Origin: Escherichia coli | GTDB taxonomy: Bacteria > Pseudomonadota > Gammaproteobacteria > Enterobacterales > Enterobacteriaceae | Direction: 5' to 3' (one strand) | DNA: 64,000 nucleotides | Assembly (NCBI RefSeq): GCF_016026235.1 | Contig: NZ_CP065613.1 | Part shown: positions 1 to 64,000 of the stretch, one piece after another | Numbering within the stretch: the first letter of the stretch is position 1 | Layout of the letters: every line of letters begins with the position of its first letter | Program-made: the position numbers and the translations under genes | The notes under the pieces: generated by a model | The model's database searches: none | What the model was told of the DNA's origin: nothing | Seen by the model: the letters and a program-made list of their open reading frames with translations, nothing else

Positions 1-167
1 AAGACCACCGCCGTGCCGATAAACACCCACTGCCAACGGACATCCGAAGCGCTGTCGACCACCAGTTTGGTGCCATCCAGCTCCAGTTGCACGCCCATAA
101 AGACGCCAGCGAGGACAAAGAACATCGCGGCAGAGAGCAGTGCCATTGCAATATGCATCGGTTTCAT
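1..167 (-). CDS. livM: Branched-chain amino acid ABC transporter permease LivM, N-terminal part only (gene continues past window start)
   Basis: Reverse translation from ATG at 167 gives MKPMHIAMALLSAAMFFVLAGVFMGVQLELDG..., recognised as LivM; ATGA overlap with livH stop. Confidence 0.85.
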   Translation of the reverse strand, partial: MKPMHIAMALLSAAMFFVLAGVFMGVQLELDGTKLVVDSASDVRWQWVFIGTAVV

Positions 168-1090
168 ACTTTCTCTACCTCCGGGCGACCCAGAATACCG
201 GTCGGCATCACCAGCAGCACCAGAATCAGCAGGGCGAATGAGACCACATCTTTATATTCCGTACTCAGATAGGCAGAAGAGAGCGCCTCCGCAATCCCCA
301 GGATCAGCCCGCCAATCATCGCCCCTGGAATGCTGCCAATCCCACCGAGCACCGCAGCGGTAAAGGCTTTCATCCCGGCCATAAAGCCGATATAGGGGTT
401 AATGACGCCGTAGAACTGACCGAGCAGTACGCCAGCCACTGCCGCCATCGCCGCGCCAATAACAAAGGTCAAAGCAATCACCCGGTCGGTGTTGATGCCA
501 AGCAGGCTCGCCATTTTCAGATCTTCCGCGCAGGCACGGCAGGCGCGCCCCATACGGGAATAACGAATGAAAATCGTCAGCGCCAGCATGGCGAGGAAAG
601 TAACAATCCAGATCACTGCCTGCATGGTGGTAATAGAGGCAGAGAAGTTTTCGCTATGCCCCACCACCCACTGACCGTTAAACAGACTGGGCAGCGCCAC
701 GTCACGCGAACCTTCAGTCAGGCTAACGTAGTTTTGCAGGAAGATGGACATGCCGATTGCCGAGATGAGCGCAATCAGGCGCTTAGAGTTACGCACCGGG
801 CGATAGGCTACCCGTTCGATACTCCAGCCGTAGGCGCTGGCAATGACGATTGCGCCGACGAATCCCGCCGCCACCAGCAGCCAGCCGGTATCAATGCCCA
901 TCATCATCAGCGCGGCGATGATCATAAATGAGACGTAGCTGCCAATCATATAAACCTCGCCGTGGGCGAAGTTGATCATGCCGATAATGCCGTAAACCAT
1001 GGTGTAGCCGATGGCTATCAGCGCGTAGGTACTGCCCAGCGTGACGCCGTTAAACATCTGCTGCAAGAAATACAAAAACTGCTCAGACAT
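164..1090 (-). CDS. livH: Branched-chain amino acid ABC transporter permease LivH
   Basis: 308-aa ORF MSEQFLYFLQQMFNGVTLGSTYALIAIGYTMVYG...; polytopic membrane protein; position in livKHM order. Confidence 0.95.
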   Translation of the reverse strand: MSEQFLYFLQQMFNGVTLGSTYALIAIGYTMVYGIIGMINFAHGEVYMIGSYVSFMIIAALMMMGIDTGWLLVAAGFVGAIVIASAYGWSIERVAYRPVRNSKRLIALISAIGMSIFLQNYVSLTEGSRDVALPSLFNGQWVVGHSENFSASITTMQAVIWIVTFLAMLALTIFIRYSRMGRACRACAEDLKMASLLGINTDRVIALTFVIGAAMAAVAGVLLGQFYGVINPYIGFMAGMKAFTAAVLGGIGSIPGAMIGGLILGIAEALSSAYLSTEYKDVVSFALLILVLLVMPTGILGRPEVEKV

Positions 1091-1137
1091 AAGGTAACCT
1101 TTCTAAACCCGCCCGCATTTTACGGGCGGTGGGATGA

Positions 1138-2247
1138 TCACTTGGCTGCCGTGGATGAACCGTCGGCGTGCCACTGGAAGACACCAAAATCAAATCCCTT
1201 AAGATCGCCTTTTTCATCCCAGTTCAGCGGCCCAATCACGGTGTTTGCACCGTTAGCTTTTAAATCTTTCACCAGCGCCAGCGGCTCATCGCTGCCAGTA
1301 CGCTCAAGGGCAGTCGCCAGAGATTGCACCGCCGCGTAGGTGATCCAGACATAAGGCCCGGACGGATCTTTCTTGTCTGCTTTCAGCGCATCAACGATGC
1401 CCTGGTTTGCCGGATCCTGGTCATAGCGTTTTGGCATAGTGACCAACATGCCTTCGGCAGCATCACCGGCAATATTCGACAATGATGCGTTACCCACACC
1501 TTCCGGCCCCATAAACTGAGTTTTCAGGCCAACGGAACGGGCCTGGCGCAGCATCTGCCCCATTTCCGGGTAGTAACCGCCGTAGTAAACGAAGTCGATG
1601 TTTTCTTTTTTCAGGCGGGCGATCAGCGCGGAGAAATCTTTCTCCCCGGCGGTAATACCGTCGAAGAAGACGACGTTGGCGTTAGCCGCTTTCAGCCCGT
1701 CCTGCACCGAACGCGCCAGCCCTTCGCCATACTGTTGTTTGTCGTGAATGATGGCGATGCGCTGGGGCTTCACCGTCTCAAGAATGTATTTTGCCGCCGT
1801 TGGCCCCTGGGAAGAGTCCAGCCCGGCAGTACGCATAATGTGTTGATAACCGCGTTGGGTCAGCTCCGGGTTGGTCGCTCCCGGCGAGATCATCAGAATA
1901 CCTTCGTCTTCGTAGATATCTGATGCAGGTTGGGTAGAAGAAGAACACAGATGACCAATAACGTATTTAATGCCGTCATTAACGATTTTGTTGGCGACCG
2001 CAACGGCTTGTTTCGGGTCGCAGGCGTCGTCATATTCCACGCCAACCAGCTTGTCGCCCTTAATTCCCCCTTTGGCATTAATGTCTTTAATCGCCTGACG
2101 CGCGCCGTTAAATTCCATATCGCCCCACTGGGCAATCGGGCCGGACATCGCGCCGACAACGGCGACTTTAATATCGTCAGCCATAGCGGTGTGTGAAATT
2201 GCCAGTGCAATCATCCCTGCGATGATAGTTTTCGCATTCCGTTTCAT
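1138..2247 (-). CDS. livK: Leucine-specific periplasmic binding protein LivK
   Basis: ORF 1138..2301; start placed at internal ATG 2247 ([37 protein letters not shown]...), giving 369 aa with signal peptide; paralog of livJ. Confidence 0.9.
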
Positions 2248-2670
2248 AGTCAAAAATCCCCATTCGTGATGTTGTGTTGCTTTGTTTTTATGTGTTAACA
2301 AATCAGACTGTTCTTTTTTTATACTGCACTGTTTTTGCCTGTCTGATTAAGGGTTTAGCGCAGTATTTTGTGATAATAGTGATTAAAATCCCTATTTTTC
2401 AGTCGATTAAGAACAGATAATATTCTGAATTTATTGATAGATAAACAGAAAAAAGTGCCTTTGTCAGCATAAAATAACGGCACAAAGGGCGGAATAATTC
2501 ACTACCATTCAGGGGATTATGCTGGGTATTTTTCATTCTCTAATGTTTTAACTTTGTAATTATTGCTGTTAAAAAATTAATCACCTGCCAAAAGAAATAA
2601 AAAAGAGAAAGCCTCCGATTAAATTATTTCGCTACACTGGTTCCACTTTTGTGATTTACACGGGTTACCC

Positions 2671-3054
2671 ATGAAGCTGACCATCATTCGATTAGAAAAC
2701 TTTAGCGACCAGGACCGGATTGACCTGCAAAAGATCTGGCCGGAGTATTCCCCTTCCTCTTTACAGGTTGACGATAACCACCGTATCTACGCCGCGCGTT
2801 TTAACGAGCGCCTGCTCGCTGCCGTACGGGTAACCTTAAGCGGCACCGAGGGAGCACTGGATTCCCTGCGTGTGCGGGAAGTCACCCGACGTCGCGGTGT
2901 GGGGCAATATCTGCTGGAAGAGGTTTTGCGTAACAATCCTGGCGTTTCATGCTGGTGGATGGCGGATGCAGGCGTGGAAGATCGCGGTGTGATGACGGCG
3001 TTTATGCAGGCACTGGGATTTACGGCGCAACAGGGCGGCTGGGAGAAGCGTTAA
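2671..3054 (+). CDS. panZ: PanD maturation factor PanZ/PanM (GNAT-like, YhhK)
   Basis: 127-aa ORF MKLTIIRLENFSDQDRIDLQKIWPEYSP...; recognised as YhhK/PanZ; sits between livK and livJ as in K-12. Confidence 0.85.
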   Translation: MKLTIIRLENFSDQDRIDLQKIWPEYSPSSLQVDDNHRIYAARFNERLLAAVRVTLSGTEGALDSLRVREVTRRRGVGQYLLEEVLRNNPGVSCWWMADAGVEDRGVMTAFMQALGFTAQQGGWEKR

Positions 3055-3094
3055 TCGTCAAGTTGATTTCAAAAGTGATGACCAACGAGAAATT

Positions 3095-3195
<101 letters not shown>

Positions 3196-3252
3196 GAAGC
3201 AACGTACTCGATATTAGCAATTTGGCGGCAACCCAAAGTTGCCGATTAATGA

Positions 3253-4356
3253 TTACTTCGCATCGGTCGCCGTGCCGTTGGCATGCCAGTCAAACACACC
3301 GAACTCAAAGCCTTTCAGATCGCCTTTCTCATCCCAGGTCAGCGGTCCCATTACGGTATCCACGGAGTTCGCTTTCAGGTATTTGGCGATTTCAGCCGGA
3401 TCGTCAGACTGATTCAGGCCCGCCTGCAAAGATTGCAGCGCGGCGTAGGTGGTCCAAACGAATGCGCCGCTTGGGTCCTGTTTTTTCGCTTTGATCGCAT
3501 CAACAATGGGTTTGTTCGCCGGAACCTGATCGTAGTTCTTCGGCTTGGTCACCAGCAGCCCTTCCGCTGATTCGCCCGCAATGTTAGACAGCGAAACGTT
3601 AGCCACACCTTCCGGCCCCATAAACTGAGTTTTCAGCCCTGCCGCGCGTGCCTGACGCAGGATTTGCCCCATTTCCGGGTGATAACCGCCGTAGTAAACG
3701 AAGTCGATATTCTCTTTCTTCAAACGCGCCACCAGCGTTGAGAAATCTTTTTCCCCGGCGGTGATACCATCAAAGAACACCACGTTAGCATTGCCTTTCT
3801 TCAGGCCGTCCTGCACTGCACGCGCCAGCCCTTCGCCGTATTGCTGTTTGTCGTGAACGATAGCAATACGCTGCGGTTTCACCTTCTCAAGAATATATTT
3901 CGCCGCCGTCGGTCCCTGGTCGGAGTCCAGGCCGGTGGTGCGCAGGATCAGCTGATAGCCACGGGCGGTCAGCTCCGGCGCGGTTGCCGCTGGGGTGATC
4001 ATTAAAATGCCTTCGTCTTCGTAGATATCAGACGCAGGCTGCGTTGATGAAGAACAGAGGTGACCAATCACGTATTTAATGCCGTCGTTAACGACTTTGT
4101 TCGCCACCGCAACCGCCTGTTTCGGGTCACAGGCATCGTCATATTTTACGATTTGCAGTTTGTTGCCTTTAATGCCGCCTTTAGCGTTGATATCCGCAAC
4201 CGCCTGCTCTGCGCCGGTAAACTCCTGGTCACCGTACTGGGCCACCGGACCGGACATTGCGCCCACGACCGCGACTTTAATATCTTCTGCCAGAGCCATA
4301 TTGCTGAATGCCAGCGCGATACATCCTGCCAGTAACGCTTTACCCTTTATGTTCAT
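3253..4356 (-). CDS. livJ: Leu/Ile/Val periplasmic binding protein LivJ
   Basis: ORF 3253..4413; start placed at internal ATG 4356 ([37 protein letters not shown]...), 367 aa; strong paralogy with livK. Confidence 0.9.
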
Positions 4357-4575
4357 CCTGAGAATCCCCATTCTTCTGGTTATTACGTGTGTTGTGATGT
4401 TGTTGTTCAGCACTTTATTTCGTTTTATGCATGACTACCCGTGCTTTAGCAGCATACTCTGCTAAAACATACCCGATTTTTATGATATTGGAATAGCTAT
4501 TTTGACAGTTTATTAACAATCTGCGTGGGGATTGGCGTTTTGCCGGAGGGGAAATTGATTATTACAGAGGCCCAA

Positions 4576-4613
4576 AAAACAAAAACCCCGGACTCGCATC
4601 CAGGGTTCTCTGC
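4576..4613 (-). terminator. Putative rho-independent terminator downstream of rpoH
   Basis: Reverse strand reads CCCTGGATGCGAGTCCGGGG hairpin followed by TTTTTGTTTTTTGG. Confidence 0.5.
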
Positions 4614-4626
4614 TTAATAGCGGAAA

Positions 4627-5481
4627 TTACGCTTCTATAGCAGCACGCAATTTTTTCATCGCGTTCTTTTCCAGCTGGCGCACACGCTCAGCGGAAACGC
4701 CGTAACGGTCAGCCAGTTCCTGCAACGTGGACTTGTTGTCTTCGTCCAGCCAGCGCGCGCGGATGATGTCCTGGCTACGCTCGTCCAGACCTTGCATCGC
4801 GTCGGTCAGACGGTTTGCCGCCTGCTCTTCCCAGTTATCATCTTCGATGCCGTCGGCAAAGTTAGATGATTTATCCTGCAGATAGAGCACCGGTGCCATC
4901 GGCTGGCTGTCGGAATCGTCGTCGGAAGACAGGTCAAAGGTCATGTCCTGTGCCGCCATACGTGATTCCATCTCACGAACGTCTTTGCTGGTTACGCCCA
5001 GTTCACGGGCCACCATTTCGACTTCATCCTGGTTAAACCAGCCCAGACGCTGCTTGGTTTTACGCAGGTTGAAGAACAGTTTGCGCTGCGCTTTGGTGGT
5101 CGCAACTTTGACGATACGCCAGTTACGCAGAACGTATTCGTGGATCTCTGCTTTGATCCAGTGAACGGCGAAGGAGACCAGGCGCACACCCACTTCCGGG
5201 TTGAAACGGCGCACTGCTTTCATCAGGCCGATGTTACCTTCCTGAATCAAATCCGCCTGTGGCAGGCCATAGCCCGCATAATTACGAGCAATATGAACAA
5301 CAAACCGCAGGTGAGACAGGATCAGCGTTTTAGCTGCTTCCAGATCGCCATGGTAATGCAGCTTTTCAGCCAGCGCCCGCTCCTCGTCAGCCGACAACAT
5401 CGGCCACGCGTTAGCTGCCCGGATGTAGGAATCCAGGTTGCCAACTGGGGCTAAAGCTAAACTTTGCATTTTGTCAGTCAT
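4627..5481 (-). CDS. rpoH: RNA polymerase sigma-32 (heat-shock sigma factor)
   Basis: 284-aa [71 protein letters not shown]..., sigma-70 family regions 2 and 4. Confidence 0.97.
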
Positions 5482-5725
5482 TCAAATCCTCTCAATCGAT
5501 ATCTTCTGGCGCTTCAGTGGTAGCAACAACTGTGCCAGAGCTTAAGAGCAACGAGGTTATCATTCACTGTTTTATCAGACCGTGATTTTATCCACAAGTT
5601 CAATGCAAGCTTGTGAATAAATTACGCACAAAATGTGACATAGAGATGAAATACCGGGAAGAGACAACGGGATCTCTTTCCCTGCTACGGAACCCATTGC
5701 AGGGAAAGAGTATAACACGCTTTTA

Positions 5726-6784
5726 TTATTCAGGCGTAAAGTGGCGTAAATGTTGTACCGTGGCAAGCCACGCTGCCACCCAGCCAATCATCGAGCATAC
5801 CAGCAGCAATAGCAGGCATTCATCGAACGATAAACCATTGATATCAAACTTCGTTCCGAAAACCTGTGCCACTTCCGCAACCGCCGATGACAATCGCAGC
5901 ACCAGAATTTCTGACAAAATTAATGACAACAATGCGCCAGAAAATCCCAGCAGTGCGCCACCGTACAGGAACGGACGCAGGATGAAACCATCCGTCGCAC
6001 CAATCAGTTTCTGCACGTTAATGGAGTCACGGCGAGCAAAGATACTCAGGCGCACACTGTTACCGATGACGAGGAACACTGCCGCCACCATCAACACGCC
6101 GATCATCGCCGAAACGCGCCCGACCAGCCCGGTCAACGCCGCCAGACGGGCAAACCAGCTGTCATCCATCCGCACTTCGTCAATGCCGTTAATCTGCGTG
6201 ATACGATCACGCAGCGTATTGAGTGATTCCGTCCCCTGAAAATCGAGTTTCGGGATCACCACCGCCACTGCCGGAAGCGGGTTTTCTTCCAGCATATCCA
6301 GCGCACCACCAAAACCAGACCAGTTACGGAACTCGCCCAGTGCGTCTTCACGAGAAAGATAGTTCACTTTCTCCACGCCTTGCTCGGCCTGCAACTGTGC
6401 CACCACGCCCGCAGCAGCGTCATCGTCCAGCGTTTTTTGCAAGTAAACAGTGATTTGCGGTGACGGATAATACTGCGTCGCCGCCTGGTTAACGTTTTTG
6501 TACACCATATAACAGACGCTGGGCAGCGTCAGGGAGATGGCGATAACCATCACCGTTAAAAACGTGGCGAACGGTTTGCTTTTCAGATCTTGCAATGCGC
6601 CGTGGAAGGCATAGCGCACCTGTTCGTTGAAAACGTTGGTTTTGCGATTTATCGGTTTTGGCGAGGATTTCGCACGTTTCGGCGCGTTACGACCGCCGTC
6701 GCCAGAGCCGCCGACCGATTTACGGAAGCGATCAAGACGCCCGCCAAACTGCCGAATATGATTGATTGCATCGCGCTTATTCAT
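5726..6784 (-). CDS. ftsX: Cell division ABC transporter permease-like protein FtsX
   Basis: ORF 5726..6811; start placed at ATG 6784 ([20 protein letters not shown]...), 352 aa; 8-nt overlap with ftsE end. Confidence 0.92.
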
Positions 6785-7445
6785 GGCCCACGCCTCCATG
6801 CAAGTGACCATCGCTCAGGGTGAGCATGCGATAGGAACGCCGCGAGATCAGGTTGATGTCGTGCGTTGCCATCAATACGGTTACCCCAACGCGGTTAAAC
6901 TCTTCAAACAGACGTAGAATCCCTTCCGACAACGCGTCGTCCAGGTTACCAGTCGGTTCGTCCGCCAGCAGTACCGCGGGCTTATTCACCACCGCGCGGG
7001 CAATGCCAACACGCTGTTGTTCACCGCCAGAAAGCTGAATAGGGAAGTTCTTCGCTTTGTCCAGTAGCCCGACTTTATCCAGTGCCGCCGACACCCGGCG
7101 ACGAATATCGTCACCGCTGGCACCAGCGATAATCAGCGGGATCGCCACGTTATCGTAGACAGTACGGTCCATCAGTAGATGGTGATCCTGGAAAATCATG
7201 CCAATCTGGCGGCGCAGAAACGGAACTTCACGGTTTTTCAGACGCGTGATGTCATGGCCGCTAAACCAGATTTTCCCGGCGCTGGGCCGCTCAATCCCAC
7301 AGATCAGCTTCAGGAGGGTACTTTTCCCTGCGCCGGAATGACCGGTCAGAAACGCCATCTCACCCGGCTGCATATGGAACGTAACGCCCTGCAGCGCCTG
7401 TCTCCCACCGAGATAAGCCTTGCTGACATGTTCAAAGCGAATCAT
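6777..7445 (-). CDS. ftsE: Cell division ATP-binding protein FtsE
   Basis: 222 aa [45 protein letters not shown]...; Walker A, ABC signature LSGGEQQR. Confidence 0.95.
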
Positions 7446-7447
7446 TG

Positions 7448-8929
7448 TTAATCCTCTCGGGCAAAAAGTGCCTCTATAAAGTCGTCCGCCTTAAACGGAC
7501 GCAAATCCTCAATACGTTCGCCGACACCAATGTAGCGGATAGGGATACCAAACTGGTCAGCCACCGAGAAAATTACCCCGCCTTTCGCCGTGCCGTCCAG
7601 TTTCGTTAGCGTGATGCCGGTTAAACCAACAGCTTCGTGGAACAGTTTGGCCTGGCTTACCGCGTTCTGCCCGGTGCTGGCATCAATAGTCAGCATAACT
7701 TCATGCGGCGCTTCAACGTCGAGTTTCTTCATCACGCGGACGATTTTCTTCAACTCTTCCATCAGATGCGATTTGTTCTGCAGACGTCCGGCGGTATCGG
7801 CAATCAGGACGTCGATATTACGCGCTTTAGCTGCCTGAATGGCGTCGAAGATAACAGAGGCGGAATCCGCACCGGTATGCTGGGCAATCACCGGAATATT
7901 GTTGCGCTGACCCCAGACCTGAAGCTGTTCAACCGCTGCTGCACGGAAAGTATCGCCCGCCGCCAGCATCACCGATTTACCCTGCTGCTCAAACTGACGT
8001 GCCAGCTTACCAATCGTCGTGGTTTTACCCACACCGTTGACGCCCACCATCAGGATCACAAACGGCGCTTTGCCTTCAACATTCAGCGGCTCATCGACTT
8101 TCGCCAGAATCTCGCCCATCTCTTCTTTCAGCAGGCCATAGAGCGCCTCGGCATCACGAAGCTGCTTGCGGGATGCGCCTTCCGTCAGATTGGTGATTAT
8201 TTTACGTGTGGTTTCCACGCCCACATCGGCGATCAACAGCTGCTCTTCCAGCTCTTCAAACAGATCATCGTCGATTTTTTTACCGCGGAACAGGCTGATA
8301 AATCCGGAACCGAGATTTTCTTTGGTTTTTAACAGGCTGCGTTTCAGGCGCGCGAAAAAACCTTCTTTGGTCGGTTTTTCCTGCTCCTGAGCGATTTCTT
8401 CCACCGGCTGCTCTTCTTCTGCCGGAGGAACCACCATCACCGCCTCTTCTGCCGCTTCGGCAGCCAGCGCCTGTGTTTCCAGCTCTTCGTCGGTGATTTC
8501 TTCTTTAGCCGCTTCGACAATCTCTACGGTTTCCGCTTCAGCCTGCCACTCTTCTGGCGAAACCTCTTCGGCGTTGACGTCTTCCGGCAACGGCAGTTCT
8601 TCACGCTCGATAGCCACTGGCTCCGGCGTTTCTTCTACGACCGGTTCCGGCTGTGCAACGACTTCCGCTTCAGGCTGCGCTTTTTCACTTTCAGCTACCT
8701 GTTCAGTGACTTCCACAACTTCGGCAGCAAAAGTTTCCGCCTCGGCTTCAGTATGCGCCTGCGGCTGCTCTTCAACGGCTTGTTCAGAAGCCTTCACAGG
8801 CTCTTGCGCCTGAACGATTTCTTCTACAACCGGTTGTTCATTCTGAACTTCTGTCTCTTTTTCCGGGGTCTGCTCTTTTTGACCAAAGCCCAGCCAGGAA
8901 AAAAAGCCACGTTTTTTTTCTTTCGCCAT
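7448..8929 (-). CDS. ftsY: Signal recognition particle receptor FtsY
   Basis: 493 aa; acidic Glu/Ala/Gln-rich N-terminal domain followed by SRP-GTPase NG domain (GVNGVGKTTT, DTAGR, TKLDG). Confidence 0.95.
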   Translation of the reverse strand: MAKEKKRGFFSWLGFGQKEQTPEKETEVQNEQPVVEEIVQAQEPVKASEQAVEEQPQAHTEAEAETFAAEVVEVTEQVAESEKAQPEAEVVAQPEPVVEETPEPVAIEREELPLPEDVNAEEVSPEEWQAEAETVEIVEAAKEEITDEELETQALAAEAAEEAVMVVPPAEEEQPVEEIAQEQEKPTKEGFFARLKRSLLKTKENLGSGFISLFRGKKIDDDLFEELEEQLLIADVGVETTRKIITNLTEGASRKQLRDAEALYGLLKEEMGEILAKVDEPLNVEGKAPFVILMVGVNGVGKTTTIGKLARQFEQQGKSVMLAAGDTFRAAAVEQLQVWGQRNNIPVIAQHTGADSASVIFDAIQAAKARNIDVLIADTAGRLQNKSHLMEELKKIVRVMKKLDVEAPHEVMLTIDASTGQNAVSQAKLFHEAVGLTGITLTKLDGTAKGGVIFSVADQFGIPIRYIGVGERIEDLRPFKADDFIEALFARED

Positions 8930-9078
8930 TTGCGACTACACTCCTCGCTGTTGCTTCATGGCACAGCGTTAACGCTATGTACATAGCAGCTAAAAAAATG
9001 ATGAAATAGTCTATCACTTAACTTAATTCACATCACCGCCTGCAAGTATGTGTTATCTGGCGGATTGAGCAATTTATC

Positions 9079-9675
9079 ATGAAAAAACCGAATCATTCCG
9101 GCAGCGGCCAAATCCGCATTATTGGCGGGCAGTGGCGAGGCCGTAAACTCCCGGTTCCTGATAGTCCAGGTCTGCGCCCCACCACCGACCGCGTACGCGA
9201 AACGTTGTTTAACTGGCTGGCTCCGGTCATTGTTGACGCCCAATGCCTGGATTGCTTCGCCGGAAGCGGCGCGCTGGGACTGGAAGCGTTATCGCGCTAC
9301 GCTGTGGGGGCCACGTTGATTGAGATGGATCGTGCAGTTTCTCAGCAGTTAATTAAGAATCTGGCGACACTAAAAGCAGGCAATGCACGCGTGGTGAACA
9401 GCAACGCGATGTCATTCCTGGCGCAAAAAGGCACACCGCATAATATCGTGTTTGTCGATCCACCGTTCCGCCGTGGCTTGTTAGAAGAGACGATAAATTT
9501 ACTGGAAGATAACGGCTGGCTGGCTGACGAAGCCCTGATTTATGTCGAAAGCGAAGTCGAAAACGGTCTGCCCACTGTTCCGGCAAACTGGTCATTGCAT
9601 CGGGAAAAAGTGGCGGGTCAGGTGGCTTATCGGCTGTATCAACGCGAAGCACAAGGAGAAAGTGATGCTGATTAA
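9079..9675 (+). CDS. rsmD: 16S rRNA m2G966 methyltransferase RsmD
   Basis: 198 aa MKKPNHSGSGQIRIIGGQWRGRKLPVPDSPGLRPTTDRVRETLFNWL...; DPPF methyltransferase motif. Confidence 0.92.
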   Translation: MKKPNHSGSGQIRIIGGQWRGRKLPVPDSPGLRPTTDRVRETLFNWLAPVIVDAQCLDCFAGSGALGLEALSRYAVGATLIEMDRAVSQQLIKNLATLKAGNARVVNSNAMSFLAQKGTPHNIVFVDPPFRRGLLEETINLLEDNGWLADEALIYVESEVENGLPTVPANWSLHREKVAGQVAYRLYQREAQGESDAD

Positions 9676-9934
9676 TATTGGTCGTTTGTTAATGCTATGC
9701 GTTTGGGGATTTTTAATCCTCAATCTGGTGCATCCCTTCCCGCGCCCGCTGAATATTTTCGTTAACGTGGCGCTGATTTTTACCGTGCTGATGCATGGTA
9801 TGCAACTGGCGCTATTGAAATCCACTTTACCGAAAGATGGCCCGCAGATGACCACCGCCGAAAAGGTGCGGATTTTCCTTTTCGGCGTGTTTGAACTGCT
9901 GGTCTGGCAGAAGAAATTTAAAGTTAAAAAATAA
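9665..9934 (+). CDS. yhhL: Small inner-membrane protein YhhL (DUF1145)
   Basis: ORF 9542..9934; start placed at ATG 9665 overlapping rsmD end (MLINIGRLLMLCVWGFLILNLVHPF...), 89 aa, two predicted TM helices. Confidence 0.75.
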   Translation: MLINIGRLLMLCVWGFLILNLVHPFPRPLNIFVNVALIFTVLMHGMQLALLKSTLPKDGPQMTTAEKVRIFLFGVFELLVWQKKFKVKK

Positions 9935-9936
9935 CC

Positions 9937-10296
9937 TTATTGTTCGCCAACAAAGCTAACAAAGCGCGTTCCTTTATAGCTCAGCGTACCTTTATCGCCC
10001 ACTGTCAGGGCGTGGTACTGCTGGGCGTTGAGGCGAAACGTCTGCTCCATTCCTCCGCTTTGCGGTTTGAAGCTTGCCTCATAGCGCATACTGGTGCCTG
10101 CCGGAGTCACTTCCTGCTGGCGCGAACGGCGATCGTTAATCGGTTTTTCCCGCTTGTTGCTCACCACCACCAGCTTTTGCTGGAGCGGAGCCATATCATT
10201 ATCAGCTTTTTCCCGTCGCTGTTGCATAAAACGAAACGATGCGGCGACGATGATTAAGCCAATGATAACAATAAAGAAAAGAGGTGGTTTGCTCAT
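9937..10296 (-). CDS. yhhM: DUF2500 family protein YhhM
   Basis: 119 aa MSKPPLFFIVIIGLIIVAASFRFMQQRREKADND...; single N-terminal TM helix. Confidence 0.85.
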   Translation of the reverse strand: MSKPPLFFIVIIGLIIVAASFRFMQQRREKADNDMAPLQQKLVVVSNKREKPINDRRSRQQEVTPAGTSMRYEASFKPQSGGMEQTFRLNAQQYHALTVGDKGTLSYKGTRFVSFVGEQ

Positions 10297-10436
10297 CTTT
10301 ATCCCTCATCGGAAAATGCGGAATTAAGCATACCCTGCCAGTTATGGTGTTGTCATCCGTCCACACTCGCCACTAAACTGGAAGCAAGACCGTAGGCATT
10401 CCGCTTACGAAAAAATAACGAATTCAAGGAACTAAG

Positions 10437-11063
10437 ATGCTTTGGTCGTTTATCGCTGTCTGTCTTTCCGCATGGCTATCTGTGGATGCATCGTATCGTG
10501 GGCCAACCTGGCAACGCTGGGTGTTTAAACCGTTAACCCTTCTTCTCCTGTTGTTACTGGCCTGGCAAGCGCCGATGTTCGACGCCATTAGCTATCTGGT
10601 GCTGGCGGGGCTGTGCGCCTCACTGCTGGGCGATGCGCTAACCCTGTTGCCACGTCAACGTCTGATGTACGCCATCGGCGCGTTTTTCCTCTCGCACCTG
10701 CTGTACACCATCTATTTCGCCAGTCAGATGACGCTCTCTTTCTTCTGGCCTCTGCCGTTGGTACTGCTGGTTCTGGGCGCGCTGTTACTGGCGATTATCT
10801 GGACGCGGCTGGAAGAGTATCGTTGGCCTATCTGCACGTTTATCGGCATGACGCTGGTGATGGTGTGGCTGGCAGGTGAACTGTGGTTCTTCCGTCCGAC
10901 CGCTCCGGCACTCTCTGCGTTTGTCGGCGCTTCGTTGCTGTTTATCAGTAACTTTGTCTGGCTGGGTAGCCACTATCGCCGACGCTTCCGTGCGGATAAC
11001 GCGATTGCTGCGGCCTGCTACTTTGCCGGTCACTTCCTCATCGTCCGCTCGCTGTATCTCTGA
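10437..11063 (+). CDS. yhhN: TMEM86/YhhN-family inner membrane protein (lysoplasmalogenase-like)
   Basis: 208-aa highly hydrophobic [47 protein letters not shown]... Confidence 0.85.
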
Positions 11064-11069
11064 TAAAAC

Positions 11070-11101
11070 TTGACTCTGGAGTCGACTCCAGAGTGTATCC
11101 T
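11070..11101 (+). promoter_or_regulatory. zntA promoter with MerR-type (ZntR) operator: -35 TTGACT, 20-bp spacer holding a perfect 22-bp palindrome, -10 TATCCT
   Basis: ttgACTCTGGAGTCGACTCCAGAGTgtatcct; palindrome 11073..11094; over-long spacer typical of MerR-family promoters. Confidence 0.75.
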
Positions 11102-11136
11102 TCGGTTAATGAGAAAAAACTTAACCGGAGGATGCC

Positions 11137-13335
11137 ATGTCGACTCCTGACAATCACGGCAAGAAAGCCCCTCAATTTGCTGCGTTCAAACAGCTAACCA
11201 CGGTACAGAACGCCAACGACTGTTGCTGCGACGGCGCATGTTCCAGCACGCCAACTCTCTCTGAAAACGTCTCCGGCACCCGCTATAGCTGGAAAGTCAG
11301 CGGCATGGACTGCGCCGCCTGTGCGCGCAAGGTAGAAAATGCCGTGCGCCAGCTTGCAGGCGCGAATCAGGTGCAGGTACTGTTCGCCACCGAAAAACTG
11401 GTGGTTGATGCCGACAATGACATCCGTGCACAAGTTGAATCTGCGGTGCAAAAAGCGGGCTATTCCCTGCGCGATGAGCAGGCCGCCGACGAGCCACAAG
11501 CATCGCGCCTGAAAGAGAACCTGCCGCTGATTACGCTAATCGTGATGATGGCAATCAGCTGGGGTCTGGAGCAGTTCAATCATCCGTTCGGGCAACTGGC
11601 GTTTATCGCAACCACGCTGGTTGGGCTGTACCCGATTGCTCGTCAGGCATTACGGCTGATCAAATCCGGCAGCTACTTCGCCATTGAAACCTTAATGAGC
11701 GTAGCTGCTATTGGTGCGCTGTTTATTGGCGCAACGGCTGAAGCTGCGATGGTGTTGCTGCTGTTTTTGATTGGTGAACGACTGGAAGGCTGGGCCGCCA
11801 GCCGCGCGCGTCAGGGCGTTAGCGCGTTAATGGCGCTGAAACCAGAAACCGCCACGCGCCTGCGTAACGGTGAGCGGGAAGAGGTGGCGATTAACAGCCT
11901 GCGCCCTGGCGATGTGATTGAAGTTGCGGCGGGCGGGCGTTTGCCTGCCGACGGTAAACTGCTCTCGCCCTTTGCCAGTTTTGATGAAAGCGCCCTGACC
12001 GGCGAATCCATTCCAGTGGAGCGCGCAACGGGCGATAAAGTCCCTGCTGGTGCCACCAGCGTAGACCGTCTGGTGACGTTGGAAGTATTGTCAGAACCGG
12101 GAGCCAGCGCCATTGACCGGATTCTGAAACTGATCGAAGAAGCCGAAGAGCGTCGCGCTCCCATTGAGCGGTTTATCGACCGTTTCAGCCGTATTTACAC
12201 GCCAGCGATTATGGCCGTCGCCCTGCTGGTAACGCTGGTGCCGCCGCTGCTGTTTGCCGCCAGCTGGCAAGAGTGGATTTATAAAGGGCTGACGCTGCTG
12301 CTGATTGGCTGCCCGTGTGCGTTAGTTATCTCCACGCCCGCGGCGATTACCTCCGGGCTGGCAGCAGCGGCACGTCGTGGGGCGTTGATTAAAGGCGGAG
12401 CGGCGCTGGAACAACTAGGTCGTGTTACTCAGGTGGCGTTTGATAAAACCGGTACGCTGACCGTCGGTAAACCGCGCGTTACCGCGATTCATCCGGCAAC
12501 GGGTATTAGTGAATCTGAACTGCTGACACTGGCGGCGGCGGTCGAGCAAGGCGCGACGCATCCACTGGCGCAGGCCATCGTGCGCGAAGCACAGGTTGCT
12601 GCACTCGCCATTCCCGCCGCCGAATCACAGCGGGCGCTGGTCGGGTCTGGCATTGAAGCGCAGGTTAACGGTGAGCGCGTATTGATTTGCGCTGCCGGGA
12701 AACATCCAGCTGATGCATTTGCTGGTTTAATTAACGAACTGGAAAGCGCCGGGCAAACGGTAGTGCTGGTAGTACGTAACGATGACGTGCTGGGTATCAT
12801 TGCATTGCAGGATACTCTACGCGCCGATGCTGCAACTGCCATCAGTGAACTGAACGCGCTGGGCGTCAAAGGGGTGATCCTCACCGGCGATAATCCACGC
12901 GCAGCGGCGGCAATTGCCGGGGAGCTGGGGCTGGAGTTTAAAGCGGGCCTGTTGCCGGAAGATAAAGTCAAAGCGGTGACCGAGCTGAATCAACATGCGC
13001 CGCTGGCGATGGTCGGTGACGGTATTAACGACGCGCCAGCGATGAAAGCTGCCGCCATCGGGATTGCAATGGGCAGCGGCACAGACGTGGCGCTGGAAAC
13101 CGCCGACGCAGCATTAACCCATAACCACCTGCGCGGTCTGGTGCAAATGATTGAACTGGCACGCGCCACTCACGCCAATATCCGCCAGAACATCACTATT
13201 GCGCTGGGGCTGAAAGGGATCTTCCTCATCACCACGCTGTTAGGGATGACCGGGTTGTGGCTGGCGGTGCTGGCAGATACGGGTGCGACGGTGCTGGTGA
13301 CAGCGAATGCGTTAAGATTGTTGCGTAGGAGATAA
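11137..13335 (+). CDS. zntA: Zn/Cd/Pb-translocating P1B-type ATPase ZntA
   Basis: 732 aa; N-terminal metal-binding GMDCAACARKVE, CPC transmembrane motif (LLIGCPCALVIS), DKTGTLT phosphorylation site, GDGINDAPA hinge. Confidence 0.96.
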   Translation: MSTPDNHGKKAPQFAAFKQLTTVQNANDCCCDGACSSTPTLSENVSGTRYSWKVSGMDCAACARKVENAVRQLAGANQVQVLFATEKLVVDADNDIRAQVESAVQKAGYSLRDEQAADEPQASRLKENLPLITLIVMMAISWGLEQFNHPFGQLAFIATTLVGLYPIARQALRLIKSGSYFAIETLMSVAAIGALFIGATAEAAMVLLLFLIGERLEGWAASRARQGVSALMALKPETATRLRNGEREEVAINSLRPGDVIEVAAGGRLPADGKLLSPFASFDESALTGESIPVERATGDKVPAGATSVDRLVTLEVLSEPGASAIDRILKLIEEAEERRAPIERFIDRFSRIYTPAIMAVALLVTLVPPLLFAASWQEWIYKGLTLLLIGCPCALVISTPAAITSGLAAAARRGALIKGGAALEQLGRVTQVAFDKTGTLTVGKPRVTAIHPATGISESELLTLAAAVEQGATHPLAQAIVREAQVAALAIPAAESQRALVGSGIEAQVNGERVLICAAGKHPADAFAGLINELESAGQTVVLVVRNDDVLGIIALQDTLRADAATAISELNALGVKGVILTGDNPRAAAAIAGELGLEFKAGLLPEDKVKAVTELNQHAPLAMVGDGINDAPAMKAAAIGIAMGSGTDVALETADAALTHNHLRGLVQMIELARATHANIRQNITIALGLKGIFLITTLLGMTGLWLAVLADTGATVLVTANALRLLRRR

Positions 13336-13342
13336 GGCAAAC

Positions 13343-13420
13343 CGATCGCAACATTGAGCGCGATCGGTCCCCTCGCTCCTCTGGGGAGAGGGTTAGGGTG
13401 AGGGGAAAAGGCGGCATCGA
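13343..13420. repeat. GC-rich hairpin / Box C-like repeat in the zntA-tusA convergent spacer
   Basis: CCGATCGC-aacattga-GCGATCGG stem-loop followed by cccctcgctcctctggggagagggttagggtgaggggaaaagg; resembles GC-rich enterobacterial intergenic repeats (family assignment uncertain). Confidence 0.35.
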
Positions 13421-13436
13421 AGCCAATCTGCCCCCA

Positions 13437-13682
13437 TCAACCGCCTTTACGAATCAAATAACGATAAGGCAGTCCATCCGTCTGTTTGGCAACCAGTTCG
13501 TGTTCCATAAAGGTACAAAACCCAGGGATATCGCGGGTCGTCGCCGGATCGTCAGCAATAATCAGCAACGTTTCACCTGGCTGCATATTGCGCACGGTTT
13601 TGCGCACCATCATTACGGGTTCCGGGCAGCGCAGGCCAAGTGCGTCGAGTGTGTGGTCAGGGCTGGAAAAGAGATCGGTCAT
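13437..13682 (-). CDS. tusA: Sulfur-carrier protein TusA
   Basis: 81 aa [56 protein letters not shown]...; CPxP active-site motif. Confidence 0.93.
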
Positions 13683-13902
13683 TTTCTTCTCATCACATAA
13701 AAAAACGGCGCTAGTTTACGCCCTGTGAGTCCGTAAGCAAACCAGGTTAACGATTGCGTGAAAATTAACCATTGCATTGTCAACGTAAAGCAGTATCATG
13801 CGGCGGCTCGAAAAAAGGGTAAGCACGTTATTATGTTAAGGTAACAGACGTGTCGTACGTATTGGGTTCCCTCACCCCAATGGTTAATCAAAAAGGTACA
13901 AT

Positions 13903-14568
13903 ATGAACGTTTTCTCGCAAACTCAACGCTATAAGGCGTTGTTCTGGTTATCGTTATTTCATCTGCTGGTGATCACCTCCAGTAACTATCTGGTTCAGCT
14001 TCCCGTCTCCATTTTTGGTTTCCATACCACCTGGGGCGCGTTTAGCTTTCCGTTTATCTTTCTCGCTACCGACCTGACCGTACGTATTTTTGGCGCACCG
14101 CTGGCCCGACGCATTATCTTCGCGGTAATGATCCCTGCGTTATTAATCTCCTACGTCATCTCGTCGCTATTCTATATGGGTTCCTGGCAGGGATTCGGCG
14201 CACTCGCCCACTTCAACCTGTTTGTCGCCCGTATCGCCACCGCCAGTTTCATGGCCTACGCGCTGGGGCAAATCCTCGACGTGCACGTTTTTAACCGCCT
14301 GCGTCAGAGTCGCCGCTGGTGGCTGGCACCGACAGCGTCCACACTGTTCGGTAACGTCAGCGACACGCTGGCCTTTTTCTTCATTGCCTTCTGGCGTAGC
14401 CCGGATGCCTTTATGGCTGAACACTGGATGGAAATCGCGCTGGTCGATTACTGTTTCAAAGTGTTAATCAGTATCGTTTTCTTCCTGCCAATGTATGGCG
14501 TATTACTCAATATGCTGTTGAAAAGACTGGCAGATAAATCTGAAATCAACGCTTTGCAGGCGAGTTAA
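13903..14568 (+). CDS. yhhQ: Queuosine-precursor transporter YhhQ
   Basis: 221-aa polytopic membrane ORF MNVFSQTQRYKALFWLSLFHLLVITSSNYLVQLPVSIFGFHTTWG... Confidence 0.9.
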   Translation: MNVFSQTQRYKALFWLSLFHLLVITSSNYLVQLPVSIFGFHTTWGAFSFPFIFLATDLTVRIFGAPLARRIIFAVMIPALLISYVISSLFYMGSWQGFGALAHFNLFVARIATASFMAYALGQILDVHVFNRLRQSRRWWLAPTASTLFGNVSDTLAFFFIAFWRSPDAFMAEHWMEIALVDYCFKVLISIVFFLPMYGVLLNMLLKRLADKSEINALQAS

Positions 14569-14640
14569 AGGTTCGTTATCAGAGTTGTGATAAGATGGAT
14601 GAATGAGCCGTTATGGCCGTTTATCGAAAGGAAGAAGTCA

Positions 14641-15198
14641 ATGCGCAATCTGGTTAAATATGTCGGAATTGGCCTGCTGGTTATGGGGCTTGCGGCCTGT
14701 GATGATAAAGACACTAACGCTACGGCGCAGGGTTCGGTCGCGGAAAGTAACGCTACCGGGAATCCCGTCAACCTGCTTGATGGCAAGTTAAGTTTCTCGC
14801 TGCCAGCGGATATGACCGACCAGAGCGGTAAGCTGGGAACGCAGGCCAATAACATGCATGTCTGGTCCGACGCCACCGGGCAGAAAGCAGTCATCGTCAT
14901 CATGGGCGATGATCCGAAAGAAGATCTGGCGGTGTTGGCGAAGCGTCTTGAAGATCAGCAACGTAGCCGCGATCCGCAGCTGCAAGTGGTAACCAATAAA
15001 GCCATTGAGCTGAAAGGTCACAAAATGCAGCAGTTAGACAGTATTATCTCCGCGAAAGGCCAGACGGCGTACTCTTCCGTTATTCTGGGTAACGTGGGTA
15101 ATCAACTGCTGACCATGCAAATTACTCTGCCCGCTGACGATCAGCAAAAAGCGCAGACCACTGCAGAAAACATCATTAATACGCTGGTTATTCAGTAA
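14641..15198 (+). CDS. dcrB: Periplasmic lipoprotein DcrB
   Basis: ORF 14587..15198; start placed at ATG 14641 with [32 protein letters not shown] lipobox, 185 aa. Confidence 0.88.
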
Positions 15199-15201
15199 GT
15201 T

Positions 15202-16419
15202 TTAAGATGATGAGACGGCCTCAGGGACGTGTTCCGGAGGCCGTTTTTTTAATCGCCACGTCAGTAATAACGCGATTGCGACCAGTCCCGCCGCCGCCAG
15301 ATAAATCACCGGTACGCCCGCCCAGCTCATCACCAGCCCAGCCAGTGGTCCAGTCACGCCAAGCGATAAATCCATAAATACGGTGTAAGTTGCCAGCGCC
15401 GCCCCCTGATTTTGCTGCGGAACCGCTTTTACCGCCACTACACCCAATGCCGGGAACACCAGCGAAAACCCGGCCCCCGCCAGTAAGACGCCGATTTTCG
15501 CCATCCACGGCATAGTCGCCACGCCAACCAGTAGCAGGCCGATTATCTCAACGCTAAAGCAAATCATCGCTACGTTTAAGCCGCCGATACGGTTAATGCC
15601 GTTAGGGAATAACAAACGCGTACCGACAAACGCACAGCTAAACAGCGTCAGCGCGAAAGCCGCACCGTCCCAACCTTTAGCGTCATAAAACAGCGTGATA
15701 AAGGTGGCGATGACGCCAAATCCGGCGGAAGCCAGTGCCAGCGCCATACCGTACAGCCAGACGCGCCCAAGCACCGCGCGAAACGGCAGCGGTTTGCCTT
15801 TACTGGCTTTTACCGTCGGACGCGGGAGCGCCAACAAAATGGCCACCAGCGCCACGCCCATAATGATTAACGCTAACGCCTGCAAGCCGCCCCAGTGATA
15901 AAACACGACGCCTAACGGCGCACCCATCGCCATCGCCCCGTAAGTGACAATACCGTTCCACGAAATCACCCGCCCGATATGCAGCGAGCCAACCACGCCA
16001 ACACCCCACAGGGTCGATCCCGTTCCGGCAAAACTTTGCCCAATCCCAAGGATCACGCGTCCCAGGCAAAGTAATAACAGGCTGATGACGGGCAGACTGG
16101 CGGTTAATCCTGCCGTCAGATATCCCAGACCGCTCAAAAAGCAGCCGCATAAACCGAAGACGACAATCTTTTTGGGTCCCAGCAAATCGGCGTAACGTCC
16201 GGCATGAGGGCGGCTCAGCAAGGTGGCGAAATATTGCAGGCTGATAACCAATCCTGCCCAGAAGGCGCTAAAGCCCATCACATCATGGACATAGCCCGGT
16301 AATACAGCGAGCGGCAACCCGATGGTGAGGTAGCTGGCGAAGTTAAACATGACTATAGAGACAATGCGCAAATTCAGGCGCAATCCGTTTAGCGCGGGTT
16401 CGGCTACGGGTTCGGGCAT
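15202..16419 (-). CDS. yhhS: MFS transporter YhhS
   Basis: ORF 15202..16461; start placed at ATG 16419 (MPEPVAEPALNGLRLNLRIVSIVMFNF...), 405 aa, 12-TM MFS-like hydropathy. Confidence 0.87.
   Translation of the reverse strand: MPEPVAEPALNGLRLNLRIVSIVMFNFASYLTIGLPLAVLPGYVHDVMGFSAFWAGLVISLQYFATLLSRPHAGRYADLLGPKKIVVFGLCGCFLSGLGYLTAGLTASLPVISLLLLCLGRVILGIGQSFAGTGSTLWGVGVVGSLHIGRVISWNGIVTYGAMAMGAPLGVVFYHWGGLQALALIIMGVALVAILLALPRPTVKASKGKPLPFRAVLGRVWLYGMALALASAGFGVIATFITLFYDAKGWDGAAFALTLFSCAFVGTRLLFPNGINRIGGLNVAMICFSVEIIGLLLVGVATMPWMAKIGVLLAGAGFSLVFPALGVVAVKAVPQQNQGAALATYTVFMDLSLGVTGPLAGLVMSWAGVPVIYLAAAGLVAIALLLTWRLKKRPPEHVPEAVSSS
15213..15250 (+). terminator. Putative intrinsic terminator after dcrB (overlaps yhhS 3' end)
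   Basis: acGGCCTCagggacgtgttccgGAGGCCgttttttt. Confidence 0.5.
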
Positions 16420-16550
16420 GAGGATCACCACATTTTTACAACAGTGTTTCATTTTTACCACGTGCTGACGTGAAAATCAGCAGTAAGAATCAGAATATTG
16501 CTGGCGTGACTCCCGCTACACTTAACACAAAAAGTCACAAGGAAGCCCCA

Positions 16551-17600
16551 ATGGAAACCCCTCAACCCGATAAAACGGGCATGCACATTCTGCTCAAGTT
16601 GGCCTCGCTGGTAGTGATCCTCGCGGGCATTCACGCAGCGGCAGATATCATTGTGCAGCTGTTACTGGCGCTGTTTTTTGCCATCGTCCTCAACCCGCTC
16701 GTTACCTGGTTTATTCGTCGGGGAGTACAACGCCCCGTTGCCATTACGATTGTAGTGGTGGTGATGCTGATCGCACTAACCGCGCTGGTCGGCGTACTGG
16801 CGGCATCGTTTAACGAATTTATCTCTATGCTGCCGAAGTTTAATAAGGAGCTGACGCGCAAACTTTTTAAATTGCAGGAGATGTTGCCTTTTCTTAATTT
16901 GCATATGTCGCCGGAGCGAATGCTGCAGCGGATGGACTCGGAAAAAGTGGTTACCTTCACCACAGCGCTAATGACCGGGCTTTCCGGGGCAATGGCGAGC
17001 GTGCTTTTGCTGGTGATGACCGTAGTTTTTATGCTGTTTGAAGTGCGCCACGTCCCTTACAAAATGCGTTTTGCGCTGAATAACCCACAGATTCACATCG
17101 CAGGATTACACCGCGCACTTAAAGGCGTTTCGCACTATCTTGCATTGAAGACGCTACTCAGTTTATGGACAGGTGTCATCGTCTGGCTGGGGCTGGAGCT
17201 GATGGGGGTGCAGTTTGCGCTGATGTGGGCAGTACTGGCGTTTTTGCTCAACTACGTGCCCAATATCGGCGCGGTAATTTCCGCCGTACCGCCAATGATT
17301 CAGGTGCTGCTGTTTAATGGTGTTTACGAATGTATTCTGGTCGGCGCATTGTTTTTAGTGGTCCATATGGTCATCGGCAATATTTTAGAACCACGGATGA
17401 TGGGCCATCGCCTGGGGATGTCCACCATGGTGGTATTTCTTTCATTGTTAATTTGGGGATGGCTGCTCGGCCCGGTAGGGATGCTACTTTCGGTGCCATT
17501 AACCAGCGTGTGTAAAATCTGGATGGAAACCACCAAAGGCGGTAGCAAACTGGCGATTTTACTGGGGCCAGGCAGACCGAAAAGTCGGTTACCGGGATGA
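16551..17600 (+). CDS. yhhT: AI-2E family transporter YhhT
   Basis: ORF 16470..17600; start placed at ATG 16551 after AAGGAAG RBS (METPQPDKTGMHILLKLASLVVILAGIHAAAD...), 349 aa. Confidence 0.87.
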   Translation: METPQPDKTGMHILLKLASLVVILAGIHAAADIIVQLLLALFFAIVLNPLVTWFIRRGVQRPVAITIVVVVMLIALTALVGVLAASFNEFISMLPKFNKELTRKLFKLQEMLPFLNLHMSPERMLQRMDSEKVVTFTTALMTGLSGAMASVLLLVMTVVFMLFEVRHVPYKMRFALNNPQIHIAGLHRALKGVSHYLALKTLLSLWTGVIVWLGLELMGVQFALMWAVLAFLLNYVPNIGAVISAVPPMIQVLLFNGVYECILVGALFLVVHMVIGNILEPRMMGHRLGMSTMVVFLSLLIWGWLLGPVGMLLSVPLTSVCKIWMETTKGGSKLAILLGPGRPKSRLPG

Positions 17601-17654
17601 GGCGACAAGTGATACGATACGCACTTTCATTTTCCATTAAACGTTGGCCCTGAT

Positions 17655-18242
17655 ATGTATCGGATAGTTCTGGGGAAAGTTTCGACCTTAAGCGCAGCTC
17701 CACTGCCACCGGGTTTACGCGAGCAAGCACCGCAAGGTCCACGACGCGAACGCTGGCTGGCGGGGCGTGCATTGCTTTCGCACACGCTTTCCCCGCTACC
17801 GGAGATCATCTATGGCGAACAAGGCAAACCTGCATTCGCGCCGGAAACGCCGCTATGGTTCAACTTAAGCCATAGCGGTGACGATATCGCTCTGCTGTTG
17901 AGCGATGAAGGCGAAGTCGGCTGCGATATCGAAGTGATTCGCCCGCGCGCCAACTGGCGCTGGCTGGCGAACGCCGTGTTCAGCCTCGGGGAACACGCTG
18001 AAATGGACGCCGTGCATCCTGATCAGCAACTGGAAATGTTCTGGCGCATCTGGACGCGCAAAGAAGCCATCGTTAAACAGCGTGGCGGCAGCGCCTGGCA
18101 AATCGTCAGCGTAGATAGCACCTATCACTCCTCGCTGTCAGTCAGCCATTGTCAGCTGGAAAATTTAAGTCTGGCGATCTGCACCCCTACCCCCTTTACG
18201 CTCTCCGCCGACAGTGTGCAATGGATCGATTCAGTTAACTGA
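17655..18242 (+). CDS. acpT: 4'-phosphopantetheinyl transferase AcpT
   Basis: 195 aa MYRIVLGKVSTLSAAPLPPGLREQAPQGPRRERWLAGRALL...; W-x-KEA motif (WTRKEAIVK). Confidence 0.9.
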   Translation: MYRIVLGKVSTLSAAPLPPGLREQAPQGPRRERWLAGRALLSHTLSPLPEIIYGEQGKPAFAPETPLWFNLSHSGDDIALLLSDEGEVGCDIEVIRPRANWRWLANAVFSLGEHAEMDAVHPDQQLEMFWRIWTRKEAIVKQRGGSAWQIVSVDSTYHSSLSVSHCQLENLSLAICTPTPFTLSADSVQWIDSVN

Positions 18243-18287
18243 TCCGCCCACCCGACTGCCCATCTATTGATCCAGAACAGGTAATCA

Positions 18288-18315
18288 GTATGACGAATAC
18301 TTAAAATCGTCATAC
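18288..18315 (+). promoter_or_regulatory. NikR operator (GTATGA-N16-TCATAC) in the nikA promoter
   Basis: GTATGAcgaatacttaaaatcgTCATAC, a perfect dyad with 16-bp spacer 38 bp upstream of nikA ATG; matches the known NikR operator architecture. Confidence 0.8.
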
Positions 18316-18352
18316 TGATTTCCGCCATCTATTTTAATCCATTGGGGTTACC

Positions 18353-19927
18353 ATGCTCTCCACACTCCGCCGCACTCTATTTGCGCTGCTGGCTTGTGCG
18401 TCTTTTATCGTCCATGCCGCTGCACCAGATGAAATCACCACCGCCTGGCCGGTGAATGTCGGGCCACTAAACCCGCACCTTTACACGCCTAACCAGATGT
18501 TCGCCCAGAGCATGGTTTATGAACCATTGGTGAAGTATCAGGCAGACGGTTCGGTGATCCCGTGGCTGGCAAAAAGCTGGACCCATTCGGAAAATGGTAA
18601 AACCTGGACCTTCACCCTGCGTGATGACGTGAAATTCTCTAACGGCGAACCGTTTGATGCAGAGGCGGCGGCAGAAAACTTCCGCGCAGTGCTCGATAAC
18701 CGTCAACGTCACGCCTGGCTGGAGCTGGCAAACCAGATTGTTGATGTTAAAGCACTCAGTAAAACAGAGCTGCAAATCACCCTGAAAAGCGCCTACTATC
18801 CTTTCCTGCAAGAACTGGCCCTGCCGCGCCCTTTCCGTTTTATCGCCCCCTCGCAGTTTAAAAACCATGAAACCATGAACGGAATTAAAGCGCCGATTGG
18901 CACCGGACCGTGGATTTTGCAGGAATCGAAACTGAATCAGTACGATGTCTTCGTCCGTAACGAAAACTACTGGGGCGAAAAGCCGGCGATTAAGAAGATC
19001 ACTTTTAACGTCATCCCGGACCCGACTACCCGCGCGGTGGCGTTTGAAACTGGCGATATCGACCTGCTGTACGGAAACGAAGGGTTATTACCGCTCGATA
19101 CCTTCGCCCGCTTTAGCCAGAATCCGGCTTACCACACCCAACTGTCACAGCCGATCGAAACCGTGATGCTGGCGCTCAATACCGCCAAAGCCCCCACCAA
19201 CGAGCTGGCAGTACGTGAAGCTCTTAATTACGCGGTAAACAAAAAATCGCTGATTGATAACGCGTTGTATGGCACCCAGCAGGTCGCCGACACCCTGTTT
19301 GCCCCTTCTGTGCCCTACACCAACCTCGGCCTGAAACCGCGCCAGTACGATCCGCAGAAAGCAAAAGAGTTGCTGGAAAAAGCCGGTTGGACGCTGCCTG
19401 CGGGCAAAGACATCCGCGAGAAAAATGGTCAGCCGCTGCGCATTGAACTGTCGTTCATCGGCACCGATGCGTTAAGCAAATCGATGGCGGAAATCATTCA
19501 GGCTGATATGCGCCAGATTGGCGCAGATGTCTCGCTGATTGGCGAAGAAGAGAGCAGTATCTATGCTCGTCAGCGCGACGGTCGTTTTGGCATGATTTTC
19601 CACCGCACCTGGGGCGCGCCATACGATCCACACGCCTTCCTCAGTTCAATGCGCGTACCGTCACACGCTGACTTCCAGGCACAGCAAGGATTAGCCGACA
19701 AACCGCTGATTGATAAAGAGATCGGCGAAGTGCTGGCGACCCATGACGAAACGCAACGTCAGGCGCTGTATCGCGACATTCTGACCCGTCTGCATGACGA
19801 GGCGGTTTATCTGCCTATCAGTTACATCTCAATGATGGTGGTATCAAAACCGGAGCTGGGTAACATCCCCTACGCGCCGATCGCCACCGAAATTCCGTTC
19901 GAACAGATTAAACCGGTGAAACCTTAA
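18353..19927 (+). CDS. nikA: Nickel ABC transporter periplasmic binding protein NikA
   Basis: 524 aa with signal peptide [41 protein letters not shown]... Confidence 0.95.
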
Positions 19928-20867
19928 TGTTGCGTTACGTATTACGCCGCTTTCTGCTGCTGATCCCGATGGTGCTCGCCGCCTCGGTGATCATTTTTCT
20001 GATGCTGCGCCTCGGTACCGGCGACCCGGCGCTCGATTATTTGCGTCTGTCTAACCTGCCGCCGACGCCGGAGATGCTGGCCTCTACCCGCACCATGCTG
20101 GGACTGGATCAGCCGCTGTACGTCCAGTACGGCACCTGGTTGTGGAAGGCGCTGCATCTTGACTTTGGTATCTCATTCGCCAGCCAACGCCCGGTACTGG
20201 ACGATATGCTGAACTTCCTGCCCGCCACGCTGGAACTTGCAGGTGCGGCGCTGGTATTAATTCTGCTCACTTCCGTACCGCTCGGTATCTGGGCGGCGCG
20301 CCATCGCGACCGTCTGCCGGATTTCGCCGTACGTTTCATCGCATTTCTTGGCGTGTCGATGCCTAACTTCTGGCTGGCGTTTTTACTGGTGATGGCGTTT
20401 TCGGTGTATCTGCAATGGCTACCCGCGATGGGCTACGGCGGCTGGCAGCACATCATTTTGCCTGCGGTTTCCATTGCCTTTATGTCGCTGGCGATTAACG
20501 CGCGTTTACTGCGCGCCAGTATGCTGGACGTCGCCGGTCAGCGTCACGTCACCTGGGCGCGTCTGCGCGGCCTGAACGACAAACAGACCGAACGCCGCCA
20601 TATTCTGCGCAATGCCTCGCTGCCGATGATCACCGCCGTGGGGATGCACATCGGCGAACTGATTGGCGGGACGATGATTATCGAAAACATCTTTGCCTGG
20701 CCGGGCGTCGGGCGCTATGCGGTGTCGGCGATTTTTAACCGTGACTATCCGGTGATTCAGTGCTTTACGCTGATGATGGTGGTGGTTTTTGTGGTCTGTA
20801 ATTTGATTGTCGATTTGCTCAACGCCGCGCTGGACCCGCGCATTCGTCGTCATGAAGGAGCGCACGC

Positions 20868-20871
<4 letters not shown>
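19927..20871 (+). CDS. nikB: Nickel ABC transporter permease NikB
   Basis: 314 aa [34 protein letters not shown]...; start overlaps nikA stop. Confidence 0.95.
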
Positions 20872-23675
<2,804 letters not shown>

Positions 23676-23824
23676 CACCTACCAACGCGCCGTTATTTCC
23701 TTACGGCGCAGTAAACTTCTGACACATATCGACTCACGTCACATTTTTTTGATCACGATTTGGTCCCTCAAAATGTGAGACGCTTCGATCCTCTTTTTCT
23801 CCCGTTCACCTACTATACGCTTGA

Positions 23825-23852
23825 AGTTGTCCATGATTGTCCATAGACAACT
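23825..23852 (+). promoter_or_regulatory. Candidate operator: 7-bp inverted repeat plus tandem TTGTCCAT half-sites immediately upstream of the GntR-family regulator
   Basis: AGTTGTCcatgaTTGTCCATaGACAACT located 13 bp upstream of the regulator ATG; function inferred only. Confidence 0.3.
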
Positions 23853-23864
23853 GTAAATGTTCAG

Positions 23865-24620
23865 GTGCGCGCCATGAAATCATTAAGTAAGTCGTCACAA
23901 ATACCGCTCTATCAACAAGTGGTGGAGTGGATAAGAGAAAGTATTTATACCGGAGATCTGGTGGAAGACGATCGCATTCCTTCGGAATACCAGATTATGG
24001 ATATGCTGGAAGTGAGTCGGGGAACCGTTAAAAAAGCGGTCGCCCAACTGGTAAAAGAAGGCGTGTTAATACAGGTCCAGGGTAAGGGAACATTTGTCAA
24101 AAAAGAGAACGTGGCATATCCGTTAGGTGAAGGATTATTGTCATTCGCGGAATCGCTGGAAAGCCAGAAAATACATTTTACCACTGAAGTTATTACGTCA
24201 CGGATTGAACCAGCTAATCGTTATGTGGCAGAGAAATTAAGAATAACTCCCGGTCAGGATATTCTTTACCTTGAACGCTTACGCTCAATTGGTGATGAAA
24301 AAGCGATGCTGATAGAGAACCGTATCAATATTGAGCTATGCCCCGGTATTGCGGAAATCGATTTTAATCAACACAATTTATTTCCAACAATAGAAAGTTT
24401 GTCGCAAAGAAAAATTCGTTACTCGGAAAGTCGCTATGCCGCGCGATTAATTGGTAATGAACGTGGTCATTTTTTAGATATCAGTGAAGACGCACCCGTT
24501 TTGCATCTGGAGCAGTTAGTCTTTTTCTCCCGAGGATTACCCATTGAGTTTGGCAACGTCTGGTTAAAAGGAAATAAATATTATCTTGGCACCGTACTGC
24601 AACGGCGGGAAGTGAGTTAA
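23865..24620 (+). CDS. GntR/HutC-family transcriptional regulator (wHTH + UTRA effector domain)
   Basis: 251 aa; N-terminal IPSEYQIMDMLEVSRGTVKKAVAQLVKEGVLIQVQGKGTFV is a typical GntR HTH; alternative ATG at 23874. Confidence 0.8.
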   Translation: MRAMKSLSKSSQIPLYQQVVEWIRESIYTGDLVEDDRIPSEYQIMDMLEVSRGTVKKAVAQLVKEGVLIQVQGKGTFVKKENVAYPLGEGLLSFAESLESQKIHFTTEVITSRIEPANRYVAEKLRITPGQDILYLERLRSIGDEKAMLIENRINIELCPGIAEIDFNQHNLFPTIESLSQRKIRYSESRYAARLIGNERGHFLDISEDAPVLHLEQLVFFSRGLPIEFGNVWLKGNKYYLGTVLQRREVS

Positions 24621-24644
24621 GTACACTTTTTTAAGAGGAATAAA

Positions 24645-25118
24645 ATGCAAGGCATACATTTTCAGGAAAATTATATTCAACGACTTCCGGCAGGGTTAAG
24701 CGTTGAACAGATCATCCGTCAGTTAGCGCAACCGTTGGTTGCCGCCGAGCTGGTCGTCCCTGATTTTGCCGATCACGTACTGAAACGTGAGGAGACGTAC
24801 CCAACGGGGCTGCCTACCGAACCACCGTGCGTCGCTATTCCGCACACGGACCATAAACATGTCAGGCACAATGCAATTGCCGTCGGCATCCTGCCGGAAC
24901 CGGTAGAGTTTGCCGATATGGGCGGCGATCCTGACCCCGTACCTGTCAGGGTGATTTTTTTGCTCGCCTTAAGCGAAAGTAATAAACAATTAAATGCCCT
25001 GGGCTGGATTATGGAAATGATTCAGGATACGCCCTTTATGCAAGCCCTGCTTGCGATGGAAACAACAGAAATACACACAGTAATCTTAAACAAAATGAAA
25101 GAACGAGGTGAAATATGA
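24645..25118 (+). CDS. PTS EIIA component (EIIA-2, mannitol/fructose/Ntr-type fold)
   Basis: 157 aa; active-site motif VAIPHTD (phosphorylatable His). Confidence 0.8.
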   Translation: MQGIHFQENYIQRLPAGLSVEQIIRQLAQPLVAAELVVPDFADHVLKREETYPTGLPTEPPCVAIPHTDHKHVRHNAIAVGILPEPVEFADMGGDPDPVPVRVIFLLALSESNKQLNALGWIMEMIQDTPFMQALLAMETTEIHTVILNKMKERGEI

Positions 25119-25396
25119 GTCAAACCATTTTATTTGTCTGCGCCACGGGTATTGCCACATCCACGGCGGTAACAGAAAAAGTCATGGAATATTGTAAAGA
25201 GCACGGTCTTAACGTCAATTATTCCCAAACCAACGTTGCCTCTTTACCTGGAAATACTGATGGCGTAGCACTGGTAGTCTCAACGACTAAAGTGCCTTAT
25301 GAACTCGACGTCCCGGTAGTTAACGGCTTGCCGATTATTACCGGTATTGGCGAAGAGAAAGTACTGGCGCAAATTGTTTCGATCCTTAAAAATTAA
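25115..25396 (+). CDS. PTS EIIB component, galactitol (GatB)-type
   Basis: 93 aa MSQTILFVCATGIATSTAVTEK...; N-terminal Cys-containing phosphotransfer motif as in GatB/SgcB. Confidence 0.8.
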   Translation: MSQTILFVCATGIATSTAVTEKVMEYCKEHGLNVNYSQTNVASLPGNTDGVALVVSTTKVPYELDVPVVNGLPIITGIGEEKVLAQIVSILKN

Positions 25397-25472
25397 TTAA
25401 TAATAATTAATTTCAACCCACTCCATCAGGCGCTAACGCGAGGTGCGCTCTCGCCTGAAAAAGAGGTTTATT

Positions 25473-26831
25473 ATGAACGATATCGCGCATACCCTCTATA
25501 ATATTGTGCAATATATATTGGGATTTGGCCCGACGGTAATGTTGCCGTTGGTGTTATTTATTCTTGCTCTCTGTTTTAAAGTAAAACCCGCTAAAGCCTT
25601 ACGTTCGTCATTAACAGTCGGCATTGGTTTTGTCGGTATTTATGCCATTTTCGATATTCTGACCAGCAATGTCGGGCCAGCGGCCCAGGCGATGGTTGAA
25701 CGCACCGGAATTAATTTACCGGTGGTAGATTTAGGCTGGCCGCCGCTTTCCGCTATTACATGGGGTTCGCCAATTGCCCCGTTTGTTATTCCCCTGACCA
25801 TTCTGATTAACGTGGCGATGCTGGCGTTAAATAAAACCCGTACCGTTGACGTAGATATGTGGAACTACTGGCATTTTGCCCTTGCTGGTACGTTGGTTTA
25901 TTACAGCACCGGCAGCCTGTTCTTTGGTTTGCTGGCGGCGGCGATTGCTGCGGTGGTAGTACTTAAACTCGCCGACTGGTCTGCGCCACTGGTACAAAAA
26001 TACTTTGGACTGGAAGGGATCTCATTGCCGACGCTCTCTTCGGTGGTGTTCTTCCCGGTCGGTCTGCTGGTCGACAAAATCATCGACCATATCCCCGGCC
26101 TCAATCGTATTCATATCGACCCGGAAACCGTACAGAAAAAGTTTGGCATCTTCGGCGAACCGATGATGGTTGGCACTATTCTGGGCATACTGCTCGGCGT
26201 GATTGCAGGATACGATTTCAAAAAAGTGTTGCTGCTTGGCATCAGCATTGGCGGTGTGATGTTCATCCTGCCACGCATGGTTCGCATCCTGATGGAAGGT
26301 TTATTACCGCTGTCTGAAGCCATTAAAAAGTATCTCAATGCCAAATACCCTGACCGTGACGATCTCTATATCGGACTGGATATCGCCGTTGCCGTAGGTA
26401 ATCCGGCGATTATCTCCACCGCCCTGCTGCTAACGCCAATCTCGGTCTTTATCGCGTTTGTCCTCCCAGGTAATGAAGTCCTGCCGCTTGGCGACCTTGC
26501 CAACCTGGCGGTAATGGCGTCGATGATTGCTTTAGCCAGCCGTGGCAATATTTTCCGCACCGTTCTGGCGGCGATCCCGGTGATTATTGCCGACCTGTGG
26601 ATTGCGACTAAAATCGCACCGTTTATTACCGGCATGGCGAAAGACGTTAACTTCAAATTTGCCGAAGGCTCCAGCGGCCAGGTTTCCAGTTTCCTTGATG
26701 GCGGTAACCCGTTCCGCTTCTGGCTGCTGGAAATCTTCAACGGCAATATCATCGCCATTGGTCTGGTGCCGGTTATCGCCCTGGTACTGTATGGCATTTT
26801 CCGAATGACGCGGAGCACGGTTTATGCCTGA
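25473..26831 (+). CDS. PTS EIIC permease, galactitol (GatC) family
   Basis: ORF 25443..26831; start placed at ATG 25473 after AAAGAGG RBS; motifs LGFGPTVMLP, GIGFVGI, GPAAQAM, DLGWP, IPGLNRI, KFGIFGEP, LPLGDLA, GNIFRT align to GatC as I recall it. Confidence 0.85.
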   Translation: MNDIAHTLYNIVQYILGFGPTVMLPLVLFILALCFKVKPAKALRSSLTVGIGFVGIYAIFDILTSNVGPAAQAMVERTGINLPVVDLGWPPLSAITWGSPIAPFVIPLTILINVAMLALNKTRTVDVDMWNYWHFALAGTLVYYSTGSLFFGLLAAAIAAVVVLKLADWSAPLVQKYFGLEGISLPTLSSVVFFPVGLLVDKIIDHIPGLNRIHIDPETVQKKFGIFGEPMMVGTILGILLGVIAGYDFKKVLLLGISIGGVMFILPRMVRILMEGLLPLSEAIKKYLNAKYPDRDDLYIGLDIAVAVGNPAIISTALLLTPISVFIAFVLPGNEVLPLGDLANLAVMASMIALASRGNIFRTVLAAIPVIIADLWIATKIAPFITGMAKDVNFKFAEGSSGQVSSFLDGGNPFRFWLLEIFNGNIIAIGLVPVIALVLYGIFRMTRSTVYA

Positions 26832-28332
26832 TAACAGCGCAGCTATCGTTATCGATATTGGCACCACCAATTGCAAAGTCACCTGCTTTTCCTGCCTGGA
26901 CGCAACGACGTTGGGCGCGCATAAATTCGTGACGGCAAAGCAGATCTCCCCACAGGGCGATGTCGATTTCGATATCGACGCCCTCTGGCAGGAGGTCCGC
27001 CAGGCGATAGCGCAACTGAACGCCGCTTCGCCGCTGCCAGTCAGACGGATCAGCATTGCCAGTTTTGGCGAATCAGGCGTGTTCCTTGACGAGCATGGCG
27101 AGATCCTGACGCCAATGCTGGCATGGTATGACCGTCGCGGTGAAGAGTATCTGGCAACGCTTAGCGAGGCAGACAGTGCGGCACTTTATGACATCTGCGG
27201 TCTACCACTACACAGCAATTACTCTGCCTTCAAAATGCGCTGGTTGCTGGAACATTACCCGCTGCGTAATCGCCGCGGCCTGCGCTGGCTACATGCGCCG
27301 GAAGTGCTGCTCTGGCGGCTGACTGGCGAACAGCGCACGGATATCACCTTAGCCAGCCGCACGCTGTGTCTGGACGTGCGCAAAGGCGAATGGTCAGCGA
27401 AAGCGGCGGCGTTGTTACACGTTCCCTGTACGGCATTTGCGCCATTGGTGCAGCCAGGCGAGCACGCCGGATGGGTCAGCGAGTCACTTTGCAAGACGCT
27501 TGGGTTCTCGCAACCGGTCAGCGTGACGCTGGCCGGACATGACCATATGGTGGGTGCGCGAGCGTTGCAGATGATGCCAGGCGATATCCTTAACTCGACG
27601 GGGACCACGGAAGGCATTCTGCAACTGGATACACAACCGACGCTGGATGAACAGGCCAAACGTGACAAGCTGGCAAACGGCTGTTACTCACTTGCCAACC
27701 AGTTCACCCTGTTTGCGTCGCTGCCCGTGGGCGGTTTCGCGCTGGAGTGGCTGCGCAACACGTTCCGGCTAACCGATGAGGAGATCGCCGCATCACTTAC
27801 TCGCGGACATGCTGATTATCTGGCGGGGAATTGGTTGCTCGATGACATTCCCGTCTTTATTCCACATCTTCGCGGTTCGGGTTCGCCCTATAAAAATCGC
27901 CATACCCGTGGATTATTTTATGGGCTTGGCGATACGTTAAGTATCGACATGTTAATTGCCAGCGTATCACTGGGATTAACCATGGAATTTGCCAACTGCT
28001 TCGCCTGTTTTAACGTGCCTGGCACCAGCGCGTTAAAAGTGATCGGTCCGGCAACCCATAATCCTCTTTGGCTGCAATTAAAGGCGGATATTTTACAGCG
28101 TCCGGTTGAAGCAATTGCATTTAACGAGGCGGTTTCTGTCGGAGCATTATTAACCGCCGCACCGGATATTCCACCGCCGCCAGTCGCTATAGCCCAACGT
28201 TTGTTACCGAATCGGGCGAGATACCATCAATTACAGCGTTATCAGCACAAATGGAAAAGCTGGTATCAGTTGAAATTACAACAAGAAGGCGTGATGCCAT
28301 TACATCATCGGGAGGAACACTATGTTGAATAA
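26824..28332 (+). CDS. FGGY-family carbohydrate kinase (substrate unknown)
   Basis: 502 aa; N-terminal AIVIDIGTTNCK, FGGY signature-1-like YSAFKMRWLLEH, C-terminal GTSALKVIGP; 8-nt overlap with EIIC gene. Confidence 0.75.
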   Translation: MPDNSAAIVIDIGTTNCKVTCFSCLDATTLGAHKFVTAKQISPQGDVDFDIDALWQEVRQAIAQLNAASPLPVRRISIASFGESGVFLDEHGEILTPMLAWYDRRGEEYLATLSEADSAALYDICGLPLHSNYSAFKMRWLLEHYPLRNRRGLRWLHAPEVLLWRLTGEQRTDITLASRTLCLDVRKGEWSAKAAALLHVPCTAFAPLVQPGEHAGWVSESLCKTLGFSQPVSVTLAGHDHMVGARALQMMPGDILNSTGTTEGILQLDTQPTLDEQAKRDKLANGCYSLANQFTLFASLPVGGFALEWLRNTFRLTDEEIAASLTRGHADYLAGNWLLDDIPVFIPHLRGSGSPYKNRHTRGLFYGLGDTLSIDMLIASVSLGLTMEFANCFACFNVPGTSALKVIGPATHNPLWLQLKADILQRPVEAIAFNEAVSVGALLTAAPDIPPPPVAIAQRLLPNRARYHQLQRYQHKWKSWYQLKLQQEGVMPLHHREEHYVE

Positions 28333-28591
28333 AACCGTGGAGGTCAGAAACAGTACTGGCCTGCATGCACGTCCGGCGGCCTGTCTGGCGAAAGCCGCCA
28401 AAAAATATAGCTGTAAAGTGACGCTGCACTATGAGGGTAATGATATTAATGCCACCAGCATGATGAATATTATGCGCGCCGGAATAAAAGGCGGAAAAAC
28501 GGTGGAAATACGCTGCGACGGTGATGATGAAAACGAGGCCATACAGACTCTCACCGACTTATTTCGCGACCGCTTCGGTGAAGCTGAATAA
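28322..28591 (+). CDS. HPr-family phosphocarrier protein (operon-specific paralog)
   Basis: 89 aa MLNKTVEVRNSTGLHARPAACLAKAAKKY...; His-15 motif GLHARPA. Confidence 0.8.
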   Translation: MLNKTVEVRNSTGLHARPAACLAKAAKKYSCKVTLHYEGNDINATSMMNIMRAGIKGGKTVEIRCDGDDENEAIQTLTDLFRDRFGEAE

Positions 28592-28622
28592 TTAACTGAT
28601 ATTAAAAGATGAGGTTTTCAAT

Positions 28623-29483
28623 ATGCCATTAGTTAATGGACGGATACTGCTCGACCGCATTCAGGAAAAACGGGTATTAGCGGGCGCATTTAATACCACC
28701 AATCTGGAGACGACAATTTCAATTTTAAACGCTATTGAGCGTTCGGGATTACCCAACTTCATTCAGATTGCGCCAACCAATGCACAACTCTCGGGATACG
28801 ATTACATTTATGAAATCGTGAAACGTCACGCCGATAAAATGGATGTTCCGGTCAGTCTTCATCTGGATCACGGGAAAACTCAGGAGGATGTGAAACAGGC
28901 GGTGCGCGCGGGCTTTACCTCGGTCATGATTGACGGTGCCGCATTCTCTTTTGAAGAGAATATCGCTTTCACCCAGGAAGCTGTCGATTTCTGTAAATCC
29001 TATGGTGTACCGGTTGAAGCGGAGCTGGGGGCGATTCTCGGCAAAGAAGATGATCACGTCAGCGAAGCCGATTGCAAAACGGAACCGGAAAAGGTGAAGA
29101 CCTTTGTCGAGCGTACCGGTTGCGACATGCTGGCAGTTTCTATTGGCAACGTTCATGGCCTGGACGATATACCGCGTATCGATATCCCCCTGCTGAAGCG
29201 CATTGCCGAAGTCTGTCCGGTGCCGTTGGTTATTCACGGCGGCTCCGGTATCGCCCCGGAGATATTACGCAGCTTTGTTAATTATCGCGTCGCTAAAGTA
29301 AATATCGCCAGCGATCTGCGCAAAGCGTTTATCACCGCCGTCGGCAAAGCGTATGTGAATAATCACAACGAGGCGAATCTGGCACGAGTCATGGCATCAG
29401 CAAAAAACGCCGTCGAGGAAGATGTGTATAGCAAAATCCTGATGATGAATGAGGGGCATCGGTTGGTTAGAAAGGCATCTTAA
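28623..29483 (+). CDS. Class II ketose-bisphosphate aldolase (GatY/KbaY/FbaA family)
   Basis: 286 aa; metal-binding motifs LHLDHG and IHGGSG. Confidence 0.85.
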   Translation: MPLVNGRILLDRIQEKRVLAGAFNTTNLETTISILNAIERSGLPNFIQIAPTNAQLSGYDYIYEIVKRHADKMDVPVSLHLDHGKTQEDVKQAVRAGFTSVMIDGAAFSFEENIAFTQEAVDFCKSYGVPVEAELGAILGKEDDHVSEADCKTEPEKVKTFVERTGCDMLAVSIGNVHGLDDIPRIDIPLLKRIAEVCPVPLVIHGGSGIAPEILRSFVNYRVAKVNIASDLRKAFITAVGKAYVNNHNEANLARVMASAKNAVEEDVYSKILMMNEGHRLVRKAS

Positions 29484-29495
29484 GAGCCACAAAAA

Positions 29496-29530
29496 TATAG
29501 CGGCGCAACAGAAATTGTTGGGCCGCTATA
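29496..29530. terminator. Hairpin terminator between convergent aldolase and hicB-like genes
   Basis: TATAGCGGC-gCAACAgaaatTGTTGg-GCCGCTATA, 9-bp outer stem with nested inner palindrome. Confidence 0.6.
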
Positions 29531-29532
29531 AG

Positions 29533-29892
29533 TTATAAATGATTCAAACGCTCATTCAGTGTTTCAATAATATAGGTATTAACAGAGACTTGTTGCTGCG
29601 CAGCCGCATTATTAAGGCGTTCACTCAGCGATTCTGGATAGCGTAACGTAAAGGTCTTAATCTTTTCTGTACGCGCATACGGCTCAATACCCGCAGCTTT
29701 ACAATCCTCAAGATACTCTAGCAGGGAAAGTTCCCCTTCTTTTTGCAGCCCCTGAATGCTGTCAGAGACAAAATCACAATAACCTGACAAGCCCAGGAAT
29801 TTGCCACGAAATGCATTCAGTTCTGGCACGTAAGTGATAACAGCAGGTTGCCCGGCAATCTCCATTGAGTTTGGCGTCTTCAGTTTGATCAT
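29533..29892 (-). CDS. HicB-like antitoxin (C-terminal ribbon-helix-helix-like DNA-binding tail)
   Basis: 119 aa MIKLKTPNSMEIAGQPAVITYVPELNAFRGKFLGLSGYCDF...RYPESLSERLNNAAAQQQVSVNTYIIETLNERL; 4-bp overlap with upstream small ORF. Confidence 0.6.
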   Translation of the reverse strand: MIKLKTPNSMEIAGQPAVITYVPELNAFRGKFLGLSGYCDFVSDSIQGLQKEGELSLLEYLEDCKAAGIEPYARTEKIKTFTLRYPESLSERLNNAAAQQQVSVNTYIIETLNERLNHL

Positions 29893-30164
29893 GGTTTTAC
29901 CCCTATACTTAGTAACCAGTCACGCACGCTTTCTACAGCGCCTTTATCGGTATCTGGCGACGGATGAGGCCGATGGAAACACGCAACGCTCATATTTAGT
30001 ATGAACTTACAACGCGAACCTCTTCCTTCCTTAATTTCTCCGCCTAATGCTTTAACCTGTGACTCTATATCAGACCACTTGATCCCTTGAGGAACAGGAG
30101 TTTTAAATATTTGATCCAATGTATTTTTTTGTTTCTTCCGTAAAGCCTGTACCTTGGTTCTCAT
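29889..30164 (-). CDS. HicA-like mRNA-interferase toxin
   Basis: 91 aa; ...WSDIESQVKALGGE...GSRCKF...HRPHP...AVESVRDWLLSIGV resembles HicA (W-x-ES...GS...PRHP...) pattern; upstream of and overlapping the HicB-like gene. Confidence 0.55.
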   Translation of the reverse strand: MRTKVQALRKKQKNTLDQIFKTPVPQGIKWSDIESQVKALGGEIKEGRGSRCKFILNMSVACFHRPHPSPDTDKGAVESVRDWLLSIGVKP

Positions 30165-30176
30165 GGCATGTCCTTA

Positions 30177-30224
30177 TGACTTCACTTTATGACATCAATA
30201 GTATGACATCACAGTATGAAGTCA
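30177..30224 (-). promoter_or_regulatory. Candidate promoter/operator of the hicAB-like pair: 8-bp inverted repeat flanking two TATGACATCA direct repeats
   Basis: TGACTTCActtTATGACATCAatagTATGACATCAcagtaTGAAGTCA, immediately upstream of the toxin start codon. Confidence 0.4.
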
Positions 30225-30236
30225 AGTTTCCCTTCC

Positions 30237-31364
30237 TTACGCCATTGTCCCAATCGTCTTCCTGAATCGCAGCAGTGCGATGGTGAAAAACGCGCCGCCA
30301 ATTGCCATCAGCGTCAGGAACTGCGGCCAGACGATTTCGAATCCGGCACCCCGGTAGAGAATGGCCTGCGCGAGGCTAACAAAGTGTGTCGTCGGCATGG
30401 TCAGCATAATGTCCTGCACCATCTGCGGCATACTTTCGCGCGGCGTGGATCCACCGGAAAGCATTTGCAGCGGCAGCAGCACCAGAATCACCAGCAGCCC
30501 CAGTTGCGGCATTGAACGCGCTATCGTCCCCATAAAAATGCCGATTGACGTGGTGGCAAACAGACTGAGCGCCACGCCCAGCATAAACAGCGGGATCGAG
30601 CCTTCAATCGGTACGCCCAGCACGCCTTTCACCATCAGCACCAGCGATAATCCCGATACCACCAGCACCACTAGCCCCATCGACCAGACCTTCGCCATCA
30701 TGATCTCAAACGGCGTTATCGGCATCACCAGTAAGTGTTCCACCGTGCCGTGTTCACGCTCGCGGATCAGCGCCGATCCGGTCAATACAATCGCCAGCAT
30801 GGTAATGTTGTTGATGATTGCCATCACCCCGCCAAACCACGCGGGGTCGAGGTTCGGGTTAAAGCGCATCCGGGTTTCCAGCGATACCAACGGTTCGCTG
30901 TTATCACGGTAGCGCGCGACAAAGCTGTTCACTTCACCGTTGATAATATTCTGGATATACCCGTTGCCGGTAAATGCCTGGCTCATGCGCGTGGCATCGA
31001 CGTTCACCTGAATATCCGGCTGGCGTCCGGCGAGGACATCACGCTGAAAATTAGGCGGAATATTTATCGCAAAGGTATAGCGTCCGGCGTCCAGTCCGGC
31101 ATCCATCTCATCGGCGGTGATCATCTCCGGTGGCAAAAACCACGGGCGATAGAAGCTGTTAACGATCCGGTTCGATAACTGCGATTGATCCATATCGGCA
31201 ATGGCGATCGGCGCGAGGTTCAACGATCCTGGCGTGACGGTCGCTGACGAATACACCGACACCGTAAACGAGAAGACAATCAGCGTTAGCATCGCTTTAT
31301 CACCGAGCAGACTGCGCAACTCTTTGATACCCAGATTAAAAATATTGCGTAAATGGCGCATCAT
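30237..31364 (-). CDS. yhhJ: ABC-2 type transporter permease YhhJ
   Basis: ORF 30237..31445; start placed at tandem ATG ATG (31364/31361) directly after GGAGGG and overlapping rbbA stop; [26 protein letters not shown]... Confidence 0.88.
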
Positions 31365-34096
31365 CCCTCCTGTTTTTTCAGCAGCAGGATGCTTAAGCCC
31401 ATCACCAGCGGTATGGCTATCAGCAACGGGATAAAAAGTTGCCATAAATCAGTCAGATCCAACGCTTTCGAGAACGTTCCGCGGGCGATAGTCAGAAAAT
31501 GACTGGTCGGGTAAACCTCGCCGATCCAACGTCCCGGCCCTTCCAGCGAAGCTACCGGATCGATCATCCCGGAAAACTGTGTCGCCGGGATCAACGTGAT
31601 AATCGCCGTACCGAAAATGGCGGCAATCTGGCTTTTCATAAAGGTGGAGATCAGCAGCCCCATTACGGTGGCGATGATGATATACAGCAGCGCCGCCAGG
31701 GTGAGCGTCAGGAAACTGCCTTTATGCGGCACGCCAAACACAAACACCGACAGGCCACAGAGCAGGAAAAAGTTCAGCATCCCCAGCGCGATGTACGGCA
31801 GCTGTTTGCCAAGCAAAAATTCGCTACGCGTGGTGGGAGTCACGTAAAGGTTGATAATCGACCCAAGCTCTTTTTCCCGCACCACGCTAAGGGCGCTTAG
31901 CATTGACGGGATCATCATCAGCAGAAGCGGGATCACCGCCGGAACAATCGCTGGCAGGCTTTTTACGTCCGGGTTATAACGATAGCGTGTCTCAATATTC
32001 ATCAGCCCGCTTTGGCTGGCGGGCGTGGATTGTCGGCTCGCCACATCCTGAAGCCAGCTCTGGTGCATGGCCTGCACGTAACCTTTTACCGTTTCGGCAC
32101 GACTCGGCATTGCACCGTCGATCCAGACGCCGAGTTCCACGGGCGTACCACGCGCGATATCGCGCCCGAAATTGGGTGGGATCTCAATTGCCACCGTGAT
32201 ATCGCCCGCACGCATCCGACGATCAAGCTCGTCATAACTGGTGAGCGGCGGCTGTTCGATAAAGTAACGGGAACCAGAGAGATTGAGCGTCCACGCCTGG
32301 CTACTGACGGTCTGGTCGCGGTCGAGCACCGCAAAGCGCAGGTTTTCCACATCCATACTGATGCCGTAGCCCATTATCAGCATCAGGATCACCGTTCCCA
32401 TCAGCGCCAGCGTCGAACGCACCGGATCGCGGCGCAGTTCCAGTGCTTCGCGGCGGCTGTAGCTAAACAGACGGCGCAGGCTAAATCCCTGACGCGGCGC
32501 ATGGGTGGTGTCATGTACCACGGGCGGCGCTTCGGCTTCGTTGCTCTGCCCTGCCGCCTCCTGTAAATAGGCGATAAATGCCTCTTCCAGACTGGCGGCT
32601 CCGCGTTTCTCAACCAGTTCCTGCGGTGTACCGCTGGCGAGCACTTTTCCGGCGTGCATCAGTGAGATACGGTCACAACGTTCCGCTTCGTTCATAAAGT
32701 GGGTGGAGATGAAGATAGTCACTTTGTCCTGACGCGAGAGATCGACCATCAACTGCCAGAACATATCCCTCGCCACCGGATCGACGCCAGAAGTAGGTTC
32801 ATCGAGGATTAACATCTCCGGGCGATGAATCACCGCCACCGCCAGCGAAAGCCGCTGGCGAATGCCGAGCGGCAATGACTCCGGCAGAACATCTTCAACG
32901 TCGTTGAGTTTAAAACGCTCGCTCATTTCAGCCACTCGCGCGGGAATTTCCGCTTCCGGGATGTGAAACAAACGGGCATGTAACTCAAGGTTTTGCCGCA
33001 CGGTGAGTTCGTTATAGAGCGAAAACGCCTGCGACATATAGCCCACCCGACGGCGGGTATCGATATCTTTTGGATCAACCGGTTGCCCGAACAGCCACGC
33101 CTCACCTTCGCTGGCGGGCAGCAGTCCGGTGAGCATTTTCATGGTGGTGGATTTACCGCAGCCGTTCGAACCAAGAAAACCAAAAATCTCCCCGCGTGGA
33201 ATGCGGAAATTAACGTGATCAACGGCAACGAAGGAACCAAAACGCATGGTCAGATCGCGCGCTTCGATGGCAATCTCTGCGTTTTCAGGTTGATACGGTG
33301 GGATCACTACCGCCTGATGCGCCTGGCGTTGCGCTTGCGGTAACAGATTTATAAATGCTTCTTCCAGCGTGGCGCTTTGCGTTTGCTGCCGCATCTCTTC
33401 GGCGCTGCCAGTTGCCAACACTTCTCCGGCATTCATCGCCACCAACCAGTCGAAGCGTTCCGCCTCTTCCATATAGGCCGTGGCGACCAGAACGCTCATA
33501 TTGCTCTGCCGCTGGCGAATACTGTCGATCAGATCCCAGAACTGGGCGCGGGAGAGCGGGTCAACCCCCGTCGTAGGCTCATCAAGAATCAACAGTTCCG
33601 GGTCGTGGATTAACGCACAGCACAGCCCCAGTTTTTGCTTCATCCCGCCGGAGAGTTTCCCTGCCGGACGATCGCGAAACGGTGCTAACCCGGTGCTGGT
33701 CAGCAGCTCATTAATTCGCACTTCCCGCTCCGCTTTGTCGTGACCGAACAGGCGAGCGAAAAAATCGACATTTTCATACACCGATAAGGTGTGGTAGAGA
33801 TTTTTGCCCAGCCCCTGCGGCATCCAGGCGATGCGCGGGCAGACGTCGCGGCGATGCTTCGGGTCGCGCATATCGCCGCCCAGCACCATCACGTTGCCCT
33901 GCTCAATGACACGAGCACCGGAAATCAATGACAATAAACTCGACTTACCGACGCCGTCCGGGCCAATCAGCCCGACCATGCAGCGGGCCGGAATCTCGAG
34001 AGTGATATTGTTCAGCGCAACGGTTTTTCCATAATGCTGGCTCACGCCCGCCAGTTGCGCGACAGGCGGGACGGGAACCAGTTCCAGATGCGTCAT
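31361..34096 (-). CDS. rbbA: Ribosome-associated ATPase RbbA (tandem ABC ATPase domains fused to ABC-2 permease)
   Basis: 911 aa; two Walker A sites ([18 protein letters not shown]) and two LSGG signatures, C-terminal TM region. Confidence 0.93.
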
Positions 34097-35160
34097 TGCG
34101 GCAACCTCACCACCAGGTCTTCAGGCCACGGAAGTTCTTCATTCACCCGCACCCACGCTACGCCCGGCAAGCCCGTTTTGACATATTCCAGATGCTGCTG
34201 GAGTAATTCCGGTGGGATACGCGCTTTGACGCGGAACATCAGTTTCAGCCGTTCATCGCTGGTTTCGACAGTTTTTGGCGTGAACTGGGCGACGCTGGCG
34301 ACAAAACTGATGGTCGCAGGAATACGCAGATCTGGCGCGGCATCGAGGATCAGCCGGGCTTCACCGCCAAGTTTCAGCGTGCCCGCCTGTTCGGTTGGCA
34401 GGAAGAAAGTCATATAGACGTCGCTGAGATCGACCATATTCAGCACCCGACCGCCTGCCGCCAGCACTTCCCCTGGCTCGGCAACCCGATACTGCACGCG
34501 TCCGTCACGCGGGGCTTTCAGTTCGCTGTCATCGATATCTGCGGCAATGCGCCGTTCAGTGGCTTGTGCCGCTTCGACGCGGGTTTGCGCCTGAATGATA
34601 TTGGTGCGTGCCGCCTCTATAGCGGCTTTAGAAGCAGAAACCTGAGCTTTTGCCGATTCCAGCGCCGCTCGGGCGCTCTCAGCGGCGGCGCGATCGTCAT
34701 CCAGCTGTTGCGCAGAAATAGCCCCTCGTTGGGCGAGCGAGCGGGAACGCGTATGACGTTTGGCAACGGAGTCCAGTTCGGCCTGGCGTTGATTGACCAG
34801 CGACTGTGCGGCACGAGTTTCACTTTGTCGTTGCTCCAGCAAAGCCTGCGCGGCGGCAACGGCGCTTTGTGCCTCTTTGATTTGCGCGATGGCTTCCAGT
34901 CGCTGTTCCTGCAACACGCGAGTATCCATCTTCGCCAGCACTTCGCCTTCGCGAACAAACTGGCCTTCTTTCACCAGAATGGTGTCGATACGCCCGGCAA
35001 TTTTGCTGGCGATATCCACTTCCGTCGCTTCAATGCGCCCATTGCTGACAGCAAAGCCTTCCGGCACGCCCGCCGGGCGCAACAGCCACCACGCCACGAC
35101 GGCAGCCACCGCCAGTGCCCCGACAACCCACCACGCCAGATGGCGCTTACTCTTATCCAT
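34093..35160 (-). CDS. yhiI: HlyD-family membrane fusion protein YhiI
   Basis: 355 aa; N-terminal TM segment, long coiled-coil (AQ-rich), C-terminal beta-barrel region. Confidence 0.9.
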
Positions 35161-45250: not shown

Positions 45251-46720
45251 ATGAATACAACAACACCCATGGGGATGCTGCAGCAACCTCGCCCATTTTT
45301 CATGATCTTTTTTGTCGAGTTATGGGAGCGATTCGGCTACTACGGCGTGCAGGGCGTACTGGCGGTTTTCTTCGTTAAACAGCTTGGATTCTCGCAAGAG
45401 CAGGCTTTTGTCACTTTTGGTGCTTTTGCTGCGCTGGTCTATGGCCTCATTTCCATTGGCGGCTATGTCGGCGACCACCTGCTGGGGACCAAACGCACCA
45501 TTGTTCTCGGAGCACTTGTGCTGGCGATTGGCTACTTCATGACCGGCCTGTCGCTACTTAAGCCTGACCTGATTTTCATCGCCCTGGGGACTATCGCTGT
45601 CGGTAACGGCCTGTTTAAAGCTAACCCAGCCAGCTTGCTTTCGAAGTGCTATCCGCCGAAAGATCCGCGGCTTGATGGCGCATTCACCCTGTTCTATATG
45701 TCGATCAATATCGGCTCGTTGATAGCGTTATCGCTGGCCCCTGTGATCGCTGATAGATTCGGTTATTCTGTCACCTACAACCTGTGCGGGGCGGGGTTAA
45801 TTATCGCATTACTGGTTTACATCGCCTGTCGTGGAATGGTGAAAGACATTGGTTCTGAACCCGACTTCCGGCCGATGAGCTTCAGCAAACTGTTGTACGT
45901 GTTACTTGGCAGCGTGGTGATGATCTTCGTCTGTGCATGGCTGATGCACAACGTAGAAGTCGCCAATCTGGTGCTGATTGTTCTCTCCATCGTCGTCACC
46001 ATCATCTTCTTTCGTCAGGCATTCAAGCTGGATAAAACTGGGCGCAATAAAATGTTTGTTGCCTTTGTCCTGATGCTCGAAGCGGTGGTGTTTTACATTC
46101 TCTACGCCCAGATGCCAACGTCGCTGAACTTCTTTGCCATCAACAACGTGCATCATGAAATTCTCGGCTTTTCCATCAACCCGGTCAGCTTCCAGGCGCT
46201 TAACCCGTTCTGGGTGGTACTCGCCAGCCCAATACTGGCAGGCATTTACACGCATCTGGGTAACAAAGGCAAAGACCTCTCGATGCCGATGAAATTTACT
46301 CTCGGCATGTTTATGTGCTCACTGGGCTTTTTGACGGCGGCAGCTGCGGGAATGTGGTTTGCTGATGCACAAGGGCTGACATCGCCATGGTTTATCGTGC
46401 TGGTGTACTTATTCCAGAGCCTGGGTGAACTGTTTATTAGCGCCCTTGGCCTGGCGATGATTGCTGCTCTGGTGCCGCAGCATTTGATGGGCTTTATTCT
46501 CGGGATGTGGTTCCTGACGCAGGCTGCCGCGTTCTTGCTGGGCGGCTATGTGGCAACATTTACCGCGGTGCCGGACAACATTACCGATCCGCTTGAGACG
46601 TTGCCCGTCTATACCAACGTGTTTGGTAAGATTGGTCTGGTCACGCTGGGCGTTGCAGTAGTGATGCTGTTGATGGTGCCGTGGCTGAAACGCATGATTG
46701 CGACGCCGGAAAGCCATTAA
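45251..46720 (+). CDS. dtpB: Proton-dependent di/tripeptide permease DtpB (POT family)
   Basis: 489 aa; POT signature [26 protein letters not shown]. Confidence 0.93.
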
Positions 46721-46733
46721 TTATTCTTGCAGA

Positions 46734-46770
46734 AAGCAGGGTAGCGTTATCGCTACCCTGCTTTACTTTT
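46734..46770. terminator. Bidirectional terminator hairpin between dtpB and rsmJ
   Basis: AAGCAGGGTAGCGttatCGCTACCCTGCTT followed by tactttt. Confidence 0.7.
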
Positions 46771-47521
46771 ACACTGGCGTACCTGCATAGATATCAAAGC
46801 GATGCCCTTTAGTCACAACCGCGTTTGGCGTGGCGACATTCGCTAGCGGTGGCGCGTAGTCCGGGCGCTTTACCACCACGCGTTTAGTCGCCAGCAGCCG
46901 CGCAGGCTCCAGCAACCCATCCGCGTCGAGATCCGGCCCCACCAGCGACTGAAAGACACGCATCTCTTTTTTCACCAGCGCGCTTTTCTGCTTATGCGGG
47001 AACATCGGATCGAGATAGACCACCTGCGGGCGTGGGGTAATATCGGTTAGCGCCGTCAGGCTGGAGGCGTGAATTAACTGCAACCGCTCCTGCAACCAGC
47101 CGCCGATTTCCCCATCCGCATAACCACGCGCCAGGCCGTCGTCGAGCAATGCGGCAACGACTGGATTACGCTCCAGCATCCGCACGCGGCAGCCGACTGA
47201 AGCCAGCACAAAGGCATCGCGCCCCAGCCCTGCGGTGGCATCCACCACATCCGGCAAATAATCGCCTTTAATGCCCACCGCTTTCGCCACCGCCTCACCG
47301 CGACCACCGCCGAATTTGCGTCGGTGCGCCATCGCTCCGCCAACAAAATCAACAAAGATGCCGCCAAGTTTTGGCTCATCACGCTTGCGCAATTCCAGAT
47401 GTTCCGGCGTTAACACCAGCGCCATCAGGTTGTCTTCATCGTGCTCCAGCCCCCAGCGGGCCGCCAGAACAGATAAGGCACCGTCTCCGGTGCCTGTTTC
47501 ATCAATTAAGCAGATTTTCAC
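46769..47521 (-). CDS. rsmJ: 16S rRNA m2G1516 methyltransferase RsmJ
   Basis: ORF 46769..47626; start placed at GTG 47521 ((V/M)[28 protein letters not shown]...), 250 aa. Confidence 0.85.
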
Positions 47522-47528
47522 TGAATGA

Positions 47529-49571
47529 TCAGCCCTTAATGCCGTAATGCTCCAGCATCGCATCCAGTTGCGGTTCACGACCACGGAAGCGTTTGAACAG
47601 AGCCATCGGCTCTTCTGAACCGCCACGGCTCAGAATGTTGTCGAGGAACGACTGCCCGGTTTCACGGTTGAAAATGCCCTCTTCCTCAAAGCGCGAGAAA
47701 GCATCTGCCGCCAGTACGTCAGCCCACAGGTAGCTGTAGTAACCTGCGGCATAACCACCGGCGAAAATATGGCTGAAAGCGTGCGGGAAACGGCCCCAGG
47801 ATGGAGAGGGTACTACGGCAACCAGTTTCTTGATTTCTGCCAGAGTTTCGAGGATTTTCGCTCCCTGATCCGGGCGGAACTCGGCATGGAGGCGGAAATC
47901 GAACAGGCCGAACTCCAGCTGGCGCAGAATAAACAGCGCCGCCTGGTAGTTCTTCGCCGCCAGCATTTTATCCAGCAGCTCCTTCGGCAGCGGTTCGCCG
48001 GTTTCATAGTGACCGGAGATAAACGCCAGCGCCTCAGGCTCCCAGCACCAGTTTTCCATAAACTGGCTCGGCAGTTCGACCGCATCCCACGGCACCCCGC
48101 TGATACCAGACACACCAGCGGTTTCGATGCGGGTCAGCATATGGTGCAGACCATGACCGAACTCGTGGAACAGGGTGATCACTTCGTCATGGGTAAACAG
48201 CGCCGGTTTACCATTCACCGGGCGGTTGAAGTTACAGGTCAGATACGCGACCGGTTTTTGCAGCGAACCGTCGGCTTTACGCATCTGGCCTACGCAGTCA
48301 TCCATCCACGCCCCGCCGCGCTTGTTTTCACGGGCATACAGGTCGAGGTAGAAGCTACCACGCAGTTCGTTGTTCTCGTCATACAGTTCGAAGAAACGTA
48401 CATCCGGATGCCAGACATCAACATCTTTACGCTCTTTAGCGGTGATGCCGTAAATACGTTTCACCACTTCAAACAGGCCGTTAACCGCTTTGTTTTCCGG
48501 GAAGTACGGACGCAGCTGTTCGTCACTGATGCTGTAGAGGTGCTGTTTTTGTTTTTCGCTGTAGTACGCGATATCCCACGGCTGCAACTCATCCACGCCA
48601 AATTCGGCTTTAGCGAAGGCGCGCAGTTGTGCCAGCTCTTTTTCGCCTTGCGGACGCGCGCGTTTTGCCAGATCGGTTAAGAAATCCAGCACCTGCTGCG
48701 GGTTTTCTGCCATTTTAGTGGCAAGTGATTTGAAGGCGTAGTTTTCAAAGCCCAGCAGTTGCGCCAGTTCGTGACGCAGCGCGAGGATCTCTTCCATCAC
48801 CTTGCTGTTGTCCCACTTACCGGCGTTCGGGCCTTGATCGGAGGCGCGGGTGCTGTAAGCGCGATACATCTCTTCACGCAGAGCCTGGTTGTCGCAGTCG
48901 GTCATTACCGGCAGGTAGCTTGGGATATCCAGCGTCAGCAAATAACCTTCCAGCTCTTTCGCTTCGGCCTGGGCTTTTGCCGCAGCCAGCGCGCTTTCTG
49001 GCATCCCCGCCAGCTCCGCTTCGTCGGTCACGAGTTTGGTCCAGCCCATCGTCGCATCGAGAACGTTGTTGCTGTACTGATTGCCCAGTTCAGAAAGACG
49101 GGTAGCAATTTCGCCGTAACGCTGCTGTTTCTCTTTCGGCAGACCGATGCCAGAGAGTTCAAAGTCGCGCAGTGCGTTATCAACCGCTTTTTTCTGAGCT
49201 GTGTTCAGCGTGGCGTAATGATCGCCATCGCGCAGGTCGCGATACGCTTTATACAGCCCTTCATGTTGCCCTACCCAGGTGCTGTATTCCGACAGCAGCG
49301 GCAGGGTTTGTTCGTACGCTTCACGCAGTTCCGGGCTATTTTTCACCGAGTTCAGGTGGCTGACCGGGGAGAAAATACGCCCCAGCACATCGTCCACTTC
49401 CGCCAACGGCTGGCAGAGATTTTCCCAGGTGTACGGTGCCCCTTGCGCTACTACGCGCTCCACATTTTCGCGGCAGTCGTTCAGCGCCTTAGTCACGGCT
49501 GGAACGACATGTTCCGGGAGAATTTTAGAAAACGGAGGCAATTCAAAGGGAGTCAGTAACGGATTCGTCAT
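47529..49571 (-). CDS. prlC: Oligopeptidase A (M3 family zinc metallopeptidase)
   Basis: ORF to 49610; start placed at ATG 49571 ([17 protein letters not shown]...), 680 aa; HEFGH zinc motif. Confidence 0.93.
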
Positions 49572-49773
49572 TAGCGCAGTCCTGGTTAAAGAGGTTAAGG
49601 AAGCGCTCAACAGGCGCTTTACATAATGTGTGTAGCATGGGGTTAAGTGTAGTGAATTTCAATGAGAAACGTTACGCTTTCGCGGCGGCGGCCTCTTTTC
49701 GGTATACTGTCCTGATAGGCTTTTGTGCGCCCCGAATACGGGCCGATTTTTACTTACCGGAACACCTTTACCC

Positions 49774-50616
49774 ATGCTCAGTTATCGCCACAGCTTTCAC
49801 GCTGGCAACCACGCCGACGTCCTTAAACATACCGTTCAGAGCCTGATCATCGAGTCGCTGAAAGAGAAAGATAAACCGTTTCTCTATCTCGACACCCACG
49901 CAGGGGCCGGGCGTTATCAGTTAGGCAGCGAACATGCCGAGCGTACCGGCGAATATCTCGAAGGTATCGCCCGTATCTGGCAGCAGGACGATTTGCCTGC
50001 GGAGCTGGAGGCGTACATCAATGTGGTAAAACACTTTAACCGTAGCGGTCAGTTGCGTTACTACCCCGGTTCACCGTTGATTGCCCGTCAGTTACTGCGT
50101 GAACAGGACAGCCTGCAACTGACCGAACTGCACCCGAGCGATTACCCGTTGCTACGTTCTGAATTTCAGAAAGACAGCCGTGCGCGCGTCGAAAAATCCG
50201 ACGGTTTCCAGCAGCTTAAGGCCAAACTGCCGCCGGTTTCTCGCCGTGGTTTAATCCTTATCGATCCGCCGTATGAAATGAAAACCGACTATCAGGCGGT
50301 AGTCAGCGGGATAGCAGAAGGTTACAAACGTTTTGCCACGGGCACTTACGCATTGTGGTATCCGGTGGTGCTGCGTCAGCAAATCAAGCGCATGATCCAC
50401 GACCTGGAAGCGACCGGTATTCGCAAAATTCTGCAAATTGAACTGGCGGTACTGCCAGACAGCGATCGCCGTGGCATGACCGCTTCCGGCATGATTGTGA
50501 TTAACCCGCCGTGGAAACTGGAACAGCAGATGAATAACGTGCTGCCGTGGCTGCACAGCAAACTGGTTCCAGCTGGCACCGGGCACGCCACCGTAAGCTG
50601 GATCGTGCCAGAGTAA
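49774..50616 (+). CDS. rlmJ: 23S rRNA m6A2030 methyltransferase RlmJ
   Basis: ORF 49723..50616; start placed at ATG 49774 (MLSYRHSFHAGNHADVLKH...), 280 aa; DPPY motif. Confidence 0.9.
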   Translation: MLSYRHSFHAGNHADVLKHTVQSLIIESLKEKDKPFLYLDTHAGAGRYQLGSEHAERTGEYLEGIARIWQQDDLPAELEAYINVVKHFNRSGQLRYYPGSPLIARQLLREQDSLQLTELHPSDYPLLRSEFQKDSRARVEKSDGFQQLKAKLPPVSRRGLILIDPPYEMKTDYQAVVSGIAEGYKRFATGTYALWYPVVLRQQIKRMIHDLEATGIRKILQIELAVLPDSDRRGMTASGMIVINPPWKLEQQMNNVLPWLHSKLVPAGTGHATVSWIVPE

Positions 50617-50687
50617 TTGCAGCCATTGCTGGCACCTATTACGTCTCGCGCTACAATCGCGGTAATCAACGATAAGGACACTCTGTC

Positions 50688-52040
50688 ATGACTAAACACT
50701 ATGATTACATCGCCATCGGCGGCGGCAGCGGCGGTATCGCCTCCATCAACCGCGCGGCTATGTACGGCCAGAAATGCGCACTGATTGAAGCCAAAGAGCT
50801 GGGCGGCACCTGCGTAAATGTTGGCTGTGTGCCGAAAAAAGTGATGTGGCACGCGGCGCAAATCCGTGAAGCGATCCATATGTACGGCCCGGATTATGGT
50901 TTTGATACCACTATCAATAAATTCAACTGGGAAACGTTGATCGCCAGCCGTACCGCCTATATCGACCGTATTCATACTTCCTATGAAAACGTGCTCGGTA
51001 AAAATAACGTTGATGTAATCAAAGGCTTTGCCCGCTTCGTTGATGCCAAAACGCTGGAGGTAAACGGCGAAACCATCACGGCCGATCATATTCTGATCGC
51101 CACAGGCGGTCGTCCGAGCCACCCGGATATTCCGGGCGTGGAATACGGTATTGATTCTGATGGCTTCTTCGCCCTTCCTGCTTTGCCAGAGCGCGTGGCG
51201 GTTGTTGGCGCGGGTTACATCGCCGTTGAACTGGCGGGCGTGATTAACGGCCTCGGCGCGAAAACGCATCTGTTTGTGCGTAAACATGCGCCGCTGCGCA
51301 GCTTCGACCCGATGATCTCTGAAACGCTGGTTGAAGTGATGAACGCCGAAGGCCCGCAGTTGCACACCAACGCCATCCCGAAAGCGGTAGTGAAAAATGC
51401 CGATGGTAGCCTGACGCTGGAGCTGGAAGATGGTCGCAGTGAAACGGTGGATTGCCTGATTTGGGCGATTGGTCGCGAGCCTGCCAATGACAACATCAAC
51501 CTGGAAGCAGCTGGCGTTAAAACTAACGAAAAAGGCTATATCGTCGTCGATAAATATCAAAACACCAACATTGAAGGTATTTACGCGGTGGGCGATAACA
51601 CGGGTGCAGTAGAACTGACACCGGTGGCAGTTGCAGCGGGTCGCCGCCTCTCTGAACGCCTATTTAATAACAAGCCGGATGAGCATCTGGATTACAGCAA
51701 CATTCCGACCGTGGTCTTCAGCCATCCGCCGATTGGTACTGTTGGTTTAACGGAACCGCAGGCGCGCGAGCAGTACGGCGACGATCAGGTGAAAGTGTAT
51801 AAATCCTCTTTCACCGCGATGTATACCGCCGTCACCACTCACCGCCAGCCGTGCCGCATGAAGCTGGTATGCGTTGGACCGGAAGAGAAGATTGTCGGTA
51901 TTCACGGCATTGGCTTTGGTATGGACGAAATGTTGCAGGGCTTCGCGGTGGCACTGAAGATGGGCGCAACCAAAAAAGACTTCGACAACACGGTTGCCAT
52001 TCACCCAACGGCGGCAGAAGAGTTCGTGACAATGCGTTAA
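50688..52040 (+). CDS. gor: Glutathione reductase
   Basis: 450 aa [51 protein letters not shown]...; redox-active CxxxxC, FAD and NADPH GxGxxG/A. Confidence 0.97.
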
Positions 52041-52046
52041 ATGTTA

Positions 52047-52077
52047 AAGGGCAAAGAGTGGTGTGCTCTTTGCCCTT
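52047..52077. terminator. Bidirectional terminator hairpin between convergent gor and dinQ
   Basis: AAGGGCAAAGAG-tggtgtg-CTCTTTGCCCTT (12-bp perfect stem). Confidence 0.7.
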
Positions 52078-52093
52078 AATTACGTTTCCGCTA

Positions 52094-52177
52094 TCAGTTC
52101 AGAAGCTGAAGCAGAAAGCGGATCAGTTCCAGCAGCGCAATTAACGCCCCAAGAACGATGATTGCTTTATCAATCAC
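52094..52177 (-). CDS. dinQ: Type I toxin DinQ (27-aa single-TM peptide), not in the ORF track because <60 aa
   Basis: Reverse strand GTG ATT GAT AAA GCA ... CTG AAC TGA translates (V/M)IDKAIIVLGALIALLELIRFLLQLLN*; GGAG Shine-Dalgarno 7 nt upstream. Confidence 0.8.
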   Translation of the reverse strand: MIDKAIIVLGALIALLELIRFLLQLLN

Positions 52178-52368
52178 CCGTGTTCTCCATACGATGGAGT
52201 GAGAATGCATCCGCTTACTCATCCATTGCCTGTCACGGCGCATGCCCTATTGTTAGATAATGGCATTCTCACTCCGGCCAGAGCATCAGTTAACGGCACC
52301 ACCCGTACCACTGATCAGGACTTTGAAAGCGTTTATGCGCATTGCCAGAGTGAAAATGCCTCAGAGCC

Positions 52369-52388
52369 AACTGGATAATCATACAGTA
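52369..52388 (-). promoter_or_regulatory. LexA (SOS) box overlapping a minus-strand -10 (TATACT), consistent with the dinQ promoter
   Basis: aaCTGgataatcataCAGta (CTG-N10-CAG); reverse-strand TATACT at 52385..52390; predicted transcript about 330 nt to the terminator at 52047..52077. Confidence 0.6.
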
Positions 52389-52439
52389 TATTCAGGTTAT
52401 AAAACCAGCATGTCCTTGCAATAGTTTCAGTATGGTATT

Positions 52440-52533
52440 AGCATTGATGCGTTAGATGATGGCATTCTCACTCCAGCCAGAGCCACCAACTCAGGTCTGG
52501 AAAGTAAAAAACCGACGCAAAGTCGGTTTTTTT
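52440..52533 (+). ncRNA. agrB: Agr-like antisense sRNA (AgrB-type antitoxin RNA of dinQ) with intrinsic terminator; 5' end approximate
   Basis: Contains atggcattctcactccagccagagc, near-identical in direct orientation to 52259..52285 inside the predicted dinQ transcript (hence antisense to dinQ mRNA); ends aaaaaaCCGACgcaaaGTCGGttttttt. Confidence 0.55.
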
Positions 52534-52684
52534 ACGTCCTGATTCAGACCTCCTTTCAAATGAATGCCCAACGCTTAATTCACACCTATACCTTTCTCTA
52601 CACTTACATATTCGTTAAGTCATATATGTTTTTGACTTGTCCGCTTCAAAGAGAGACACTACCTGCAACAATCAGGAGCGCAAT

Positions 52685-53038
52685 ATGTCATTTCTGTTAC
52701 CCATCCAATTGTTCAAAATTCTTGCTGATGAAACCCGTCTGGGCATCGTTTTACTGCTCAGCGAACTGGGAGAGTTATGCGTCTGCGATCTCTGCACTGC
52801 CCTCGCTCAGTCGCAGCCCAAGATATCCCGCCATCTGGCGCTACTTCGTGAAAGCGGGCTATTGCTGGACCGCAAGCAGGGAAAGTGGGTTCATTACCGC
52901 TTATCGCCGCATATTCCAGCATGGGCGGCGAAAATTATTGATGAGGCCTGGCGATGTGAACAGGAAAAGGTTCAGGCGATTGTCCGCAACCTGGCCCGAC
53001 AAAACTGTTCCGCAGACAGTAAGAACATTTGTAGTTAA
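52685..53038 (+). CDS. arsR: Arsenical resistance operon repressor ArsR
   Basis: ORF 52637..53038; start placed at ATG 52685 after CAGGAG RBS (MSFLLPIQLFKILADETRLGIVLLLSELGELCVCDLC...), 117 aa; metal-binding ELCVCDL. Confidence 0.93.
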   Translation: MSFLLPIQLFKILADETRLGIVLLLSELGELCVCDLCTALAQSQPKISRHLALLRESGLLLDRKQGKWVHYRLSPHIPAWAAKIIDEAWRCEQEKVQAIVRNLARQNCSADSKNICS

Positions 53039-53092
53039 AAAATTTAGCTAAACACATATGGATTTTCAGATGTGTTTTATCCGGGAGGCATT

Positions 53093-54382
53093 ATGTTACT
53101 GGCAGGCGCTATCTTTGTCCTGACCATTGTATTGGTTATCTGGCAGCCGAAAGGTTTAGGCATCGGCTGGAGTGCAACGCTCGGCGCGGTACTGGCGTTA
53201 GTTACGGGCGTAGTACATCCGGGCGATATTCCGGTGGTGTGGAATATCGTCTGGAACGCGACGGCTGCGTTTATTGCCGTCATTATCATCAGCCTGCTGC
53301 TGGATGAGTCCGGCTTTTTTGAATGGGCAGCGCTGCACGTTTCACGCTGGGGCAATGGACGCGGTCGCTTGCTGTTTACCTGGATTGTCCTGCTCGGTGC
53401 CGCCGTTGCGGCCCTGTTTGCCAATGATGGCGCGGCGCTTATTTTGACGCCGATTGTCATCGCCATGCTGCTGGCTTTAGGATTCAGTAAAGGCACGACG
53501 CTTGCGTTCGTGATGGCGGCCGGATTCATTGCCGATACCGCCAGCCTGCCGCTTATTGTCTCCAACCTGGTGAATATCGTTTCCGCTGATTTCTTTGGTC
53601 TTGGCTTTCGCGAATATGCCTCGGTGATGGTGCCGGTGGATATCGCCGCAATTGTTGCCACGCTGGTGATGCTGCATCTCTATTTCCGCAAAGATATTCC
53701 GCAGAACTACGACATGGCGCTGCTGAAATCTCCCGCAGAAGCGATCAAAGATCCTGCTACGTTCAAAACTGGCTGGGTTGTTTTACTGCTTCTGTTGGTG
53801 GGATTTTTCGTCCTGGAACCGCTCGGCATTCCGGTGAGCGCCATTGCAGCTGTGGGCGCGCTGATTTTGTTTGTCGTCGCTAAACGCGGTCATGCGATTA
53901 ATACGGGTAAAGTCCTGCGCGGTGCACCCTGGCAGATTGTCATCTTCTCGCTCGGCATGTATCTGGTGGTTTATGGCCTGCGCAATGCCGGATTAACGGA
54001 ATATCTTTCTGGCGTACTCAACGTGCTGGCGGATAACGGCCTGTGGGCCGCGACGCTCGGCACCGGATTCCTCACCGCCTTCCTCTCTTCTATTATGAAC
54101 AATATGCCGACGGTACTGGTTGGCGCGTTGTCCATTGATGGCAGCACGGCATCTGGCGTTATCAAAGAAGCGATGGTTTATGCCAACGTGATTGGCTGCG
54201 ATTTGGGGCCGAAAATCACCCCGATTGGTAGCCTGGCAACGCTGCTCTGGCTGCACGTACTTTCGCAGAAGAATATGACTATCAGCTGGGGATATTACTT
54301 CCGTACAGGGATTATCATGACCCTGCCTGTGCTGTTTGTGACGCTGGCTGCGCTGGCGCTACGTCTCTCTTTCACTTTGTAA
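53093..54382 (+). CDS. arsB: Arsenite efflux permease ArsB
   Basis: ORF 53072..54382; start placed at ATG 53093 after GGGAGG RBS ([27 protein letters not shown]...), 429 aa. Confidence 0.93.
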
Positions 54383-54394
54383 TGAGATACTGAT

Positions 54395-54820
54395 ATGAGC
54401 AACATTACCATTTATCACAACCCGGCCTGTGGCACGTCGCGTAATACGCTGGAGATGATCCGCAACAGCGGTACAGAACCGACCATTATCTATTATCTGG
54501 AAACCCCACCGACGCGCGATCAACTGGTCAAACTTATTGCCGATATGGGGATTACCGTACGCGCGCTGCTGCGTAAAAACGTCGAGCCGTATGAGGAACT
54601 GGGCCTTGCAGAAGATAAATTTACTGACGATCGGTTAATTGATTTTATGCTGCAACATCCTATCCTGATTAACCGTCCGATTGTGGTGACGCCGCTGGGA
54701 ACTCGCCTATGCCGCCCCTCGGAAGTGGTGCTGGAAATTCTGCCAGATGCGCAAAAAGGCGCGTTCTCCAAGGAAGATGGCGAGAAAGTGGTTGATGAAG
54801 CGGGTAAGCGGTTGAAATAA
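54395..54820 (+). CDS. arsC: Arsenate reductase ArsC (glutaredoxin-coupled)
   Basis: 141 aa MSNITIYHNPACGTSRNTLEMIRNSGTEPTIIYYLETPPTRD...; catalytic Cys-12 motif. Confidence 0.95.
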   Translation: MSNITIYHNPACGTSRNTLEMIRNSGTEPTIIYYLETPPTRDQLVKLIADMGITVRALLRKNVEPYEELGLAEDKFTDDRLIDFMLQHPILINRPIVVTPLGTRLCRPSEVVLEILPDAQKGAFSKEDGEKVVDEAGKRLK

Positions 54821-54867
54821 AGCGGCGATATCCACTGCCGATAGTTGGTAAAGTGCGCTTTGTTTAT

Positions 54868-54968
54868 GTCGGATGCGACGCTAACGCGTCTTATCCGATC
54901 TACAAAGTCATGAAAATTCAATAAATTGTATGTTATTTGTAGGCCTGACAGGCGTAGCGCATCAGGCG
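54868..54968. repeat. REP/BIME repeats downstream of arsC
   Basis: gtcggatgcgacgctaacgcgtcttatccgatctaca ... tgtaggcctgacaggcgtagcgcatcaggcg. Confidence 0.7.
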
Positions 54969-55444
54969 ATTTTGCTATTTACACATTACTCCCTGCGTGA
55001 GATTCCAATTATCGCGTCCAGCATGGTGTATCAGTGAGCTGCTTAGTTATCAGCGATACAGTGCAGCAGTTTAAAGACGTACTGGATTATGATTTATCAG
55101 TGCTTTACACAACAAATTATTCAATAATTATAAGATACCTTAACCCATTTTATTATTACACATCTAAAACATCACAAAAATATCATTTCACACACTATCG
55201 GAGAACATCATAACTTTTTAAAATGAGCGCTTTTTGATAGTTGTTAACGTTTTCCTTTACGATACTATCAATGCCCTTTTTTATACACAAATATTACCGG
55301 GTGGAGATAAAAGGGAAGTCAAAGGTAATTATATCAGGAAGATATGACGCATGATATTTATTGTGCGTAGAAGAAAATCCATTCCTGCTCTAATTATCCA
55401 ATTTAAAAATCTTAGCATAAAACAGATGATGAATAAGGAATGTT

Positions 55445-56668
55445 ATGTCAATTGACTTTACCCCAGGTATGATAAATACATATCACGGCGATATTTATAA
55501 CCGCACAACAGATACCGACAATGTTAAAACACCAGACACACCGATGTGGCCTTGTGATAATCGGGAAGAACAACAACCCATTAATTCCACATTCTCTGGA
55601 GAAGGATACAACCCTGAACAATATGATTTAGCGCGGCAACACCTCCCACAAATTTATGCGTGCCGCACGAACACCAAATATACAGATGCAGACTACTCAA
55701 AAGTTGTGGCTCAACTTGTAAGTCTTATTACTAACATTGAATCGATAAGTTCGACACCACTTACGCGGCAGGCACAGGAAATACTTAATCAAATTAATAA
55801 CATTAGATACGAAAAGAACAAAAGTGCTGAATGTCGAATCATTGTTGTCGCTAATCCTAAACCCGACAAGGCAATCATAACTAAAATTAGCGTAGAAGAG
55901 GGAATACCAGTAAGATTCAGTGTCCAAACCATGTTTTCAGATACTAATTTTATTGCTGAACAACGAGCTGACTTACCGACTAATATAAAAGATATTCAAA
56001 GCCTGTATCAAAAAATGACGAAGTTATATATTGAGCACAGTGAAAATAAAAACAGGATGAAAGTCTTTGCCGGAACCAACTTTATTGATTTCAATATGAC
56101 AGGACAGAACCTGTCCGGGTTCGTTCTAACCTTGTCAAGGTTTTATTTCGAAGATCTACTTAATATAAATTTCACTGACGCAAATTTAGGTGACACTATT
56201 TTTTCACATAAAGAACACCCTACCCCAAAATTATATAAAGACGAACAATATCTTGACAAACAAATCGAAGGTTTATTTTCAACATTATTAACCATTAATG
56301 ACAACTTTTTACGAGCAAAAGCGGAAATTGCTTCGACAATAATTAAATTTTTAGAGGCCAGGATAACCAATCTTTCATACAACGACATATTAAAATATCA
56401 GCAAGAATTCCAAAAACAATGTTATAAGCAAGTTAAAGCCTTTACGACACTCTCCCGATACAATAAAATTCAAACATGGGCAGAAATGTCTGAATATCAA
56501 TTCGAAGTATTTCAATACGAGACGCTTAACCCAAAAAAAATGTCACGCACGCCTTATTTAAAGAGGCCACTTTCTGATGAAAAAGATATAAATTATGGGG
56601 TGAAAATAGAAATACCATCTGGTAAAAGAATTCGCTTATCAAATCATTATCAGAATATAATACCATAA
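55445..56668 (+). CDS. yhiS: YhiS-like protein of unknown function, intact; central pentapeptide-repeat-like stretch
   Basis: 407-aa AT-rich ORF; segment [44 protein letters not shown] shows 5-residue periodicity; position between arsC and slp matches yhiS. Confidence 0.7.
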
Positions 56669-56914
56669 TATTGATTATTAGCACTTTATAATCATTGAAT
56701 AAAAATAGATTTTATGTAATTTTAAAACAAAGGGTTATATTATGGGGCGATGGATACTCATGCCACGCCCCAAAATAACGGAATTGAACTAAACAGAAGG
56801 GATATAAACATCAGACAGGTTTACGTTACTATCAGGCATATCGCCTCAGAATCAGATGAAAACTATAAAGAAATATCTATTATGGTTTTAATATTTGTTG
56901 ATAAGGATAGTAAC

Positions 56915-64000: not shown

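Follow-up and report, generated by a model that had tools for sequence, protein, structure and literature searches.

The short region between yhhN and zntA raises the question of what kind of promoter drives the efflux ATPase gene, and how the palindrome found there relates to the unusually distant -35 and -10 elements. The stretch of DNA analysed, 64,000 nucleotides long, is called the window below, and all coordinates refer to it. On the plus strand, a -35 hexamer TTGACT (11070-11075; five of six matches to TTGACA) and a -10 hexamer TATCCT (11096-11101; four of six matches to TATAAT, with A2 and T6 kept) were located by direct reading and by script. The spacer between them, CTGGAGTCGACTCCAGAGTG (11076-11095, plus strand), was counted by script as exactly 20 nt, which is 3 bp over the 17-bp optimum. 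The initial annotation had placed the two hexamers at the ends of the interval 11070-11101, and both are indeed read there with a 20-nt spacer between them.

A perfect 22-bp palindrome, ACTCTGGAGTC/GACTCCAGAGT, covers positions 11073-11094 (strandless; repeat finder and script) and is assigned here as the ZntR operator. According to the repeat finder, its two arms (11073-11083 and 11084-11094) are 11 nt each, abut with zero loop and are 100% complementary, and the dyad axis falls between 11083 and 11084. The 22-mer is identical to its reverse complement, and the script found no possible extension. It had been described at first as a perfect palindrome lying inside the 20-bp spacer. The perfection stands; the location does not hold strictly, since 22 bp cannot fit into 20 bp. 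The operator shares the ACT that forms the last 3 nt of the -35 hexamer, and a single nucleotide (G11095) separates its other end from the -10 hexamer. The earlier wording is almost identical to the shorthand of Permina et al. (2006; PMC1526738), who write of a "22 bp palindrome ... within a 20 bp promoter spacer" and give the ZntR operator consensus as ACTCTGGAGTCGACTCCAGAGT. The operator sequence in the window is the same as this published consensus.

Downstream of the promoter core, transcription on the plus strand would be expected to start 6-8 nt past the -10 hexamer, at about 11108 (11107-11109), judging from the usual sigma-70 distance between -10 and +1. A Shine-Dalgarno sequence GGAGG was read directly at 11127-11131 (plus strand), 5 nt 5' of the ATG at 11137, and it is kept as GGAG(G/A) among the Enterobacteriaceae leaders. 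The zntA open reading frame begins 36 nt past the -10 hexamer. It extends over 11137-13335 on the plus strand and encodes 732 amino acids of a Zn/Cd/Pb P-type ATPase, the product of the regulated gene; identified by its ORF and a profile match, it scores 1446 bits against NCBIfam NF033775 (cut-off 1240) over residues 1-732 of 732. The upstream gene yhhN (10437-11063, plus strand), recognised from its ORF and from the annotation of the matching regions of K-12 and FDAARGOS_943, is co-oriented with zntA. It ends 6 nt before the -35 hexamer with no terminator between. The gene order yhhM-yhhN-zntA-tusA is that of K-12 and also of the FDAARGOS_943 region.

Comparison with the zntA promoter of E. 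coli K-12 MG1655 had been suggested as a check. Over the 131 bases from 11030 to 11160 a single mismatch was found, and it lies inside yhhN. The yhhN-zntA intergenic region is the same as in K-12 at every base, including the -35 hexamer, the spacer, the operator, the -10 hexamer, the leader and the first zntA codons. Since both the sequence and the gene context are identical, the site is the K-12 zntA promoter, and nothing in the promoter or in the identity of the flanking genes sets the window apart from the K-12 PzntA/ZntR system. The architecture had been reported as known, a positive control rather than a novelty, and the K-12 identity bears this out.

On a larger scale, 5424 complete E. 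coli genomes have a match that covers at least 80% of the 3-kb yhhN-zntA region (10400-13400), with yhhN and zntA annotated in the E. coli matches listed. Of 5426 complete E. coli genomes, FDAARGOS_943 alone reaches 99% identity or more over this region (99.9%), and 5409 others are 95-99% identical. The host is a somewhat divergent genome of the E. coli lineage and may be Shigella-like or of another divergent lineage. A 30-kb region elsewhere in FDAARGOS_943 (L124, NZ_CP065615.1 3845000-3875000) contains two IS1 copies and several truncated genes or pseudogenes. While the 3-kb region mostly falls in the 95-99% class, the 91 bp from 11050 to 11140 reach 99% identity or more in 5361 of 5425 E. 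coli genomes. By these identities the promoter and leader are more conserved than the flanking coding sequence, a sign of purifying selection. No zntR homologue was found within the 64-kb window, which is as expected because zntR lies 167 kb from zntA in K-12. Of 5426 E. coli genomes, 5425 carry the regulator gene, and we infer from this that the source genome has it as well.

Could such an arrangement arise by chance? A zero-loop perfect palindrome with arms of at least 11 nt appeared in 5 of 200 Markov-1 simulated 64-kb windows, and there are two in the actual window. The full geometry, defined as a -35 hexamer with at least five of six matches to TTGACA, TAnnnT at a spacer of 19-20 bp and, between the two, a perfect dyad of at least 7 nt, occurs in the window at a single site, 11070, and any such site was found in 2 of 100 simulated windows. 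The 32-mer 11070-11101 is present in the window as a single copy even when 3 mismatches are allowed. The PzntA geometry exceeds chance expectation, and a chance palindrome is rejected on both sets of simulations. The other perfect 22-bp palindrome in the window, AACGCCCGCATATGCGGGCGTT at 44959-44980, is followed by TTGCTTTTT and lies 25 nt past the stop codon of a 144-aa ORF (44500-44934). This ORF we take to be uspA, and the palindrome is the uspA intrinsic terminator.

We consider it nearly certain (probability about 0.97) that the site is PzntA, the chromosomal promoter of zntA, and that it is an activator-dependent sigma-70 promoter of the MerR type, controlled by ZntR and activated by DNA distortion. 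The same class had been proposed from the sequence at the outset, and it is upheld by the K-12-identical intergenic region, the full-length ZntA downstream and the literature on the same sequence. The near-consensus -35 (TTGACT) and the weak -10 (TATCCT) stand 20 bp apart, 3 bp above the optimum. In the proposed mechanism, sigma regions 4 and 2 would be unable to engage both elements as long as the B-DNA is straight, and basal activity would be low. The regulator, a ZntR dimer whose gene lies elsewhere on the chromosome, would bind the 22-bp palindrome, which occupies the spacer and reaches into the -35 hexamer, and in its metal-free form it would repress the promoter weakly. Once Zn(II), or Cd(II)/Pb(II), is bound, ZntR would kink and underwind the centre of the operator. 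Such a distortion would shorten and re-phase the distance between -35 and -10, allowing RNA polymerase to form the open complex and the ZntA efflux ATPase to be transcribed.

ZntR binding, its footprint and the zinc-dependent activation can be expected here from studies of the identical K-12 sequence, for which Brocklehurst et al. (1999) and Outten et al. (1999) are the sources as cited in PMC3431237 and PMC9909328. According to Hobman, Julian and Brown (2012; PMC3431237), PzntA has the -35 sequence TTGACT and a 20-bp spacer, and the DNase I footprint of ZntR, like those of MerR and CueR, extends from -35 to -10. Measured in vivo (Parisutham et al., 2022; PMC9189660), PzntA has a very low constitutive activity without ZntR and shows weak ZntR-dependent repression at low zinc and approximately 10-fold activation at high zinc; moving the operator into a stronger promoter abolished the activation. 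For Salmonella, Osman et al. (2017; PMC5709419) fitted a single ZntR dimer to each zntA operator. The extra 2-3 bp of such spacers carry the -10 element away from sigma region 2, by 6.8-10.2 Å in distance and 72-108 degrees in rotation, and the activated regulator kinks the operator centre so that -35 and -10 are realigned, as reviewed in PMC9909328 with the structural basis in homologues.

The PDB contains CueR-DNA and CueR-RNAP complexes (4WLW, 6LDI, 6XH7), and CadR structures are also deposited. ZntR is represented there by a C-terminal fragment only (1Q08, 1Q09, 1Q0A), with no ZntR-DNA or ZntR-RNAP structure, and for this reason activation at the 20-bp spacer is described by homology. We infer the details of the distortion from CueR, BmrR and MerR, and the compensation of a 20-bp rather than a 19-bp spacer would be an extrapolation from CueR and BmrR.

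The length of the PzntA spacer is a point on which published papers conflict: PMC9189660 states 19 bp, whereas 20 bp is given by PMC3431237, PMC1526738 and PMC7911910, the last of which gives 20 bp for both E. coli and an Enterobacter strain. A spacer of 19 bp would make GTATCC (11095-11100) the -10 element of the same promoter and would restore the spacing usual for MerR and CueR; 19 bp is indeed found in most MerR-family promoters (PMC9909328, PMC3431237). GTATCC, however, is without the essential A2 and T6, and one of the three papers giving 20 bp shares authors with the ZntR paper of Brocklehurst et al. (1999).

The register was compared across genomes in a scan for ACTCTNGAGTNNACTCNAGAGT with one genome per species, which returned at least 120 loci. 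The search pattern forced only the ACT of the -35 hexamer and left TTG free. Among the matches listed, a ZntA homologue starts at most 400 nt downstream in 103 of 120 loci, and these zntA-linked loci belong to other Enterobacterales, among them Citrobacter, Salmonella, Enterobacter, Klebsiella, Kluyvera, Pantoea, Erwinia, Providencia, Xenorhabdus and others. TTG precedes the pattern in all 103 zntA-linked loci among the matches listed, making the -35 hexamer TTGACT throughout. In the same 103 loci, again among the matches listed, TAnnnT was found at a 20-bp spacer in 100, and at spacers of 17, 18, 19 and 21 bp in none (0/103 each). In the 20-bp register both A2 and T6 are present in 103/103 of the zntA-linked loci among the matches listed; in the 19-bp register neither occurs in any of them (A2 0/103, T6 0/103). 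The -10 hexamer itself varies among the loci (TATCCT, TATGCT, TAGGAT, TAGAGT, TAAGAT and others). The arms of the operator are invariant, and its two central bases take 10 variants (103 loci, among the matches listed), a freedom that would fit bases unread by the protein.

On the basis of these 103 loci, the PzntA spacer is read as 20 bp and not 19, which settles the disagreement in the literature, and a 19-bp spacer at this promoter is very improbable. Two observations had been named beforehand as able to overturn the promoter assignment, misplaced hexamers and a standard 17-bp spacer, and neither was found: only the 20-bp register gives TAnnnT among the matches listed, and the 17-bp register gives it nowhere in these loci. 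In the window, a consensus scanner covering spacers of 16-18 bp only found no sigma-70-like promoter with such a spacer in 10400-11500, and thus no conventional promoter is hidden at the position of PzntA.

A palindrome of this kind might also act mainly as an RNA hairpin and not as a protein operator, being either an intrinsic terminator of the minus strand, with the stem followed by CAAGUUUUAU, or a terminator or 3'-end structure of yhhN. A terminator scan does report a hit on the minus strand (11094-11073, tail CAAGTTTTAT), the palindrome folds in read-through RNA into a 9-bp stem with a 4-nt loop, and five of the 120 pattern matches are terminator-like with A-run/T-run flanks (L017, L083, L111, L112, L117; among the matches listed). 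These five matches, however, are unrelated to zntA. There is no convergent minus-strand gene that such a terminator could serve, zntA being on the plus strand, and the T-run derives from variable bases 5' of the -35 hexamer that are unconserved across the loci. With a T-run that other genera do not share and no convergent gene, the minus-strand flag (11094-11064) is probably an artefact of the A-rich stretch 5' of the -35 hexamer. On the plus strand the stem is followed by GUGUAUCCUU with no U-tract. A terminator role would also leave unexplained the fixed distance to TTG and the TAnnnT register in the 103 loci (among the matches listed), as well as the published ZntR binding (PMC1526738, PMC3431237, PMC5709419). 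A mainly RNA-level function is less credible still than a 19-bp spacer, and the palindrome is best read as the ZntR operator of PzntA, with room left for a secondary role at the RNA level in yhhN read-through transcripts.

The leader contains another structure, which overlaps the promoter core. The inverted repeat GTATCCTTCGGTTAA / TTAACCGGAGGATGC (11095-11135, plus strand; arms 11095-11109 and 11121-11135; repeat finder and RNA folding) forms 15 pairs around an 11-nt loop and pairs the -10/discriminator region with the Shine-Dalgarno region of zntA; it is complete only in RNA begun 5' of PzntA. The RNA 11064-11165, which corresponds to yhhN read-through, folds with -40.8 kcal/mol (z = -6.6) into two hairpins, the operator and the 15-pair helix. 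RNA from the expected +1 (~11108) is no more structured than chance would give (z = 0.17), and its Shine-Dalgarno sequence is free. In 48 distinct Enterobacteriaceae leaders, 89% of the cells of the extended 18-pair helix are paired, compared with 26-57% in slid controls. Covariation in these leaders is weak, with double changes at two pairs only, and RNAalifold run on the 48 leaders did not recover the anti-Shine-Dalgarno hairpin but gave a weak unrelated 8-pair structure of -2.7 kcal/mol. An Rfam scan of 10800-11400 found no such element, the only match being a chance hairpin-like one to mir-1179 (20 bits against a gathering score of 80). The support for the helix consequently comes from conservation rather than covariation, and we claim no conserved RNA element.

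It is possible, but on balance rather doubtful, that the promoter core also serves as a translational insulator. According to this folding model, yhhN read-through RNA would hide the zntA ribosome-binding site, and ZntR-started transcripts, beginning inside the 5' arm, would leave the Shine-Dalgarno sequence free. The idea resembles the IS10 transposase gene, where fold-back inhibition silences read-through transcripts. A limited literature search yielded no description of a zntA leader or read-through mechanism.

The loop of the leader hairpin differs between genera. At 11110-11120 the E. coli loop TAATGAGAAAAAACTTA is shorter than the TAATGAGAAAATTATCATTA of most other Enterobacteriaceae, and the E. 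coli lineage appears to have lost approximately 3 nt there. The longer loop TAATGAGAAAATTATCATTA forms an inner palindrome, TAATGA/TCATTA, and includes an ATTATCA half that by our own comparison we take to be Fur-box-like.

A further similarity was noted at the beginning of the coding sequence, where zntA codons 2-5 (11139-11150, GTCGACTCCTGA) match the right operator half GTCGACTCCAGA at 11 of 12 positions. An exact copy of GTCGACTCCAGA is found at the zntA start in many loci of the Enterobacter group and related ones, and ATGTCGACTCC(A/T)GA is present in 20 of the 103 zntA-linked loci among the matches listed. A second ZntR half-site at this position was considered and rejected: the Thr/Pro codons show synonymous changes from genus to genus, and the copy shows no co-variation with the operator centre. 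For these two reasons the copy is probably a matter of shared ancestry or coincidence and no conserved half-site.

A related known system is the PcopA/CueR promoter of E. coli K-12, which also lies 5' of a P-type metal-efflux ATPase gene and which was read from its sequence as TTGACC, 19 nt and TAACCT with the 21-bp dyad ACCTTCC-N7-GGAAGGT. In both promoters the dyad runs from the fourth base of the -35 hexamer to 1 nt before the -10 hexamer, and the operator exceeds the spacer by two bases. PcopA has a 19-bp spacer and a 21-bp dyad of the 7-7-7 type, whereas PzntA has a 20-bp spacer and a 22-bp dyad of the 11-0-11 type; the two spacers differ by one base, and so do the two operators. The length of the operator thus follows that of the spacer, and the registration to the hexamers stays the same. 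The half-site sequence and the metal, Cu(I), are different in PcopA/CueR. For CueR, activation by distortion has been solved structurally in the CueR-DNA and CueR-RNAP complexes mentioned above (PMC9909328).

The PmerT/MerR system of Tn501/Tn21 likewise has the -35 sequence TTGACT (PMC3431237) and an over-long spacer with the regulator dyad, and metal binding turns the repressor into an activator (PMC7911910, PMC9909328). Its spacer, however, is 19 bp with a 7-4-7 dyad (PMC1526738, PMC7911910) and not 20 bp as in PzntA. In addition, merR is transcribed divergently from the PmerT region (PMC1526738), whereas zntR is unlinked to PzntA.

Also related are the CadR/PbrR-type promoters and a group of unassigned metal-sensing MerR-family promoters; the latter, with PzntA-like TTGACT, an operator of the ACTCTGGAGT..ACTCCAGAGT type and TAnnnT, were encountered here in metagenome-assembled genomes (MAGs). 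Seven such loci from Acidobacteria, Omnitrophota and other MAGs (L004, L031, L049, L055, L057, L062 and L090) have TAnnnT at 20 bp and lie directly 5' of genes for metal-type MerR-family regulators. The proteins of L004, L031 and L055 were checked against NCBIfam and fall under every equivalog cut-off there. An eighth locus of this kind, L021 from Gemmatimonadota, appears to use the 19-bp register. The MAG promoters drive the regulator gene itself in an autoregulated operon, whereas PzntA drives an ATPase gene that is unlinked to zntR.

PzntA is an already known feature and not a new one. Its value here is that of a positive control, as a MerR-type promoter could be recognised from raw sequence with the coordinates, the hexamers and the spacer length all correct. 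The evidence from the 103 loci is a useful by-product on spacer length, where the published papers conflict. If the insulator idea were true, ZntA protein would be made only from ZntR-activated transcripts, and the pairing of the Shine-Dalgarno region would be relevant to the PzntA fragments used as biosensors for zinc, cadmium or lead. Judging from the MAG loci, the ZntR-type operator and the 20-bp geometry reach far beyond Enterobacterales, in an autoregulatory arrangement.

Follow-up and report, generated by a model that had tools for sequence, protein, structure and literature searches.

The short spacer between the convergent genes zntA and tusA of Escherichia coli is GC-rich and strongly folded, and the question that it raises is whether it holds a signal for ending transcription or a copy of a dispersed repeat. 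Both possibilities had been put forward in a sequence-only reading of the region, which described a perfect stem of 8 bp followed by a GC-rich string resembling Box C and suggested either a bidirectional terminator or a dispersed repeat. BoxC repeats have been recognized as a family since the 1990s. The window analysed here is a stretch of 64,000 nucleotides from E. coli that is collinear with the genome of MG1655 and 98.2% identical to it in an alignment across 7.7 kb around the spacer. In the window, zntA occupies positions 11137 to 13335 on the plus strand (a 732-aa ORF, collinear with the MG1655 gene annotated as zntA, b3469), and tusA occupies positions 13437 to 13682 on the minus strand (an 81-aa ORF convergent with zntA and annotated in MG1655 as tusA, b3470). 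The spacer between the two 3' ends covers positions 13336 to 13436 (101 bp), just as had been proposed from the sequence, with ORF ends at 13335 (plus) and 13437 (minus). The RefSeq record of MG1655 has zero features annotated inside this spacer. When the whole spacer was folded, the predicted energies were -47.6 kcal/mol for the plus strand (z = -3.2) and -47.1 kcal/mol for the minus strand (z = -3.1), relative to shuffled sequence.

The GC-rich block is a known copy of BoxC and already appears in at least two catalogues, under the names TMECO no. 16 and HPGQ no. 40. The best joint explanation of the locus, to which we assign a probability of roughly 0.85, is that the block is the zntA-tusA copy of BoxC and, most likely, a passenger that is tolerated where two genes end.

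The identity of the block was established from published coordinates. The motif formerly called BoxC, and found again as the PIT element, was given the name TMECO, with the search pattern CCCTCNCCC N3-6 GGGNGAGGG N3 GGGNGAGGG (Holder 2015, PMC4666352). Table 1 of the same paper lists 23 copies in MG1655, among which no. 16, of type 'A mm', lies at 3,608,684-3,608,719 on the plus strand. These positions align base for base to positions 13370 to 13405 of the window, apart from a single C>T change within the core. The same locus is listed as HPGQ no. 40 of family HPG1, with distances of 48 nt to zntA and 32 nt to tusA (Kaplan 2016, PMC5100583).

The core at 13370-13405 (plus strand) is 36 nt long and belongs to type 'A mm', which has TTA as its second loop and one built-in G.A mismatch. 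As read from the sequence and the TMECO pattern, it is composed of a C-rich block, CCCTCGCTC, at 13370-13378, a first G-rich block, GGGAGAGGG, at 13384-13392, the TTA loop at 13393-13395, and a second G-rich block, GGGTGAGGG, at 13396-13404. The GC-rich string of 37 nt quoted in the sequence-only reading is found at 13369-13405, one base beyond the right arm of the hairpin discussed below. Four G-tracts (GGGG AGA GGG TTA GGG TGA GGGG) at 13383-13405 on the plus strand constitute the putative G-quadruplex motif of HPG1. The window carries T at position 13377 where K-12 has C, which changes the C-rich block from CCCTCGCCC to CCCTCGCTC and converts a C-G pair of the duplex between the C-rich and G-rich blocks to T.G. 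The strict TMECO pattern is met by the K-12 block and is missed by the window copy by this one base, and on the grounds of orthology and homology we therefore class the window copy within BoxC, its allele being slightly degenerate in relation to this pattern. It shares with TMECO no. 16 the locus itself, the three-block core, the TTA second loop, and the G.A mismatch, with the other type-A copies the consensus of the left and right flanks, and with the family the intergenic position and the multi-copy distribution. It differs in having T for C at the eighth base of the C-rich block and in being the only locus of the K-12 set with a perfect 9-bp hairpin built from the left flank. With regard to HPG1, the locus is a listed one and all four G-tracts are intact in the window copy, and the change at 13377 falls outside of them; the difference is that HPG1 is another structural reading of the same sequence, and the G-quadruplex is putative in vivo.

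The homology extends well beyond the core. Neither the 36-nt core nor its 19-nt G-rich part is expected to occur by chance (0 expected matches each from 100 shuffles of the window). An nhmmer profile constructed from 14 type-A copies of K-12, with no. 16 left out, matched positions 13345 to 13420 on the plus strand with 71.1 bits (E = 2.3e-21), and this was the sole significant match in the 64-kb window. The posterior probability of the alignment is high from about 13350 to 13409. An alignment of 15 type-A copies from K-12 showed that conservation is not limited to the 36-nt core: gc.CgaaCgGTC closes the left flank, which in several copies extends to GATGACAAA..AAAAA, and the right flank is GAACAGGCCnGCA. 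The homologous segment of the window contains the left flank, the core, and approximately 15 nt of right flank, which read GAAAAGGCGGCATCG where the family consensus reads GAACAGGCCnGCA. The repeat unit at this locus thus runs from about 13345 or 13350 to 13420 and consists of a conserved left flank, the 36-nt core, and a short right flank. MG1655 also contains five inverted pairs of a type-A and a type-B copy, and the linker within these pairs begins with GAACAGGCCnGCAC, which is the right flank of single type-A copies, the zntA-tusA copy included. Single BoxC copies may be half-deleted pairs of this kind. An 8-bp perfect inverted repeat, AAAGGCGG/CCGCCTTT, is located at 13407-13414 and 13441-13448 with a loop of 26 nt; it flanks the tusA stop codon, with one arm within the right flank of BoxC and the other within the tusA coding sequence.

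Copies of this repeat are abundant in E. coli. A blastn search with a 49-nt core query returned 84,035 places in 5,425 of 5,426 complete genomes, almost all of them chromosomal, with a median of 17 per genome and a range of 1-31. A megablast search with the 101-nt spacer undercounts these places (median of 3 per genome) because it requires an exact word of 28 nt, and the blastn figure is the real one. The window holds one copy, which lies entirely inside the 101-bp spacer. This blastn count excludes a single-copy sequence, and the suggestion of a Box C-like dispersed repeat was correct, given that the block is the orthologue of a catalogued copy. All 23 copies of K-12 were recovered at their published coordinates by a pattern search of the 17 fetched MG1655 regions that hold them. 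All 18 K-12 loci are intergenic; 7 are convergent, 9 tandem, and only 2 divergent, so that in 16 of the 18 the repeat follows one gene or more. BoxC is dispersed in the intergenic regions of E. coli and of several related genera.

Two other assignments were considered for the spacer and rejected. The small RNA Hrs13 (Rfam RF02631) aligned to it with 19.7 bits relative to a gathering threshold of 52 bits, none of the tusA loci scanned from Erwinia, Pantoea, and Dickeya gave a match, and the resemblance is treated as a chance likeness of GC-rich hairpins. The other Rfam matches obtained at permissive thresholds, such as the ylbH leader at 14 bits, were all below threshold. REP/BIME elements resemble BoxC in being short, structured, dispersed intergenic repeats that are found mostly downstream of genes, and REP clusters occupy this same spacer in B2 strains of E. 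coli, in Citrobacter, and in Klebsiella. However, there is no sequence relationship between the two families, the REP-type GCCGGATG...CCGGCCTAC motif is absent from the window spacer, and the spacer gave no naRNA4/REP match at E <= 10, whereas the spacer of strain NC101, used as a positive control, scored 65.2 bits.

The perfect stem had been described as a structure of 8 bp standing apart from the repeat. Such a stem does exist, but its length is 9 bp, and one half of it belongs to BoxC. The left arm, ACCGATCGC, is at 13341-13349 and the right arm, GCGATCGGT, at 13360-13368, with a loop of 10 nt between them and 5 nt between the zntA stop codon and the hairpin. The right arm coincides with the conserved left flank of the type-A copies (consensus gc.CgaaCgGTC), and both the family alignment and the profile match place the loop together with the right arm inside that flank. 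The left arm is specific to this locus and is situated at the outer, poorly conserved edge of the flank; the profile alignment extends into 13345-13349 with low posterior probability only. Of 2000 shuffles, just 1 produced a 9-bp stem drawing on the 16 nt upstream of the core. Among the 22 other K-12 copies, none has a perfect stem of at least 6 bp that reaches the conserved flank of about 9 nt beside the core, so the perfect hairpin is a feature of the zntA-tusA locus and not of the BoxC family. In one type-B copy of K-12 there is a 12-bp hairpin, unrelated to this one, whose end lies 10 nt before the core. The predicted RNA energies of the 9-bp hairpin are -14.8 kcal/mol on the plus strand and -17.6 kcal/mol on the minus strand. 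The perfect hairpin abuts the zntA stop codon in the short form of the spacer, which is near-invariant and was found in 4570 of 5426 E. coli genomes. In this common form the left arm is local sequence that directly follows the zntA stop codon. A 9-nt direct repeat, GATAAGGCA, occurs at 13331-13339, which includes the zntA stop codon, and again at 13463-13471 inside tusA, probably by chance.

The spacer was also compared between lineages, with the tusA protein as the query that provided 80 orthologous loci. The T allele at 13377 was found in approximately 3049 of 5426 E. coli genomes (about 56%) using a 51-nt query at a coverage of at least 80%; megablast cannot seed on the K-12 allele with this query, and the count is of T-allele genomes only. 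The predicted RNA hairpin is weaker for the T allele (-24.4 kcal/mol) than for the K-12 allele (-26.2 kcal/mol). The B2 strains NC101 and Nissle have a longer spacer of 260-268 bp with a REP cluster between zntA and BoxC (positions 451-718 of locus L098 for NC101 and 451-710 of locus L099 for a Nissle derivative), and the naRNA4 score of NC101 given above exceeds the gathering score. The left arm in these B2 strains is ACCGGTTTC, 7 extra nucleotides are present, and there is no perfect hairpin; 7 more nucleotides and imperfect arms are also found in E. albertii and in a Pseudocitrobacter MAG. It may be added that GATAAGGC is the complement of GCCTTATC, a REP segment that adjoins the region of the zntA stop codon in the B2 strains. 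Lesions of the core itself vary from strain to strain. In Nissle, 8 nt of the second G-rich block are deleted, and in NC101 the C-rich block ends in CCT. In THO-008 (positions 451-1005 of locus L100), the left flank is kept, the core is absent, and a hypothetical gene of 102 aa is present in the spacer. In E. albertii (locus L018), the spacer is 1.1 kb long and contains another insert, of the size of an ORF, and the core is truncated. The stem has a 7-bp version in the Pseudocitrobacter MAG, whose type-A core is complete. Within Escherichia, the spacer thus takes at least four structural forms: the 101-bp form, the form with the REP cluster, the form with the 102-aa gene and no core, and the 1.1-kb form of E. 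albertii.

Beyond Escherichia, REP-like elements occupy the zntA-tusA spacer of Citrobacter and Klebsiella, and simple CCCTCTCCC/GGGAGAGGG hairpins are found in the spacers of Yokenella and Enterobacter soli. BoxC-like cores within 100 nt downstream of tusA were found at 5 of the 80 loci (L023, L024, L048, L055, and L060), which represent three Enterobacter species, Leclercia, and the Pseudocitrobacter MAG; locus L020 has a degenerate copy only. The G-rich strand is antisense to tusA in all five, as it is in E. coli. In Enterobacter and Leclercia, the core nearest to tusA is type-B-like or, in L055, one of a pair. The cores beside tusA may stem from a common ancestor or from several separate insertions at this site. 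Because different lineages carry different lesions, the pattern looks like the decay of a tolerated repeat rather than constraint, and the lesions agree with the raised variability of TMECO loci relative to control loci (Holder 2015, PMC4666352).

The evidence on transcription termination bears on two of the alternatives. A consensus scan of both strands returned no terminator-like site within the spacer. The tails on the zntA strand are CCCCUCGC after the 9-bp stem and AAAAGGCGG after the BoxC hairpin, neither of which provides a U-tract. On the tusA strand, the 9-bp stem with its 10-nt loop is followed by UUGCCUUAUCU, which is below the thresholds of the scan yet close to them and is near-canonical at best. 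The check by Term-seq that had been suggested did not bring a terminator to light: the curated table of Adams 2021, which is one data set, lists no transcript 3' end at 3,608,600-3,608,799 of MG1655. The same work reports Rho-dependent regions at 3,606,645 (plus) and 3,607,955 (minus), which correspond approximately to positions 11331 and 12641 of the window. The first is inside zntA in the sense direction; the second, which is antisense to zntA, falls about 0.8 kb past the stop codon of tusA. The latter is compatible with tusA transcription that crosses the spacer, without proving it. An earlier study, as cited in Holder 2015 (PMC4666352), reportedly found neither promoter nor terminator activity for PIT elements. 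The spacer resembles the intrinsic terminators of convergent gene pairs in having a GC-rich stem-loop right after a stop codon; it differs from them in that the zntA strand has no U-tract, the U-tract of the tusA strand is broken, the scan is negative, and no 3' end is listed in the one data set.

The alternative that survives best, which we consider unlikely and which is compatible with the passenger explanation, is that the repeat supplies a one-directional terminator or a 3'-end stabilizer for tusA. According to this proposal, a deletion in the main E. coli lineage paired local sequence with the left flank of BoxC and so produced the perfect 9-bp hairpin, which on the tusA strand stands in front of UUUGCCUUAUCU and would end or protect the tusA mRNA. 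The predicted stability of the minus-strand hairpin (-17.6 kcal/mol) is in its favor, as is U in 5 of the first 8 tail bases if the stem is taken as CCGAUCGC/GCGAUCGG, together with the near-invariance of the short form. The weak Hrs13 alignment, which is on the minus strand, also sets the hairpin on the terminator of that model; however, the match is far under the gathering score, and the Erwinia and Pantoea loci have no match near tusA. The hairpin fails the criteria of the scan, with a 10-nt loop and U in only 4 of the 8 positions after the full 9-bp stem, no 3' end has been mapped to it in the Adams 2021 table, the Rho-dependent region at 3,607,955, which comes later on the minus strand, suggests transcription across the spacer, and the short form is missing from about 16% of the genomes. 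The specific history, in which the loss of a REP cluster and 7 bases in the main E. coli lineage joined the zntA stop codon to the left flank of BoxC and so created a terminator or 3'-end protector for tusA, is somewhat less probable again. If it is true, it would be a small case of the flank of a selfish repeat recruited as a gene 3'-end signal.

Upstream of tusA, a separate terminator-like hairpin, GGCGTAAACTAGCGCC followed by GTTTTTTTAT, is located on the minus strand at 13707-13722, with a tail to about 13697. On this strand, which is that of tusA, the start codon of tusA (13682) follows shortly after it; the hairpin belongs to the divergent region between tusA and yhhQ and is downstream of a TTGACA at 13782-13777. 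This hairpin could be a leader or attenuator structure, or could have arisen by chance.

A second alternative is that the element is a regulatory switch of non-B DNA, in which the G-rich strand adopts a triplex or G-quadruplex in vivo and thereby controls transcription, blocks a polymerase, or promotes variation. Consensus TMECO oligonucleotides were shown by CD and NMR to form, as single strands, a hairpin and an intrastrand purine-motif triplex in vitro (Holder 2015, PMC4666352), and a cation-dependent switch between G-quadruplex and hairpin was reported for the HPGQ motif (Kaplan 2016, PMC5100583). For the core of the window, the energies predicted with DNA parameters are nearly equal, at -12.6 kcal/mol for the G-quadruplex and -10.6 kcal/mol for the hairpin. 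The variability of TMECO loci above that of control loci and the structural variability of the zntA-tusA locus itself also fit a switch. However, in vivo footprinting with DMS gave no support for a stable triplex, a duplex was formed when the complementary strand was added, and the genes that flank TMECO copies have no functional theme (Holder 2015, PMC4666352). The lesions described above, namely T at 13377 in about 56% of the genomes, the CCT of NC101, the 8-nt deletion of Nissle, and the loss of the core in THO-008, each weaken the structure in their own lineage. We regard such a switch as improbable. Later functional work on the BoxC/TMECO/HPGQ/PIT element was searched for in a literature library from 2016 onward, and none was found there.

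The bidirectional intrinsic terminator proposed in the sequence-only reading, in which the 9-bp hairpin, the BoxC hairpin, or both would halt polymerases arriving from zntA and tusA, is very improbable, for although the spacer is convergent, folds strongly on both strands (z of about -3.2 and -3.1), and has a stable predicted hairpin in each direction, the scan found no site on either strand, the plus-strand tails are CCCCUCGC and AAAAGGCGG, the Adams 2021 table has no 3' end at 3,608,6xx-3,608,7xx, PIT elements reportedly have no terminator activity, and the perfect hairpin is missing in B2 strains.

We return to the explanation that BoxC is a tolerated passenger between the 3' ends of zntA and tusA. 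Read-through from either gene would place the copy in the 3' untranslated region of that gene, and the main effects of the copy at this locus would probably be local DNA instability with raised rearrangement and a strongly structured 3' untranslated region, rather than regulation. The 9-bp hairpin, whose right arm is the left flank of the repeat itself, may in addition help to a modest degree, with the tail UUUGCCUUAUCU, to terminate the tusA transcript or to protect its 3' end. That the passenger has no function is an argument from absence, which depends on one set of 3' ends in which zntA and tusA may have been too weakly expressed. The near-invariance of the short form in 4570 of 5426 genomes fits shared ancestry and equally fits selection. 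The occurrence of BoxC-like cores beside tusA in the same orientation at 5 of 80 other loci, each representing a species, could be a sign that this position is favored by the repeat or of some use.

The correct label for the block in the zntA-tusA spacer is BoxC and not terminator, and what appears to be a stand-alone hairpin is half composed of the flank of the repeat. The function of BoxC is a long-standing question, and the zntA-tusA locus is no more testable in this respect than the other copies; beyond the correct annotation, the significance of the result is small. Across the Enterobacteriaceae, repeats are gained and lost in the spacer between zntA and tusA, which makes it a small hot spot of such turnover.

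Follow-up and report, generated by a model that had tools for sequence, protein, structure and literature searches.

A conserved PTS–FGGY kinase–aldolase operon between nikR and yhhJ of Escherichia coli with a predicted role in keto-sugar catabolism

Which catabolic pathway might be encoded by the genes between nikR and yhhJ in part of the Escherichia coli genomes, and are these genes recent arrivals or an old possession? We addressed these questions in a stretch of 64,000 nucleotides of E. coli DNA (contig NZ_CP065613.1), referred to here as the window. Positions 23874-29483 are filled by seven intact genes, all on the + strand (Table 1), as the initial annotation had described, and the overlaps between IIA and IIB (4 nt), IIC and kinase (8 nt), and kinase and HPr (11 nt) match it exactly. 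The position from which that annotation counts the cluster, 23676, directly follows the nikR stop codon. For the regulator, the start ATG 23874 was preferred over GTG 23865, based on PGAP and cross-genus alignment. The gene content also agreed with the earlier description: a complete Gat-family PTS with its own HPr is present, and neither the ORF list nor the annotation contained a dehydrogenase or isomerase ORF between nikR (23274-23675) and hicB.

Table 1. Features of the nikR/yhhJ cluster and its borders, in window coordinates.
Feature	Position	Strand	Remark
Perfect short hairpin GCGCCGT-N9-ACGGCGC	23687-23709	+	inverted repeat I3, just 3' of nikR stop
Two inverted copies of AAAATGTGA-N6-TCGAT	23728-23789	+	inverted repeat I1
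Candidate -10 hexamer TACTAT	23812-23817	+	proposed from conserved TA..AT block
Candidate GntR/HutC operator	23825-23852	+	inverted repeat I2, direct repeat D1
GntR/HutC regulator gene	23874-24620	+	longest ORF from GTG 23865
IIA gene	24645-25118	+	PTS enzyme IIA, PTS_EIIA_2 type
IIB gene	25115-25396	+	PTS enzyme IIB, PF02302 type
IIC gene	25473-26831	+	Gat-family permease; longest ORF from 25443
FGGY kinase gene	26824-28332	+	start overlaps IIC stop
HPr paralog gene	28322-28591	+	
Class II Zn aldolase gene	28623-29483	+	
Stable hairpin between convergent aldolase and hicB genes	29496-29530	.	

Families were assigned by comparing NCBIfam profile scores with the model cut-offs. The best matches of the regulator were of HutC type, every one below its equivalog cut-off; its orthologs bear PF00392 and PF07702, in agreement with the PGAP annotation, and this GntR-family protein (HutC subfamily, UTRA effector domain) is presumed to be the operon repressor. 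IIA scored 53.9 bits against GatA (cut-off 139) and 50.5 bits against the fruA IIA domain, and IIB scored 60.3 bits against GatB (cut-off 95); the motifs AIPH and FVCATG point to a putative phospho-His66 and phospho-Cys9, respectively. IIC reached 476 bits with the EIIC-GAT model (TIGR00827, E = 8e-143), missing the cut-off of 542, and is 96% identical to the Citrobacter amalonaticus protein and about 90% to those of K. oxytoca and Cedecea. The HPr paralog passed TIGR01003 (103 bits, cut-off 47.9), fell short of the PtsH, NPr and FPr cut-offs, and retains His15, Arg17 and Ser46. In Enterobacterales it evolves, like IIA and the kinase, faster than the other four genes of the cluster.

The kinase matched FGGY models alone, far under all equivalog cut-offs (XylB 145, GlpK 126, FucK 119 bits), and is assigned by its profile to an uncharacterised FGGY subfamily, named K1 here. 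The catalytic Asp240 lies within AGHDHM and the nucleotide motifs are present. At profile level the closest families are glycerol (171 bits), gluconate (164 bits) and xylulose kinases (158 bits), while FucK and RhaB reach 88 and 70 bits; the nearest PDB profile matches are GlpK, GntK and XylB. The kinase shows the HD and FG.xG motifs, not the GDQQ and QRET of GlpK, and two of its active-site motifs recur in the ketose 1-kinases FucK and RhaB (AGHDHM against AGHDTQ and ASHDTA; FGESG against FGVDG and WGVDF). However, because of the profile affinity to glycerol, gluconate and xylulose kinases, and because the equivalents of GlpK Glu84 and Tyr135 are retained, the motif argument for a 1-kinase role of K1 appears weak. 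We know of no FGGY kinase that accepts a phosphorylated sugar. A survey of the family in 2011 covered nine substrates, all of them unphosphorylated (PMC3245297).

The aldolase, which stands alone in the window with no GatZ/KbaZ partner, belongs to the family PRK07998 (NF005943, 557 bits, cut-off 364; TIGR00167, 221 bits, cut-off 215.6), with the PF01116 fold of ketose-phosphate type. The residues D82, H83, E134, H178, H205, K225 and N227, covering the Zn ligands and the C1-phosphate site, are invariant in 75 family members. The top PDB match was AgaY (1GVF), and judged by the scores of the GatY type (240 bits) and FBA (237 bits), the nearest characterised relatives are bisphosphate aldolases. 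In FbaA, GatY and KbaY the Arg of the DPR motif binds the distal phosphate; this canonical Arg is not kept in the present family, and 52 of the 75 members have a basic residue one position on. The predicted active-site features of HPr, IIA, IIB, kinase and aldolase are all intact.

The context of the kinase and aldolase families was compared in 79 species-representative loci, 64 with a PTS and 15 without. In 78 of the 79 the aldolase lies at most 7 kb from the kinase. The non-PTS loci are from Actinobacteria with ABC or MFS transporters, and an extra XylB-like FGGY kinase adjoining K1 was found in all 15 of them, but in none of the 64 PTS loci (Fisher p = 1.9e-16). This partner scores 305-350 bits against the xylulokinase model and carries the XylB motifs GGGDNAA and GQxH. 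Its confinement to loci without a PTS suggests that the pathway needs two kinase steps, that PTS and free-sugar kinase are interchangeable, and that K1 would carry out the second step. The initial annotation had proposed PTS uptake, a second phosphorylation by the FGGY kinase and aldol cleavage; the co-occurrence data strengthen this scheme, in which the second phosphorylation by the FGGY kinase is a proposed step. Regulator, aldolase, IIA/IIB/IIC and kinase with no other enzyme form the module in Enterococcus, Listeria, Pectinatus, Mitsuokella, Selenomonas and the Clostridia isolate Clostridium sp. D2Q-14 (GTDB: Anaeromonas gelatinilytica); members of three phyla thus share it. The IIC stop overlaps the kinase start in all six loci with gene calls and no dehydrogenase (L005, L006, L008, L016, L017, L106). 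Another 23 PTS loci add one to three Zn-dehydrogenases, one of them GatD-like (238 bits). By analogy, these loci would mirror gat, leading from a polyol phosphate via ketose 6-phosphate and 1,6-bisphosphate to the aldolase, with the FGGY kinase taking the place of E. coli PfkA (PMC9720028).

Within E. coli, the cluster is present in 1631 of 5426 complete genomes (about 30%), including O157:H7 and B2 strains, and it already has locus tags in EDL933 (Z4874-Z4880) and O157:H7 Sakai (ECs4349-4355). None of the seven genes is disrupted in the window, Sakai, KE47 or Nissle 1917. About 70% of the complete genomes lack the cluster and show several other locus states. K-12 (JM83) also lacks it: as the initial annotation stated, rhsB is found here, in the order rhsB-yhhH-ISEc1 between nikR and yhhJ. 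In FDAARGOS_943, the closest complete genome, the regulator has a nonsense mutation and IIC a frameshift. The proposal of a strain-specific island at an insertion hotspot did not hold: the cluster is frequent, C. amalonaticus and E. whittamii likewise have it between nikR and yhhJ, and no integrase, tRNA or flanking direct repeats were found at the cluster. It is under purifying selection, with dN/dS of 0.02-0.24 between E. coli phylogroups and about 0.02 for IIC and aldolase. Given these values, and with the cluster and its flanking genes comparable in dS, an ancestral cluster that was lost repeatedly looks like the better fit.

The hairpin behind nikR is likely the nikR terminator and delimits the variable segment on the left; the conserved left flank stops at 23673-23676 in every locus state compared. 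Downstream of it, the copies of AAAATGTGA-N6-TCGAT (23728-23747 and 23770-23789) are candidate CRP sites, judged by their likeness to the consensus TGTGA-N6-TCACA; an alignment of 13 Enterobacterales sequences (A4) shows no variation in TCACA and AAA.TGTGA. The centre of the proximal copy lies some 42 bp before the presumed transcription start. In the same alignment the TA..AT block keeps a fixed spacing to operator and start codon; a generic promoter scan did not call the TACTAT hexamer. The candidate operator, which overlaps the presumed transcription start, consists of the inverted arms AGTTGTCCATG and CATAGACAACT flanking the core TGTC(C/T)ATAGACA, and contains two copies of the direct repeat TTGTCCAT. 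The window and 18 of the 20 representative loci from Enterobacterales (L019-L038) have its dodecamer at -28 relative to the regulator ORF start, and in alignment A4 this dodecamer is nearly invariant while the adjoining DNA has diverged. CRP-like site, -10 element and operator palindrome are kept in at least 11 genera. At the other end, the hairpin between aldolase and hicB (MFE -22.9 kcal/mol, z = -5.6; 0 of 200 shuffles folded equally well) is likely the operon terminator. The hicAB cassette junction falls within it, and a genome carrying hicAB alone aligns from 29522 on.

We found no well-characterised pathway to which the cluster belongs, although several systems resemble it in part. The galactitol system gatYZABCD of E. 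coli likewise combines Gat-family IIA/IIB/IIC with a terminal PF01116 class II aldolase, which cleaves a ketohexose bisphosphate to DHAP and G3P, a second phosphorylation being needed between PTS and aldolase. While gat has the dehydrogenase GatD and GatZ and borrows PfkA (PMC9720028), the nikR/yhhJ cluster contains no dehydrogenase or GatZ; it has an FGGY kinase and an HPr to itself, and a GntR regulator takes the place of the DeoR-type GatR. In tagKTH-gatYZ (D-tagatose, Klebsiella and Salmonella) and fruBKA, the monophosphate that the PTS makes from a free ketose is likewise converted by a dedicated kinase to the 1,6-bisphosphate for the aldolase. TagK and FruK belong to the PfkB family, and fruB supplies a private HPr-like carrier. 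Both systems use a fructose-family PTS giving the 1-phosphate and dedicated 1-phosphate kinases (PMC9720028), whereas the present cluster has a Gat-family PTS and an FGGY kinase. The fuc and rha systems (FucK/FucA, RhaB/RhaD) likewise pair an FGGY kinase with a metal aldolase that is DHAP-dependent, and the HD and FG.xG motifs of FucK and RhaB recur in the window kinase; however, FucK and RhaB convert free ketoses to 1-monophosphates, uptake is via permeases, and an isomerase is required. FucA and RhaD have a different fold (PF00596). YdjH/YdjI of E. coli combine a kinase with a PF01116-fold class II aldolase (YdjI, 34% identical to the window aldolase) in a non-glycolytic accessory pathway, but YdjI cleaves an acid-sugar 1-monophosphate, no PTS is involved, and YdjH is a PfkB-type, not an FGGY, kinase. 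The tag cluster of Nissle and other B2 strains (accC-yhdT), accessory and B2-enriched, also feeds a ketohexose into glycolysis via a GatY-like class II aldolase; it differs in its ABC transporter, its non-FGGY sugar kinase of about 320 aa, the use of host PfkA, and its locus (PMC9720028). The ortholog is STM3779-STM3785 of Salmonella enterica (GntR-IIA-IIB-IIC-FGGY-aldolase-HPr, kinase 63% identical), situated at another chromosomal site with aldolase and HPr swapped. It has been discussed as an island for "unknown carbohydrate utilization" (PMC3604774) or "unknown sugars" (PMC11000858). Since this ortholog was reported to be H-NS-repressed (PMC3604774), the operon may, by analogy, be largely silent in the laboratory.

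We give about an even chance to a route in which the PTS yields a ketose monophosphate, the FGGY kinase a bisphosphate, and the aldolase DHAP and an aldose phosphate. Possible, but rather unlikely, is that only monophosphates are involved: the PTS (in Actinobacteria the XylB-like kinase) would produce a ketose 1-phosphate, the aldolase would release DHAP and a free aldose, e.g., D-glyceraldehyde or erythrose, and the FGGY kinase would phosphorylate the latter like a triokinase. The count of two kinase steps fits this equally, and so do the unphosphorylated substrates of known FGGY kinases (PMC3245297), the profile proximity to glycerol kinases with the Glu84 and Tyr135 equivalents, and the loss of the DPR motif from the aldolase family; moreover, PF01116 aldolases for 1-monophosphates exist, YdjI (6OFU) is among the structure matches, and K-12 YdjI is annotated as octuluronate-1-phosphate aldolase. 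Nevertheless, the XylB-like partner would then have to act on C1 beside the keto group, while xylulokinases use the distal carbon, and a GatD-like enzyme would by analogy give a ketose 6-phosphate, unusable in such a scheme. The HD and FG.xG motifs are those of ketose kinases, and the tight coupling of IIC and kinase is soft evidence that the kinase works on the PTS product. That the HPr paralog serves the kinase instead of or besides the transporter, by regulatory phosphorylation (as HPr does on glycerol kinase in Firmicutes) or as phosphoryl donor (as in DhaM/DhaL), is very improbable. The overlap of the two genes, their rapid evolution together with IIA, and the presence of the paralog in 36 of the 64 PTS-type loci, among them loci of Bacillales, would agree with it, but the remaining 28 and all 15 non-PTS loci have none, so the kinase works without it; in addition, the aldolase gene stands between those for kinase and HPr in Salmonella, Klebsiella and others, and the kinase keeps standard nucleotide-binding motifs.

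A cryptic or decaying remnant, mostly silent, lost by lineage and at present of no catabolic use to E. coli, seems improbable. The many genomes lacking the cluster with their alternative locus states, the lesions in FDAARGOS_943, the H-NS repression in Salmonella, and the fact that no phenotype was ever assigned would all suit decay. Against it stand the intact genes in four strains, the low dN/dS, the regulatory motifs kept across genera and the module kept across phyla, and in EDL933, Z4875-77 and Z4879 were 4- to 14-fold up in bovine digestive contents compared to M9-glucose (PMC6199705). Equally doubtful, if not slightly more so, is a second, redundant D-tagatose or galactitol operon performing gat/tag chemistry (tagatose-6-P to tagatose-1,6-bisphosphate to DHAP and G3P) with non-orthologous parts. 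GatA, GatB and GatC are the best models for the PTS parts, the GatY subfamily comes directly after the aldolase's own, AgaY leads the PDB matches, and related clusters include a GatD-like dehydrogenase; yet every Gat and GatY equivalog cut-off was missed widely, GatD and GatZ are missing from the window, and gat genes already exist in O157:H7 and B2 strains, making a galactitol operon redundant. D-tagatose is an unlikely substrate, as Nissle 1917 requires its tag cluster for growth on this sugar despite the intact nikR/yhhJ cluster: the tag deletion abolished growth and consumption both aerobically and anaerobically (PMC9720028).

In the bisphosphate route that we favour, general enzyme I would hand phosphate to the cluster's own HPr paralog, from which it would reach IIA (His66) and then IIB (Cys9), and the Gat-family IIC would bring in the sugar as a monophosphate. 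Since galactitol-1-P is equivalent to tagatose-6-P, this phosphate by analogy probably sits at the far end from the keto group. The FGGY kinase, whose translation is coupled to that of IIC, would add a second phosphate from ATP, and the aldolase would split the ketose bisphosphate into DHAP and an aldose phosphate (glyceraldehyde-3-P in the case of a hexulose). As both products would enter glycolysis, no further enzyme would be needed. The operon probably has a CRP-dependent promoter, and the GntR/HutC regulator would hold it repressed at the palindrome overlapping the transcription start, to be released once its UTRA domain is occupied by a pathway intermediate. On this view, the cluster would be a self-contained operon of E. 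coli under catabolite control, serving the use of a keto-sugar, for which a hexulose or a heptulose is the simplest candidate.

The cluster between nikR and yhhJ is real, intact and conserved, and was annotated before without an assigned function. All seven ORFs called in the window were intact and co-oriented, and the gene overlaps of 4 nt (IIA/IIB), 8 nt (IIC/kinase) and 11 nt (kinase/HPr) were exactly those of the initial annotation. The latter had also described the cluster as free of any dehydrogenase or isomerase, and this holds: no GatD-type dehydrogenase, isomerase or GatZ-like ORF was found between nikR and hicB, and related type-2 clusters in other genera were the only ones with a GatD-type dehydrogenase.

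Features of the cluster and its upstream region (window coordinates)
Feature	Position	Strand	Remarks
nikR stop codon	23675		left neighbour; the seven ORFs lie between it and convergent hicB
Two inverted AAAATGTGA-N6-TCGAT copies	23728-23747, 23770-23789		CRP-like; conserved in alignment
Candidate -10 element TACTAT	23812-23817		conserved in alignment
Palindrome TTGTC(C/T)ATAGACAA with direct-repeat half-site	23825-23852		overlaps presumed start
GntR-family regulator	23874-24620	+	longest ORF from GTG 23865
PTS IIA	24645-25118	+	AIPH motif, His66; GatA model match
PTS IIB	25115-25396	+	Cys9 in FVCATG; GatB model match
PTS IIC	25473-26831	+	EIIC-GAT profile; longest ORF from 25443
FGGY kinase	26824-28332	+	FGGY family features
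HPr paralog	28322-28591	+	TIGR01003; His15, Ser46
Class II aldolase	28623-29483	+	TIGR00167, NF005943/PRK07998

Residues 15-422 of the IIC protein matched positions 1-406 of the 407 in the EIIC-GAT profile TIGR00827 (E = 7.9e-143, 476 bits, under the curated cut-off of 542 bits); judged by this match, the protein is a member of the EIIC-GAT family and not a GatC equivalog. The matches of IIA and IIB to the GatA and GatB models were weak but specific, and with the curated profiles both proteins missed the equivalog scores (IIA 53.9 bits vs a GatA cut-off of 139; IIB 60.3 bits vs a GatB cut-off of 95). Inspection of the sequences found every residue of the phospho-relay, namely His15 and Ser46 of HPr, the AIPH histidine of IIA and Cys9 of IIB. 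HPr scored 103.3 bits against TIGR01003 (cut-off 47.9), with H15, R17 and S46 in place, and is a distinct paralog, since it did not attain the PtsH, NPr or FPr equivalog cut-offs. As the defining GatD and GatZ as well as the equivalog scores of the gat/tag pathway are all missing, the cluster is not a strict member of that pathway. Most probably it works like gat/tag, except that it has an FGGY kinase and an HPr dedicated to it and that its stand-alone aldolase belongs to a separate subfamily; at the step where the cluster has the FGGY kinase, E. coli uses PfkA in the gat pathway (PMC9720028).

The kinase was compared with FGGY enzymes of assigned function. PF00370 and PF02782 were detected on a protein 97% identical to it (P0001), PDB matches to the window kinase spanned its full length, and D240, the DxGTT motif and the GT motif lined up with GlpK, XylB, FucK and RhaB in the alignment. 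None of the known-substrate subfamilies tested (XylB, GlpK, FucK, RhaB, GntK, LsrK, AraB) was reached; the best equivalog match was XylB with 144.6 bits (cut-off 380), and all others, including GlpK (126 bits, cut-off 590) and FucK (119 bits, cut-off 471), were lower and each under its own cut-off. Profile comparison places the family closest to the kinases of glycerol, gluconate and xylulose (GlpK, GntK, XylB), not to FucK/RhaB. In the alignment, however, the kinase is similar to the ketose 1-kinases FucK and RhaB in two active-site motifs, with AGHDHM where FucK has AGHDTQ and RhaB ASHDTA, and FGESG where these have FGVDG and WGVDF. H130, H239, H241, H348 and R350 are invariant in the kinase family and are candidates for lining a phosphate pocket. 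Similarity therefore yielded no assignment of regiochemistry, as the motifs favour FucK/RhaB and the profiles GlpK/GntK/XylB.

The aldolase scored above the cut-offs of TIGR00167 (221.4 bits, cut-off 215.6) and of NF005943, the NCBIfam model of PRK07998 (557 bits, cut-off 364), and missed the equivalog scores of the GatY subfamily (239.6 vs 383 bits) and of KbaY (182.5 vs 542 bits). Residues D82, H83, H178 and H205, comprising the Zn ligands and the catalytic Asp, match those of GatY, KbaY and YdjI and were invariant in 75 homologs. In FbaA, GatY and KbaY the distal phosphate is bound by the DPR motif; the DPR of GatY and KbaY is replaced by NLAR in the window aldolase and by PFLH in the monophosphate-specific YdjI. 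A basic residue follows one position after the DPR site in 52 of 75 family members, and K141 and R233 are specific to the family; together with K85 they are candidates for a phosphate pocket. With DPR lost and the substitute basic residue only partly conserved, the aldolase sequence speaks neither for nor against bisphosphate specificity.

With one genome scanned for each species, 80 loci with a kinase of the window type were obtained, 79 after one 1.3-kb fragment was dropped. Their gene content was surveyed with tblastn seeds, because naive ORF calls gave spurious antisense ORFs in the high-GC actinobacterial loci. A PRK07998-type aldolase lay within 7 kb of the kinase in 78 of the 79 loci, and the window-type kinase and this aldolase are the invariant core of the module. 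A Gat-type PTS was present in 64 loci, 41 of them without dehydrogenase, as in E. coli, and 23 with one to three Zn-dehydrogenases each, one being GatD-like. The PTS was absent in 15 loci, all actinobacterial, where an ABC or MFS transporter was found instead. In every one of these 15 a second FGGY kinase adjoins the first, and such a partner was absent from all 64 PTS loci (Fisher p = 1.9e-16); a free-sugar kinase and phosphorylation by the PTS are therefore interchangeable. The actinobacterial partner kinase is XylB-like (305-318 bits vs the xylulokinase model) and carries the XylB motif forms GGGDNAA and GQxH. The pathway seems to need two kinase-type steps, of which the window-type kinase does not catalyze the first, free-sugar step. 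With FucK/RhaB-like motifs in the window-type kinase and XylB forms in its partner, the comparison suggests that the PTS or the partner kinase would phosphorylate the distal position and the window-type kinase C1.

Relatives of the kinase in Firmicutes were 35-40% identical and came from Enterococcus, Listeria, Pectinatus, Mitsuokella and a Clostridia isolate (Clostridium sp. D2Q-14, GTDB label Anaeromonas gelatinilytica). Their loci are ordered regulator-aldolase-IIA-IIB-IIC-kinase with no further enzyme, and the IIC stop overlaps the kinase start. In the Enterococcus avium group a second cluster lies beside the module and combines another PRK07998-type aldolase with a XylB-like FGGY kinase (350 bits), a Zn-dehydrogenase and a PTS of the mannose family, so that the pairing of PTS, FGGY kinase and PRK07998-type aldolase is no one-off. 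This second Enterococcus cluster is directly downstream of the module (at about 11900-20100 of loci L044, L045 and L048, from raffinosus, malodoratus and avium); its PTS consists of IIA-IID, and a PRD/Mga regulator is also present.

Further variation was seen within Enterobacterales. The dehydrogenase-bearing versions often include a SurE-like 5'/3'-nucleotidase/phosphatase (286 bits, above the cut-off), located between HPr and the second dehydrogenase in Pantoea, Erwinia, Raoultella and Enterobacter (loci L015/L051, L059, L060, L065, L082, L084, L089 and L091). The Firmicutes-type gene order occurs in Enterobacter cancerogenus (L025) and Pantoea sp. alder81 (L027), with only 72% identity to the window for the aldolase and 93% for IIC; the sequences hint at a rearranged or mosaic origin of these two modules. 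Divergence inside the operon was uneven (window 24645-28591 vs L022, L028 and L031, all Enterobacterales): among the Enterobacterales compared, IIC, IIB, aldolase and regulator were 84-96% identical, and the faster genes were the kinase (64-79%), IIA (60-75%) and HPr (44-81%).

The pathway that fits best is one in which the PTS would take up a ketose and deliver the ketose monophosphate, the FGGY kinase would add a second phosphate in an ATP-dependent step, and the Zn aldolase would split the bisphosphate into DHAP and an aldose phosphate. Such a succession of PTS uptake, second phosphorylation and cleavage had been proposed from the window sequence at the outset; it is still favoured, with independent support from the two-kinase pattern across species, and we rate its chances as about even. 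The dehydrogenase-bearing versions parallel gat, running from polyol phosphate to ketose 6-phosphate and 1,6-bisphosphate. Our confidence goes no further because no FGGY kinase is known to take a sugar phosphate (PMC3245297), because the kinase profile lies nearest to glycerol, gluconate and xylulose kinases instead of FucK/RhaB, and because the aldolase family has lost the DPR motif and regained a nearby basic residue in only 52 of 75 members. As the main alternative, the aldolase could cut a ketose 1-phosphate into DHAP and a free aldose, which the FGGY kinase would then phosphorylate. YdjI is a precedent for a monophosphate-specific PF01116 aldolase, but cleavage before the kinase step is a poor fit with both the XylB-like first kinase and the GatD-like dehydrogenases, and we regard it as unlikely.

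Tentatively, and with slightly less confidence than in the pathway itself, we propose that the window kinase founds an FGGY subfamily with a phosphorylated ketose as its physiological substrate, a specificity that would be a first among FGGY kinases, and forms with the stand-alone PRK07998-type aldolase a hitherto unrecognised route of double phosphorylation and subsequent cleavage for a rare ketose and its polyols. This route would extend across Enterobacterales, Firmicutes and Actinobacteria and would receive its first phosphate interchangeably from a Gat-family PTS or a XylB-like kinase. Candidate substrates are D-psicose/allulose, sedoheptulose or another heptulose, and D-sorbose.

D-tagatose itself is improbable as the substrate, since Nissle carries the cluster intact, yet deletion of its tag(ABC) cluster abolished both growth on and consumption of D-tagatose (PMC9720028). 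This B2 D-tagatose cluster is a different one, located at accC-yhdT, served by an ABC transporter and dependent on PfkA (PMC9720028). D-tagatose was accordingly disfavoured, although a lack of induction might also account for the inactivity of the Nissle delta-tag strain on this sugar. The unassigned Nissle-specific carbon sources include D-psicose (PMC7924626), which is a lead and not evidence.

Full-text literature searches found no functional study of the cluster. The Salmonella genes STM3779-STM3785 are its ortholog, with the same genes and a kinase 63% identical; they have been described as an AT-rich, H-NS-repressed island for 'unknown carbohydrate utilization' gained by subspecies I (PMC3604774), and a 2024 paper still placed them among 'unknown sugars' (PMC11000858). 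In EDL933, Z4875-Z4877 and Z4879 were up by log2 2.1-3.8 in the contents of the bovine rumen, small intestine and rectum compared to M9-glucose (PMC6199705). This rise fits catabolite derepression, induction or both.

The upstream region was aligned for 13 Enterobacterales of 12 genera with kinases 61-79% identical, and sharp conserved footprints stood out amid diverged DNA. The centre of the proximal CRP-like copy lies about 42 bp upstream of the presumed start, and the palindrome overlapping this start is probably where the HutC-type regulator binds as its operator. Relative to the regulator gene, the dodecamer TGTC(C/T)ATAGACA has one and the same offset in the window and in 18 of the 20 representative loci from Enterobacterales. 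A stable hairpin lies 3' of the aldolase (-22.9 kcal/mol, z = -5.6). A generic scan for promoters and terminators found as many as expected from shuffled sequence and did not pick up the conserved elements; an Rfam scan of window 20000-34000 gave zero matches.

Megablast of 23200-30300 against 5426 complete E. coli genomes, counting matches to at least 80% of this query as presence, detected the cluster in 1631 (about 30%), always on the chromosome. Its counterparts are ECs4349-ECs4355 in Sakai and, with every gene intact, ECOLIN_RS19900-RS19930 in Nissle 1917. Five locus states were read in an even-step sample of 25 matching genomes: the cluster with hicAB (3, e.g., O157:H7-like strains), the cluster without hicAB (5, UPEC and APEC), hicAB alone (6), only 8 nt between the stop codons of nikR and yhhJ (1) and a match to the nikR flank only (10). 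In the single genome of the last state that was examined, the K-12 derivative JM83, rhsB-yhhH-ISEc1 fills the gap, in agreement with the rhsB element that the initial annotation had named for K-12.

The same annotation had taken the cluster for a strain-specific island at an insertion hotspot, which its presence in about 30% of complete E. coli genomes and at a site shared with Citrobacter speaks against. The variable segment is bounded exactly by two stop codons, those of the convergent genes nikR and yhhJ, no integrase, transposase, tRNA target or flanking direct repeats were found in the cluster or at its junctions, and GC content was 42-59% in the cluster vs 51-62% in the flanks. The cluster occupies the same nikR/yhhJ site in Citrobacter amalonaticus and Escherichia whittamii, with protein identities between C. 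amalonaticus and the window of 86-95% in the flanks and 75-96% in the cluster, a similar degree of divergence in both. Comparing the window with a B2 strain, dS was 0.03-0.18 in the cluster and 0.16-0.19 in nikE and nikR, and dN/dS was 0.02-0.24 in six of the seven genes (about 0.02 in IIC and aldolase), IIB showing zero nonsynonymous changes. A mobile genomic island was rejected, given the absence of mobility genes and repeats, the shared site in Citrobacter and a dS like that of the flanks. The simplest reading is an old resident of the site, under purifying selection, that was lost or replaced in many lineages, and no strain-specific insertion of recent date.

FDAARGOS_943, the closest complete genome, is 99.97% identical to the window over 7.6 kb with two differences only, a CAG>TAG nonsense mutation in the regulator and a +1 T frameshift in IIC (window 24078 and 25515); a near-identical strain thus holds an inactivated copy, and decay does happen. 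The type II toxin-antitoxin pair hicB/hicA (29533-30164, - strand) between aldolase and yhhJ is an independent cassette, being the sole element beside nikR in some genomes and missing beside the PTS cluster in B2 strains; loci without hicAB have a REP-like element and a hairpin on the yhhJ-proximal side. The nikR stop codon (window 23673-23675) reads TAA where the cluster is present or the site is empty, and TGA in K-12 (rhsB) and in genomes with hicAB alone (comparison with L003 and L010, loci from other genomes). As it varies with the locus state, the recombination boundary lies within the last codons of nikR.

Intact carriers include O157:H7, most sampled B2/ExPEC strains and the probiotic Nissle 1917, with the ortholog in Salmonella enterica subsp. 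I. K-12 is without the cluster, and standard genetics therefore missed the operon, which is among the few complete-looking sugar pathways without an assigned substrate in these pathogens. The comparative pattern yields a concrete hypothesis, an FGGY kinase acting on a ketose phosphate, together with a short candidate list, and the conserved promoter and operator could be used as a reporter in substrate screens. If true, this would widen the known specificity range of the large FGGY kinase family and account for an accessory trait, related to niche, in gut E. coli and Salmonella.

Follow-up and report, generated by a model that had tools for sequence, protein, structure and literature searches.

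A predicted 28-bp operator for the GntR/HutC-family regulator of an accessory phosphotransferase island in Escherichia coli

The Accessory Island and Its Genomic Setting

The window analyzed here, i.e., the whole stretch of 64,000 nucleotides (64 kb) of E. coli DNA, carries an accessory island of seven genes within the gene order nikABCDE–nikR, island, hicBA, and yhhJ. The island codes for a transcriptional regulator followed by a complete pathway, with three components of a phosphotransferase system (PTS), a sugar kinase, a phosphocarrier, and an aldolase (Table 1), and the gaps between consecutive genes are short or overlapping (24, −4, 76, −8, −11, and 31 nt). Of 5426 complete E. coli genomes, 1637 (approximately 30%) carry the island, including O157:H7 and ST131. 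Promoter-like and terminator-like sites inside the island are no more frequent than in shuffled sequences. At the right edge of the island, the toxin–antitoxin pair hicB/hicA is located on the minus strand at 29533–30164 directly after the aldolase gene; neither the HicB nor the HicA protein had a match in NCBIfam. At the nikR side, a hairpin (GCGCCGT/ACGGCGC, 23687–23709) with a 9-nt loop and no T-run lies 12 nt past the nikR stop codon. It was not called by the terminator scan; it may terminate nikR transcription and so insulate the promoter of the island. Moreover, the 76-nt gap between the EIIB and EIIC genes contains an AT-only run (25390–25413) followed by a GC-rich dyad, CAGGCG...CGCCTG, at 25429–25459, which may be an intercistronic RNA structure. 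The compound repeat at 25390–25413 was also considered as an operator and was rejected as merely an AT-rich run.

An orthologous island in Salmonella enterica (locus L082, 7001–12632) adjoins uhpABCT and corresponds to STM3779-85. According to published work, STM3779-85 was acquired in the ancestor of subspecies I and is silenced by H-NS; it has been described as an island for the utilization of an 'unknown carbohydrate', and it still stood under 'unknown sugars' in 2024. In the literature searched, no paper was found that gives the sequence of the operator site or the substrate of the island, nor was any record of binding, footprinting, or transcription start found for it. The frz operon of ExPEC contains an MgA-type activator and a ROK kinase, and the tag genes of Klebsiella are fru-like genes; judging from this gene content, the island is probably distinct from both systems.

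Table 1. Coordinates of the island genes and of the features predicted at the island promoter (positions in the window; a dot marks features without strand).
Feature	Position	Strand	Remarks
Distal degenerate CRP-like box ATCGA-CTCACG-TCACA	23728..23743	.	46 bp upstream of proximal box
Proximal CRP-like box AAATGTGA-GACGCT-TCGATCCT	23771..23792	.	putative; perfect left half, weak right half
−10-like hexamer TACTAT	23811..23816	+	putative, from conservation
Whole predicted operator AGTTGTCCATGATTGTCCATAGACAACT	23825..23852	+	three 10-bp half-sites; cross-genus matrix match
Half-site 1 AGTTGTCCAT, direct	23825..23834	+	unit matrix 15.4 bits
Half-site 2 GATTGTCCAT, left arm of core palindrome	23835..23844	+	unit matrix 13.2 bits
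Core near-palindrome TTGTCCATAGACAA	23837..23850	.	12/14 symmetric; GT and AC cores 6 nt apart
Half-site 3 AGTTGTCTAT, right arm of core palindrome	23843..23852	-	unit matrix 15.5 bits
Shine–Dalgarno-like AGGTG	23863..23867	+	6 nt 5' of ATG; conserved in 17-genus alignment
GntR/HutC-family regulator, 248 aa	23874..24620	+	PF00392, PF07702; PGAP: GntR family transcriptional regulator
PTS EIIA, fructose/galactitol type	24645..25118	+	begins 24 nt past regulator stop codon
PTS EIIB, galactitol type	25115..25396	+	
PTS EIIC, galactitol family	25473..26831	+	TIGR00827, E = 8.5e-143; PGAP start
FGGY-family sugar kinase	26824..28332	+	
HPr-family phosphocarrier	28322..28591	+	
Class II ketose-bisphosphate aldolase, final gene of predicted unit	28623..29483	+	NF005943 557 bits; PF01116

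The Regulator and Its Likely Inducer

The regulator combines a GntR winged helix–turn–helix domain (PF00392, residues 12–75, 58.8 bits, cut-off 27) with a UTRA effector domain of the chorismate-lyase fold (PF07702, residues 98–236, 97.5 bits, cut-off 23.8). Its scores against the NCBIfam equivalogs (HutC, PhnF, TreR, LSA1692, and others) are all below the curated cut-offs, the best being that of LSA1692 with 123.6 versus 275 bits, and the protein is, therefore, an unnamed member of the HutC subfamily. The UTRA domain of this regulator is represented by a structural-genomics crystal structure annotated as 'Putative regulator' (PDB 3hfi, 170 residues), which differs from residues 79–248 by 5 substitutions in 170 (E = 3e-107). 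A ligand in this structure, if any, could point to the effector.

The closest characterized relative by sequence is NagR (E = 1e-22). In the alignment of both proteins, the guanine-reading Arg48 and the wing residue Gly69 of NagR are kept as R49 and G70, and Arg38 is replaced by Tyr in the regulator and by Asn in most homologues. Arg38 of NagR reads the first G of the GG pair in TGGT and, thus, the presence of Tyr or Asn fits a half-site with TTGT instead of TGGT. Regarding the effector domain, the phosphate-binding residues Arg133 and Arg135 of NagR correspond to R135 and R137, and the helix-cap positions Ser-Phe-Thr and Ile-Tyr correspond to S90–F91–A92 and L169–F170, all of these positions being invariant in 24 homologues. 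The retention of both the phosphate-ligand and the helix-cap residues makes a phosphorylated sugar the likely inducer of the regulator.

Anatomy of the Predicted Operator

The first-pass annotation of this DNA had described a dyad upstream of the regulator gene together with two direct repeats, and direct reading bears out both elements. The dyad is formed by AGTTGTC (23825–23831) and its exact reverse complement GACAACT (23846–23852), separated by a spacer of 14 nt, and the two copies of TTGTCCAT (23827–23834 and 23837–23844) are offset by 10 nt. The whole 28-nt element can be described as three half-sites with the consensus nnTTGTnnAT, two of them direct and one inverted. Half-site 1, in direct orientation, precedes half-site 2 by one helical turn, and half-sites 2 and 3 stand face to face, giving the near-palindrome listed in Table 1. 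The unit matrix reaches at least 13 bits at just 0.003% of the positions of the window. Two candidates for a fourth E. coli half-site, one direct (AAATGTTCAG, 23855–64, −3.7 bits) and one inverted (23853–62, −7.6 bits), were rejected.

In every aligned site, half-site 1 has the form nnTTG(T/A)nCAT. Among 30 sites, G15 and T16 are invariant in half-site 2, as are A19, G22, and A23 in half-site 3, so that the GT and AC cores of the inverted repeat TTGTC...GACAA (G15, T16, G22, and A23) are kept without exception over four orders. The gap between GT and AC is 6 nt (GT-CCATAG-AC) in all orthologous sites, and the core palindrome becomes perfect, TTGTCTATAGACAA, in Salmonella, Winslowiella, Trabulsiella, Rahnella sp. 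AA, and others. On the other hand, the outer 7+7 dyad pairs unit 1 with unit 3 and is perfect in Escherichia and Citrobacter only. This outer dyad is a by-product of the three half-sites; the symmetry that is conserved is that of the inner TTGTC-N4-GACAA.

Frequency of the Element within the Window

An inverted repeat of 7 nt is by itself common, since it appears in 13.7% of the shuffles of the 198-nt intergenic region and 211 times in the window, and a direct repeat of 8 nt at an offset of 5–20 nt is found in 4.7% of the intergenic shuffles. Together, an inverted repeat with a nested direct repeat occurs in 0.06% of 5000 intergenic shuffles. This type of compound repeat was seen at just two further places in the window, one of which is an AT-only run. 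The sole other non-trivial case in the window, at 36375–36404, is AACATTAATG...CATTAATGTT, an inverted repeat of 10 nt within which direct repeats are nested. The exact dyad pattern occurs once in the window when up to two mismatches are allowed, and TTGTCCAT alone shows no enrichment in the window (4 observed versus 2.2 expected).

It is the comparative evidence, over these repeat statistics, that is decisive for the predicted function of the element. A 28-nt matrix was built from 28 distinct sites of non-Escherichia genera only, the sites having been collected with a degenerate pattern that was taken by eye from a first alignment, a procedure that carries some circularity into the matrix. 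This cross-genus matrix finds a single match in the 64-kb window, at 23825–52, with 37.7 bits, against 3.7 bits for the next, unrelated position and 13.9 bits for the best of 50 shuffles.

Conservation across Orthologous Islands

A scan of a genome collection with alignment of the regulator homologues provided 80 loci. The gene set accompanies the regulator in approximately 35 genera of Enterobacterales, as well as in Gilliamella, Enterococcus, Selenomonas/Centipeda, lactobacilli, and Atopobiaceae. The proposal of an operator had been made dependent on the recurrence of the motif in orthologous islands, and the motif is, indeed, present approximately 22 nt 5' of the regulator start in 34 of the 35 Enterobacterales loci, and also in Salmonella. 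Recognizable versions are found in Gilliamella, Selenomonas/Centipeda, Enterococcus, and lactobacilli. Furthermore, matrix matches of at least 14 bits in approximately 1 Mb from 83 related loci are all located at promoters of this gene set, and the motif is absent from the Collinsella paralogues (42% identity), which have no PTS genes.

The mean pairwise identity among 17 genera is 0.93 in the operator versus 0.47 in the promoter spacer. The same pattern is observed at short distance, where the 28 nt remain unchanged between variable flanks in the divergent alleles of E. coli that were sampled (O157-like, ST131, and a river isolate), as well as in E. whittamii and C. amalonaticus.

In a subgroup of 16 loci that is decisive for the argument, with a regulator identity of approximately 70%, EIIA, EIIB, EIIC, and the kinase form a separate operon located upstream. 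A search for additional copies of the motif before the EIIA gene had also been suggested; such a copy exists in 16 of 16 loci with the separate operon and is missing from E. coli, where the matrix scan found no second operator in the island, either before EIIA or in the 76-nt EIIB–EIIC gap. The lack of a second copy before EIIA in E. coli is explained by the position of this gene, which begins 24 nt past the regulator gene and probably shares its transcript. An exception is found in Pantoea sp. (L021), where the site is present at the EIIA promoter only and not before the regulator. The split-operon islands (L021–L035 and L053; e.g., L023 at 4777–5811) also carry an additional Zn-dependent dehydrogenase gene between the kinase and regulator genes. 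This enzyme suggests a polyol substrate in these islands and a ketose for the E. coli version, which has no dehydrogenase.

Beyond the Enterobacterales loci, the number of half-sites varies. Selenomonas shows two direct units and one inverted unit, as in E. coli (38 bits), plus a fourth symmetric unit. In Gilliamella, three or four direct units are combined with an overlapping inverted one, and in Enterococcus as many as five direct units extend over approximately 80 bp at multiples of 10 bp, right after the −10 element. The arrays of Gilliamella and Enterococcus comprise 3–5 units phased by multiples of 10 bp and placed directly after −10. The promoters of Sporolactobacillus, Pediococcus, and Lacticaseibacillus (L052, L055, and L056) share a different palindrome, TTCACAGAGGTACCCTGTG, approximately 40–60 nt upstream of degenerate operator units, which may be the site for another regulator.

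Predicted Promoter, Regulator Start, and Leader

The distance of 13 bp between the dyad and the regulator ATG proposed in the first-pass annotation is incorrect. The ATG codon (23874), which RefSeq/PGAP gives as the start in the identical O157:H7 sequence, is located 21 nt past the dyad, and a distance of 13 bp leads to an in-frame GTG codon at 23865, taken from a mechanical listing of open reading frames. This GTG was rejected as a start, as it is GCG in Salmonella and missing from the islands with approximately 70% identity; since it is not conserved, ATG 23874 is the conserved start.

In 16 of 17 genera, a hexamer of the form TAnnAT is conserved at a constant spacing to the operator, and the operator begins 8 nt after the hexamer. 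The TACTAT sequence of E. coli would place the transcription start near 23823–23825. A scan of 23600–24000 with a simple sigma-70 consensus detected no promoter, and TACTAT was missed because no −35 element is present. Therefore, the assignments of the −10 element and the CRP boxes draw on conservation alone. Upstream of the hexamer, AAAnTGTGA (23771–78) hardly varies (majority fraction 0.93) and lies 37 nt before the conserved TAnnAT. The center of this proximal CRP-like half-box would fall at approximately −41.5 from a start at about 23823, where a CRP box would replace the −35 element of a putative class II CRP-dependent promoter. The islands with approximately 70% identity show TGTGA-N6-TCATA at the same 50–51 nt from the operator. 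The distal box is a canonical TGTGA-N6-TCACA in most other genera and is degenerate in Escherichia and Citrobacter, and its distance of 46 bp to the proximal box is a spacing not obviously in phase. A further conserved block, AAAATGATCC...TTTGAAC, is located between the two CRP-like boxes (TGATC at 23750–54).

The operator directly follows the −10 element in three promoter classes, namely, those of the regulator gene in either island group and those of EIIA. Therefore, repression by occlusion is indicated.

The leader that separates the operator from the ATG, ATGTTCAGGTGCGCGCCATGAA (23853–23879), is conserved like the operator, with majority fractions of 0.90–0.96 in 17 genera. A small hairpin, UUCAGG/CCAUGAA, is possible in this leader and would pair the start codon with the ribosome-binding site. 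This conservation may reflect translational control or extended contacts of the operator.

Alternative Explanations

The comparative evidence supports the initial reading of the element as an autoregulatory operator of the HutC type, and the domain composition of the regulator (GntR plus UTRA) is in line with it. On this basis, the 28-bp element very probably serves as operator for the GntR/HutC-family regulator that the island itself encodes. Several other explanations for the repeats have to be weighed against this assignment.

It is improbable that the regulator binds to the site and functions as an activator or dual regulator instead of as a simple repressor. The island promoter has no −35 element and, thus, needs some activator, but this need is already met by the conserved CRP boxes. 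Moreover, in each of the three promoter classes the site comes right after the conserved −10, a position for occlusion rather than for recruitment, and characterized relatives from the HutC family, such as NagR, are repressors released by their effectors.

Binding by another chromosomal regulator, e.g., a global sugar regulator, instead of by the adjacent GntR protein is a still less probable explanation. In its favor, the nearby CRP-like boxes point to global regulators acting at the island promoter. Nevertheless, the motif follows the regulator gene through Proteobacteria, Negativicutes, and Bacilli, which have no global sugar regulators in common, and does so in variable genomic settings, the island adjoining, for example, nikR in E. 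coli and uhp in Salmonella. In addition, the motif is confined to the promoters of this gene set in the approximately 1 Mb of related loci, without any other match in the 64-kb window, and the GT...AC cores of the operator are of the GntR-family type.

The dyad might also act in RNA, as a hairpin AGUUGUC...GACAACU in the 5' leader that controls the stability, attenuation, or translation of the regulator mRNA, an explanation to which we give very little credit. The dyad would be transcribed from a start near 23823, and the E. coli leader does fold with this hairpin (−15.1 kcal/mol, z = −2.35 versus shuffles). However, in the 30 orthologous sites, 67.6% of the cells pair in the outer stem, a value reached by 465 of 500 column shuffles, and the inner stem pairs in 75.2%, which 428 of 500 column shuffles reach. 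Compensatory changes show no excess over shuffles in either the outer or the inner stem, and the closing pair 7–22 is formed in just 6 of the 30 sites. Since neither stem covaries, the element is better explained as a DNA site than as an RNA structure. Furthermore, what is conserved is the sequence of the half-sites, direct as well as inverted, and the arrays of Gilliamella and Enterococcus are mostly direct repeats, which cannot pair. No Rfam family matches.

Finally, despite the commonness of a lone 7-nt inverted repeat and the accessory nature of the island, it is scarcely credible that the repeats arose by chance or are a scar of island insertion without regulatory role (an integration site or the terminal repeat of a mobile element), given the rarity of the compound feature in shuffles, the recurrence of the same site, equally far from the regulator start, in islands of different phyla and of unrelated chromosomal location, the far higher conservation of the operator than of its flanks, and a spacer identity of 47%, which argues against the loci being recent horizontal copies of one element including its flanks.

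Proposed Mechanism and Its Significance

From the arrangement of the genes and sites, we infer the following mechanism for the operator of the island's own regulator, in which the binding, the repressing rather than activating sign, the structure as a single operon, the nature of the effector, and the transcription start are all putative. The near-palindrome of units 2 and 3 is the kind of site that a two-fold symmetric HutC dimer would recognize. The predicted operator would span roughly +1 to +29 of a promoter devoid of a −35 element, whose activity would depend on CRP through the half-box near −41.5. In the absence of the sugar, the regulator would sit on the start site and block RNA polymerase, so that repression would affect its own gene and, via the same transcript, EIIA, EIIB, EIIC, the kinase, HPr, and the aldolase. 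Upon sugar uptake, a phosphorylated intermediate would bind to the UTRA domain and cause the release of the DNA-binding domains, as in NagR, after which CRP-cAMP would drive expression.

Since GT and AC are 6 nt apart in this site versus 4 nt in most HutC sites, the register of the palindrome could be wrong. An unlikely variant is a cooperative assembly of two or more regulator dimers, instead of a single dimer, on TTGTnnAT half-sites phased by 10 bp along one face of the DNA. If this were true, the phased assembly and the palindrome spacing enlarged by 2 bp would constitute a distinct mode of DNA binding in the HutC subfamily, extending from Bacilli to Enterobacterales. Moreover, the number of units would then set the tightness of repression, with three in E. 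coli, four symmetric ones in Selenomonas, and up to five in Enterococcus.

As a kind of control element, the predicted operator is ordinary; it is newly pinned down for this island. Together with a repressor that would respond to a sugar phosphate, it offers a practical route to the substrate of the island. Mutation of the operator or loss of the regulator should make the operon constitutive, and either a fusion of the operator to a reporter or a thermal-shift screen on the crystallized effector domain (PDB 3hfi) could identify the inducer.

Comparison with Known Systems

NagR (YvoA) and DasR, which belong to the GntR/HutC family and bind dre operators (the structure of the B. subtilis NagR–DNA complex is described in PMC4333415), resemble the regulator discussed here in that it, too, would be a HutC-family repressor of a PTS sugar operon that includes its own gene. 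The site shares with dre (GTGGTCTAGACCAC) an inverted repeat with a GT...AC core. Unlike in NagR, the half-site has TTGT instead of TGGT, the half-sites are located 1 bp further from the center (GTCTATAGAC versus GTCTAGAC), and a third, direct half-site is conserved. A similar picture arises from the canonical HutC-subfamily consensus NyGTMTAKACNy (Rigali 2002, as given in PMC4494728), with which the site has in common the GT/AC cores, the A/T-rich center, and the position at the regulator's own promoter, whereas the GT–AC distance of 6 nt contrasts with the 4 nt of this consensus.

A palindrome accompanied by a weaker additional box at 7–12 nt from the center of the site has been reported for four HutC orthologous groups (Suvorova, Korostelev and Gelfand 2015, PMC4494728), and the sites of the present regulator are absent from the supplementary tables of that work. 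The E. coli element follows this pattern of a palindrome with an adjacent extra half-site. Nevertheless, its extra box matches the arms of the palindrome in strength (15.4 versus 13.2 and 15.5 bits), is strictly conserved, and is multiplied to 3–5 phased units in other phyla. The element is a further well-supported case of the 'palindrome plus extra half-site' architecture in GntR-family regulators.

Direct repeats are also bound by other HutC members, namely, FarR/MngR and NagQ, the unit of FarR being TGTATTAWTT, with 10 bp. In E. coli, MngR is likewise the regulator of a PTS operon. The tandem direct repeats are shared with FarR and NagQ, and the unit has the same 10 bp as that of FarR, a likeness at the level of the family. 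In contrast to FarR/MngR and NagQ, the unit sequence is different here, and direct and inverted units are combined. Lastly, AraR, which has a GntR DNA-binding domain, shows half-site spacings of six or eight nucleotides in two DNA complexes and is a precedent for a 2-bp change of half-site spacing being tolerated by GntR-type domains, although its effector domain is of the LacI type, unlike the UTRA domain of the regulator considered here. Both the GT–AC spacing and the extra half-site of the predicted operator are mildly unusual features with precedents among known systems.

Follow-up and report, generated by a model that had tools for sequence, protein, structure and literature searches.

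A conserved intercistronic hairpin element upstream of the EIIC gene in a Gat-type PTS operon of Enterobacterales, and its possible part in translation initiation

Why does the one large gap in an otherwise tightly packed PTS operon of Escherichia coli hold a GC-rich stem-loop, placed a few nucleotides before the gene for the membrane subunit? The locus lies in a window of 64,000 nucleotides (the whole stretch of DNA that was analysed; contig NZ_CP065613.1 of assembly GCF_016026235.1), on an accessory island in the chromosome, with nikR and yhhJ on either side of the insertion. The island carries a GntR/HutC-family regulator gene (23874-24620, ATG at 23874), followed by the galactitol (Gat) family PTS genes for EIIA (24645-25118), EIIB (25115-25396, plus strand, 93 aa, with a TAA stop at 25394-25396) and EIIC (25473-26831, plus strand, 452 aa). 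Behind these come the genes for an FGGY kinase (26824-28332), whose start overlaps the end of the EIIC gene, for an HPr-like protein (28322-28591), which overlaps the kinase gene, and for a class II aldolase (28623-29483). With its GntR regulator, Gat-type EIIA, EIIB and EIIC, FGGY kinase, HPr-like protein and class II aldolase, the operon represents an uncharacterised sugar pathway. A preliminary description of this DNA had named the genes on either side of the hairpin as PTS EIIB and EIIC. This was correct: the EIIB coordinates are those of the ORF list and of RefSeq in identical loci, the EIIC coordinates are those of the ORF with its ATG at the RefSeq start in identical loci, and the two proteins match NCBIfam PRK10310 (E 1.9e-16) and TIGR00827 (E 7.9e-143), respectively.

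The same description had taken the spacer to be the largest gap in a mostly overlapping operon, which agrees with our counts, but had given its length as 47 bp. The true gap is 76 nt (25397-25472), compared with +24, -4, -8, -11 and +31 nt at the other junctions of the operon, and a count that stops at an in-frame GTG at 25443 gives the smaller figure. The 30 nt from 25443 to 25472 are open and in frame with EIIC, and mechanical ORF callers extend the EIIC gene 10 codons into the hairpin as a result. Small ORFs were considered for the spacer and rejected, the sole candidates being an antisense ORF of 32 aa that starts with TTG and the GTG at 25443, which has no Shine-Dalgarno sequence (SD); upstream AUGs found in some spacers of the Klebsiella clade are not conserved. 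The hairpin has its place between coding sequences, at the boundary of two translationally coupled gene blocks and at the junction of soluble and membrane subunits.

Of 5426 complete E. coli genomes, 1637 (~30%) carry the island, as a single chromosomal copy in every case. The carriers include O157:H7 (genes ECs_4349-4355 of strain Sakai), O145 and ST131, and the operon also occurs in Salmonella, with matches in many serovars. A literature search found no RNA-level data for ECs4349-4355 or STM3781-3784. One locus, from E. coli FDAARGOS_943, is otherwise identical to the window over 23874-26831, and RefSeq flags an internal stop in its GntR-family gene and a frameshift in its EIIC gene; both ORFs are intact in the window, and the annotation indicates pseudogenisation of the operon at the level of the strain. 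Two Salmonella enterica loci (L057 and L058) have the distal order kinase, aldolase, HPr-like, where E. coli has kinase, HPr-like, aldolase. The aldolase of L058 is called in two fragments (67 and 214 aa) and L057 has no called aldolase or EIIA gene, so that the pathway may have decayed in some serovars. The neighbourhood of the island differs in Salmonella as well, with MFS transporter, DUF1198 and RelE-family genes. In the window, a hicA/hicB type II toxin-antitoxin pair lies on the minus strand at 29533-30164, directly 3' of the aldolase gene, at the island edge adjoining yhhJ.

Within the spacer, the order of elements in E. coli can be read as follows. The 30 nt between the EIIB stop and the conserved motif described below (25397-25426) are 77% A+T, and this AT-rich tract (25397-25425, plus strand) is a candidate single-stranded enhancer or RNase E-accessible segment. 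The hairpin follows, its 31-mer CAGGCGCTAACGCGAGGTGCGCTCTCGCCTG being present at 25427-25457 as had been described. As a plus-strand stem-loop it spans 25426-25458, with an outer stem of 7 bp (25426-25432 with 25452-25458; U-CAGGCG / CGCCUG-A), an inner stem of 3 bp (CGC/GCG; 25437-25439 with 25445-25447) and an apical loop GAGGU (25440-25444). Symmetric internal loops, two CU/CU with an A·C mismatch, lie between the stems. The two nested stems originally proposed, CAGGCG/CGCCTG and GCGAG/CTCGC, overlap in the bases of their 3' arms and cannot coexist. From the hairpin end to the EIIC ATG we count 15 nt, close to the approximately 16 nt given before. The EIIC SD, AGAGG, is read from the sequence at 25462-25466 on the plus strand, 6 nt 5' of the ATG; its form in orthologues is AGAGG, AGGGG or CGAGG.

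The fold of this hairpin is, in E. coli alone, no better than chance. The minimum free energy (MFE) and centroid structures agree, and the energy is -12.6 kcal/mol for the 31-mer and -15.3 kcal/mol with the U-A pair; however, 19 of 200 shuffled sequences fold as well (z-score -1.32), and the surrounding 3 kb holds 88 inverted repeats of at least 6 nt. The original observation is confirmed in part: the element is conserved in Enterobacterales, and its folding energy by itself lies within chance. What lifts the element above chance is the comparative conservation of its position and of its 5' half.

A GC-rich stem-loop inside an operon could in principle be an intrinsic terminator or attenuator that cuts read-through into EIIC, and attenuation was among the functions first put forward for it. 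Neither strand has a U-tract after the stem, the sequence there being AAAAAGAGG in the plus and AUGGAGUGGG in the minus direction, and a terminator scan called no site at the hairpin on either strand. No leader or alternative antiterminator arrangement was found. A scan for promoters gave no promoter-like site in the EIIB-EIIC spacer, and the genes downstream of a terminator here would lack a promoter. We rejected the class of terminator and attenuator for the lack of a U-tract, and regard such a function as extremely improbable.

Conservation within the species was measured by comparing 1633 E. coli genomes with the window in successive segments of 50 nt and counting those that were identical. 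The segment holding the end of EIIB and the AT tract (25376-25425) is identical in 176 of the 1633 genomes, the segment with the hairpin, SD and ATG (25426-25475) in 1613, the first EIIC codons (25476-25525) in 1627 and the next stretch of EIIC coding sequence (25526-25575) in 496. These counts place the hairpin in a near-invariant island of ~100 nt centred on the EIIC start. The AT tract is the polymorphic part of the spacer within E. coli. In the single variant inspected, the change falls between the SD and the ATG and leaves the stem unaffected.

For comparison across genera, orthologues were collected by a scan with the EIIC protein, with one genome per species (50 loci), and Salmonella was added by protein search. 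All 19 Enterobacterales orthologues (about 19 genera; EIIC 89-100% identical) have the same spacer layout, among them members of Escherichia, Citrobacter, Salmonella, Klebsiella, Enterobacter, Phytobacter, Trabulsiella, Mangrovibacter, Cedecea, Rahnella, Pantoea, Winslowiella and Izhakiella. The order is always EIIB stop, AT-rich tract, an 18-mer CAGGCGCTAACGCGAGGT, a 3' complement that varies by clade, SD and EIIC ATG. The near-invariant 18-mer (25427-25444 in the window, plus strand) makes up the 5' arm and loop of the hairpin and contains an SD-like GAGG. It starts 27-33 nt after the EIIB stop, with one exception at 50 nt (the 33 nt of locus L012 were counted by eye), and 44-47 nt before the EIIC ATG in all orthologues, and the whole spacer measures 72-79 nt in all but one. 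Between genera the AT-rich tract keeps its length and its composition (68-87% A+T where measured), and its sequence varies.

In a 2.3-kb alignment of 17 sequences, the mean column identity of the 18-mer is 0.948, against 0.81 overall. It ranks 10th of 2335 sliding windows and is the third best of the non-overlapping 18-nt windows, level with the Trp/Met-rich codons of EIIC, which are its most tightly constrained ones. Each orthologous locus has a single copy of the motif, always in the EIIB-EIIC spacer. A metagenome scan that was anchored on the EIIC N-terminus, and hence blind to the motif, returned 46 loci with 8 distinct spacers, all of which carry it; one of these spacers has the loop variant AATTCG. 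In the Enterococcus and Lactobacillus orthologues the EIIB and EIIC genes are nearly adjacent and the element is absent, as it is from those Firmicutes orthologues in which the two genes adjoin. Hairpins in the EIIB-EIIC spacers of Selenomonadaceae and Atopobiaceae were examined as independent counterparts and set aside, as they are unrelated and fold no better than shuffled sequences (z -1.5 to +1.65). The paralogous gat operon likewise offers no analogue, with gatB and gatC of K-12 only 3 nt apart. Judged by these comparisons, the element is real and under strong selection. It is restricted to one lineage and, as a probable RNA element between cistrons, belongs to a general kind that is familiar.

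The two halves of the hairpin are conserved very differently. The 3' half is not conserved in sequence, and each clade has its own way of pairing it with the invariant 5' half. The hairpins of Escherichia and Citrobacter share one common register, while Winslowiella, Pantoea, Izhakiella and E. cancerogenus pair as GGCG-(C)-UAACG / CGUUA-CGCC. In Klebsiella, Salmonella, Rahnella and Cedecea the best fold is a short hairpin, CCAGGC/GUCUGG, with the long form still possible; C-A mismatches occur in the long stem in the Klebsiella/Salmonella clade. Energies across orthologues range from -9 to -16 kcal/mol. In the long structure 76.8% of cells are paired, compared with 27-46% in slid registers, and in the short structure 85.4%, compared with 23-60%. 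In the outer stem, counted across 18 orthologues, 97 of 108 cells pair when read as the plus strand and 88 when read as the minus strand, the better fit to the plus strand being due to G-C to G-U changes. This stem has one compensatory change, which replaces A-U by G-C in two genera; G-U and A·C occur as intermediates. Shuffle controls on the main stem are not significant and there is little real covariation, both because the 5' arm never varies. Single-sequence folding energies are only modestly better than with the 3' half shuffled (shuffle fractions 0.003-0.18). The RNAalifold consensus does not recover the long hairpin, giving instead a mini-hairpin GCG-CUAA-CGC and a 4-bp helix between the 3' arm (GYCU, 25453-25456) and the SD (RGGU, 25464-25467).

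This asymmetry also bears on whether the element acts as DNA. A role as an internal promoter element, or as an operator of the GntR/HutC repressor or some other regulator, would have in its favour that the region is an imperfect palindrome, and that strand preference by folding energy is mixed, the minus strand folding at least as well as the plus strand in Escherichia and in the Pantoea-like clade. A symmetric DNA site was nonetheless rejected, since between genera only one half of the palindrome is conserved, which does not fit dimeric binding, and the spacer holds no promoter-like site. The operon also has a HutC/GntR-type operator palindrome elsewhere, TTGTCCATAGACAA at 23837-23850, which is conserved and lies 5' of the regulator gene. 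As its sequence is unrelated to the spacer motif, of which only one half is conserved, an operator of the GT-N-TA-N-AC type was dismissed for the spacer. A DNA-level role is accordingly very unlikely, and even together with termination it would account for the element with only slight probability at most.

The region upstream of the GntR-family gene (23728-23850) has a promoter architecture that is kept across genera. It contains two CRP-like (TGTGA) sites, at ~23728-23743 (degenerate in E. coli) and as TGTGAGACGCTTCGAT at 23774-23789, a -10-like TACTATAC, and a half-repeat GTTGTCCATG that precedes the operator palindrome. This arrangement suggests that the operon is controlled by CRP activation and GntR repression.

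Several known classes of element were also compared with the hairpin. A REP/BIME or other dispersed repeat was rejected, as the element is found at one place per genome in the 1633 E. coli genomes (E<=10), and within the window the 18-mer matches once even with up to 3 mismatches. The only Rfam 15 model hit at E<=10 is that of a nematode snoRNA, a chance match of 14.9 bits where the gathering threshold is 65 bits, and no match inside the operon reaches a gathering threshold. A CsrA-binding hairpin was likewise discarded: most orthologues have the loop GAGGU, CAGGU or GAGGC, only two have GGA in it, and the SD has no GGA.

The strong conservation, the fixed distance to the EIIC SD and ATG, and the position at the boundary of two coupled gene blocks make the element compatible with the post-transcriptional setting of membrane versus soluble subunit expression, as had been suggested at the outset. 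An invariant 5' arm and loop beside a 3' arm that is free to vary is not what a simple stabiliser would show, and points to the translation-initiation region of EIIC and to sequence-specific recognition. Our preferred reading, which we hold tentatively, is that of a plus-strand cis RNA element that forms part of a structured, split EIIC RBS, and whose invariant 5' arm and loop may be read by a putative trans factor. It is placed in the EIIC initiation region by its fixed SD and ATG spacing, by the near-invariant early codons and by an SD for which a mostly paired state is predicted throughout the orthologues; the putative reader is argued for by an invariant 5' arm and loop whose complement drifts. 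From the sequence comparisons, then, we infer action at the RNA level, a role in a split RBS and the existence of a trans factor.

In such an arrangement the spacer would be built as an AU-rich tract, a stem-loop, an A-rich linker, the SD and the AUG. The A/U-rich tract lies upstream of the SD and is not contiguous with it, a hairpin of ~32 nt standing between them. The tract would recruit the 30S subunit through ribosomal protein S1, and the closed hairpin would both bring the tract beside the SD and hold the pyrimidine-rich 3' arm, with its anti-SD-like GCCU, off the SD. The spacer may in this way set the amount of EIIC relative to EIIA and EIIB, with the kinase and HPr-like genes, presumed to be translationally coupled, following EIIC. 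An sRNA or a protein might in addition recognise the invariant motif in trans. The context of the start codon is also predicted to be structured: the 121-nt context folds with -27.7 kcal/mol (z -2.81), and in E. coli the SD is predicted to pair with CCUCU in EIIC codons 7-9 (25493-25497, plus strand). Pairing of the SD with these codons was not established as a conserved feature, as they vary synonymously across genera.

The GCCU of the 3' arm (25453-25456, plus strand) complements both the 5' arm (AGGC) and the SD (AGGU, 25464-25467), and is a possible anti-SD. In the helix between 3' arm and SD 97.2% of cells are paired, compared with 12-67% in slid registers; 3-6 of 500 shuffles reach the observed values, and 3 cells carry a compensatory U-A to C-G change. 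The helix is thermodynamically weak (4 bp) and may be a by-product of the SD-like 5' arm (AGGC). It could nevertheless be one state of a switch with three parts, the SD-mimicking invariant 5' arm, the anti-SD 3' arm and the SD, in which a putative sRNA or protein binds the 18-mer and frees the anti-SD onto the SD, shutting off EIIC and the coupled enzymes independently of EIIA and EIIB. In the Klebsiella/Salmonella clade the freed anti-SD would fall onto the AUG instead. When the 18-mer was blocked in silico, the accessibility of the SD and AUG was unchanged on average, so that a simple anti-SD switch is not supported by thermodynamics, and we consider the three-part switch doubtful.

The tract and hairpin can also be seen as a module for mRNA processing or stability, in line with the first suggestion of a stability determinant. 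RNase E would cut the AU-rich tract or the A-rich linker and the hairpin would cap either the distal fragment (EIIC-kinase-HPr-aldolase) at its 5' end or the proximal one (EIIA-EIIB) at its 3' end, so that the two halves of the transcript differ in half-life. RNase E sites usually have just such a setting, an AU-rich single-stranded tract beside a stable stem-loop. The tract is moreover conserved in length and composition and not in sequence, and the hairpin lies where the genes for soluble subunits give way to those for membrane subunits. However, a purely structural barrier should show covariation in both arms, and here the 5' arm and loop are invariant. The hairpin is also modest (at most -16 kcal/mol in any orthologue), the long stem has C-A mismatches in the Klebsiella/Salmonella clade, and the fixed SD spacing and conserved early coding region point to translation initiation. 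Processing is for these reasons a somewhat unlikely function, though one to be taken seriously beside the split EIIC RBS.

An invariant single arm would be best explained by a second, conserved pairing partner, and the 18-mer may on this ground be a docking site for a base-pairing sRNA, serving either to regulate EIIC translation or to trap the sRNA. An A-rich, ARN-like tract (GAAAAAGAG) adjoins the 18-mer, the CRP-like promoter sites would fit catabolite-linked sRNA circuits, and there are precedents in PTS spacers, namely chbB-chbC with ChiX (PMC4104026) and manX-manY with SgrS (bioRxiv 10.1101/808485). Against this, the site is largely buried in the stem, no complement of about 19 nt or more is found elsewhere in E. 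coli genomes, and none is found in the operon within 3 mismatches. ChiX, CyaR, Spot 42, RyhB, GlmZ and FnrS presumably offer only short or structurally buried matches to the motif, to which we give no weight as evidence; for ChiX we take the sole complementarity to be ~7 nt long, located at the E. coli SD and not kept in the other clades. Scans for a long-range partner duplex within the transcript repeatedly gave ~26472-26493, 25959, ~25752-25755 and 26820, and an 8-mer scan gave +1020. The three sites inspected (~26490, 25959 and 25755) are coding and show ordinary synonymous variation; intramolecular partners of the motif were rejected on this account, and their drift likewise counts against a conserved pairing partner. 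Docking of an sRNA, taken as the whole function of the motif, is on balance unlikely.

How does the split EIIC RBS compare with known systems? In the mannose PTS, translation of the EIIC cistron is driven by a U-rich enhancer that lies upstream in the manX-manY spacer; this enhancer interacts with S1 and is a target of SgrS (bioRxiv 10.1101/808485). Like the present spacer, that of manX-manY is found inside a PTS operon just 5' of the membrane (EIIC) cistron, has a structured initiation region, and holds an A/U-rich element ~30 nt or more before the start and apart from the SD. It belongs to a system of E. coli and Salmonella (SgrS with Hfq) and has no sequence similarity to the present spacer, which differs from it in the GC-rich hairpin, conserved and with an invariant 18-mer, that stands between its AU-rich tract and its SD. 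The two parts of the thrS RBS are set apart by a stem-loop whose sequence is read by the trans-acting repressor ThrRS. The AU-rich upstream tract is there, as here, not contiguous with the SD, and this S1 site makes the thrS RBS a bipartite one (bioRxiv 10.1101/808485). The thrS element is, however, a 5' leader and the present one an intercistronic spacer; the thrS hairpin mimics a tRNA anticodon arm, unlike the present hairpin, and thrS has a repressor, whereas none is encoded at the present operon.

The chbB-chbC spacer of the chitobiose PTS operon, also an EIIB-EIIC junction with a conserved non-coding sequence, acts by pairing with the sRNA ChiX (PMC4104026); it is complementary to ChiX, and the searches in E. 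coli genomes and in the operon gave no such partner for the present motif. The REP/BIME between malE and malF resembles the present hairpin as a GC-rich intercistronic stem-loop between genes for soluble and membrane proteins, and is the model behind the stability idea. REP elements are dispersed in hundreds of copies, whereas the present element occurs once per genome and lacks the REP consensus. A non-coding 18-mer conserved like the best codons would mark a post-transcriptional control point at the soluble/membrane junction, and RNA regulation is known at the same kind of junction in the man and chb PTS operons. If either the split RBS or the factor-binding switch is true, the present spacer would be a third example beside these two, unrelated to them in sequence. 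It would introduce no new principle, and would offer a handle on how enteric bacteria limit a polytopic transporter relative to its partners.

Some further features of the window were seen in passing. A perfect 10-bp AT-only inverted repeat, AAATTAATTA-ATAA-TAATTAATTT, lies over the EIIB stop codon at 25390-25413. It is specific to this allele, the other aligned E. coli having G at 25393 and Lys, not Asn, as the last EIIB residue; it is missing from other genera and is probably low-complexity sequence. Outside the operon, two matches reach Rfam gathering thresholds: AgrB, the antisense RNA of the arsR-gor region, at 52452-52535 on the plus strand (103 bits), and the RNA thermometer of the shuA/chuA 5' UTR at 61285-61316 on the minus strand (60 bits), the latter fitting the haem-uptake island of O157 Sakai.

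Follow-up and report, generated by a model that had tools for sequence, protein, structure and literature searches.

The gene pair analyzed here, which lies in a 64-kb stretch of an Escherichia coli chromosome (the window), is in all likelihood a self-contained type II HicAB toxin-antitoxin cassette of ~0.7 kb. Its architecture is ordinary and it is already annotated, RefSeq naming the two products "type II toxin-antitoxin system HicA family toxin" (WP_001259387.1) and "HicB family antitoxin" (WP_000593554.1). Only one feature goes further than existing knowledge, namely the clade-wide loss of the histidine that is essential in every studied HicA toxin. In practical terms the stakes are small: standard pipelines recognize the locus as an ordinary accessory toxin-antitoxin cassette. 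The cassette (Table 1) is flanked on one side by nikR and an island with GntR, PTS, FGGY-kinase, HPr, and aldolase genes and on the other by yhhJ-rbbA-yhiI.

Table 1. Features of the hicAB locus, in window coordinates
Feature	Position	Strand	Remarks
hicAB cassette, independent insertion/deletion unit	29522..30236	-	Window aligned with E. coli loci L083 (no PTS island) and L082 (no hicAB)
Likely intrinsic terminator of hicAB	29489..29530	-	Hairpin then U-run, directly 3' of the hicB stop; RNA fold
hicB-like antitoxin gene	29533..29892	-	119 aa; ORF, PF05534, phrog_9151, WP_000593554.1
hicA-like toxin gene	29889..30164	-	91 aa, basic; GSR at 49-51, FHRPHP at 63-68; Q36 in the window copy
Shine-Dalgarno-like AAGGA	30171..30175	-	6 nt 5' of the hicA ATG; read from the sequence
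Operator box 1, TGACTTCA on + strand	30177..30184		5' leader; abuts the AAGGA ribosome-binding site
Operator box 2, TGACATCA	30190..30197		Just 3' of -10, around the expected transcription start (predicted near 30191)
Operator box 3, TGACATCA	30204..30211		Promoter spacer, adjoins -10
Operator box 4, TGAAGTCA on + strand, TGACTTCA on coding strand	30217..30224		Overlaps -35; conserved in orthologues
Predicted -10 hexamer TACTAT	30198..30203	-	Promoter scan; between boxes 2 and 3
Predicted -35 hexamer TTGACT	30220..30225	-	Promoter scan; inside box 4
Predicted sigma-70-type promoter, TTGACT-16-TACTAT	30225..30198	-	Promoter scan; 9/12 consensus matches

Proteins, genes, and operator of the cassette

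The initial annotation had proposed a HicA/HicB-like pair, and profile searches bear this out. The toxin matches the Pfam model HicA_toxin (PF07927) over residues 30-80 (i-E = 1.8e-8, 34.8 bits) and the antitoxin matches HicB (PF05534, E = 3.5e-15), and the PHROGs families (phrog_8887 "toxin," 1.9e-25, and phrog_9151 "HicB-like antitoxin," 1.7e-12), the predicted folds, with solved HicA and HicB structures as their matches, the gene pairing, and the RefSeq names agree with this assignment. PF07927, which with COG1724 represents the HicA family, is also precomputed on all full-length homologues of the toxin. A scan of NCBIfam matched no model for the toxin and gave only a sub-threshold BrnA hit for the antitoxin (E = 0.22). 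phmmer with the toxin found no match among PDB sequences at E up to 10 and likewise detected no similarity to K-12 HicA, and the profile of the toxin clade reached the solved HicA structures only marginally, at E of about 1. Since the sequence matches to solved HicAs are this marginal, the fold had to be compared. The AF2 model of the toxin, built on 111 homologues (pLDDT 96.9), has the layout H-H-H-E-E-E-H, in which a two-helix N-terminal extension (residues 1-29) precedes an α-β-β-β-α dsRBD-like core (residues 30-86). The predicted core has the α1-β1-β2-β3-α2 order of the dsRBD-like HicA fold, and the model strongly supports a HicA toxin that carries a clade-specific helical extension at its N terminus.

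For the antitoxin, a paired alignment of 47 loci served to model HicA and HicB joined by a linker. The pTM of 0.68 gives moderate support for the interface and suggests a defined arrangement of HicA and HicB. The antitoxin part is predicted as a β-β-β-β-α N-terminal domain (fusion residues 124-182, pLDDT above 90) followed by two C-terminal helices; the best Foldseek matches of the fusion model are HicB from Burkholderia pseudomallei (6g26_B, probability 0.99), HicB3 from Yersinia pestis (4p78_A, 0.84), TTHA0281 (2dsy), and 6g1c_B, all with weak E-values of 0.046 or higher, and the RHH of AtaR is also matched. At the C terminus, weak Pfam matches to Arc (0.018) and CopG_antitoxin (0.024) are joined by clade-profile matches to the Arc repressor (E = 0.012) and AmrZ (0.021), and together with PF05534 they point to the ribbon-helix-helix (RHH) of HicB proteins. 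These predictions strongly support an antitoxin with an Arc-like RHH tail (about residues 76-118), which would bind DNA, and suggest that its N-terminal part is a partial RNase H-like domain (about residues 8-66), which would bind the toxin.

With hicA first and a HicB that ends in an RHH, the window hicAB falls in class 4 as defined by Gerdes (PMC10865869). The class 4 systems HicA3-HicB3 of Y. pestis and HicAB of B. pseudomallei (PDB 4p78 and 6g26) share its gene order, with overlapping or closely coupled genes, the RHH of HicB, and repeated operator sites that overlap the promoter, and they have the partial RNase H-like N-terminal domain that is predicted for the window HicB. However, the window toxin is ~30 residues longer than these HicAs, with a conserved N-terminal helical extension, its similarity to them in sequence is marginal, and only the window subclade uses TGACTTCA as its operator box. 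K-12 HicAB (hicA/yncN-hicB/ydcQ; PDB 6hpb) also differs: it belongs to class 3 and lies at an unrelated locus, its HicB ends in a helix-turn-helix rather than an RHH, and its HicA, to which phmmer finds no similarity, has 58 residues and a catalytic His23 (GSNH). The C-terminal 45 residues of the window HicB align with Arc, and the DNA sites of Arc/CopG/MetJ-type repressors are short tandem pseudo-palindromes separated by about one turn of the helix; in contrast to these repressors, the RHH of HicB is fused to a predicted toxin-neutralizing domain, and its target boxes would be TGAnnTCA.

Every coordinate that the initial annotation had given for the reading frames, their overlap, and the upstream repeats holds, with the qualification that both frames lie on the minus strand, so that the repeats are upstream in that sense only. 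The two genes overlap by 4 bp (29889-29892), where ATGA serves as both stop and start, an arrangement that strongly supports translational coupling. The hicA ATG is separated from the yhhJ stop codon (30237) by 72 bp, and the repeats are found in this gap. The cassette spans the two genes together with their promoter and operator and a portion of the terminator, and it ends at the yhhJ stop codon. The predicted terminator hairpin has a folding energy of -21.2 kcal/mol (z = -4.84), and none of 200 shuffled sequences folded equally well; a scan for consensus terminators did not pick up this hairpin, and an Rfam scan of positions 29000-30800 returned no RNA family. The yhiI-rbbA-yhhJ operon runs in the same direction only 72 bp 5' of hicAB, and the nearest terminator-like site, the only one nearby, lies inside the yhhJ coding sequence (30313..30296), so that read-through transcription into hicAB is possible.

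The upstream repeats had been described as an 8-bp inverted repeat, TGACTTCA/TGAAGTCA, that encloses two direct repeats of TATGACATCA (30188-30197 and 30202-30211), expected of an autoregulatory operator. The autoregulatory reading stands, since the boxes lie on the promoter and are conserved in orthologues; the description does not, as the region is better resolved into four boxes of one kind. Four TATGAnnTCA units start at 30175, 30188, 30202, and 30215, at spacings of 13, 14, and 13 bp, and share an 8-bp core, TGAnnTCA, which reads TGACTTCA and its reverse complement TGAAGTCA in the outer units and TGACATCA in the inner two. TATGAnnTCA occurs four times in the window against 1.55 expected, all four within 50 bp, and a rough Poisson estimate puts the chance of such clustering at about 1e-9. 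There is thus strong support for four boxes, 13 to 14 bp apart, that extend from the predicted -35 element through the spacer and the expected transcription start into the 5' leader. Orthologous loci agree: every one of the 23 loci from Enterobacterales and Pasteurellaceae has TGACTTCA or TGAAGTCA upstream of hicA, usually with two copies at the -35 element, separated by 13 bp, and two more 3' of the -10 element, and the -35 hexamer TTGACT likewise falls within a TGACTTCA box. Over 80 related loci, the two words occur 49 times in 11.5 kb upstream of hicA (4.24/kb) versus 13 times in 456 kb elsewhere (0.028/kb), an enrichment of about 150-fold. At the level of sequence, these observations support a predicted autoregulatory operator within the hicAB promoter.

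In the L083 lineage, a natural 14-bp deletion of 30188-30201 removes exactly one operator unit (TATGACATCAATAG), and with it box 2, and the resulting three-box operator re-forms a plausible promoter (TTGACT-16-TAAAGT). More distant members of the clade (L025-L081) have no TGACTTCA box, and words such as GGTACTA, AGTACCA, and ATGGTAC are enriched upstream of their hicA genes instead. This suggests that distant members use a different operator that covaries with the RHH of their HicB, as would be expected if the operator coevolves with the RHH.

Distribution of the clade and possible role

The toxin belongs to a clade of more than 1,000 clusters at 50% identity, with relatives in more than 500 species (one genome per species). 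The 80 loci that we fetched from this species-level scan represent Enterobacterales, Pasteurellaceae, Neisseriaceae, rhizobia, cyanobacteria, Deferribacteres, and Verrucomicrobia. In 78 of them, hicA is followed directly by a HicB-like gene, usually with a 4-bp overlap. Mobile elements carry the toxin as well, with 223 records from plasmids and 51 from phages, among the latter Ralstonia phage Dina and Burkholderia phage ST79. A literature search on the GSR clade, named here after the motif at residues 49-51, and on the two RefSeq accessions found no paper, and the clade appears to be experimentally unstudied. The studied systems that were checked lie outside it: Sinorhizobium meliloti SMc04441 retains the conserved histidine (PMC6327479), Neisseria gonorrhoeae HicA has 60 residues and His24 (PMC12297915), and the HicAB of IncI2 plasmids has a PF15919-type HicB (PMC11878559). 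A study of O157:H7 MC2 discusses hicA/hicB with reference to K-12 HicAB only (PMC5854682). Within both families, several records (P0052, P0055, P0058, P0078, P0094, and P0307) carry legacy misannotations, namely "hexulose-6-phosphate synthase," "uracil DNA glycosylase," and "DNA repair protein." The top match of the representative search, P0121, was rejected as a relative of the toxin: its 1,981 residues consist of a 66-residue unit repeated 28 times in tandem, and it appears to be a translated DNA repeat array.

We infer that HicB would dimerize through its RHH, bind the TGAnnTCA boxes, and repress hicAB, while its N-terminal domain would cap the RNA-binding face of the toxin. Once HicB is broken down or outnumbered, the unbound toxin would bind and probably cleave RNA, which would lead to growth arrest. 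A role in abortive infection or phage exclusion, which would be compatible with the toxin-antitoxin reading, could be built on the same steps, in that a phage that shuts off host transcription, for example, would deplete HicB and release the toxin. The cassette occupies a variable hotspot, in which other strains have rhsB and an IS element, members of the clade reside on temperate phages of Ralstonia and Burkholderia and on many plasmids, PHROGs classes them as morons, and Gerdes has argued from gene contexts for a defense role of HicA domains (PMC10865869). However, no defense family in PADLOC-DB v2 matched the toxin or the antitoxin at E up to 1, and the cassette is flanked in the window by an ABC-transporter operon and genes of sugar metabolism, with no recognized defense genes beside it. 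On balance, we regard an antiphage role as rather unlikely.

The histidine missing from the toxin

In canonical HicAs, the catalytic histidine stands at the start of β2 in a G-S-H motif (H23 in E. coli, H24 in B. pseudomallei, H28 in Y. pestis, H36 in Streptococcus pneumoniae, and H24 in N. gonorrhoeae). The window toxin has Arg51 there. In the profile alignments, the residues that face its GS-R are GS-H in Y. pestis HicA3 (His28) and GS-A in the B. pseudomallei HicA that was crystallized as the H24A mutant. The initial annotation had noticed that the motif at residues 49-54 reads GSRCKF and had suspected a noncanonical RNase; the canonical histidine is indeed absent and the active site noncanonical, although the residue aligned with the histidine is Arg51 and not Cys52. 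We assessed conservation on 144 representatives of the clade, clustered at 50% identity. Position 51 is arginine in 138 of them, so the loss extends across the clade. Position 52, in contrast, is hydrophobic and varies (V in 99, I in 24, R in 9, and M in 3 of the 144; Cys in the window copy), and Cys52 was therefore rejected as an alternative catalytic residue. Two other histidines are retained almost throughout, H64 in 141 and H67 in 139 of the 144 representatives, and Pro66 and Pro68 are nearly invariant; R51, H64, P66, H67, and P68 each exceed 90%.

The predicted structure offers a possible explanation of this pattern. In the model, β2 (residues 51-56) and β3 (residues 59-64) form a hairpin with a two-residue turn, which would make Arg51 and His64 cross-strand neighbors, as judged from the strand register only. 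At the position of His64, canonical HicAs have threonine in the alignment; the Y. pestis and B. pseudomallei toxins, for instance, have the catalytic His28 and His24 and a threonine in β3, whereas the window clade has Arg51 and an invariant His64. The most likely hypothesis is thus a histidine relocated to His64 on the adjacent strand and assisted by Arg51, which would fill its old place, rather than a dead enzyme. The counterpart of His67 in the gonococcal toxin, the histidine of the PHP motif, can be replaced (H40A) and toxicity is unaffected (PMC12297915), so a histidine at this position is not automatically catalytic. We propose, tentatively, that the GSR HicA clade could be a mechanistically distinct branch of the family in which the end of β3, and no longer the start of β2, provides the catalytic histidine, Arg51 fills the vacated position, and a conserved N-terminal helical extension was added; we see this as a possibility more than as a probable outcome. 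If it is true, the clade could differ from the characterized HicAs in chemistry or in RNA target, for example through Arg-assisted cleavage or through ribosome-dependent cleavage of the RelE type. Either way, a very large clade, which includes pathogenic O157:H7 and O145 strains of E. coli, does without the one residue that all mutagenesis studies call essential, and R51, H64, and H67 provide a cheap test case for the mechanism of HicA, that is, for a moved active site versus a different mechanism.

The opposite explanation is that the toxin is catalytically dead and that the pair persists either in decay or as a small DNA-binding complex under its own control, in which HicB would repress and HicA would serve as corepressor or bind RNA. 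In its favor, arginine replaces the β2 histidine, and that histidine is described as essential in every HicA tested, namely E. coli H23, B. pseudomallei H24, Y. pestis H28, S. pneumoniae H36, the S. meliloti toxin, N. gonorrhoeae H24, and H31 of phage Adephagia gp91 (PMC11594946, PMC12297915). The state of hicA in E. coli could be read in the same way. The window toxin is full length and carries Gln36 (codon 30057-30059, minus strand), where 133 of the 144 representatives have leucine. Exact 31-mer matching places the Gln36 allele in 44 complete genomes of E. coli, O157:H7 TR01 and O145 RM9872 among them, compared with 1,223 for the Leu allele, and this rare L36Q substitution may attenuate the window toxin, leaving it weak or inactive. 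Beyond this allele, decay of hicA is common across E. coli lineages. A 55-aa frameshift product (P0095), broken at GS|R, is found on 588 contigs, P0071 and P0072 are further frameshift products of hicA, and in the L083 lineage (locus positions 6368-6700, no PTS island) a TAA stands at codon 2, directly after the hicA ATG, with the gene annotated at 76 aa. In these records with a decayed hicA, hicB is annotated as intact.

Yet loss of function in the toxin alone is also what would be expected if the toxin is harmful, and several observations argue against a dead enzyme. The conservation of R51, H64, P66, H67, and P68 above 90% in a clade with relatives in more than 500 species suggests selection on a specific active surface rather than drift after inactivation. 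The pairing with hicB is strict, with translational coupling, in the 78 of 80 loci, and the clade travels on plasmids and phages as active addiction or defense modules do. We therefore consider a catalytically dead toxin improbable as an account of the clade and prefer the tentative relocation of the histidine to His64.

The nikR-yhhJ interval

In complete E. coli genomes, the interval between nikR and yhhJ (window 23675-30237) occurs in four arrangements. The window has the PTS island together with hicAB; E. coli EC11 (L083) has hicAB directly beside nikR and no island; in a third arrangement (L082), the island stands beside yhhJ and ~90 bp of REP-like sequence replaces hicAB; and a fourth (L084), as in K-12-like strains, has neither and instead contains rhsB-yhhH-ISEc1. 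The interval is thus an integration hotspot of E. coli, in which the ~0.7-kb hicAB cassette is an accessory element independent of the PTS island. Wherever it is present, the cassette abuts yhhJ and not the island, and its left boundary lies inside its own terminator hairpin. Because it ends at the yhhJ stop codon in every arrangement that contains it, it is best seen as an independent unit. Roughly 2,070 genomes carry it.

Toxin-antitoxin modules are known to stabilize mobile DNA, and the cassette sits at the edge of the island in the window, from which the initial annotation had suggested that it may stabilize the neighboring GntR/PTS/kinase/aldolase island as an addiction element; this is contradicted by the occurrence of all four combinations of island and hicAB in complete E. 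coli genomes, among them the island without hicAB and hicAB without the island, and by a cassette position that adjoins yhhJ and offers the idea no support, so that we hold it to be highly improbable. A toxin-antitoxin cassette that is gained, lost, and inactivated independently of its neighbors at a single hotspot argues against inferring island stabilization from a place at the edge of an island.

Strain FDAARGOS_943 (L001 6474-9432, compared with window 23865-26831) matches the window without a difference across the kilobase that contains hicAB. In its island, the genes for the GntR regulator and PTS IIC are annotated as pseudogenes, through an internal stop and a frameshift, respectively; both reading frames are intact in the window (251 and 462 aa).

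What the first reader, a model, noticed from the sequence alone, without database searches (positions are those of the whole stretch)
30237..35160. yhiI–rbbA–yhhJ: translationally coupled MFP / double-ATPase-permease fusion / ABC-2 permease operon
The three genes overlap (yhiI–rbbA by 4 nt; rbbA stop overlaps tandem ATG ATG of yhhJ with GGAGGG abutting). RbbA fuses two ABC ATPase domains to a permease and is followed by a separate permease, with an HlyD-type adaptor — an efflux-like architecture whose substrate is, to my knowledge, unknown. Worth noting because the accessory hicAB/PTS island abuts its 3' end.
Basis: partly seen in the sequence, partly recalled or inferred. Interest (0 to 1): 0.3.

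Follow-up and report, generated by a model that had tools for sequence, protein, structure and literature searches.

The report
Known three-gene ABC efflux-pump operon
This is the already-annotated E. coli core operon yhiI-rbbA-yhhJ, which by every sequence test looks like an ATP-driven export pump spanning the cell envelope; its cargo is still unknown, and the popular label of RbbA as a "ribosome ATPase" fits its sequence poorly.

Summary
On the minus strand, yhiI (35160..34093), rbbA (34096..31361) and yhhJ (31361..30237) overlap as ATGA and TGATG. The operon is annotated in RefSeq and occurs in 5413 of 5426 complete E. coli genomes, so it is already known.

- It is colinear with the paralogous pump ybhGFSR.
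- The MFP / NBD-NBD-TMD fusion / TMD order is kept in all 79 orthologous loci where all three genes could be checked. These span Proteobacteria, Verrucomicrobia and Planctomycetes, with RbbA 65-70% identical.
- The 4-nt yhiI/rbbA overlap is kept in 64 of 80 operons.
- In 20 loci a TolC-family gene sits directly upstream.
- The YhiI model resembles EmrA and carries an invariant R-x3-L-x6-S hairpin tip.
- The RbbA membrane domain is ABCH/ABCA-like, and its two ATP sites are invariantly asymmetric.
- RbbA lacks the ABC-F linker.

The conserved yhhJ start is the second ATG. The operon really begins upstream, with a promoter, the translated uORF yhiY and a conserved structured leader where published data show Rho-dependent termination.

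The substrate remains unknown. The hicAB/PTS island at the 3' end is accessory. Interest is low to moderate.

The parts
35494..35521 (-). Sigma-70-type promoter of the operon (TAGACA-16 nt-TACTAT with TG), directly after the yhiJ stop. The transcript start is probably near 35487.
   Evidence: Consensus scan. The same ATAGACA...GTTAGTAT block is conserved in E. coli L003, E. albertii, Citrobacter and Pseudocitrobacter. The forward cloning primer for the yhiI 5' UTR in Adams et al. starts GAGACTGTTGATAAAACG, which is window 35487 onward.
35316..35373 (-). 58-nt leader block, nearly invariant across Escherichia, Citrobacter and Pseudocitrobacter. It holds two overlapping small-ORF starts (ATGAGTATG and ATGATG) and the 5' arm (35367..35356) of a long-range helix.
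   Evidence: Alignments A4, A5 and A8; pair counts.
35223..35336 (-). yhiY, a 37-aa upstream ORF (MMTTLLPVFTKPS...FLLIPDGRIR) ending in UGA. It contains the only C>G (rut-like) stretch of the leader, at about 35347..35248.
   Evidence: Annotated in RefSeq. Translation shown by ribosome profiling of initiation complexes. Listed as a uORF with a 3' end less than 200 nt downstream. C-G skew. C-terminal FLLIP[DE]G..R* conserved in three genera.
35209..35229 (-). Conserved 9-bp hairpin (CCGCUGAAC-guc-GUUCGGCGG) that contains the yhiY stop codon. Published Term-seq 3' ends map to 35225 and 35203.
   Evidence: 3 of its pairs show compensatory changes. 3' ends at -65 and -43 from the yhiI start, the latter scored Rho-dependent and labelled uORF.
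35193..35204 (-). 3' arm (UGUAACACGCGU) of the long-range helix that pairs with 35367..35356 and encloses the whole uORF.
   Evidence: RNAalifold consensus. Helix 1 is 98% paired, with the pair at alignment columns 8/206 seen as UA, UG and CG.
34093..35160 (-). yhiI: periplasmic adaptor (membrane fusion protein). It has an N-terminal TM helix, a long alpha-hairpin with an R138-x3-L142-x6-S149 tip, and no membrane-proximal domain.
   Evidence: Pfam; NCBIfam RND_mfp above cut-off; 30% identity to YbhG; AlphaFold pLDDT 91; best PDB match is EmrA of EmrAB-TolC; tip motif conservation.
34093..34096 (-). ATGA overlap of the yhiI stop and the rbbA start.
   Evidence: Conserved as A/GTGA in 64 of 80 operons.
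31361..34096 (-). rbbA (formerly yhiH): NBD1 (about 13-252), 22-aa linker, NBD2 (about 275-515), disordered tether, then an ABC-2 membrane domain (TM1 540-576, periplasmic domain about 586-706, TM2-6 714-905).
   Evidence: Pfam; NCBIfam equivalog NF033858 at 1593 bits against a cut-off of 1050; equals YbhF plus YbhS; motif table; AlphaFold pLDDT 83; Foldseek top hit ABCH-9C.
31359..31371 (-). rbbA/yhhJ junction: AGGAGG (31371..31366) inside the last rbbA codons, rbbA stop TGA (31363..31361), and yhhJ start ATG (31361..31359).
   Evidence: The RbbA C-terminal KKQE (AAnCAGGAG) is conserved in most of the 80 operons, placing an SD-like motif before the permease start.
30237..31361 (-). yhhJ: second ABC-2 permease, partner of the RbbA membrane domain.
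   Evidence: Pfam. Reciprocal best paralog of YbhR: 114 bits against 84 for YbhS. 28% identical to the RbbA TMD.
29533..30225 (-). hicA (30164..29889) and hicB (29892..29533), with their own promoter starting 12 nt after the yhhJ stop. This is an accessory module, not part of the pump. No terminator separates it from yhhJ.
   Evidence: Pfam HicA_toxin/HicB; promoter scan; variable presence; hairpin terminator only after hicB at 29496..29530.

Best explanation
yhiI-rbbA-yhhJ encodes an ATP-driven exporter of the ABC-2 (type V) class that works with a periplasmic adaptor.

Proposed assembly. RbbA supplies both ATPase domains and one membrane domain, and YhhJ supplies the second membrane domain. 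Together they make one asymmetric full transporter, with one degenerate and one catalytic ATP site. YhiI is anchored by one TM helix. It forms a long alpha-hairpin tube whose conserved RLS tip docks an outer-membrane channel: TolC in E. coli, or a dedicated NodT/TolC-family protein encoded in the operon in other bacteria. Cargo taken from the inner membrane or periplasm would then be expelled across the outer membrane.

Proposed expression control. Overlapping stop/start codons couple translation so that the three subunits are made together. Expression is gated upstream by the yhiY uORF leader, where Rho terminates most transcripts.

What is shown and what is inferred. Shown: domain content, paralogy, conservation of order and overlaps, OMF linkage in other taxa, motif states, structural resemblance, and published Rho dependence. 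Inferred: the actual assembly with TolC, the direction of transport and the cargo. The cargo is most likely a hydrophobic or lipid-like molecule or xenobiotic, by analogy with YbhGFSR and ABCH/ABCA.
For: - Domains: Pfam and NCBIfam assignments.
- Paralogy: gene-by-gene colinear with ybhG-ybhF-ybhS-ybhR. YhiI~YbhG 30%; RbbA NBD1/NBD2~YbhF 40/42%; RbbA TMD~YbhS 164 bits against 115 for YbhR; YhhJ~YbhR 114 bits against 84 for YbhS. YbhGFSR has reported tetracycline, cefoperazone and dye efflux, and YbhG is destabilised in a tolC knockout.
- Conservation: all 79 loci in which all three genes could be checked keep MFP, then the NBD-NBD-TMD fusion, then the TMD, with RbbA 65-70% identical across phyla.
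- Outer-membrane partner: a Pfam OEP (TolC/NodT) gene lies directly upstream in 20 loci, overlapping the MFP start in 11 of them.
- Junctions: overlaps are conserved.
- Adaptor: the YhiI model (pLDDT 91) best matches EmrA in EmrAB-TolC at E 2.5e-22. Its hairpin tip has R138 and L142 invariant in 63/63 sequences and S149 in 48/63.
- Transporter fold: the RbbA model's best PDB match is the ceramide exporter ABCH-9C over NBD+TMD, and its NBDs are nearest ABCA3/4/1 by sequence.
- ATP sites: invariant asymmetry in 80/80 orthologs. NBD1 has A207 in place of the H-loop His, and NBD2 has an LPLG signature. The NBD1 signature LSGGM and NBD2 H466 are canonical.
- Localisation: full-length RbbA-mCherry is membrane-distributed.
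- Regulation: Rho-dependent termination in the leader and ORF.
Against: - No substrate, MIC change or transport phenotype was found in the searchable literature.
- The E. coli operon has no outer-membrane gene, and no interaction of YhiI with TolC is reported.
- Truncated, TMD-less RbbA changes in vitro translation yields 1.3-2.1 fold, so a second, ribosome-related activity is not excluded.
- The structure models are predictions of single chains, not of the complex.
Confidence: 0.8

Rival explanations
1. RbbA is primarily a ribosome-bound elongation-type ATPase, as its name implies. It would bind the 30S/E-site and eject deacyl-tRNA, and the membrane domain and neighbouring genes would be secondary.
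For: The older biochemical literature is summarised. Truncated RbbA raised yields of some non-standard peptides 1.3-2.1 fold in a reconstituted system and competed with EttA/Uup. A GWAS linked rbbA SNPs to microcin C resistance.
Against: - Only a TMD-less fragment was ever used, because the full-length protein is unstable.
- The main in vivo paper was retracted in 2025 for image concerns.
- The inter-NBD linker is about 22 aa and poorly conserved, and there was no PF12848 (ABC-F linker) hit.
- The NBDs are DrrA/ABCA-like, not ABC-F-like.
- The TMD, the YhhJ partner and the adaptor are kept in all 79 loci where all three could be checked.
- One ATP site is degenerate, as in heterodimeric exporters.
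- The full-length fusion protein is membrane-located.
Confidence: 0.08
2. The pump is an inner-membrane-only ABC-2 exporter or flippase, for example for a lipid-linked or envelope component. YhiI would act only as a periplasmic scaffold, and no outer-membrane duct would be involved in E. coli.
For: There is no OMF gene in the Enterobacterales operons. Type V relatives (ABCA, ABCH, Wzm, TarG) move lipids or glycolipids without a duct (plus general knowledge).
Against: OMF genes are fused into the same operon in 20 distant loci. The invariant R-x3-L-x6-S tip and the EmrA-like long hairpin are the parts adaptors use to contact TolC-type channels (the role of that motif is from my knowledge of the MacA/AcrA literature, not tested here). 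The paralog adaptor YbhG depends on TolC for stability.
Confidence: 0.1
3. The gene overlaps are only compact packing with no regulatory meaning, and each gene is translated independently.
For: 4-nt and 1-nt overlaps are the commonest junctions in bacterial operons generally (general knowledge). An SD-like AGGAG precedes yhhJ, so independent initiation is possible.
Against: The ATGA/GTGA junction survives in 64 of 80 operons despite 30-45% protein divergence of the adaptor. The SD for the permease is embedded in conserved terminal codons of RbbA. Subunits of one complex are expected in fixed ratios.
Confidence: 0.25

Closest known systems
YbhGFSR (E. coli cecR-ybhGFSR operon)
   Same: Same gene order and homologous proteins throughout: HlyD adaptor, tandem-NBD ATPase and two different ABC-2 permeases. 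It shares the same ATP-site asymmetry (YbhF has STSY in NBD1 and LPLGFKQ in NBD2) and the same RLS hairpin tip in the adaptor.
   Different: In YbhGFSR the ATPase and the first permease are separate genes; here they are fused into RbbA. YbhGFSR has a TetR regulator (CecR); here there is a uORF/Rho leader instead. YbhGFSR has reported drug substrates and TolC-dependent stability; none are reported here.
MacAB-TolC (ABC-type tripartite efflux pump)
   Same: ATP-driven inner-membrane ABC transporter with a large periplasmic domain, plus a hexamer-forming adaptor with an alpha-hairpin, plus TolC. MacA is among the structural matches of YhiI.
   Different: MacB has the FtsX-type four-helix membrane domain (type VII) and is a homodimer. 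RbbA/YhhJ have ABC2_membrane domains (type V) and are a heterodimer with fused tandem NBDs.
EmrA of EmrAB-TolC
   Same: Best structural and sequence match of YhiI: N-terminal TM anchor, long hairpin and no membrane-proximal domain.
   Different: EmrA serves an MFS proton antiporter, not an ABC transporter. Sequence identity is only 18%.
Type V ABC exporters with extracellular domains (insect ABCH-9C; human ABCA1/3/4/7)
   Same: NBD placed before the TMD, an ABC-2 membrane fold, and a folded domain between TM1 and TM2. ABCH-9C is the top Foldseek hit and the ABCA proteins are the top sequence hits. These are lipid exporters.
   Different: They are eukaryotic, have no adaptor or outer-membrane duct, and have a different subunit arrangement.
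ABC-F translation factors (EttA, Uup, YbiT, YheS)
   Same: Two NBDs in one polypeptide. Soluble RbbA fragments behave somewhat like them in vitro.
   Different: ABC-F proteins have no membrane domain and have a long helical inter-NBD linker that reaches the peptidyl-transferase centre. RbbA has a TMD and a 22-aa linker.
uORF-dependent Rho attenuators (mdtU-mdtJI; tnaC-tnaAB)
   Same: A short translated uORF ahead of a transporter or enzyme operon, a Rho-dependent 3' end just downstream, and a conserved uORF C-terminus.
   Different: For yhiY no inducer, stalling or mutational test exists. Citrobacter reaches the same stop codon from a different start and frame.

Membership tests
RbbA equivalog (NCBIfam NF033858, ABC2_perm_RbbA) | Full-length match above the curated cut-off | tested here: met
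   1593.6 bits against a cut-off of 1050, covering residues 12-910.
ABC-2 / type V ABC exporter | Membrane domain of the ABC2_membrane families, with the NBD N-terminal to the TMD | tested here: met
   PF12698, PF01061 and PF12679 match both the RbbA C-terminal region and YhhJ. Foldseek's best hit is ABCH-9C over NBD+TMD.
ABC-2 / type V ABC exporter | Two functional nucleotide-binding sites, or one consensus plus one degenerate site, with Walker A/B intact | tested here: met
   Walker A, Walker B D-E, Q-loop and D-loop are invariant in both NBDs. Site 1 is degenerate (A207; LPLG) and site 2 is consensus, in 80/80 orthologs.
Tripartite (adaptor-dependent) efflux pump | Periplasmic adaptor (MFP/PAP) encoded with the transporter | tested here: met
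   YhiI has HlyD_3/HlyD_D23 and RND_mfp above cut-off. It is adjacent in all 79 loci where it could be checked.
Tripartite (adaptor-dependent) efflux pump | Adaptor hairpin able to dock a TolC-type channel (long alpha-hairpin, conserved R-x3-L-x6-S tip) | tested here: met
   Helices 81-144 and 150-211 in the model. R138 and L142 are invariant and S149 is present in 48/63 sequences. The meaning of the motif is from prior knowledge of MacA/AcrA.
Tripartite (adaptor-dependent) efflux pump | Outer-membrane factor partner | tested here: inconclusive
   None in the E. coli operon. An OEP-family gene lies directly upstream in 20 distant orthologous loci. A physical link to TolC is not testable here.
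Tripartite (adaptor-dependent) efflux pump | Demonstrated export of a substrate | not testable with these tools
   No report found.
MacB / type VII ABC family | FtsX-type four-helix membrane domain | tested here: not met
   There was no FtsX/MacB_PCD Pfam hit; only ABC2_membrane families matched.
ABC-F ribosome-binding ATPases | No transmembrane domain | tested here: not met
   A six-helix TMD is predicted and conserved in all orthologs.
ABC-F ribosome-binding ATPases | Long helical inter-NBD linker (PtIM; Pfam ABC_tran_Xtn PF12848) | tested here: not met
   The linker is about 22 aa with 0.58 mean conservation, and there was no PF12848 hit.
Translationally coupled operon | Stop/start overlap conserved among orthologs | tested here: met
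   64 of 80 operons have a -4 overlap and 5 have -1 at junction 1. 73 of 80 lie within -4..+3 at junction 2.
Translationally coupled operon | Downstream translation depends on upstream translation | not testable with these tools
   Needs reporter fusions or ribosome profiling.
uORF-dependent Rho attenuator | Translated uORF plus a Rho-dependent 3' end in the leader | tested here: met
   From the literature only: yhiY translation; the reporter is more than 2-fold up in rho R66S; a 3' end at -43 is flagged Rho-dependent/uORF.
uORF-dependent Rho attenuator | Regulation depends on uORF translation or peptide, and on a signal | not tested
   Only comparative hints: a conserved C-terminus, stop codon and hairpin.

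The most novel reading that the evidence does not exclude
The yhiY leader may be a signal-sensing attenuator. In this reading a ribosome pausing or terminating at the conserved FLLIP(D/E)G..R-UGA end, inside a conserved hairpin and just after the leader's only C-rich rut-like stretch, decides whether Rho stops transcription. That switch would turn on a very widely conserved type V ABC/adaptor/TolC pump whose real cargo is an endogenous lipid-like or envelope molecule rather than drugs. On this view the 'ribosome-bound ATPase' activity of RbbA is a property of the isolated soluble ATPase fragment, not its cellular job.
Probability: 0.25. Interest if true: 0.55.

Novelty: already known. Interest (0 to 1): 0.25.

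Why it matters
The operon is one of the few E. coli core-genome transporters with no known cargo. One subunit also carries a function name (ribosome-associated ATPase) whose main in vivo support has been retracted. The comparative evidence gathered here argues that annotation and experiments should treat it as an envelope-spanning exporter: universal linkage to a permease and an adaptor, TolC-family genes in the operon in other phyla, and the absence of ABC-F features. The conserved uORF/Rho leader explains why the pump is silent in the laboratory. It also offers a practical handle for finding the inducing condition and hence the substrate, for example leader-reporter screens or leader deletion to force expression.

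Tried and rejected
- Rfam scan of 29400..35700 at E<=1 found no known RNA family in the leader or elsewhere.
- Single-sequence folding of the leader was not better than shuffles (z = 0.40). Only the comparative analysis supports structure.
- The protein database search with RbbA was swamped by near-identical E. coli entries and gave no diversity. The genome scan replaced it.
- Genes downstream of yhhJ in 71 loci share nothing, so there is no substrate clue from neighbours. Upstream genes other than OMF are mostly unrelated; TetR occurs in only 4 of 39.
- PDB sequence searches found no solved structure of RbbA, YhhJ or YhiI.
- The riboswitch-entropy paper that lists the operon refers to a window several kb away, not to this leader.
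- Transcriptome and GWAS mentions (butanol, ciprofloxacin heteroresistance, paraquat deletion, carbonate screen, microcin C) give no causal phenotype.
- The 1285/1286-aa 'RbbA-YhhJ fusion' proteins in the database are frameshift variants that read the open yhhJ frame upstream of its start. They are not a distinct natural architecture.
- No intrinsic terminator was found between yhhJ and hicA.

Full report
**1. Observation**

The window is Escherichia coli chromosome. The 6.2 kb around the finding is 100% identical to strain FDAARGOS_943 and about 98% identical to essentially all other complete genomes. It is present in 5413 of 5426 genomes.

On the minus strand lie yhiI (35160..34093, 355 aa), rbbA (34096..31361, 911 aa) and yhhJ (31361..30237, 374 aa).

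- The yhiI/rbbA junction reads ccgcaATGAcg, a 4-nt overlap.
- The rbbA/yhhJ junction reads caGGAGGGATGATGcgc, with the rbbA stop TGA at 31363..31361.
- RefSeq uses the second ATG (31361) for yhhJ.
- Pfam confirms an HlyD-type adaptor, a protein with two ABC_tran domains followed by ABC2_membrane_3, and a lone ABC2_membrane_3 permease.

**2. Is it more than chance? Comparative anatomy**

One scan of a one-genome-per-species collection returned 80 loci. These come from Enterobacterales, other Gamma-, Alpha-, Beta- and Deltaproteobacteria, Verrucomicrobia and Phycisphaerales.

- All 79 loci in which all three genes could be checked have the same order: adaptor, NBD-NBD-TMD fusion, second permease.
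- Outside the Enterobacterales, RbbA is still 65-70% identical, the adaptor 52-63% and YhhJ 58-70%.
- In 80 operons (79 loci plus the window), the adaptor/ABC junction is a 4-nt ATGA/GTGA overlap in 64 and a 1-nt overlap in 5.
- The ABC/permease junction lies between -4 and +3 nt in 73.
- The last codons of RbbA (K-K-Q-E, AAnCAGGAG) are conserved in most. They place an AGGAG about 5-9 nt before the permease start.
- In Escherichia, AGGAGG sits 4 nt before ATG2 and only 1 nt before ATG1. Citrobacter has GTGATG. The conserved start is therefore ATG2, and the 'tandem ATG' is a local accident.

Conserved overlaps are what translational coupling predicts. Coupling itself was not tested.

**3. What the proteins are**

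*Paralogy with ybhGFSR.* The operon is a gene-for-gene paralog of ybhG-ybhF-ybhS-ybhR.

| This operon | ybhGFSR counterpart | Match |
|---|---|---|
| YhiI | YbhG | 30% identity |
| RbbA 1-515 | YbhF | NBD1 40%, NBD2 42% identity |
| RbbA 539-911 | YbhS | 164 bits (115 against YbhR) |
| YhhJ | YbhR | 114 bits (84 against YbhS) |

RbbA is therefore a YbhF-YbhS fusion, and the two permeases were already different before the operon duplicated.

*RbbA family and nearest relatives.*
- NCBIfam places RbbA in its own equivalog, at 1593 bits against a cut-off of 1050.
- The next best ATPase models are DrrA and NodI.
- The nearest solved sequences are the NBDs of ABCA3/4/1 and the membrane domain of an insect ABCH protein.
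- No structure of any of the three proteins is deposited.

*RbbA model.* An AlphaFold model built on 67 orthologs has pLDDT 83. It shows NBD1 (13-252), a short linker, NBD2 (275-515), a disordered tether, TM1, a folded periplasmic domain (about 586-706) and five more helices. Its best PDB match is the ceramide exporter ABCH-9C across NBD+TMD.

*ATP-site asymmetry.* A motif table over 80 orthologs shows an invariant asymmetry.
- Both Walker A and Walker B motifs, including the catalytic Glu, are intact.
- NBD1 has Ala207 where the H-loop His should be.
- NBD2 has LPLG instead of the LSGG signature.
- The NBD1 signature (LSGGM) and the NBD2 His466 are canonical.

ATP sites are composite, so this gives one degenerate and one consensus site, as in many heterodimeric exporters. 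YbhF shares the pattern.

**4. The adaptor and the outer membrane**

The YhiI model has pLDDT 91. It shows an N-terminal TM helix, lipoyl and beta-barrel domains, a hairpin of two helices of about 62 residues each (81-144 and 150-211), and no membrane-proximal domain. Its best structural matches are EmrA chains in the EmrAB-TolC cryo-EM structure (E 2.5e-22), followed by MacA.

The hairpin tip carries R138-x3-L142-x6-S149. R and L are invariant in 63/63 sequences, including YbhG. From my knowledge of the MacA/AcrA literature, this is the motif that contacts the TolC aperture.

Most tellingly, the gene directly upstream of the adaptor is a Pfam OEP (TolC/NodT family) protein with a lipobox in 20 distant loci. 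These include Methylobacter, Nitrosomonas, Ralstonia, Comamonas, Herbaspirillum, Azoarcus, Phenylobacterium, deltaproteobacterial MAGs, Verrucomicrobiaceae and Phycisphaerales. In 11 of them its stop overlaps the adaptor start.

The ancestral or alternative form of the module is therefore a four-gene OMF-adaptor-ABC-permease operon. Enterobacterales lack the OMF gene and would be expected to borrow TolC. The same is inferred for the paralog, whose adaptor YbhG is destabilised in a tolC knockout.

Genes downstream of yhhJ share nothing across 71 loci. Only 4 of 39 other upstream neighbours are TetR regulators. The neighbourhood therefore gives no substrate clue.

**5. The ribosome story**

RbbA is named for a ribosome-bound ATPase activity.

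- In the searchable literature, only a TMD-less fragment has been used, because the full-length protein is unstable. In 2025 that fragment changed yields of non-standard peptides 1.3-2.1 fold in a reconstituted system.
- The 2011 paper on in vivo interactions and phenotypes was retracted in June 2025 for image concerns.
- Full-length RbbA-mCherry is spread over the membrane.
- Sequence tests for ABC-F membership fail. A conserved TMD is present, the inter-NBD linker is about 22 poorly conserved residues, and the ABC-F linker family PF12848 is not detected.

I therefore rate a primary translation role as unlikely (about 0.08), though a side activity of the soluble ATPase is not excluded.

**6. 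The operon starts upstream of the reported coordinates**

RefSeq annotates a 37-codon gene, yhiY (35336..35223), between yhiJ and yhiI.

*Published evidence.*
- Its translation was shown by initiation-complex ribosome profiling.
- Adams et al. (eLife 2021) found that a yhiI 5' UTR+ORF reporter rises more than 2-fold in a rho R66S mutant. They list yhiY-yhiI among uORFs with a 3' end less than 200 nt downstream.
- Their tables give 3' ends at -65 and -43 from the yhiI start. The -43 end is flagged Rho-dependent and labelled uORF.
- They also give a bicyclomycin-sensitive site inside yhiI.
- In window coordinates these are 35225, 35203 and about 34613.

*Promoter.* A promoter-like site (TAGACA-16-TACTAT with TG, 35521..35494) lies just after the yhiJ stop. 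It matches the start of their cloned 5' UTR.

*New comparative analysis.* I compared the leader across Escherichia, Citrobacter, Pseudocitrobacter and 17 metagenome contigs. It shows five features.
- (i) A 58-nt block (35373..35316) that is nearly invariant.
- (ii) A middle part that varies in sequence and in length, by about 24 nt.
- (iii) A conserved TTCCTTCTyATCCCGGAkGGAA that encodes FLLIP(D/E)G.
- (iv) A 9-bp hairpin (35229..35209) that contains the uORF stop UGA.
- (v) A conserved 3' segment (35204..35193) complementary to 35367..35356. Together these form a long-range helix that encloses the uORF.

On 16 distinct sequences, 96.8% of pair cells are standard pairs, against 34-42% when the partners are slid. 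Five pairs show compensatory changes, and the covariation score exceeds all 500 shuffles. Two caveats apply: the structure was derived from these sequences, and few independent lineages are involved.

An ORF always reaches the same UGA. It uses the ATGATG frame in Escherichia, Pseudocitrobacter and contig L088 (37-45 codons), but the ATGAGTATG frame in Citrobacter (57 codons). One contig (L087) breaks both frames. Kluyvera lacks the 3' half, and Providencia and Proteus lack the leader entirely.

The only C>G stretch of the leader lies inside yhiY, at about 35347..35248. That fits a rut site that translating ribosomes would mask. No Rfam family matches.

This supports, but does not prove, a uORF-dependent Rho attenuator of the mdtU or tnaC kind. 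No inducer is known.

**7. The 3' neighbour**

hicA (30164..29889) and hicB (29892..29533) have their own promoter, which begins 12 nt after the yhhJ stop. They are followed by a class II aldolase, an HPr, an FGGY kinase and PTS IIC/IIB/IIA genes on the other strand, then nikR.

The species-representative E. coli (L003) and Citrobacter have nikR immediately after yhhJ. From my own knowledge, K-12 has rhsB there instead.

Within E. coli, 3130 of 5426 genomes have some part of the island and 1631 have at least 80% of it. hicAB and the PTS cluster occur independently of each other.

The island has nothing to do with the pump.

**8. Mechanism, committed**

- *Most likely (0.8).* A type V ABC exporter, RbbA+YhhJ, with one catalytic ATP site. 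It is bridged by a YhiI hairpin tube to TolC and made in fixed ratios through coupled translation. It is normally kept off by Rho termination in the yhiY leader.
- *Cargo.* Unknown. By analogy with YbhGFSR (tetracyclines, cefoperazone and dyes) and with ABCH/ABCA lipid exporters, I expect a hydrophobic or amphipathic molecule taken from the membrane or periplasm. The very high conservation across phyla, and the lack of linked biosynthetic genes, lean toward a common endogenous or environmental lipid-like compound rather than a lineage-specific product.
- *Shown.* Sequence anatomy, conservation, OMF linkage and structural resemblance are shown here. Rho dependence and uORF translation are published.
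- *Inferred.* Assembly, direction of transport, TolC use and cargo.

**9. Novelty and score**

The operon, its architecture and its unknown substrate are already in public annotation, so the finding as written is 'already known'.

The details added here are incremental:
- OMF-containing orthologous operons
- invariant ATP-site asymmetry
- the conserved RLS tip
- failure of the ABC-F tests
- conservation and structure of the yhiY leader

They do sharpen a small open question, namely what RbbA really does, and they make it experimentally tractable. Interest is 0.25.

Noticed in passing
It comprises a promoter, the annotated and translated 37-aa uORF yhiY, a conserved hairpin holding its UGA stop, and a long-range helix. 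Published Rho-dependent 3' ends map to 35225 and 35203. The leader is conserved in Escherichia, Citrobacter and Pseudocitrobacter, has compensatory base changes, and has no Rfam match.
   Followed up: yes
window 35382-35493 (minus strand): This window and about 79% of E. coli genomes (4282 of 5412, K-12 type included) carry roughly 100 extra nt between the conserved promoter and the conserved leader block. E. coli L003, E. albertii, Citrobacter and Pseudocitrobacter do not. The origin and effect on the 5' UTR are unknown.
   Followed up: partly
RbbA residues 207 and 409-410 (window about 33478-33476 and 32872-32867): Invariant asymmetry of the two ATP sites across 80 orthologs and the paralog YbhF. 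NBD1 lacks the H-loop histidine (Ala), and NBD2 has LPLG instead of the LSGG signature.
   Followed up: yes
window 31361-31445; proteins P0001, P0004, P0007: The yhhJ reading frame is open for 28 codons upstream of its start. Public databases hold 1285/1286-aa 'RbbA-YhhJ fusion' proteins that arise from single-base indels near the end of rbbA, for example in the A6 run. It was not determined whether these are sequencing errors or real variants.
   Followed up: partly
window 30170-30225 (minus strand): The hicA promoter region contains four evenly spaced TGAnnTCA half-palindromes (TGACTTCA, TGATGTCA, TGATGTCA, TGAAGTCA) overlapping the -35 and -10 elements. These are plausibly HicB operator sites.
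   Followed up: no
window 29496-29530 and 30165-30236: There is no terminator-like hairpin between yhhJ and hicA. The first strong hairpin (15-nt arms, 93% complementary) comes after hicB, facing the convergent aldolase gene. Read-through from the pump operon into hicAB is therefore possible.
   Followed up: no
window about 23900-29480 (plus strand): In the RefSeq annotation of the identical strain, the PTS/sugar island next to hicAB has a GntR regulator with an internal stop and a frameshifted galactitol-type IIC gene. The island may therefore be decaying in this lineage. hicAB and the PTS cluster occur independently of each other among E. coli genomes.
   Followed up: partly
window 35526-39104 (minus strand): Two paralogous DUF4049 genes (yhiJ, 540 aa, and a 564-aa yhiL-like gene that also has DUF6860) lie in a block of 34-39% GC immediately upstream of the operon promoter. 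The flanks are 52-60% GC, so this looks like a horizontally acquired segment.
   Followed up: no
window 29400-35600: This stretch is 100% identical to one genome (FDAARGOS_943) but only about 98% identical to the other 5412 E. coli genomes. This suggests the window comes from a lineage that is divergent at this locus.
   Followed up: no

Follow-up and report, generated by a model that had tools for sequence, protein, structure and literature searches.

The dinQ-agrAB locus of Escherichia coli K-12 was described by Weel-Sneve et al. 2013, who reported dinQ, the sRNA genes agrA and agrB, and an "agrAB repeat" inside dinQ (PMC3567139). Control of dinQ by LexA was shown in the same strain, where the gene gives five transcripts and only the +44 transcript is translated (PMC3567139). 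It is processing at +44 that yields this translatable form (PMC3567139, PMC5066626). AgrB is complementary to dinQ at 30/31 nt and AgrA at 25/31 nt; a ΔagrB strain is UV sensitive and grows slowly, and a ΔagrA strain has no such phenotype (PMC3567139).

The RNA switch behind these observations was worked out by Kristiansen et al. 2016 using SHAPE, compensatory mutants and S30 translation, and consists of four elements with mutually exclusive pairings (PMC5066626). They are sequence 1 (U16-C28), sequence 2 (G94-G106), sequence 3 (U167-U178) and sequence 4 (A182-G187), the last of which includes the Shine-Dalgarno (SD) sequence (PMC5066626). In the +1 RNA, the 1:2 stem is formed and the SD is sequestered by 3:4; in the +44 RNA, which has lost sequence 1, 2:3 is formed and the SD is open (PMC5066626). 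AgrB binds G88-A119, which frees sequence 3, re-closes the SD and makes a substrate for RNase III, and AgrA does none of these things (PMC5066626).

The tisB-istR1 pair of E. coli is another LexA-controlled type I toxin-antitoxin system, unrelated to dinQ/agr in its sequences and its peptide. For tisB, a mechanism involving a ribosome standby site has been described. As with dinQ, its expression is SOS-induced, its inert primary transcript is activated by 5' processing, and a divergent, trans-encoded sRNA acts upstream of the ribosome binding site (RBS) (PMC5066626). zorO-orzO and the dql (dinQ-like) genes, which occur on plasmids and chromosomes of Enterobacteriaceae, also have long 5'UTRs, processing-dependent translation and sRNA targets ahead of the RBS, and the four-element architecture of the 5'UTR is shared by the dql genes (PMC5066626; PMC5397157). 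These are other loci with other peptides, and the locus described here is a true dinQ and not a dql paralogue.

The gor–arsR locus and its single agr gene

The DNA that we analysed is a 64-kb stretch from E. coli (the window). Its region of interest is very probably a natural, single-agr allele of the dinQ/agr type I toxin-antitoxin locus on the chromosome. What the initial annotation reported is an already known system whose RNA switch is published, in an allele that is common in nature and present in many sequenced strains. The features of the locus are as follows.

50688..52040, + strand: gor (gorA), glutathione-disulfide reductase, left flank; a 450-aa ORF, annotated gorA in EC1515
52047..52077: stem-loop, terminator common to gor (+) and dinQ (-), SL9 of the dinQ mRNA; from the terminator scan and an inverted repeat
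52094..52177, - strand: dinQ coding sequence, 27-aa membrane toxin, GTG start at 52175..52177 (+195 of the mRNA); from the ORF and RefSeq
52185..52190, - strand: sequence 4 (A182-G187), holding the SD GGAG (52185..52188); coordinates from PMC5066626 with GUG at +195
52196..52208, - strand: sequence 3, the anti-SD, mRNA nt 164-176, GCAUUCUCACUCC; an inverted repeat, 13/13 complementary
52252..52284, - strand: Agr target block in the dinQ 5'UTR (mRNA nt 88-120), including sequence 2 (G94-G106); a direct repeat
52259..52266: 8-nt variable segment of the target, AATGGCAT on the + strand; from allele comparison
52328, - strand: equivalent of the +44 processing site (U44); coordinate transferred from PMC3567139 and PMC5066626, local CGCUUUCAAAGUCCUG conserved
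52344..52360, - strand: sequence 1, mRNA nt 12-28, GGCAUUUUCACUCUGGC; the 5'-end element, pairing with sequence 2 in the full-length transcript
52371..52386, - strand: LexA operator CTGTATGATTATCCAG, a CTG-N10-CAG match covering the dinQ -10 and +1 (52371)
52416..52444, + strand: agr promoter of the agrA slot, with -35 TTGCAA (52416..52421), a 17-nt spacer and -10 TAGCAT (52439..52444)
52451..52535, + strand: single Agr antisense sRNA, ~85 nt, matching Rfam AgrB over its full length; its 5' 33 nt (52451..52483) are antisense to the dinQ mRNA
52506..52532, + strand: agr terminator hairpin; an inverted repeat
52685..53038, + strand: arsR, right flank; an ORF, annotated arsR in EC1515

The spacer between the end of gor (52040) and the start of arsR (52685) is 644 bp long (52041..52684), the length given in the initial annotation, and dinQ lies inside it, convergent on gor. 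Ten complete genomes, E. coli EC1515 among them, have the 680 nt around the spacer at 100% identity, and the RefSeq annotation of the EC1515 locus reads gorA, dinQ, arsR. The 27 codons of dinQ are the C-terminal part of a 49-aa minus-strand ORF whose last 27 aa are VIDKAIIVLGALIALLELIRFLLQLLN. This is a small hydrophobic ORF with an SD (GGAG) 7 nt upstream of its GTG, and accession WP_001295215.1 is common to K-12 and the 100%-identical EC1515 locus. That the minus-strand ORF marks a dinQ type I toxin locus, as first proposed, is borne out by the ORF, the accession and the EC1515 match together. The proposed LexA box, CTGGATAATCATACAG at 52371..52386, likewise holds and overlaps the putative -10 (TATGAT, 52378..52383, minus strand); in the alignment, the predicted operator region is identical in sequence to that of K-12.

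The GUG of K-12 dinQ is at +195 of the mRNA (PMC5066626), which puts +1 at 52371, +44 at 52328 and the 3' end near 52041 in the window. The first two are the equivalents of the positions mapped in K-12, and the stem-loop at 52047..52077 is at the position equivalent to the K-12 dinQ terminator (PMC3567139, PMC5066626). The transcript ends, the +44 processing site and repression in the window allele are all transferred from K-12. A consensus promoter scan picked up neither the dinQ nor the agr promoter, and only one unrelated match on the + strand, because its thresholds are too strict for these promoters.

For the sRNA, the Rfam AgrB model (RF02891) matches 52452..52535 on the + strand over model positions 1-84, scoring 103.2 bits where the gathering score is 40. 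This identifies the terminator-ended top-strand unit as an Agr antisense RNA, which is what the initial annotation had taken it for. We found no second match to the model in the spacer or in the whole 64-kb window, and under the same model K-12 has two matches, 231 nt apart. Aligned to the 912 nt of K-12, the 680 nt of the window locus lack exactly one repeat unit of 232 nt, and the claim of one agr here against two in K-12 is correct. The window does not have the pair of paralogues (agrA and agrB) seen in K-12, and this pair is a trait of the K-12 allele and not of the dinQ/agr family.

In other respects, the window matches K-12 in its site (gor-arsR), DinQ peptide, LexA operator, dinQ terminator and four cis elements, and both have a divergent ~85-nt sRNA with a 5' antisense stretch and an intrinsic terminator, in flanks that are ~93-94% identical. 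Apart from the missing unit, they differ in the 8-nt target/antisense segment, which is AATGGCAT / GATGGCAT in the window and AAGAACTC in K-12, in the position of the cognate sRNA, which is the agrA slot in the window and the agrB slot in K-12, and in the lengths of stems 1:2 and 2:3, which are 17 and 13 bp in the window and 13 and 9 bp in K-12. Read from the sequence, the window agr promoter is identical to the region upstream of K-12 agrA, a promoter that is active in K-12. The single agr has a promoter and 5' end of the agrA-slot type and a 3' body and flank of the agrB-slot type.

Pairing of Agr and the cis elements with the dinQ leader

The initial annotation noted a block of ~27 nt in the dinQ leader that recurs in the top-strand unit. 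The repeat is real, and we refined its bounds to 33 nt (52252..52284 and 52451..52483), with 31/33 identical positions; of the two that differ, one is a G-U wobble. The 18-nt core of the repeat has exactly two occurrences in the whole window, where 0.05 are expected by chance. Over the 31-nt stretch used in the published comparison we read 29/31 complementary positions plus one G-U wobble. The 5' end of Agr is near-fully complementary to the dinQ 5'UTR upstream of the RBS, and the K-12 mapping puts the block within both the +1 and the +44 transcripts, in agreement with its placement in the mRNA by the initial annotation.

The predicted strength of this pairing is close to that of the active K-12 antitoxin. 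RNAduplex gave -62.0 kcal/mol for the window Agr with its own target, compared with -62.1 kcal/mol for K-12 AgrB with dinQ and -46.6 kcal/mol for K-12 AgrA with dinQ, a combination that is inactive in experiments. In cofolds with the window +44 mRNA we obtained -129.9 for its own Agr and -116.5 for K-12 AgrB; with the K-12 +44 mRNA the values were -129.9 for AgrB, -114.4 for AgrA and -113.5 for the window Agr. Going by these values, the window pair and the K-12 pair are predicted to be mutually orthogonal; the gap between own and foreign sRNA in these cofolds is about the same as the gap between active AgrB and inactive AgrA in K-12. Because its antisense segment fits the strain's own dinQ target variant, the window Agr should act as the cognate antitoxin, and, going by sequence and duplex energies, it should correspond in function to K-12 AgrB, not to AgrA, which is inactive in K-12.

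The leader also has the inverted 13-mer (GGAGTGAGAATGC, 52196..52208) that the initial annotation had reported just upstream of the SD. It is 100% complementary to 52263..52275 and to 52462..52475 within agr; by our own arithmetic, ~0.004 such inverted 13-mers are expected by chance in 721 nt. This is sequence 3, which is invariant across all alleles that we examined. Its pairing in cis with the block stands. It is not a decoy, as had been suggested, and the idea is not new. The polarity proposed for it, cis-sequestration, was the reverse of the published one, as 2:3 (stem S2) in the K-12 switch permits translation (PMC5066626). By holding sequence 3 off the SD, 2:3 pairing allows translation, and with Agr on sequence 2, sequence 3 would close the SD hairpin.

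In silico, the four cis elements are able to form 1:2, 2:3 and 3:4. The minimum free energy (MFE) fold of the +1 transcript has a 1:2 stem of 17 contiguous pairs (G12-C28 / G94-C110) and the SD hairpin 3:4, in which sequence 4 pairs with nt 173-176. In the +44 MFE fold there is a 13-bp 2:3 stem where sequence 3 pairs with G97-C109, and the SD is paired with nt 89-92. With the target variant of the window, both cis stems are longer (17 bp for 1:2, 13 bp for 2:3), with duplex energies of -35.2 kcal/mol for 1:2 (K-12, -28.7) and -25.6 kcal/mol for 2:3 (K-12, -20.1). Folding of the leader with and without Agr, which the initial annotation had suggested as a check, bears out the switch in part: 2:3 appears in the +44 fold, and the cofold of the +44 mRNA with Agr reproduces the pairing of Agr with sequence 2 but not the closure of 3:4, for either the window or K-12, as the MFE structure pairs sequence 3 elsewhere. 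SD accessibility, and 3:4 closure after Agr binding, would follow here by analogy with published experiments on K-12 (SHAPE in the case of closure).

Sequence 1 (52344..52360) was overlooked by the initial annotation. It is the real intramolecular competitor of Agr, and it occupies the same block in the full-length transcript. We also considered whether the 5' end of the dinQ leader could be a full inverted agr paralogue and rejected this. The likeness is unconvincing beyond the first ~28 nt, and global alignment of the leader with inverted agr scored 45, where shuffles had a mean of 35 ± 4.4 and a maximum of 53.

The locus would then work as follows, with mechanism steps shown in K-12 and carried over to the window by sequence identity. 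LexA would repress dinQ, and DNA damage would induce an mRNA of ~331 nt (52371 to ~52041, minus strand). The full-length RNA would be untranslated, with sequence 1 paired with sequence 2 and sequence 3 free to sequester the SD (3:4). Processing at +44 would remove sequence 1, so that 2:3 pairs, the SD opens and the 27-aa membrane toxin is made. The 5' ~33 nt of Agr, presumed constitutive, would pair with mRNA nt 88-120, displacing sequence 3, re-closing the SD and creating a substrate for RNase III.

Copy number of agr and the origin of the single copy

We looked for the diagnostic segments of the locus in 5,426 complete E. coli genomes. At least one agr is present in 5,410 of them, the inter-agr spacer (at least two copies) in 3,842, and the dinQ promoter plus leader segment in 4,610. 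The inter-agr spacer occurs twice, which means three copies, in ten genomes, for example OkiPb01708. We estimated the allele classes by subtracting the presence counts of these three segments, treating the sets as nested and detection as complete: by subtraction, ~1,570 genomes (~29%) have one agr, ~770 (14%) have one agr and an intact dinQ promoter like the window, and ~800 (15%, ~1 in 7) have no dinQ promoter. An even sample of 40 rows from the match ranking had proportions compatible with these estimates. In promoter-less genomes such as DA33135, the dinQ block is fused directly to the agr body, and both promoters (of dinQ and of agr) are lost together with the leader. With one agr in ~29% of complete E. 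coli genomes, a single copy is not unusual, and T1TAdb lists AgrA as present only "in some bacterial strains" (PMC8594479).

A single copy could also be produced by an assembler that collapses the tandem 232-bp repeat, and some loci do look like this. Short-read metagenome contigs with single-copy loci and a mismatched agr (L039, L045, L056 and others) resemble collapsed K-12-type loci. There are nine such single-copy contigs with a K-12-type or other target and a mismatched AgrA-type sRNA. When we searched with one of them, we found no complete genome of that structure, and its best single-piece matches, 98.4% identical, were to a different, well-matched allele. On this evidence, these contigs are probably short-read collapses of the tandem units. 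The metagenome contigs were rejected as an unbiased measure of copy number, and they are not used for the frequencies above. For the window, we regard an assembly artefact as extremely improbable. The 680-nt stretch is found in a single piece at 100% identity in 10 independent complete genomes from different hosts, the best 60 matches among complete genomes are all single-copy, and ~1,570 of the 5,410 agr-bearing complete genomes are without the inter-agr spacer. In addition, the retained copy fits a target that co-varies with it (see the next section), a match that collapse would not produce.

If the single copy is real, the gene that was kept might be the wrong one, namely an AgrA-type non-functional paralogue, with the true antitoxin lost and dinQ held in check only by LexA and the inert +1 structure. 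The retained copy occupies the agrA slot and has the promoter of agrA, its 5' end starts with GATGG like K-12 agrA, and K-12 AgrA does not repress dinQ (PMC5066626). However, the target in the window is AATGGCAT and not the AAGAACTC of K-12, and the retained copy pairs with it 15 kcal/mol better than K-12 AgrA pairs with dinQ. All five single-copy alleles from complete E. coli genomes that we examined (window/EC1515, 20220828076, MS145-7, ATCC 11775 and ECNB21-M121) keep a well-matched copy, at -57.5 to -62, the single copy of E. albertii is also well matched as judged by sequence, and we found no complete genome with a K-12-type target and AgrA alone. We therefore consider a non-functional remnant very unlikely. 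The retained agr copy fits the strain's own toxin mRNA, which makes the locus ordinary and not new.

As for how a functional single copy came about, the sequence fits an unequal recombination event between two tandem units of 232 bp, with a crossover that would fall in the shared stretch 52466..~52497. Some two-copy alleles (O157 F6321, L060 and L041) share both the target and the cognate proximal copy with the window, and alleles of these types are plausible parents. The other possibility is that the single copy is ancestral, that the two-copy state of K-12 arose by duplication and that no second copy was ever present in the lineage of the window. E. albertii and Escherichia sp. E1V33 each have one proximal, well-matched agr, and the target/Agr pair of E1V33 is that of the window, AATGGCAT / GATGGCAT. 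On the other hand, the window agr is a mosaic, with a 5' part like the proximal copies of O157-type alleles and a 3' body and flank like the distal copies (GGAAAGTAAAAAAC..., ACGTCCTGATTCAGACC), and this is the pattern expected from unequal crossover between two units. E. whittamii also has two agr copies, which means that the duplication predates E. coli. We judge an ancestral single copy to be the less likely history, at perhaps one chance in a few, and it bears on history only, as the working of the locus is unchanged.

Variation of the 8-nt segment across lineages

Across 13 complete-genome loci, outgroups and metagenome contigs, the 8-nt target segment has at least six forms, and in almost all intact loci the form in the target is shared, exactly or nearly so, by one agr copy. 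The exception is L055, where neither agr copy matches. The matching copy is the distal one in K-12, DETEC-P666, A10, TUM1223 and OkiPb01708, and the proximal one in the window, 20220828076, MS145-7, O157 F6321, EC11, 98232, ATCC 11775, ECNB21-M121 and E. albertii. The invariant parts of the block are GTTAGAT and TCTCACTCC. Variation is probably confined to the 8-nt segment because these invariant parts include nucleotides that pair in cis with sequences 1 and 3.

Between alleles, 5-6 of the 8 positions differ simultaneously, for which gene conversion among the direct repeats would be the economical explanation. We lean slightly towards the view that gene conversion among the three repeat copies moves the 8-nt 'specificity' segment, giving lineages with mutually orthogonal pairs of toxin mRNA and antitoxin RNA. 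We found nothing in the searchable literature on 8-nt co-variation, or on phylogroup or copy-number variation of agr. Of the whole picture, only this co-variation may be new, and it is a modest point.

If gene conversion does work in this way, the description of AgrA as a non-functional paralogue would be a peculiarity of K-12, and the same repeats would also drive the loss of one copy, as in the window, or of the whole regulatory region, as in the B2-type fusion alleles. K-12 is not representative of this locus: some 3 in 10 complete E. coli genomes have a single agr, ~1 in 7 are without the dinQ promoter, and the slot of the matching antitoxin differs between lineages. The labels "AgrA" and "AgrB", when given by position, can mislead annotation, and dinQ/agr phenotypes in strains other than K-12 should be interpreted with slot and copy variation in mind. 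The natural orthogonal pairs could also be used as existing compensatory-mutation controls in work on the antisense mechanism.

Copy number and placement of agr

The dinQ/agr locus extends beyond E. coli, as it is also found in E. albertii (L014), in Escherichia sp. E1V33 (L021) and in E. whittamii (L020). E. albertii and E1V33 both have one agr, which is proximal (in the agrA slot) and well matched to its dinQ target, and the E1V33 8-nt types, the variable segments common to target and agr, are those of the window. E. whittamii has two agr copies. Within E. coli, the copy number reaches three in one compared locus, and the inter-agr spacer is present twice in 10 complete genomes.

L013 (E. 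coli OkiPb01708), 1932..2477: three-copy agr allele, with one agrA-type copy and two identical agrB-type copies

Fusion alleles without the dinQ promoter

In some alleles the dinQ block and the agr body are fused.

L003 (E. coli DA33135), 832..917: fusion allele in which the dinQ 5'UTR block directly abuts the agr body

The same fusion allele occurs in L035, L065, L083, L087 and L091. The fusion removes the agr promoter, the dinQ promoter, the LexA box and nt 1-87 of the dinQ leader. By subtraction of presence counts, we estimate that, among 5,426 complete genomes, about 800 have no dinQ promoter segment. At the fusion locus of DA33135, a genome that also lacks arsR, the RefSeq annotation continues to read 'damage-inducible type I toxin DinQ'.

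Window features and plasmid matches

Two further features of the window come from an ORF listing and from Rfam.

52199..52378, plus strand: 59-aa ORF on the strand opposite the dinQ leader (ORF listing)
61285..61316, minus strand: shuA/chuA 5'UTR thermoregulator (Rfam, 60.1 bits vs gathering score 58)

The ORF is probably a spurious call across the dinQ 5'UTR. PGAP labels the corresponding 57-aa ORF 'hypothetical protein' in some genomes (MS145-7, TUM1223, 98232) and leaves it unannotated in others. The gor–arsR spacer also holds an imperfect 15-nt inverted repeat (80%; 52314..52328 vs 52529..52543), with one arm in the region of the dinQ +44 processing site, the other immediately past the agr terminator.

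Because of the thermoregulator match, we take the strain to have the chu haem-uptake locus. Together with the intact arsR beside dinQ, this suggests a background that is neither A/B1 nor B2.

A spacer version of K-12 type (query L056:11197-11876) gave 81 plasmid matches at >=99% identity, and the window version gave none. The K-12-type matches may be short matches to dinQ-like (dql)/agr plasmid loci or to cloned K-12 DNA.

Mismatched agr in metagenome contigs

In a set of single-copy metagenome contigs (L039, L045, L056, L063, L075, L079, L086, L025, L077 and L070), the sole agr fits its dinQ target poorly, with duplex energies of -44.7 to -49.1 kcal/mol. A search of complete genomes with one of these contigs as query found none that has a single-copy locus of this kind. 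These contigs are probably tandem units that were collapsed during short-read assembly. Another metagenome contig, L055, has two agr copies (GATGACTA and AAGAACTC; -46.2 and -45.2 kcal/mol), neither of which matches its dinQ target (AATGGCAT); this may reflect chimeric assembly or an allele that is truly mismatched. If the single-copy mismatched loci are real, they would be counterparts in nature of the K-12 ΔagrB mutant.
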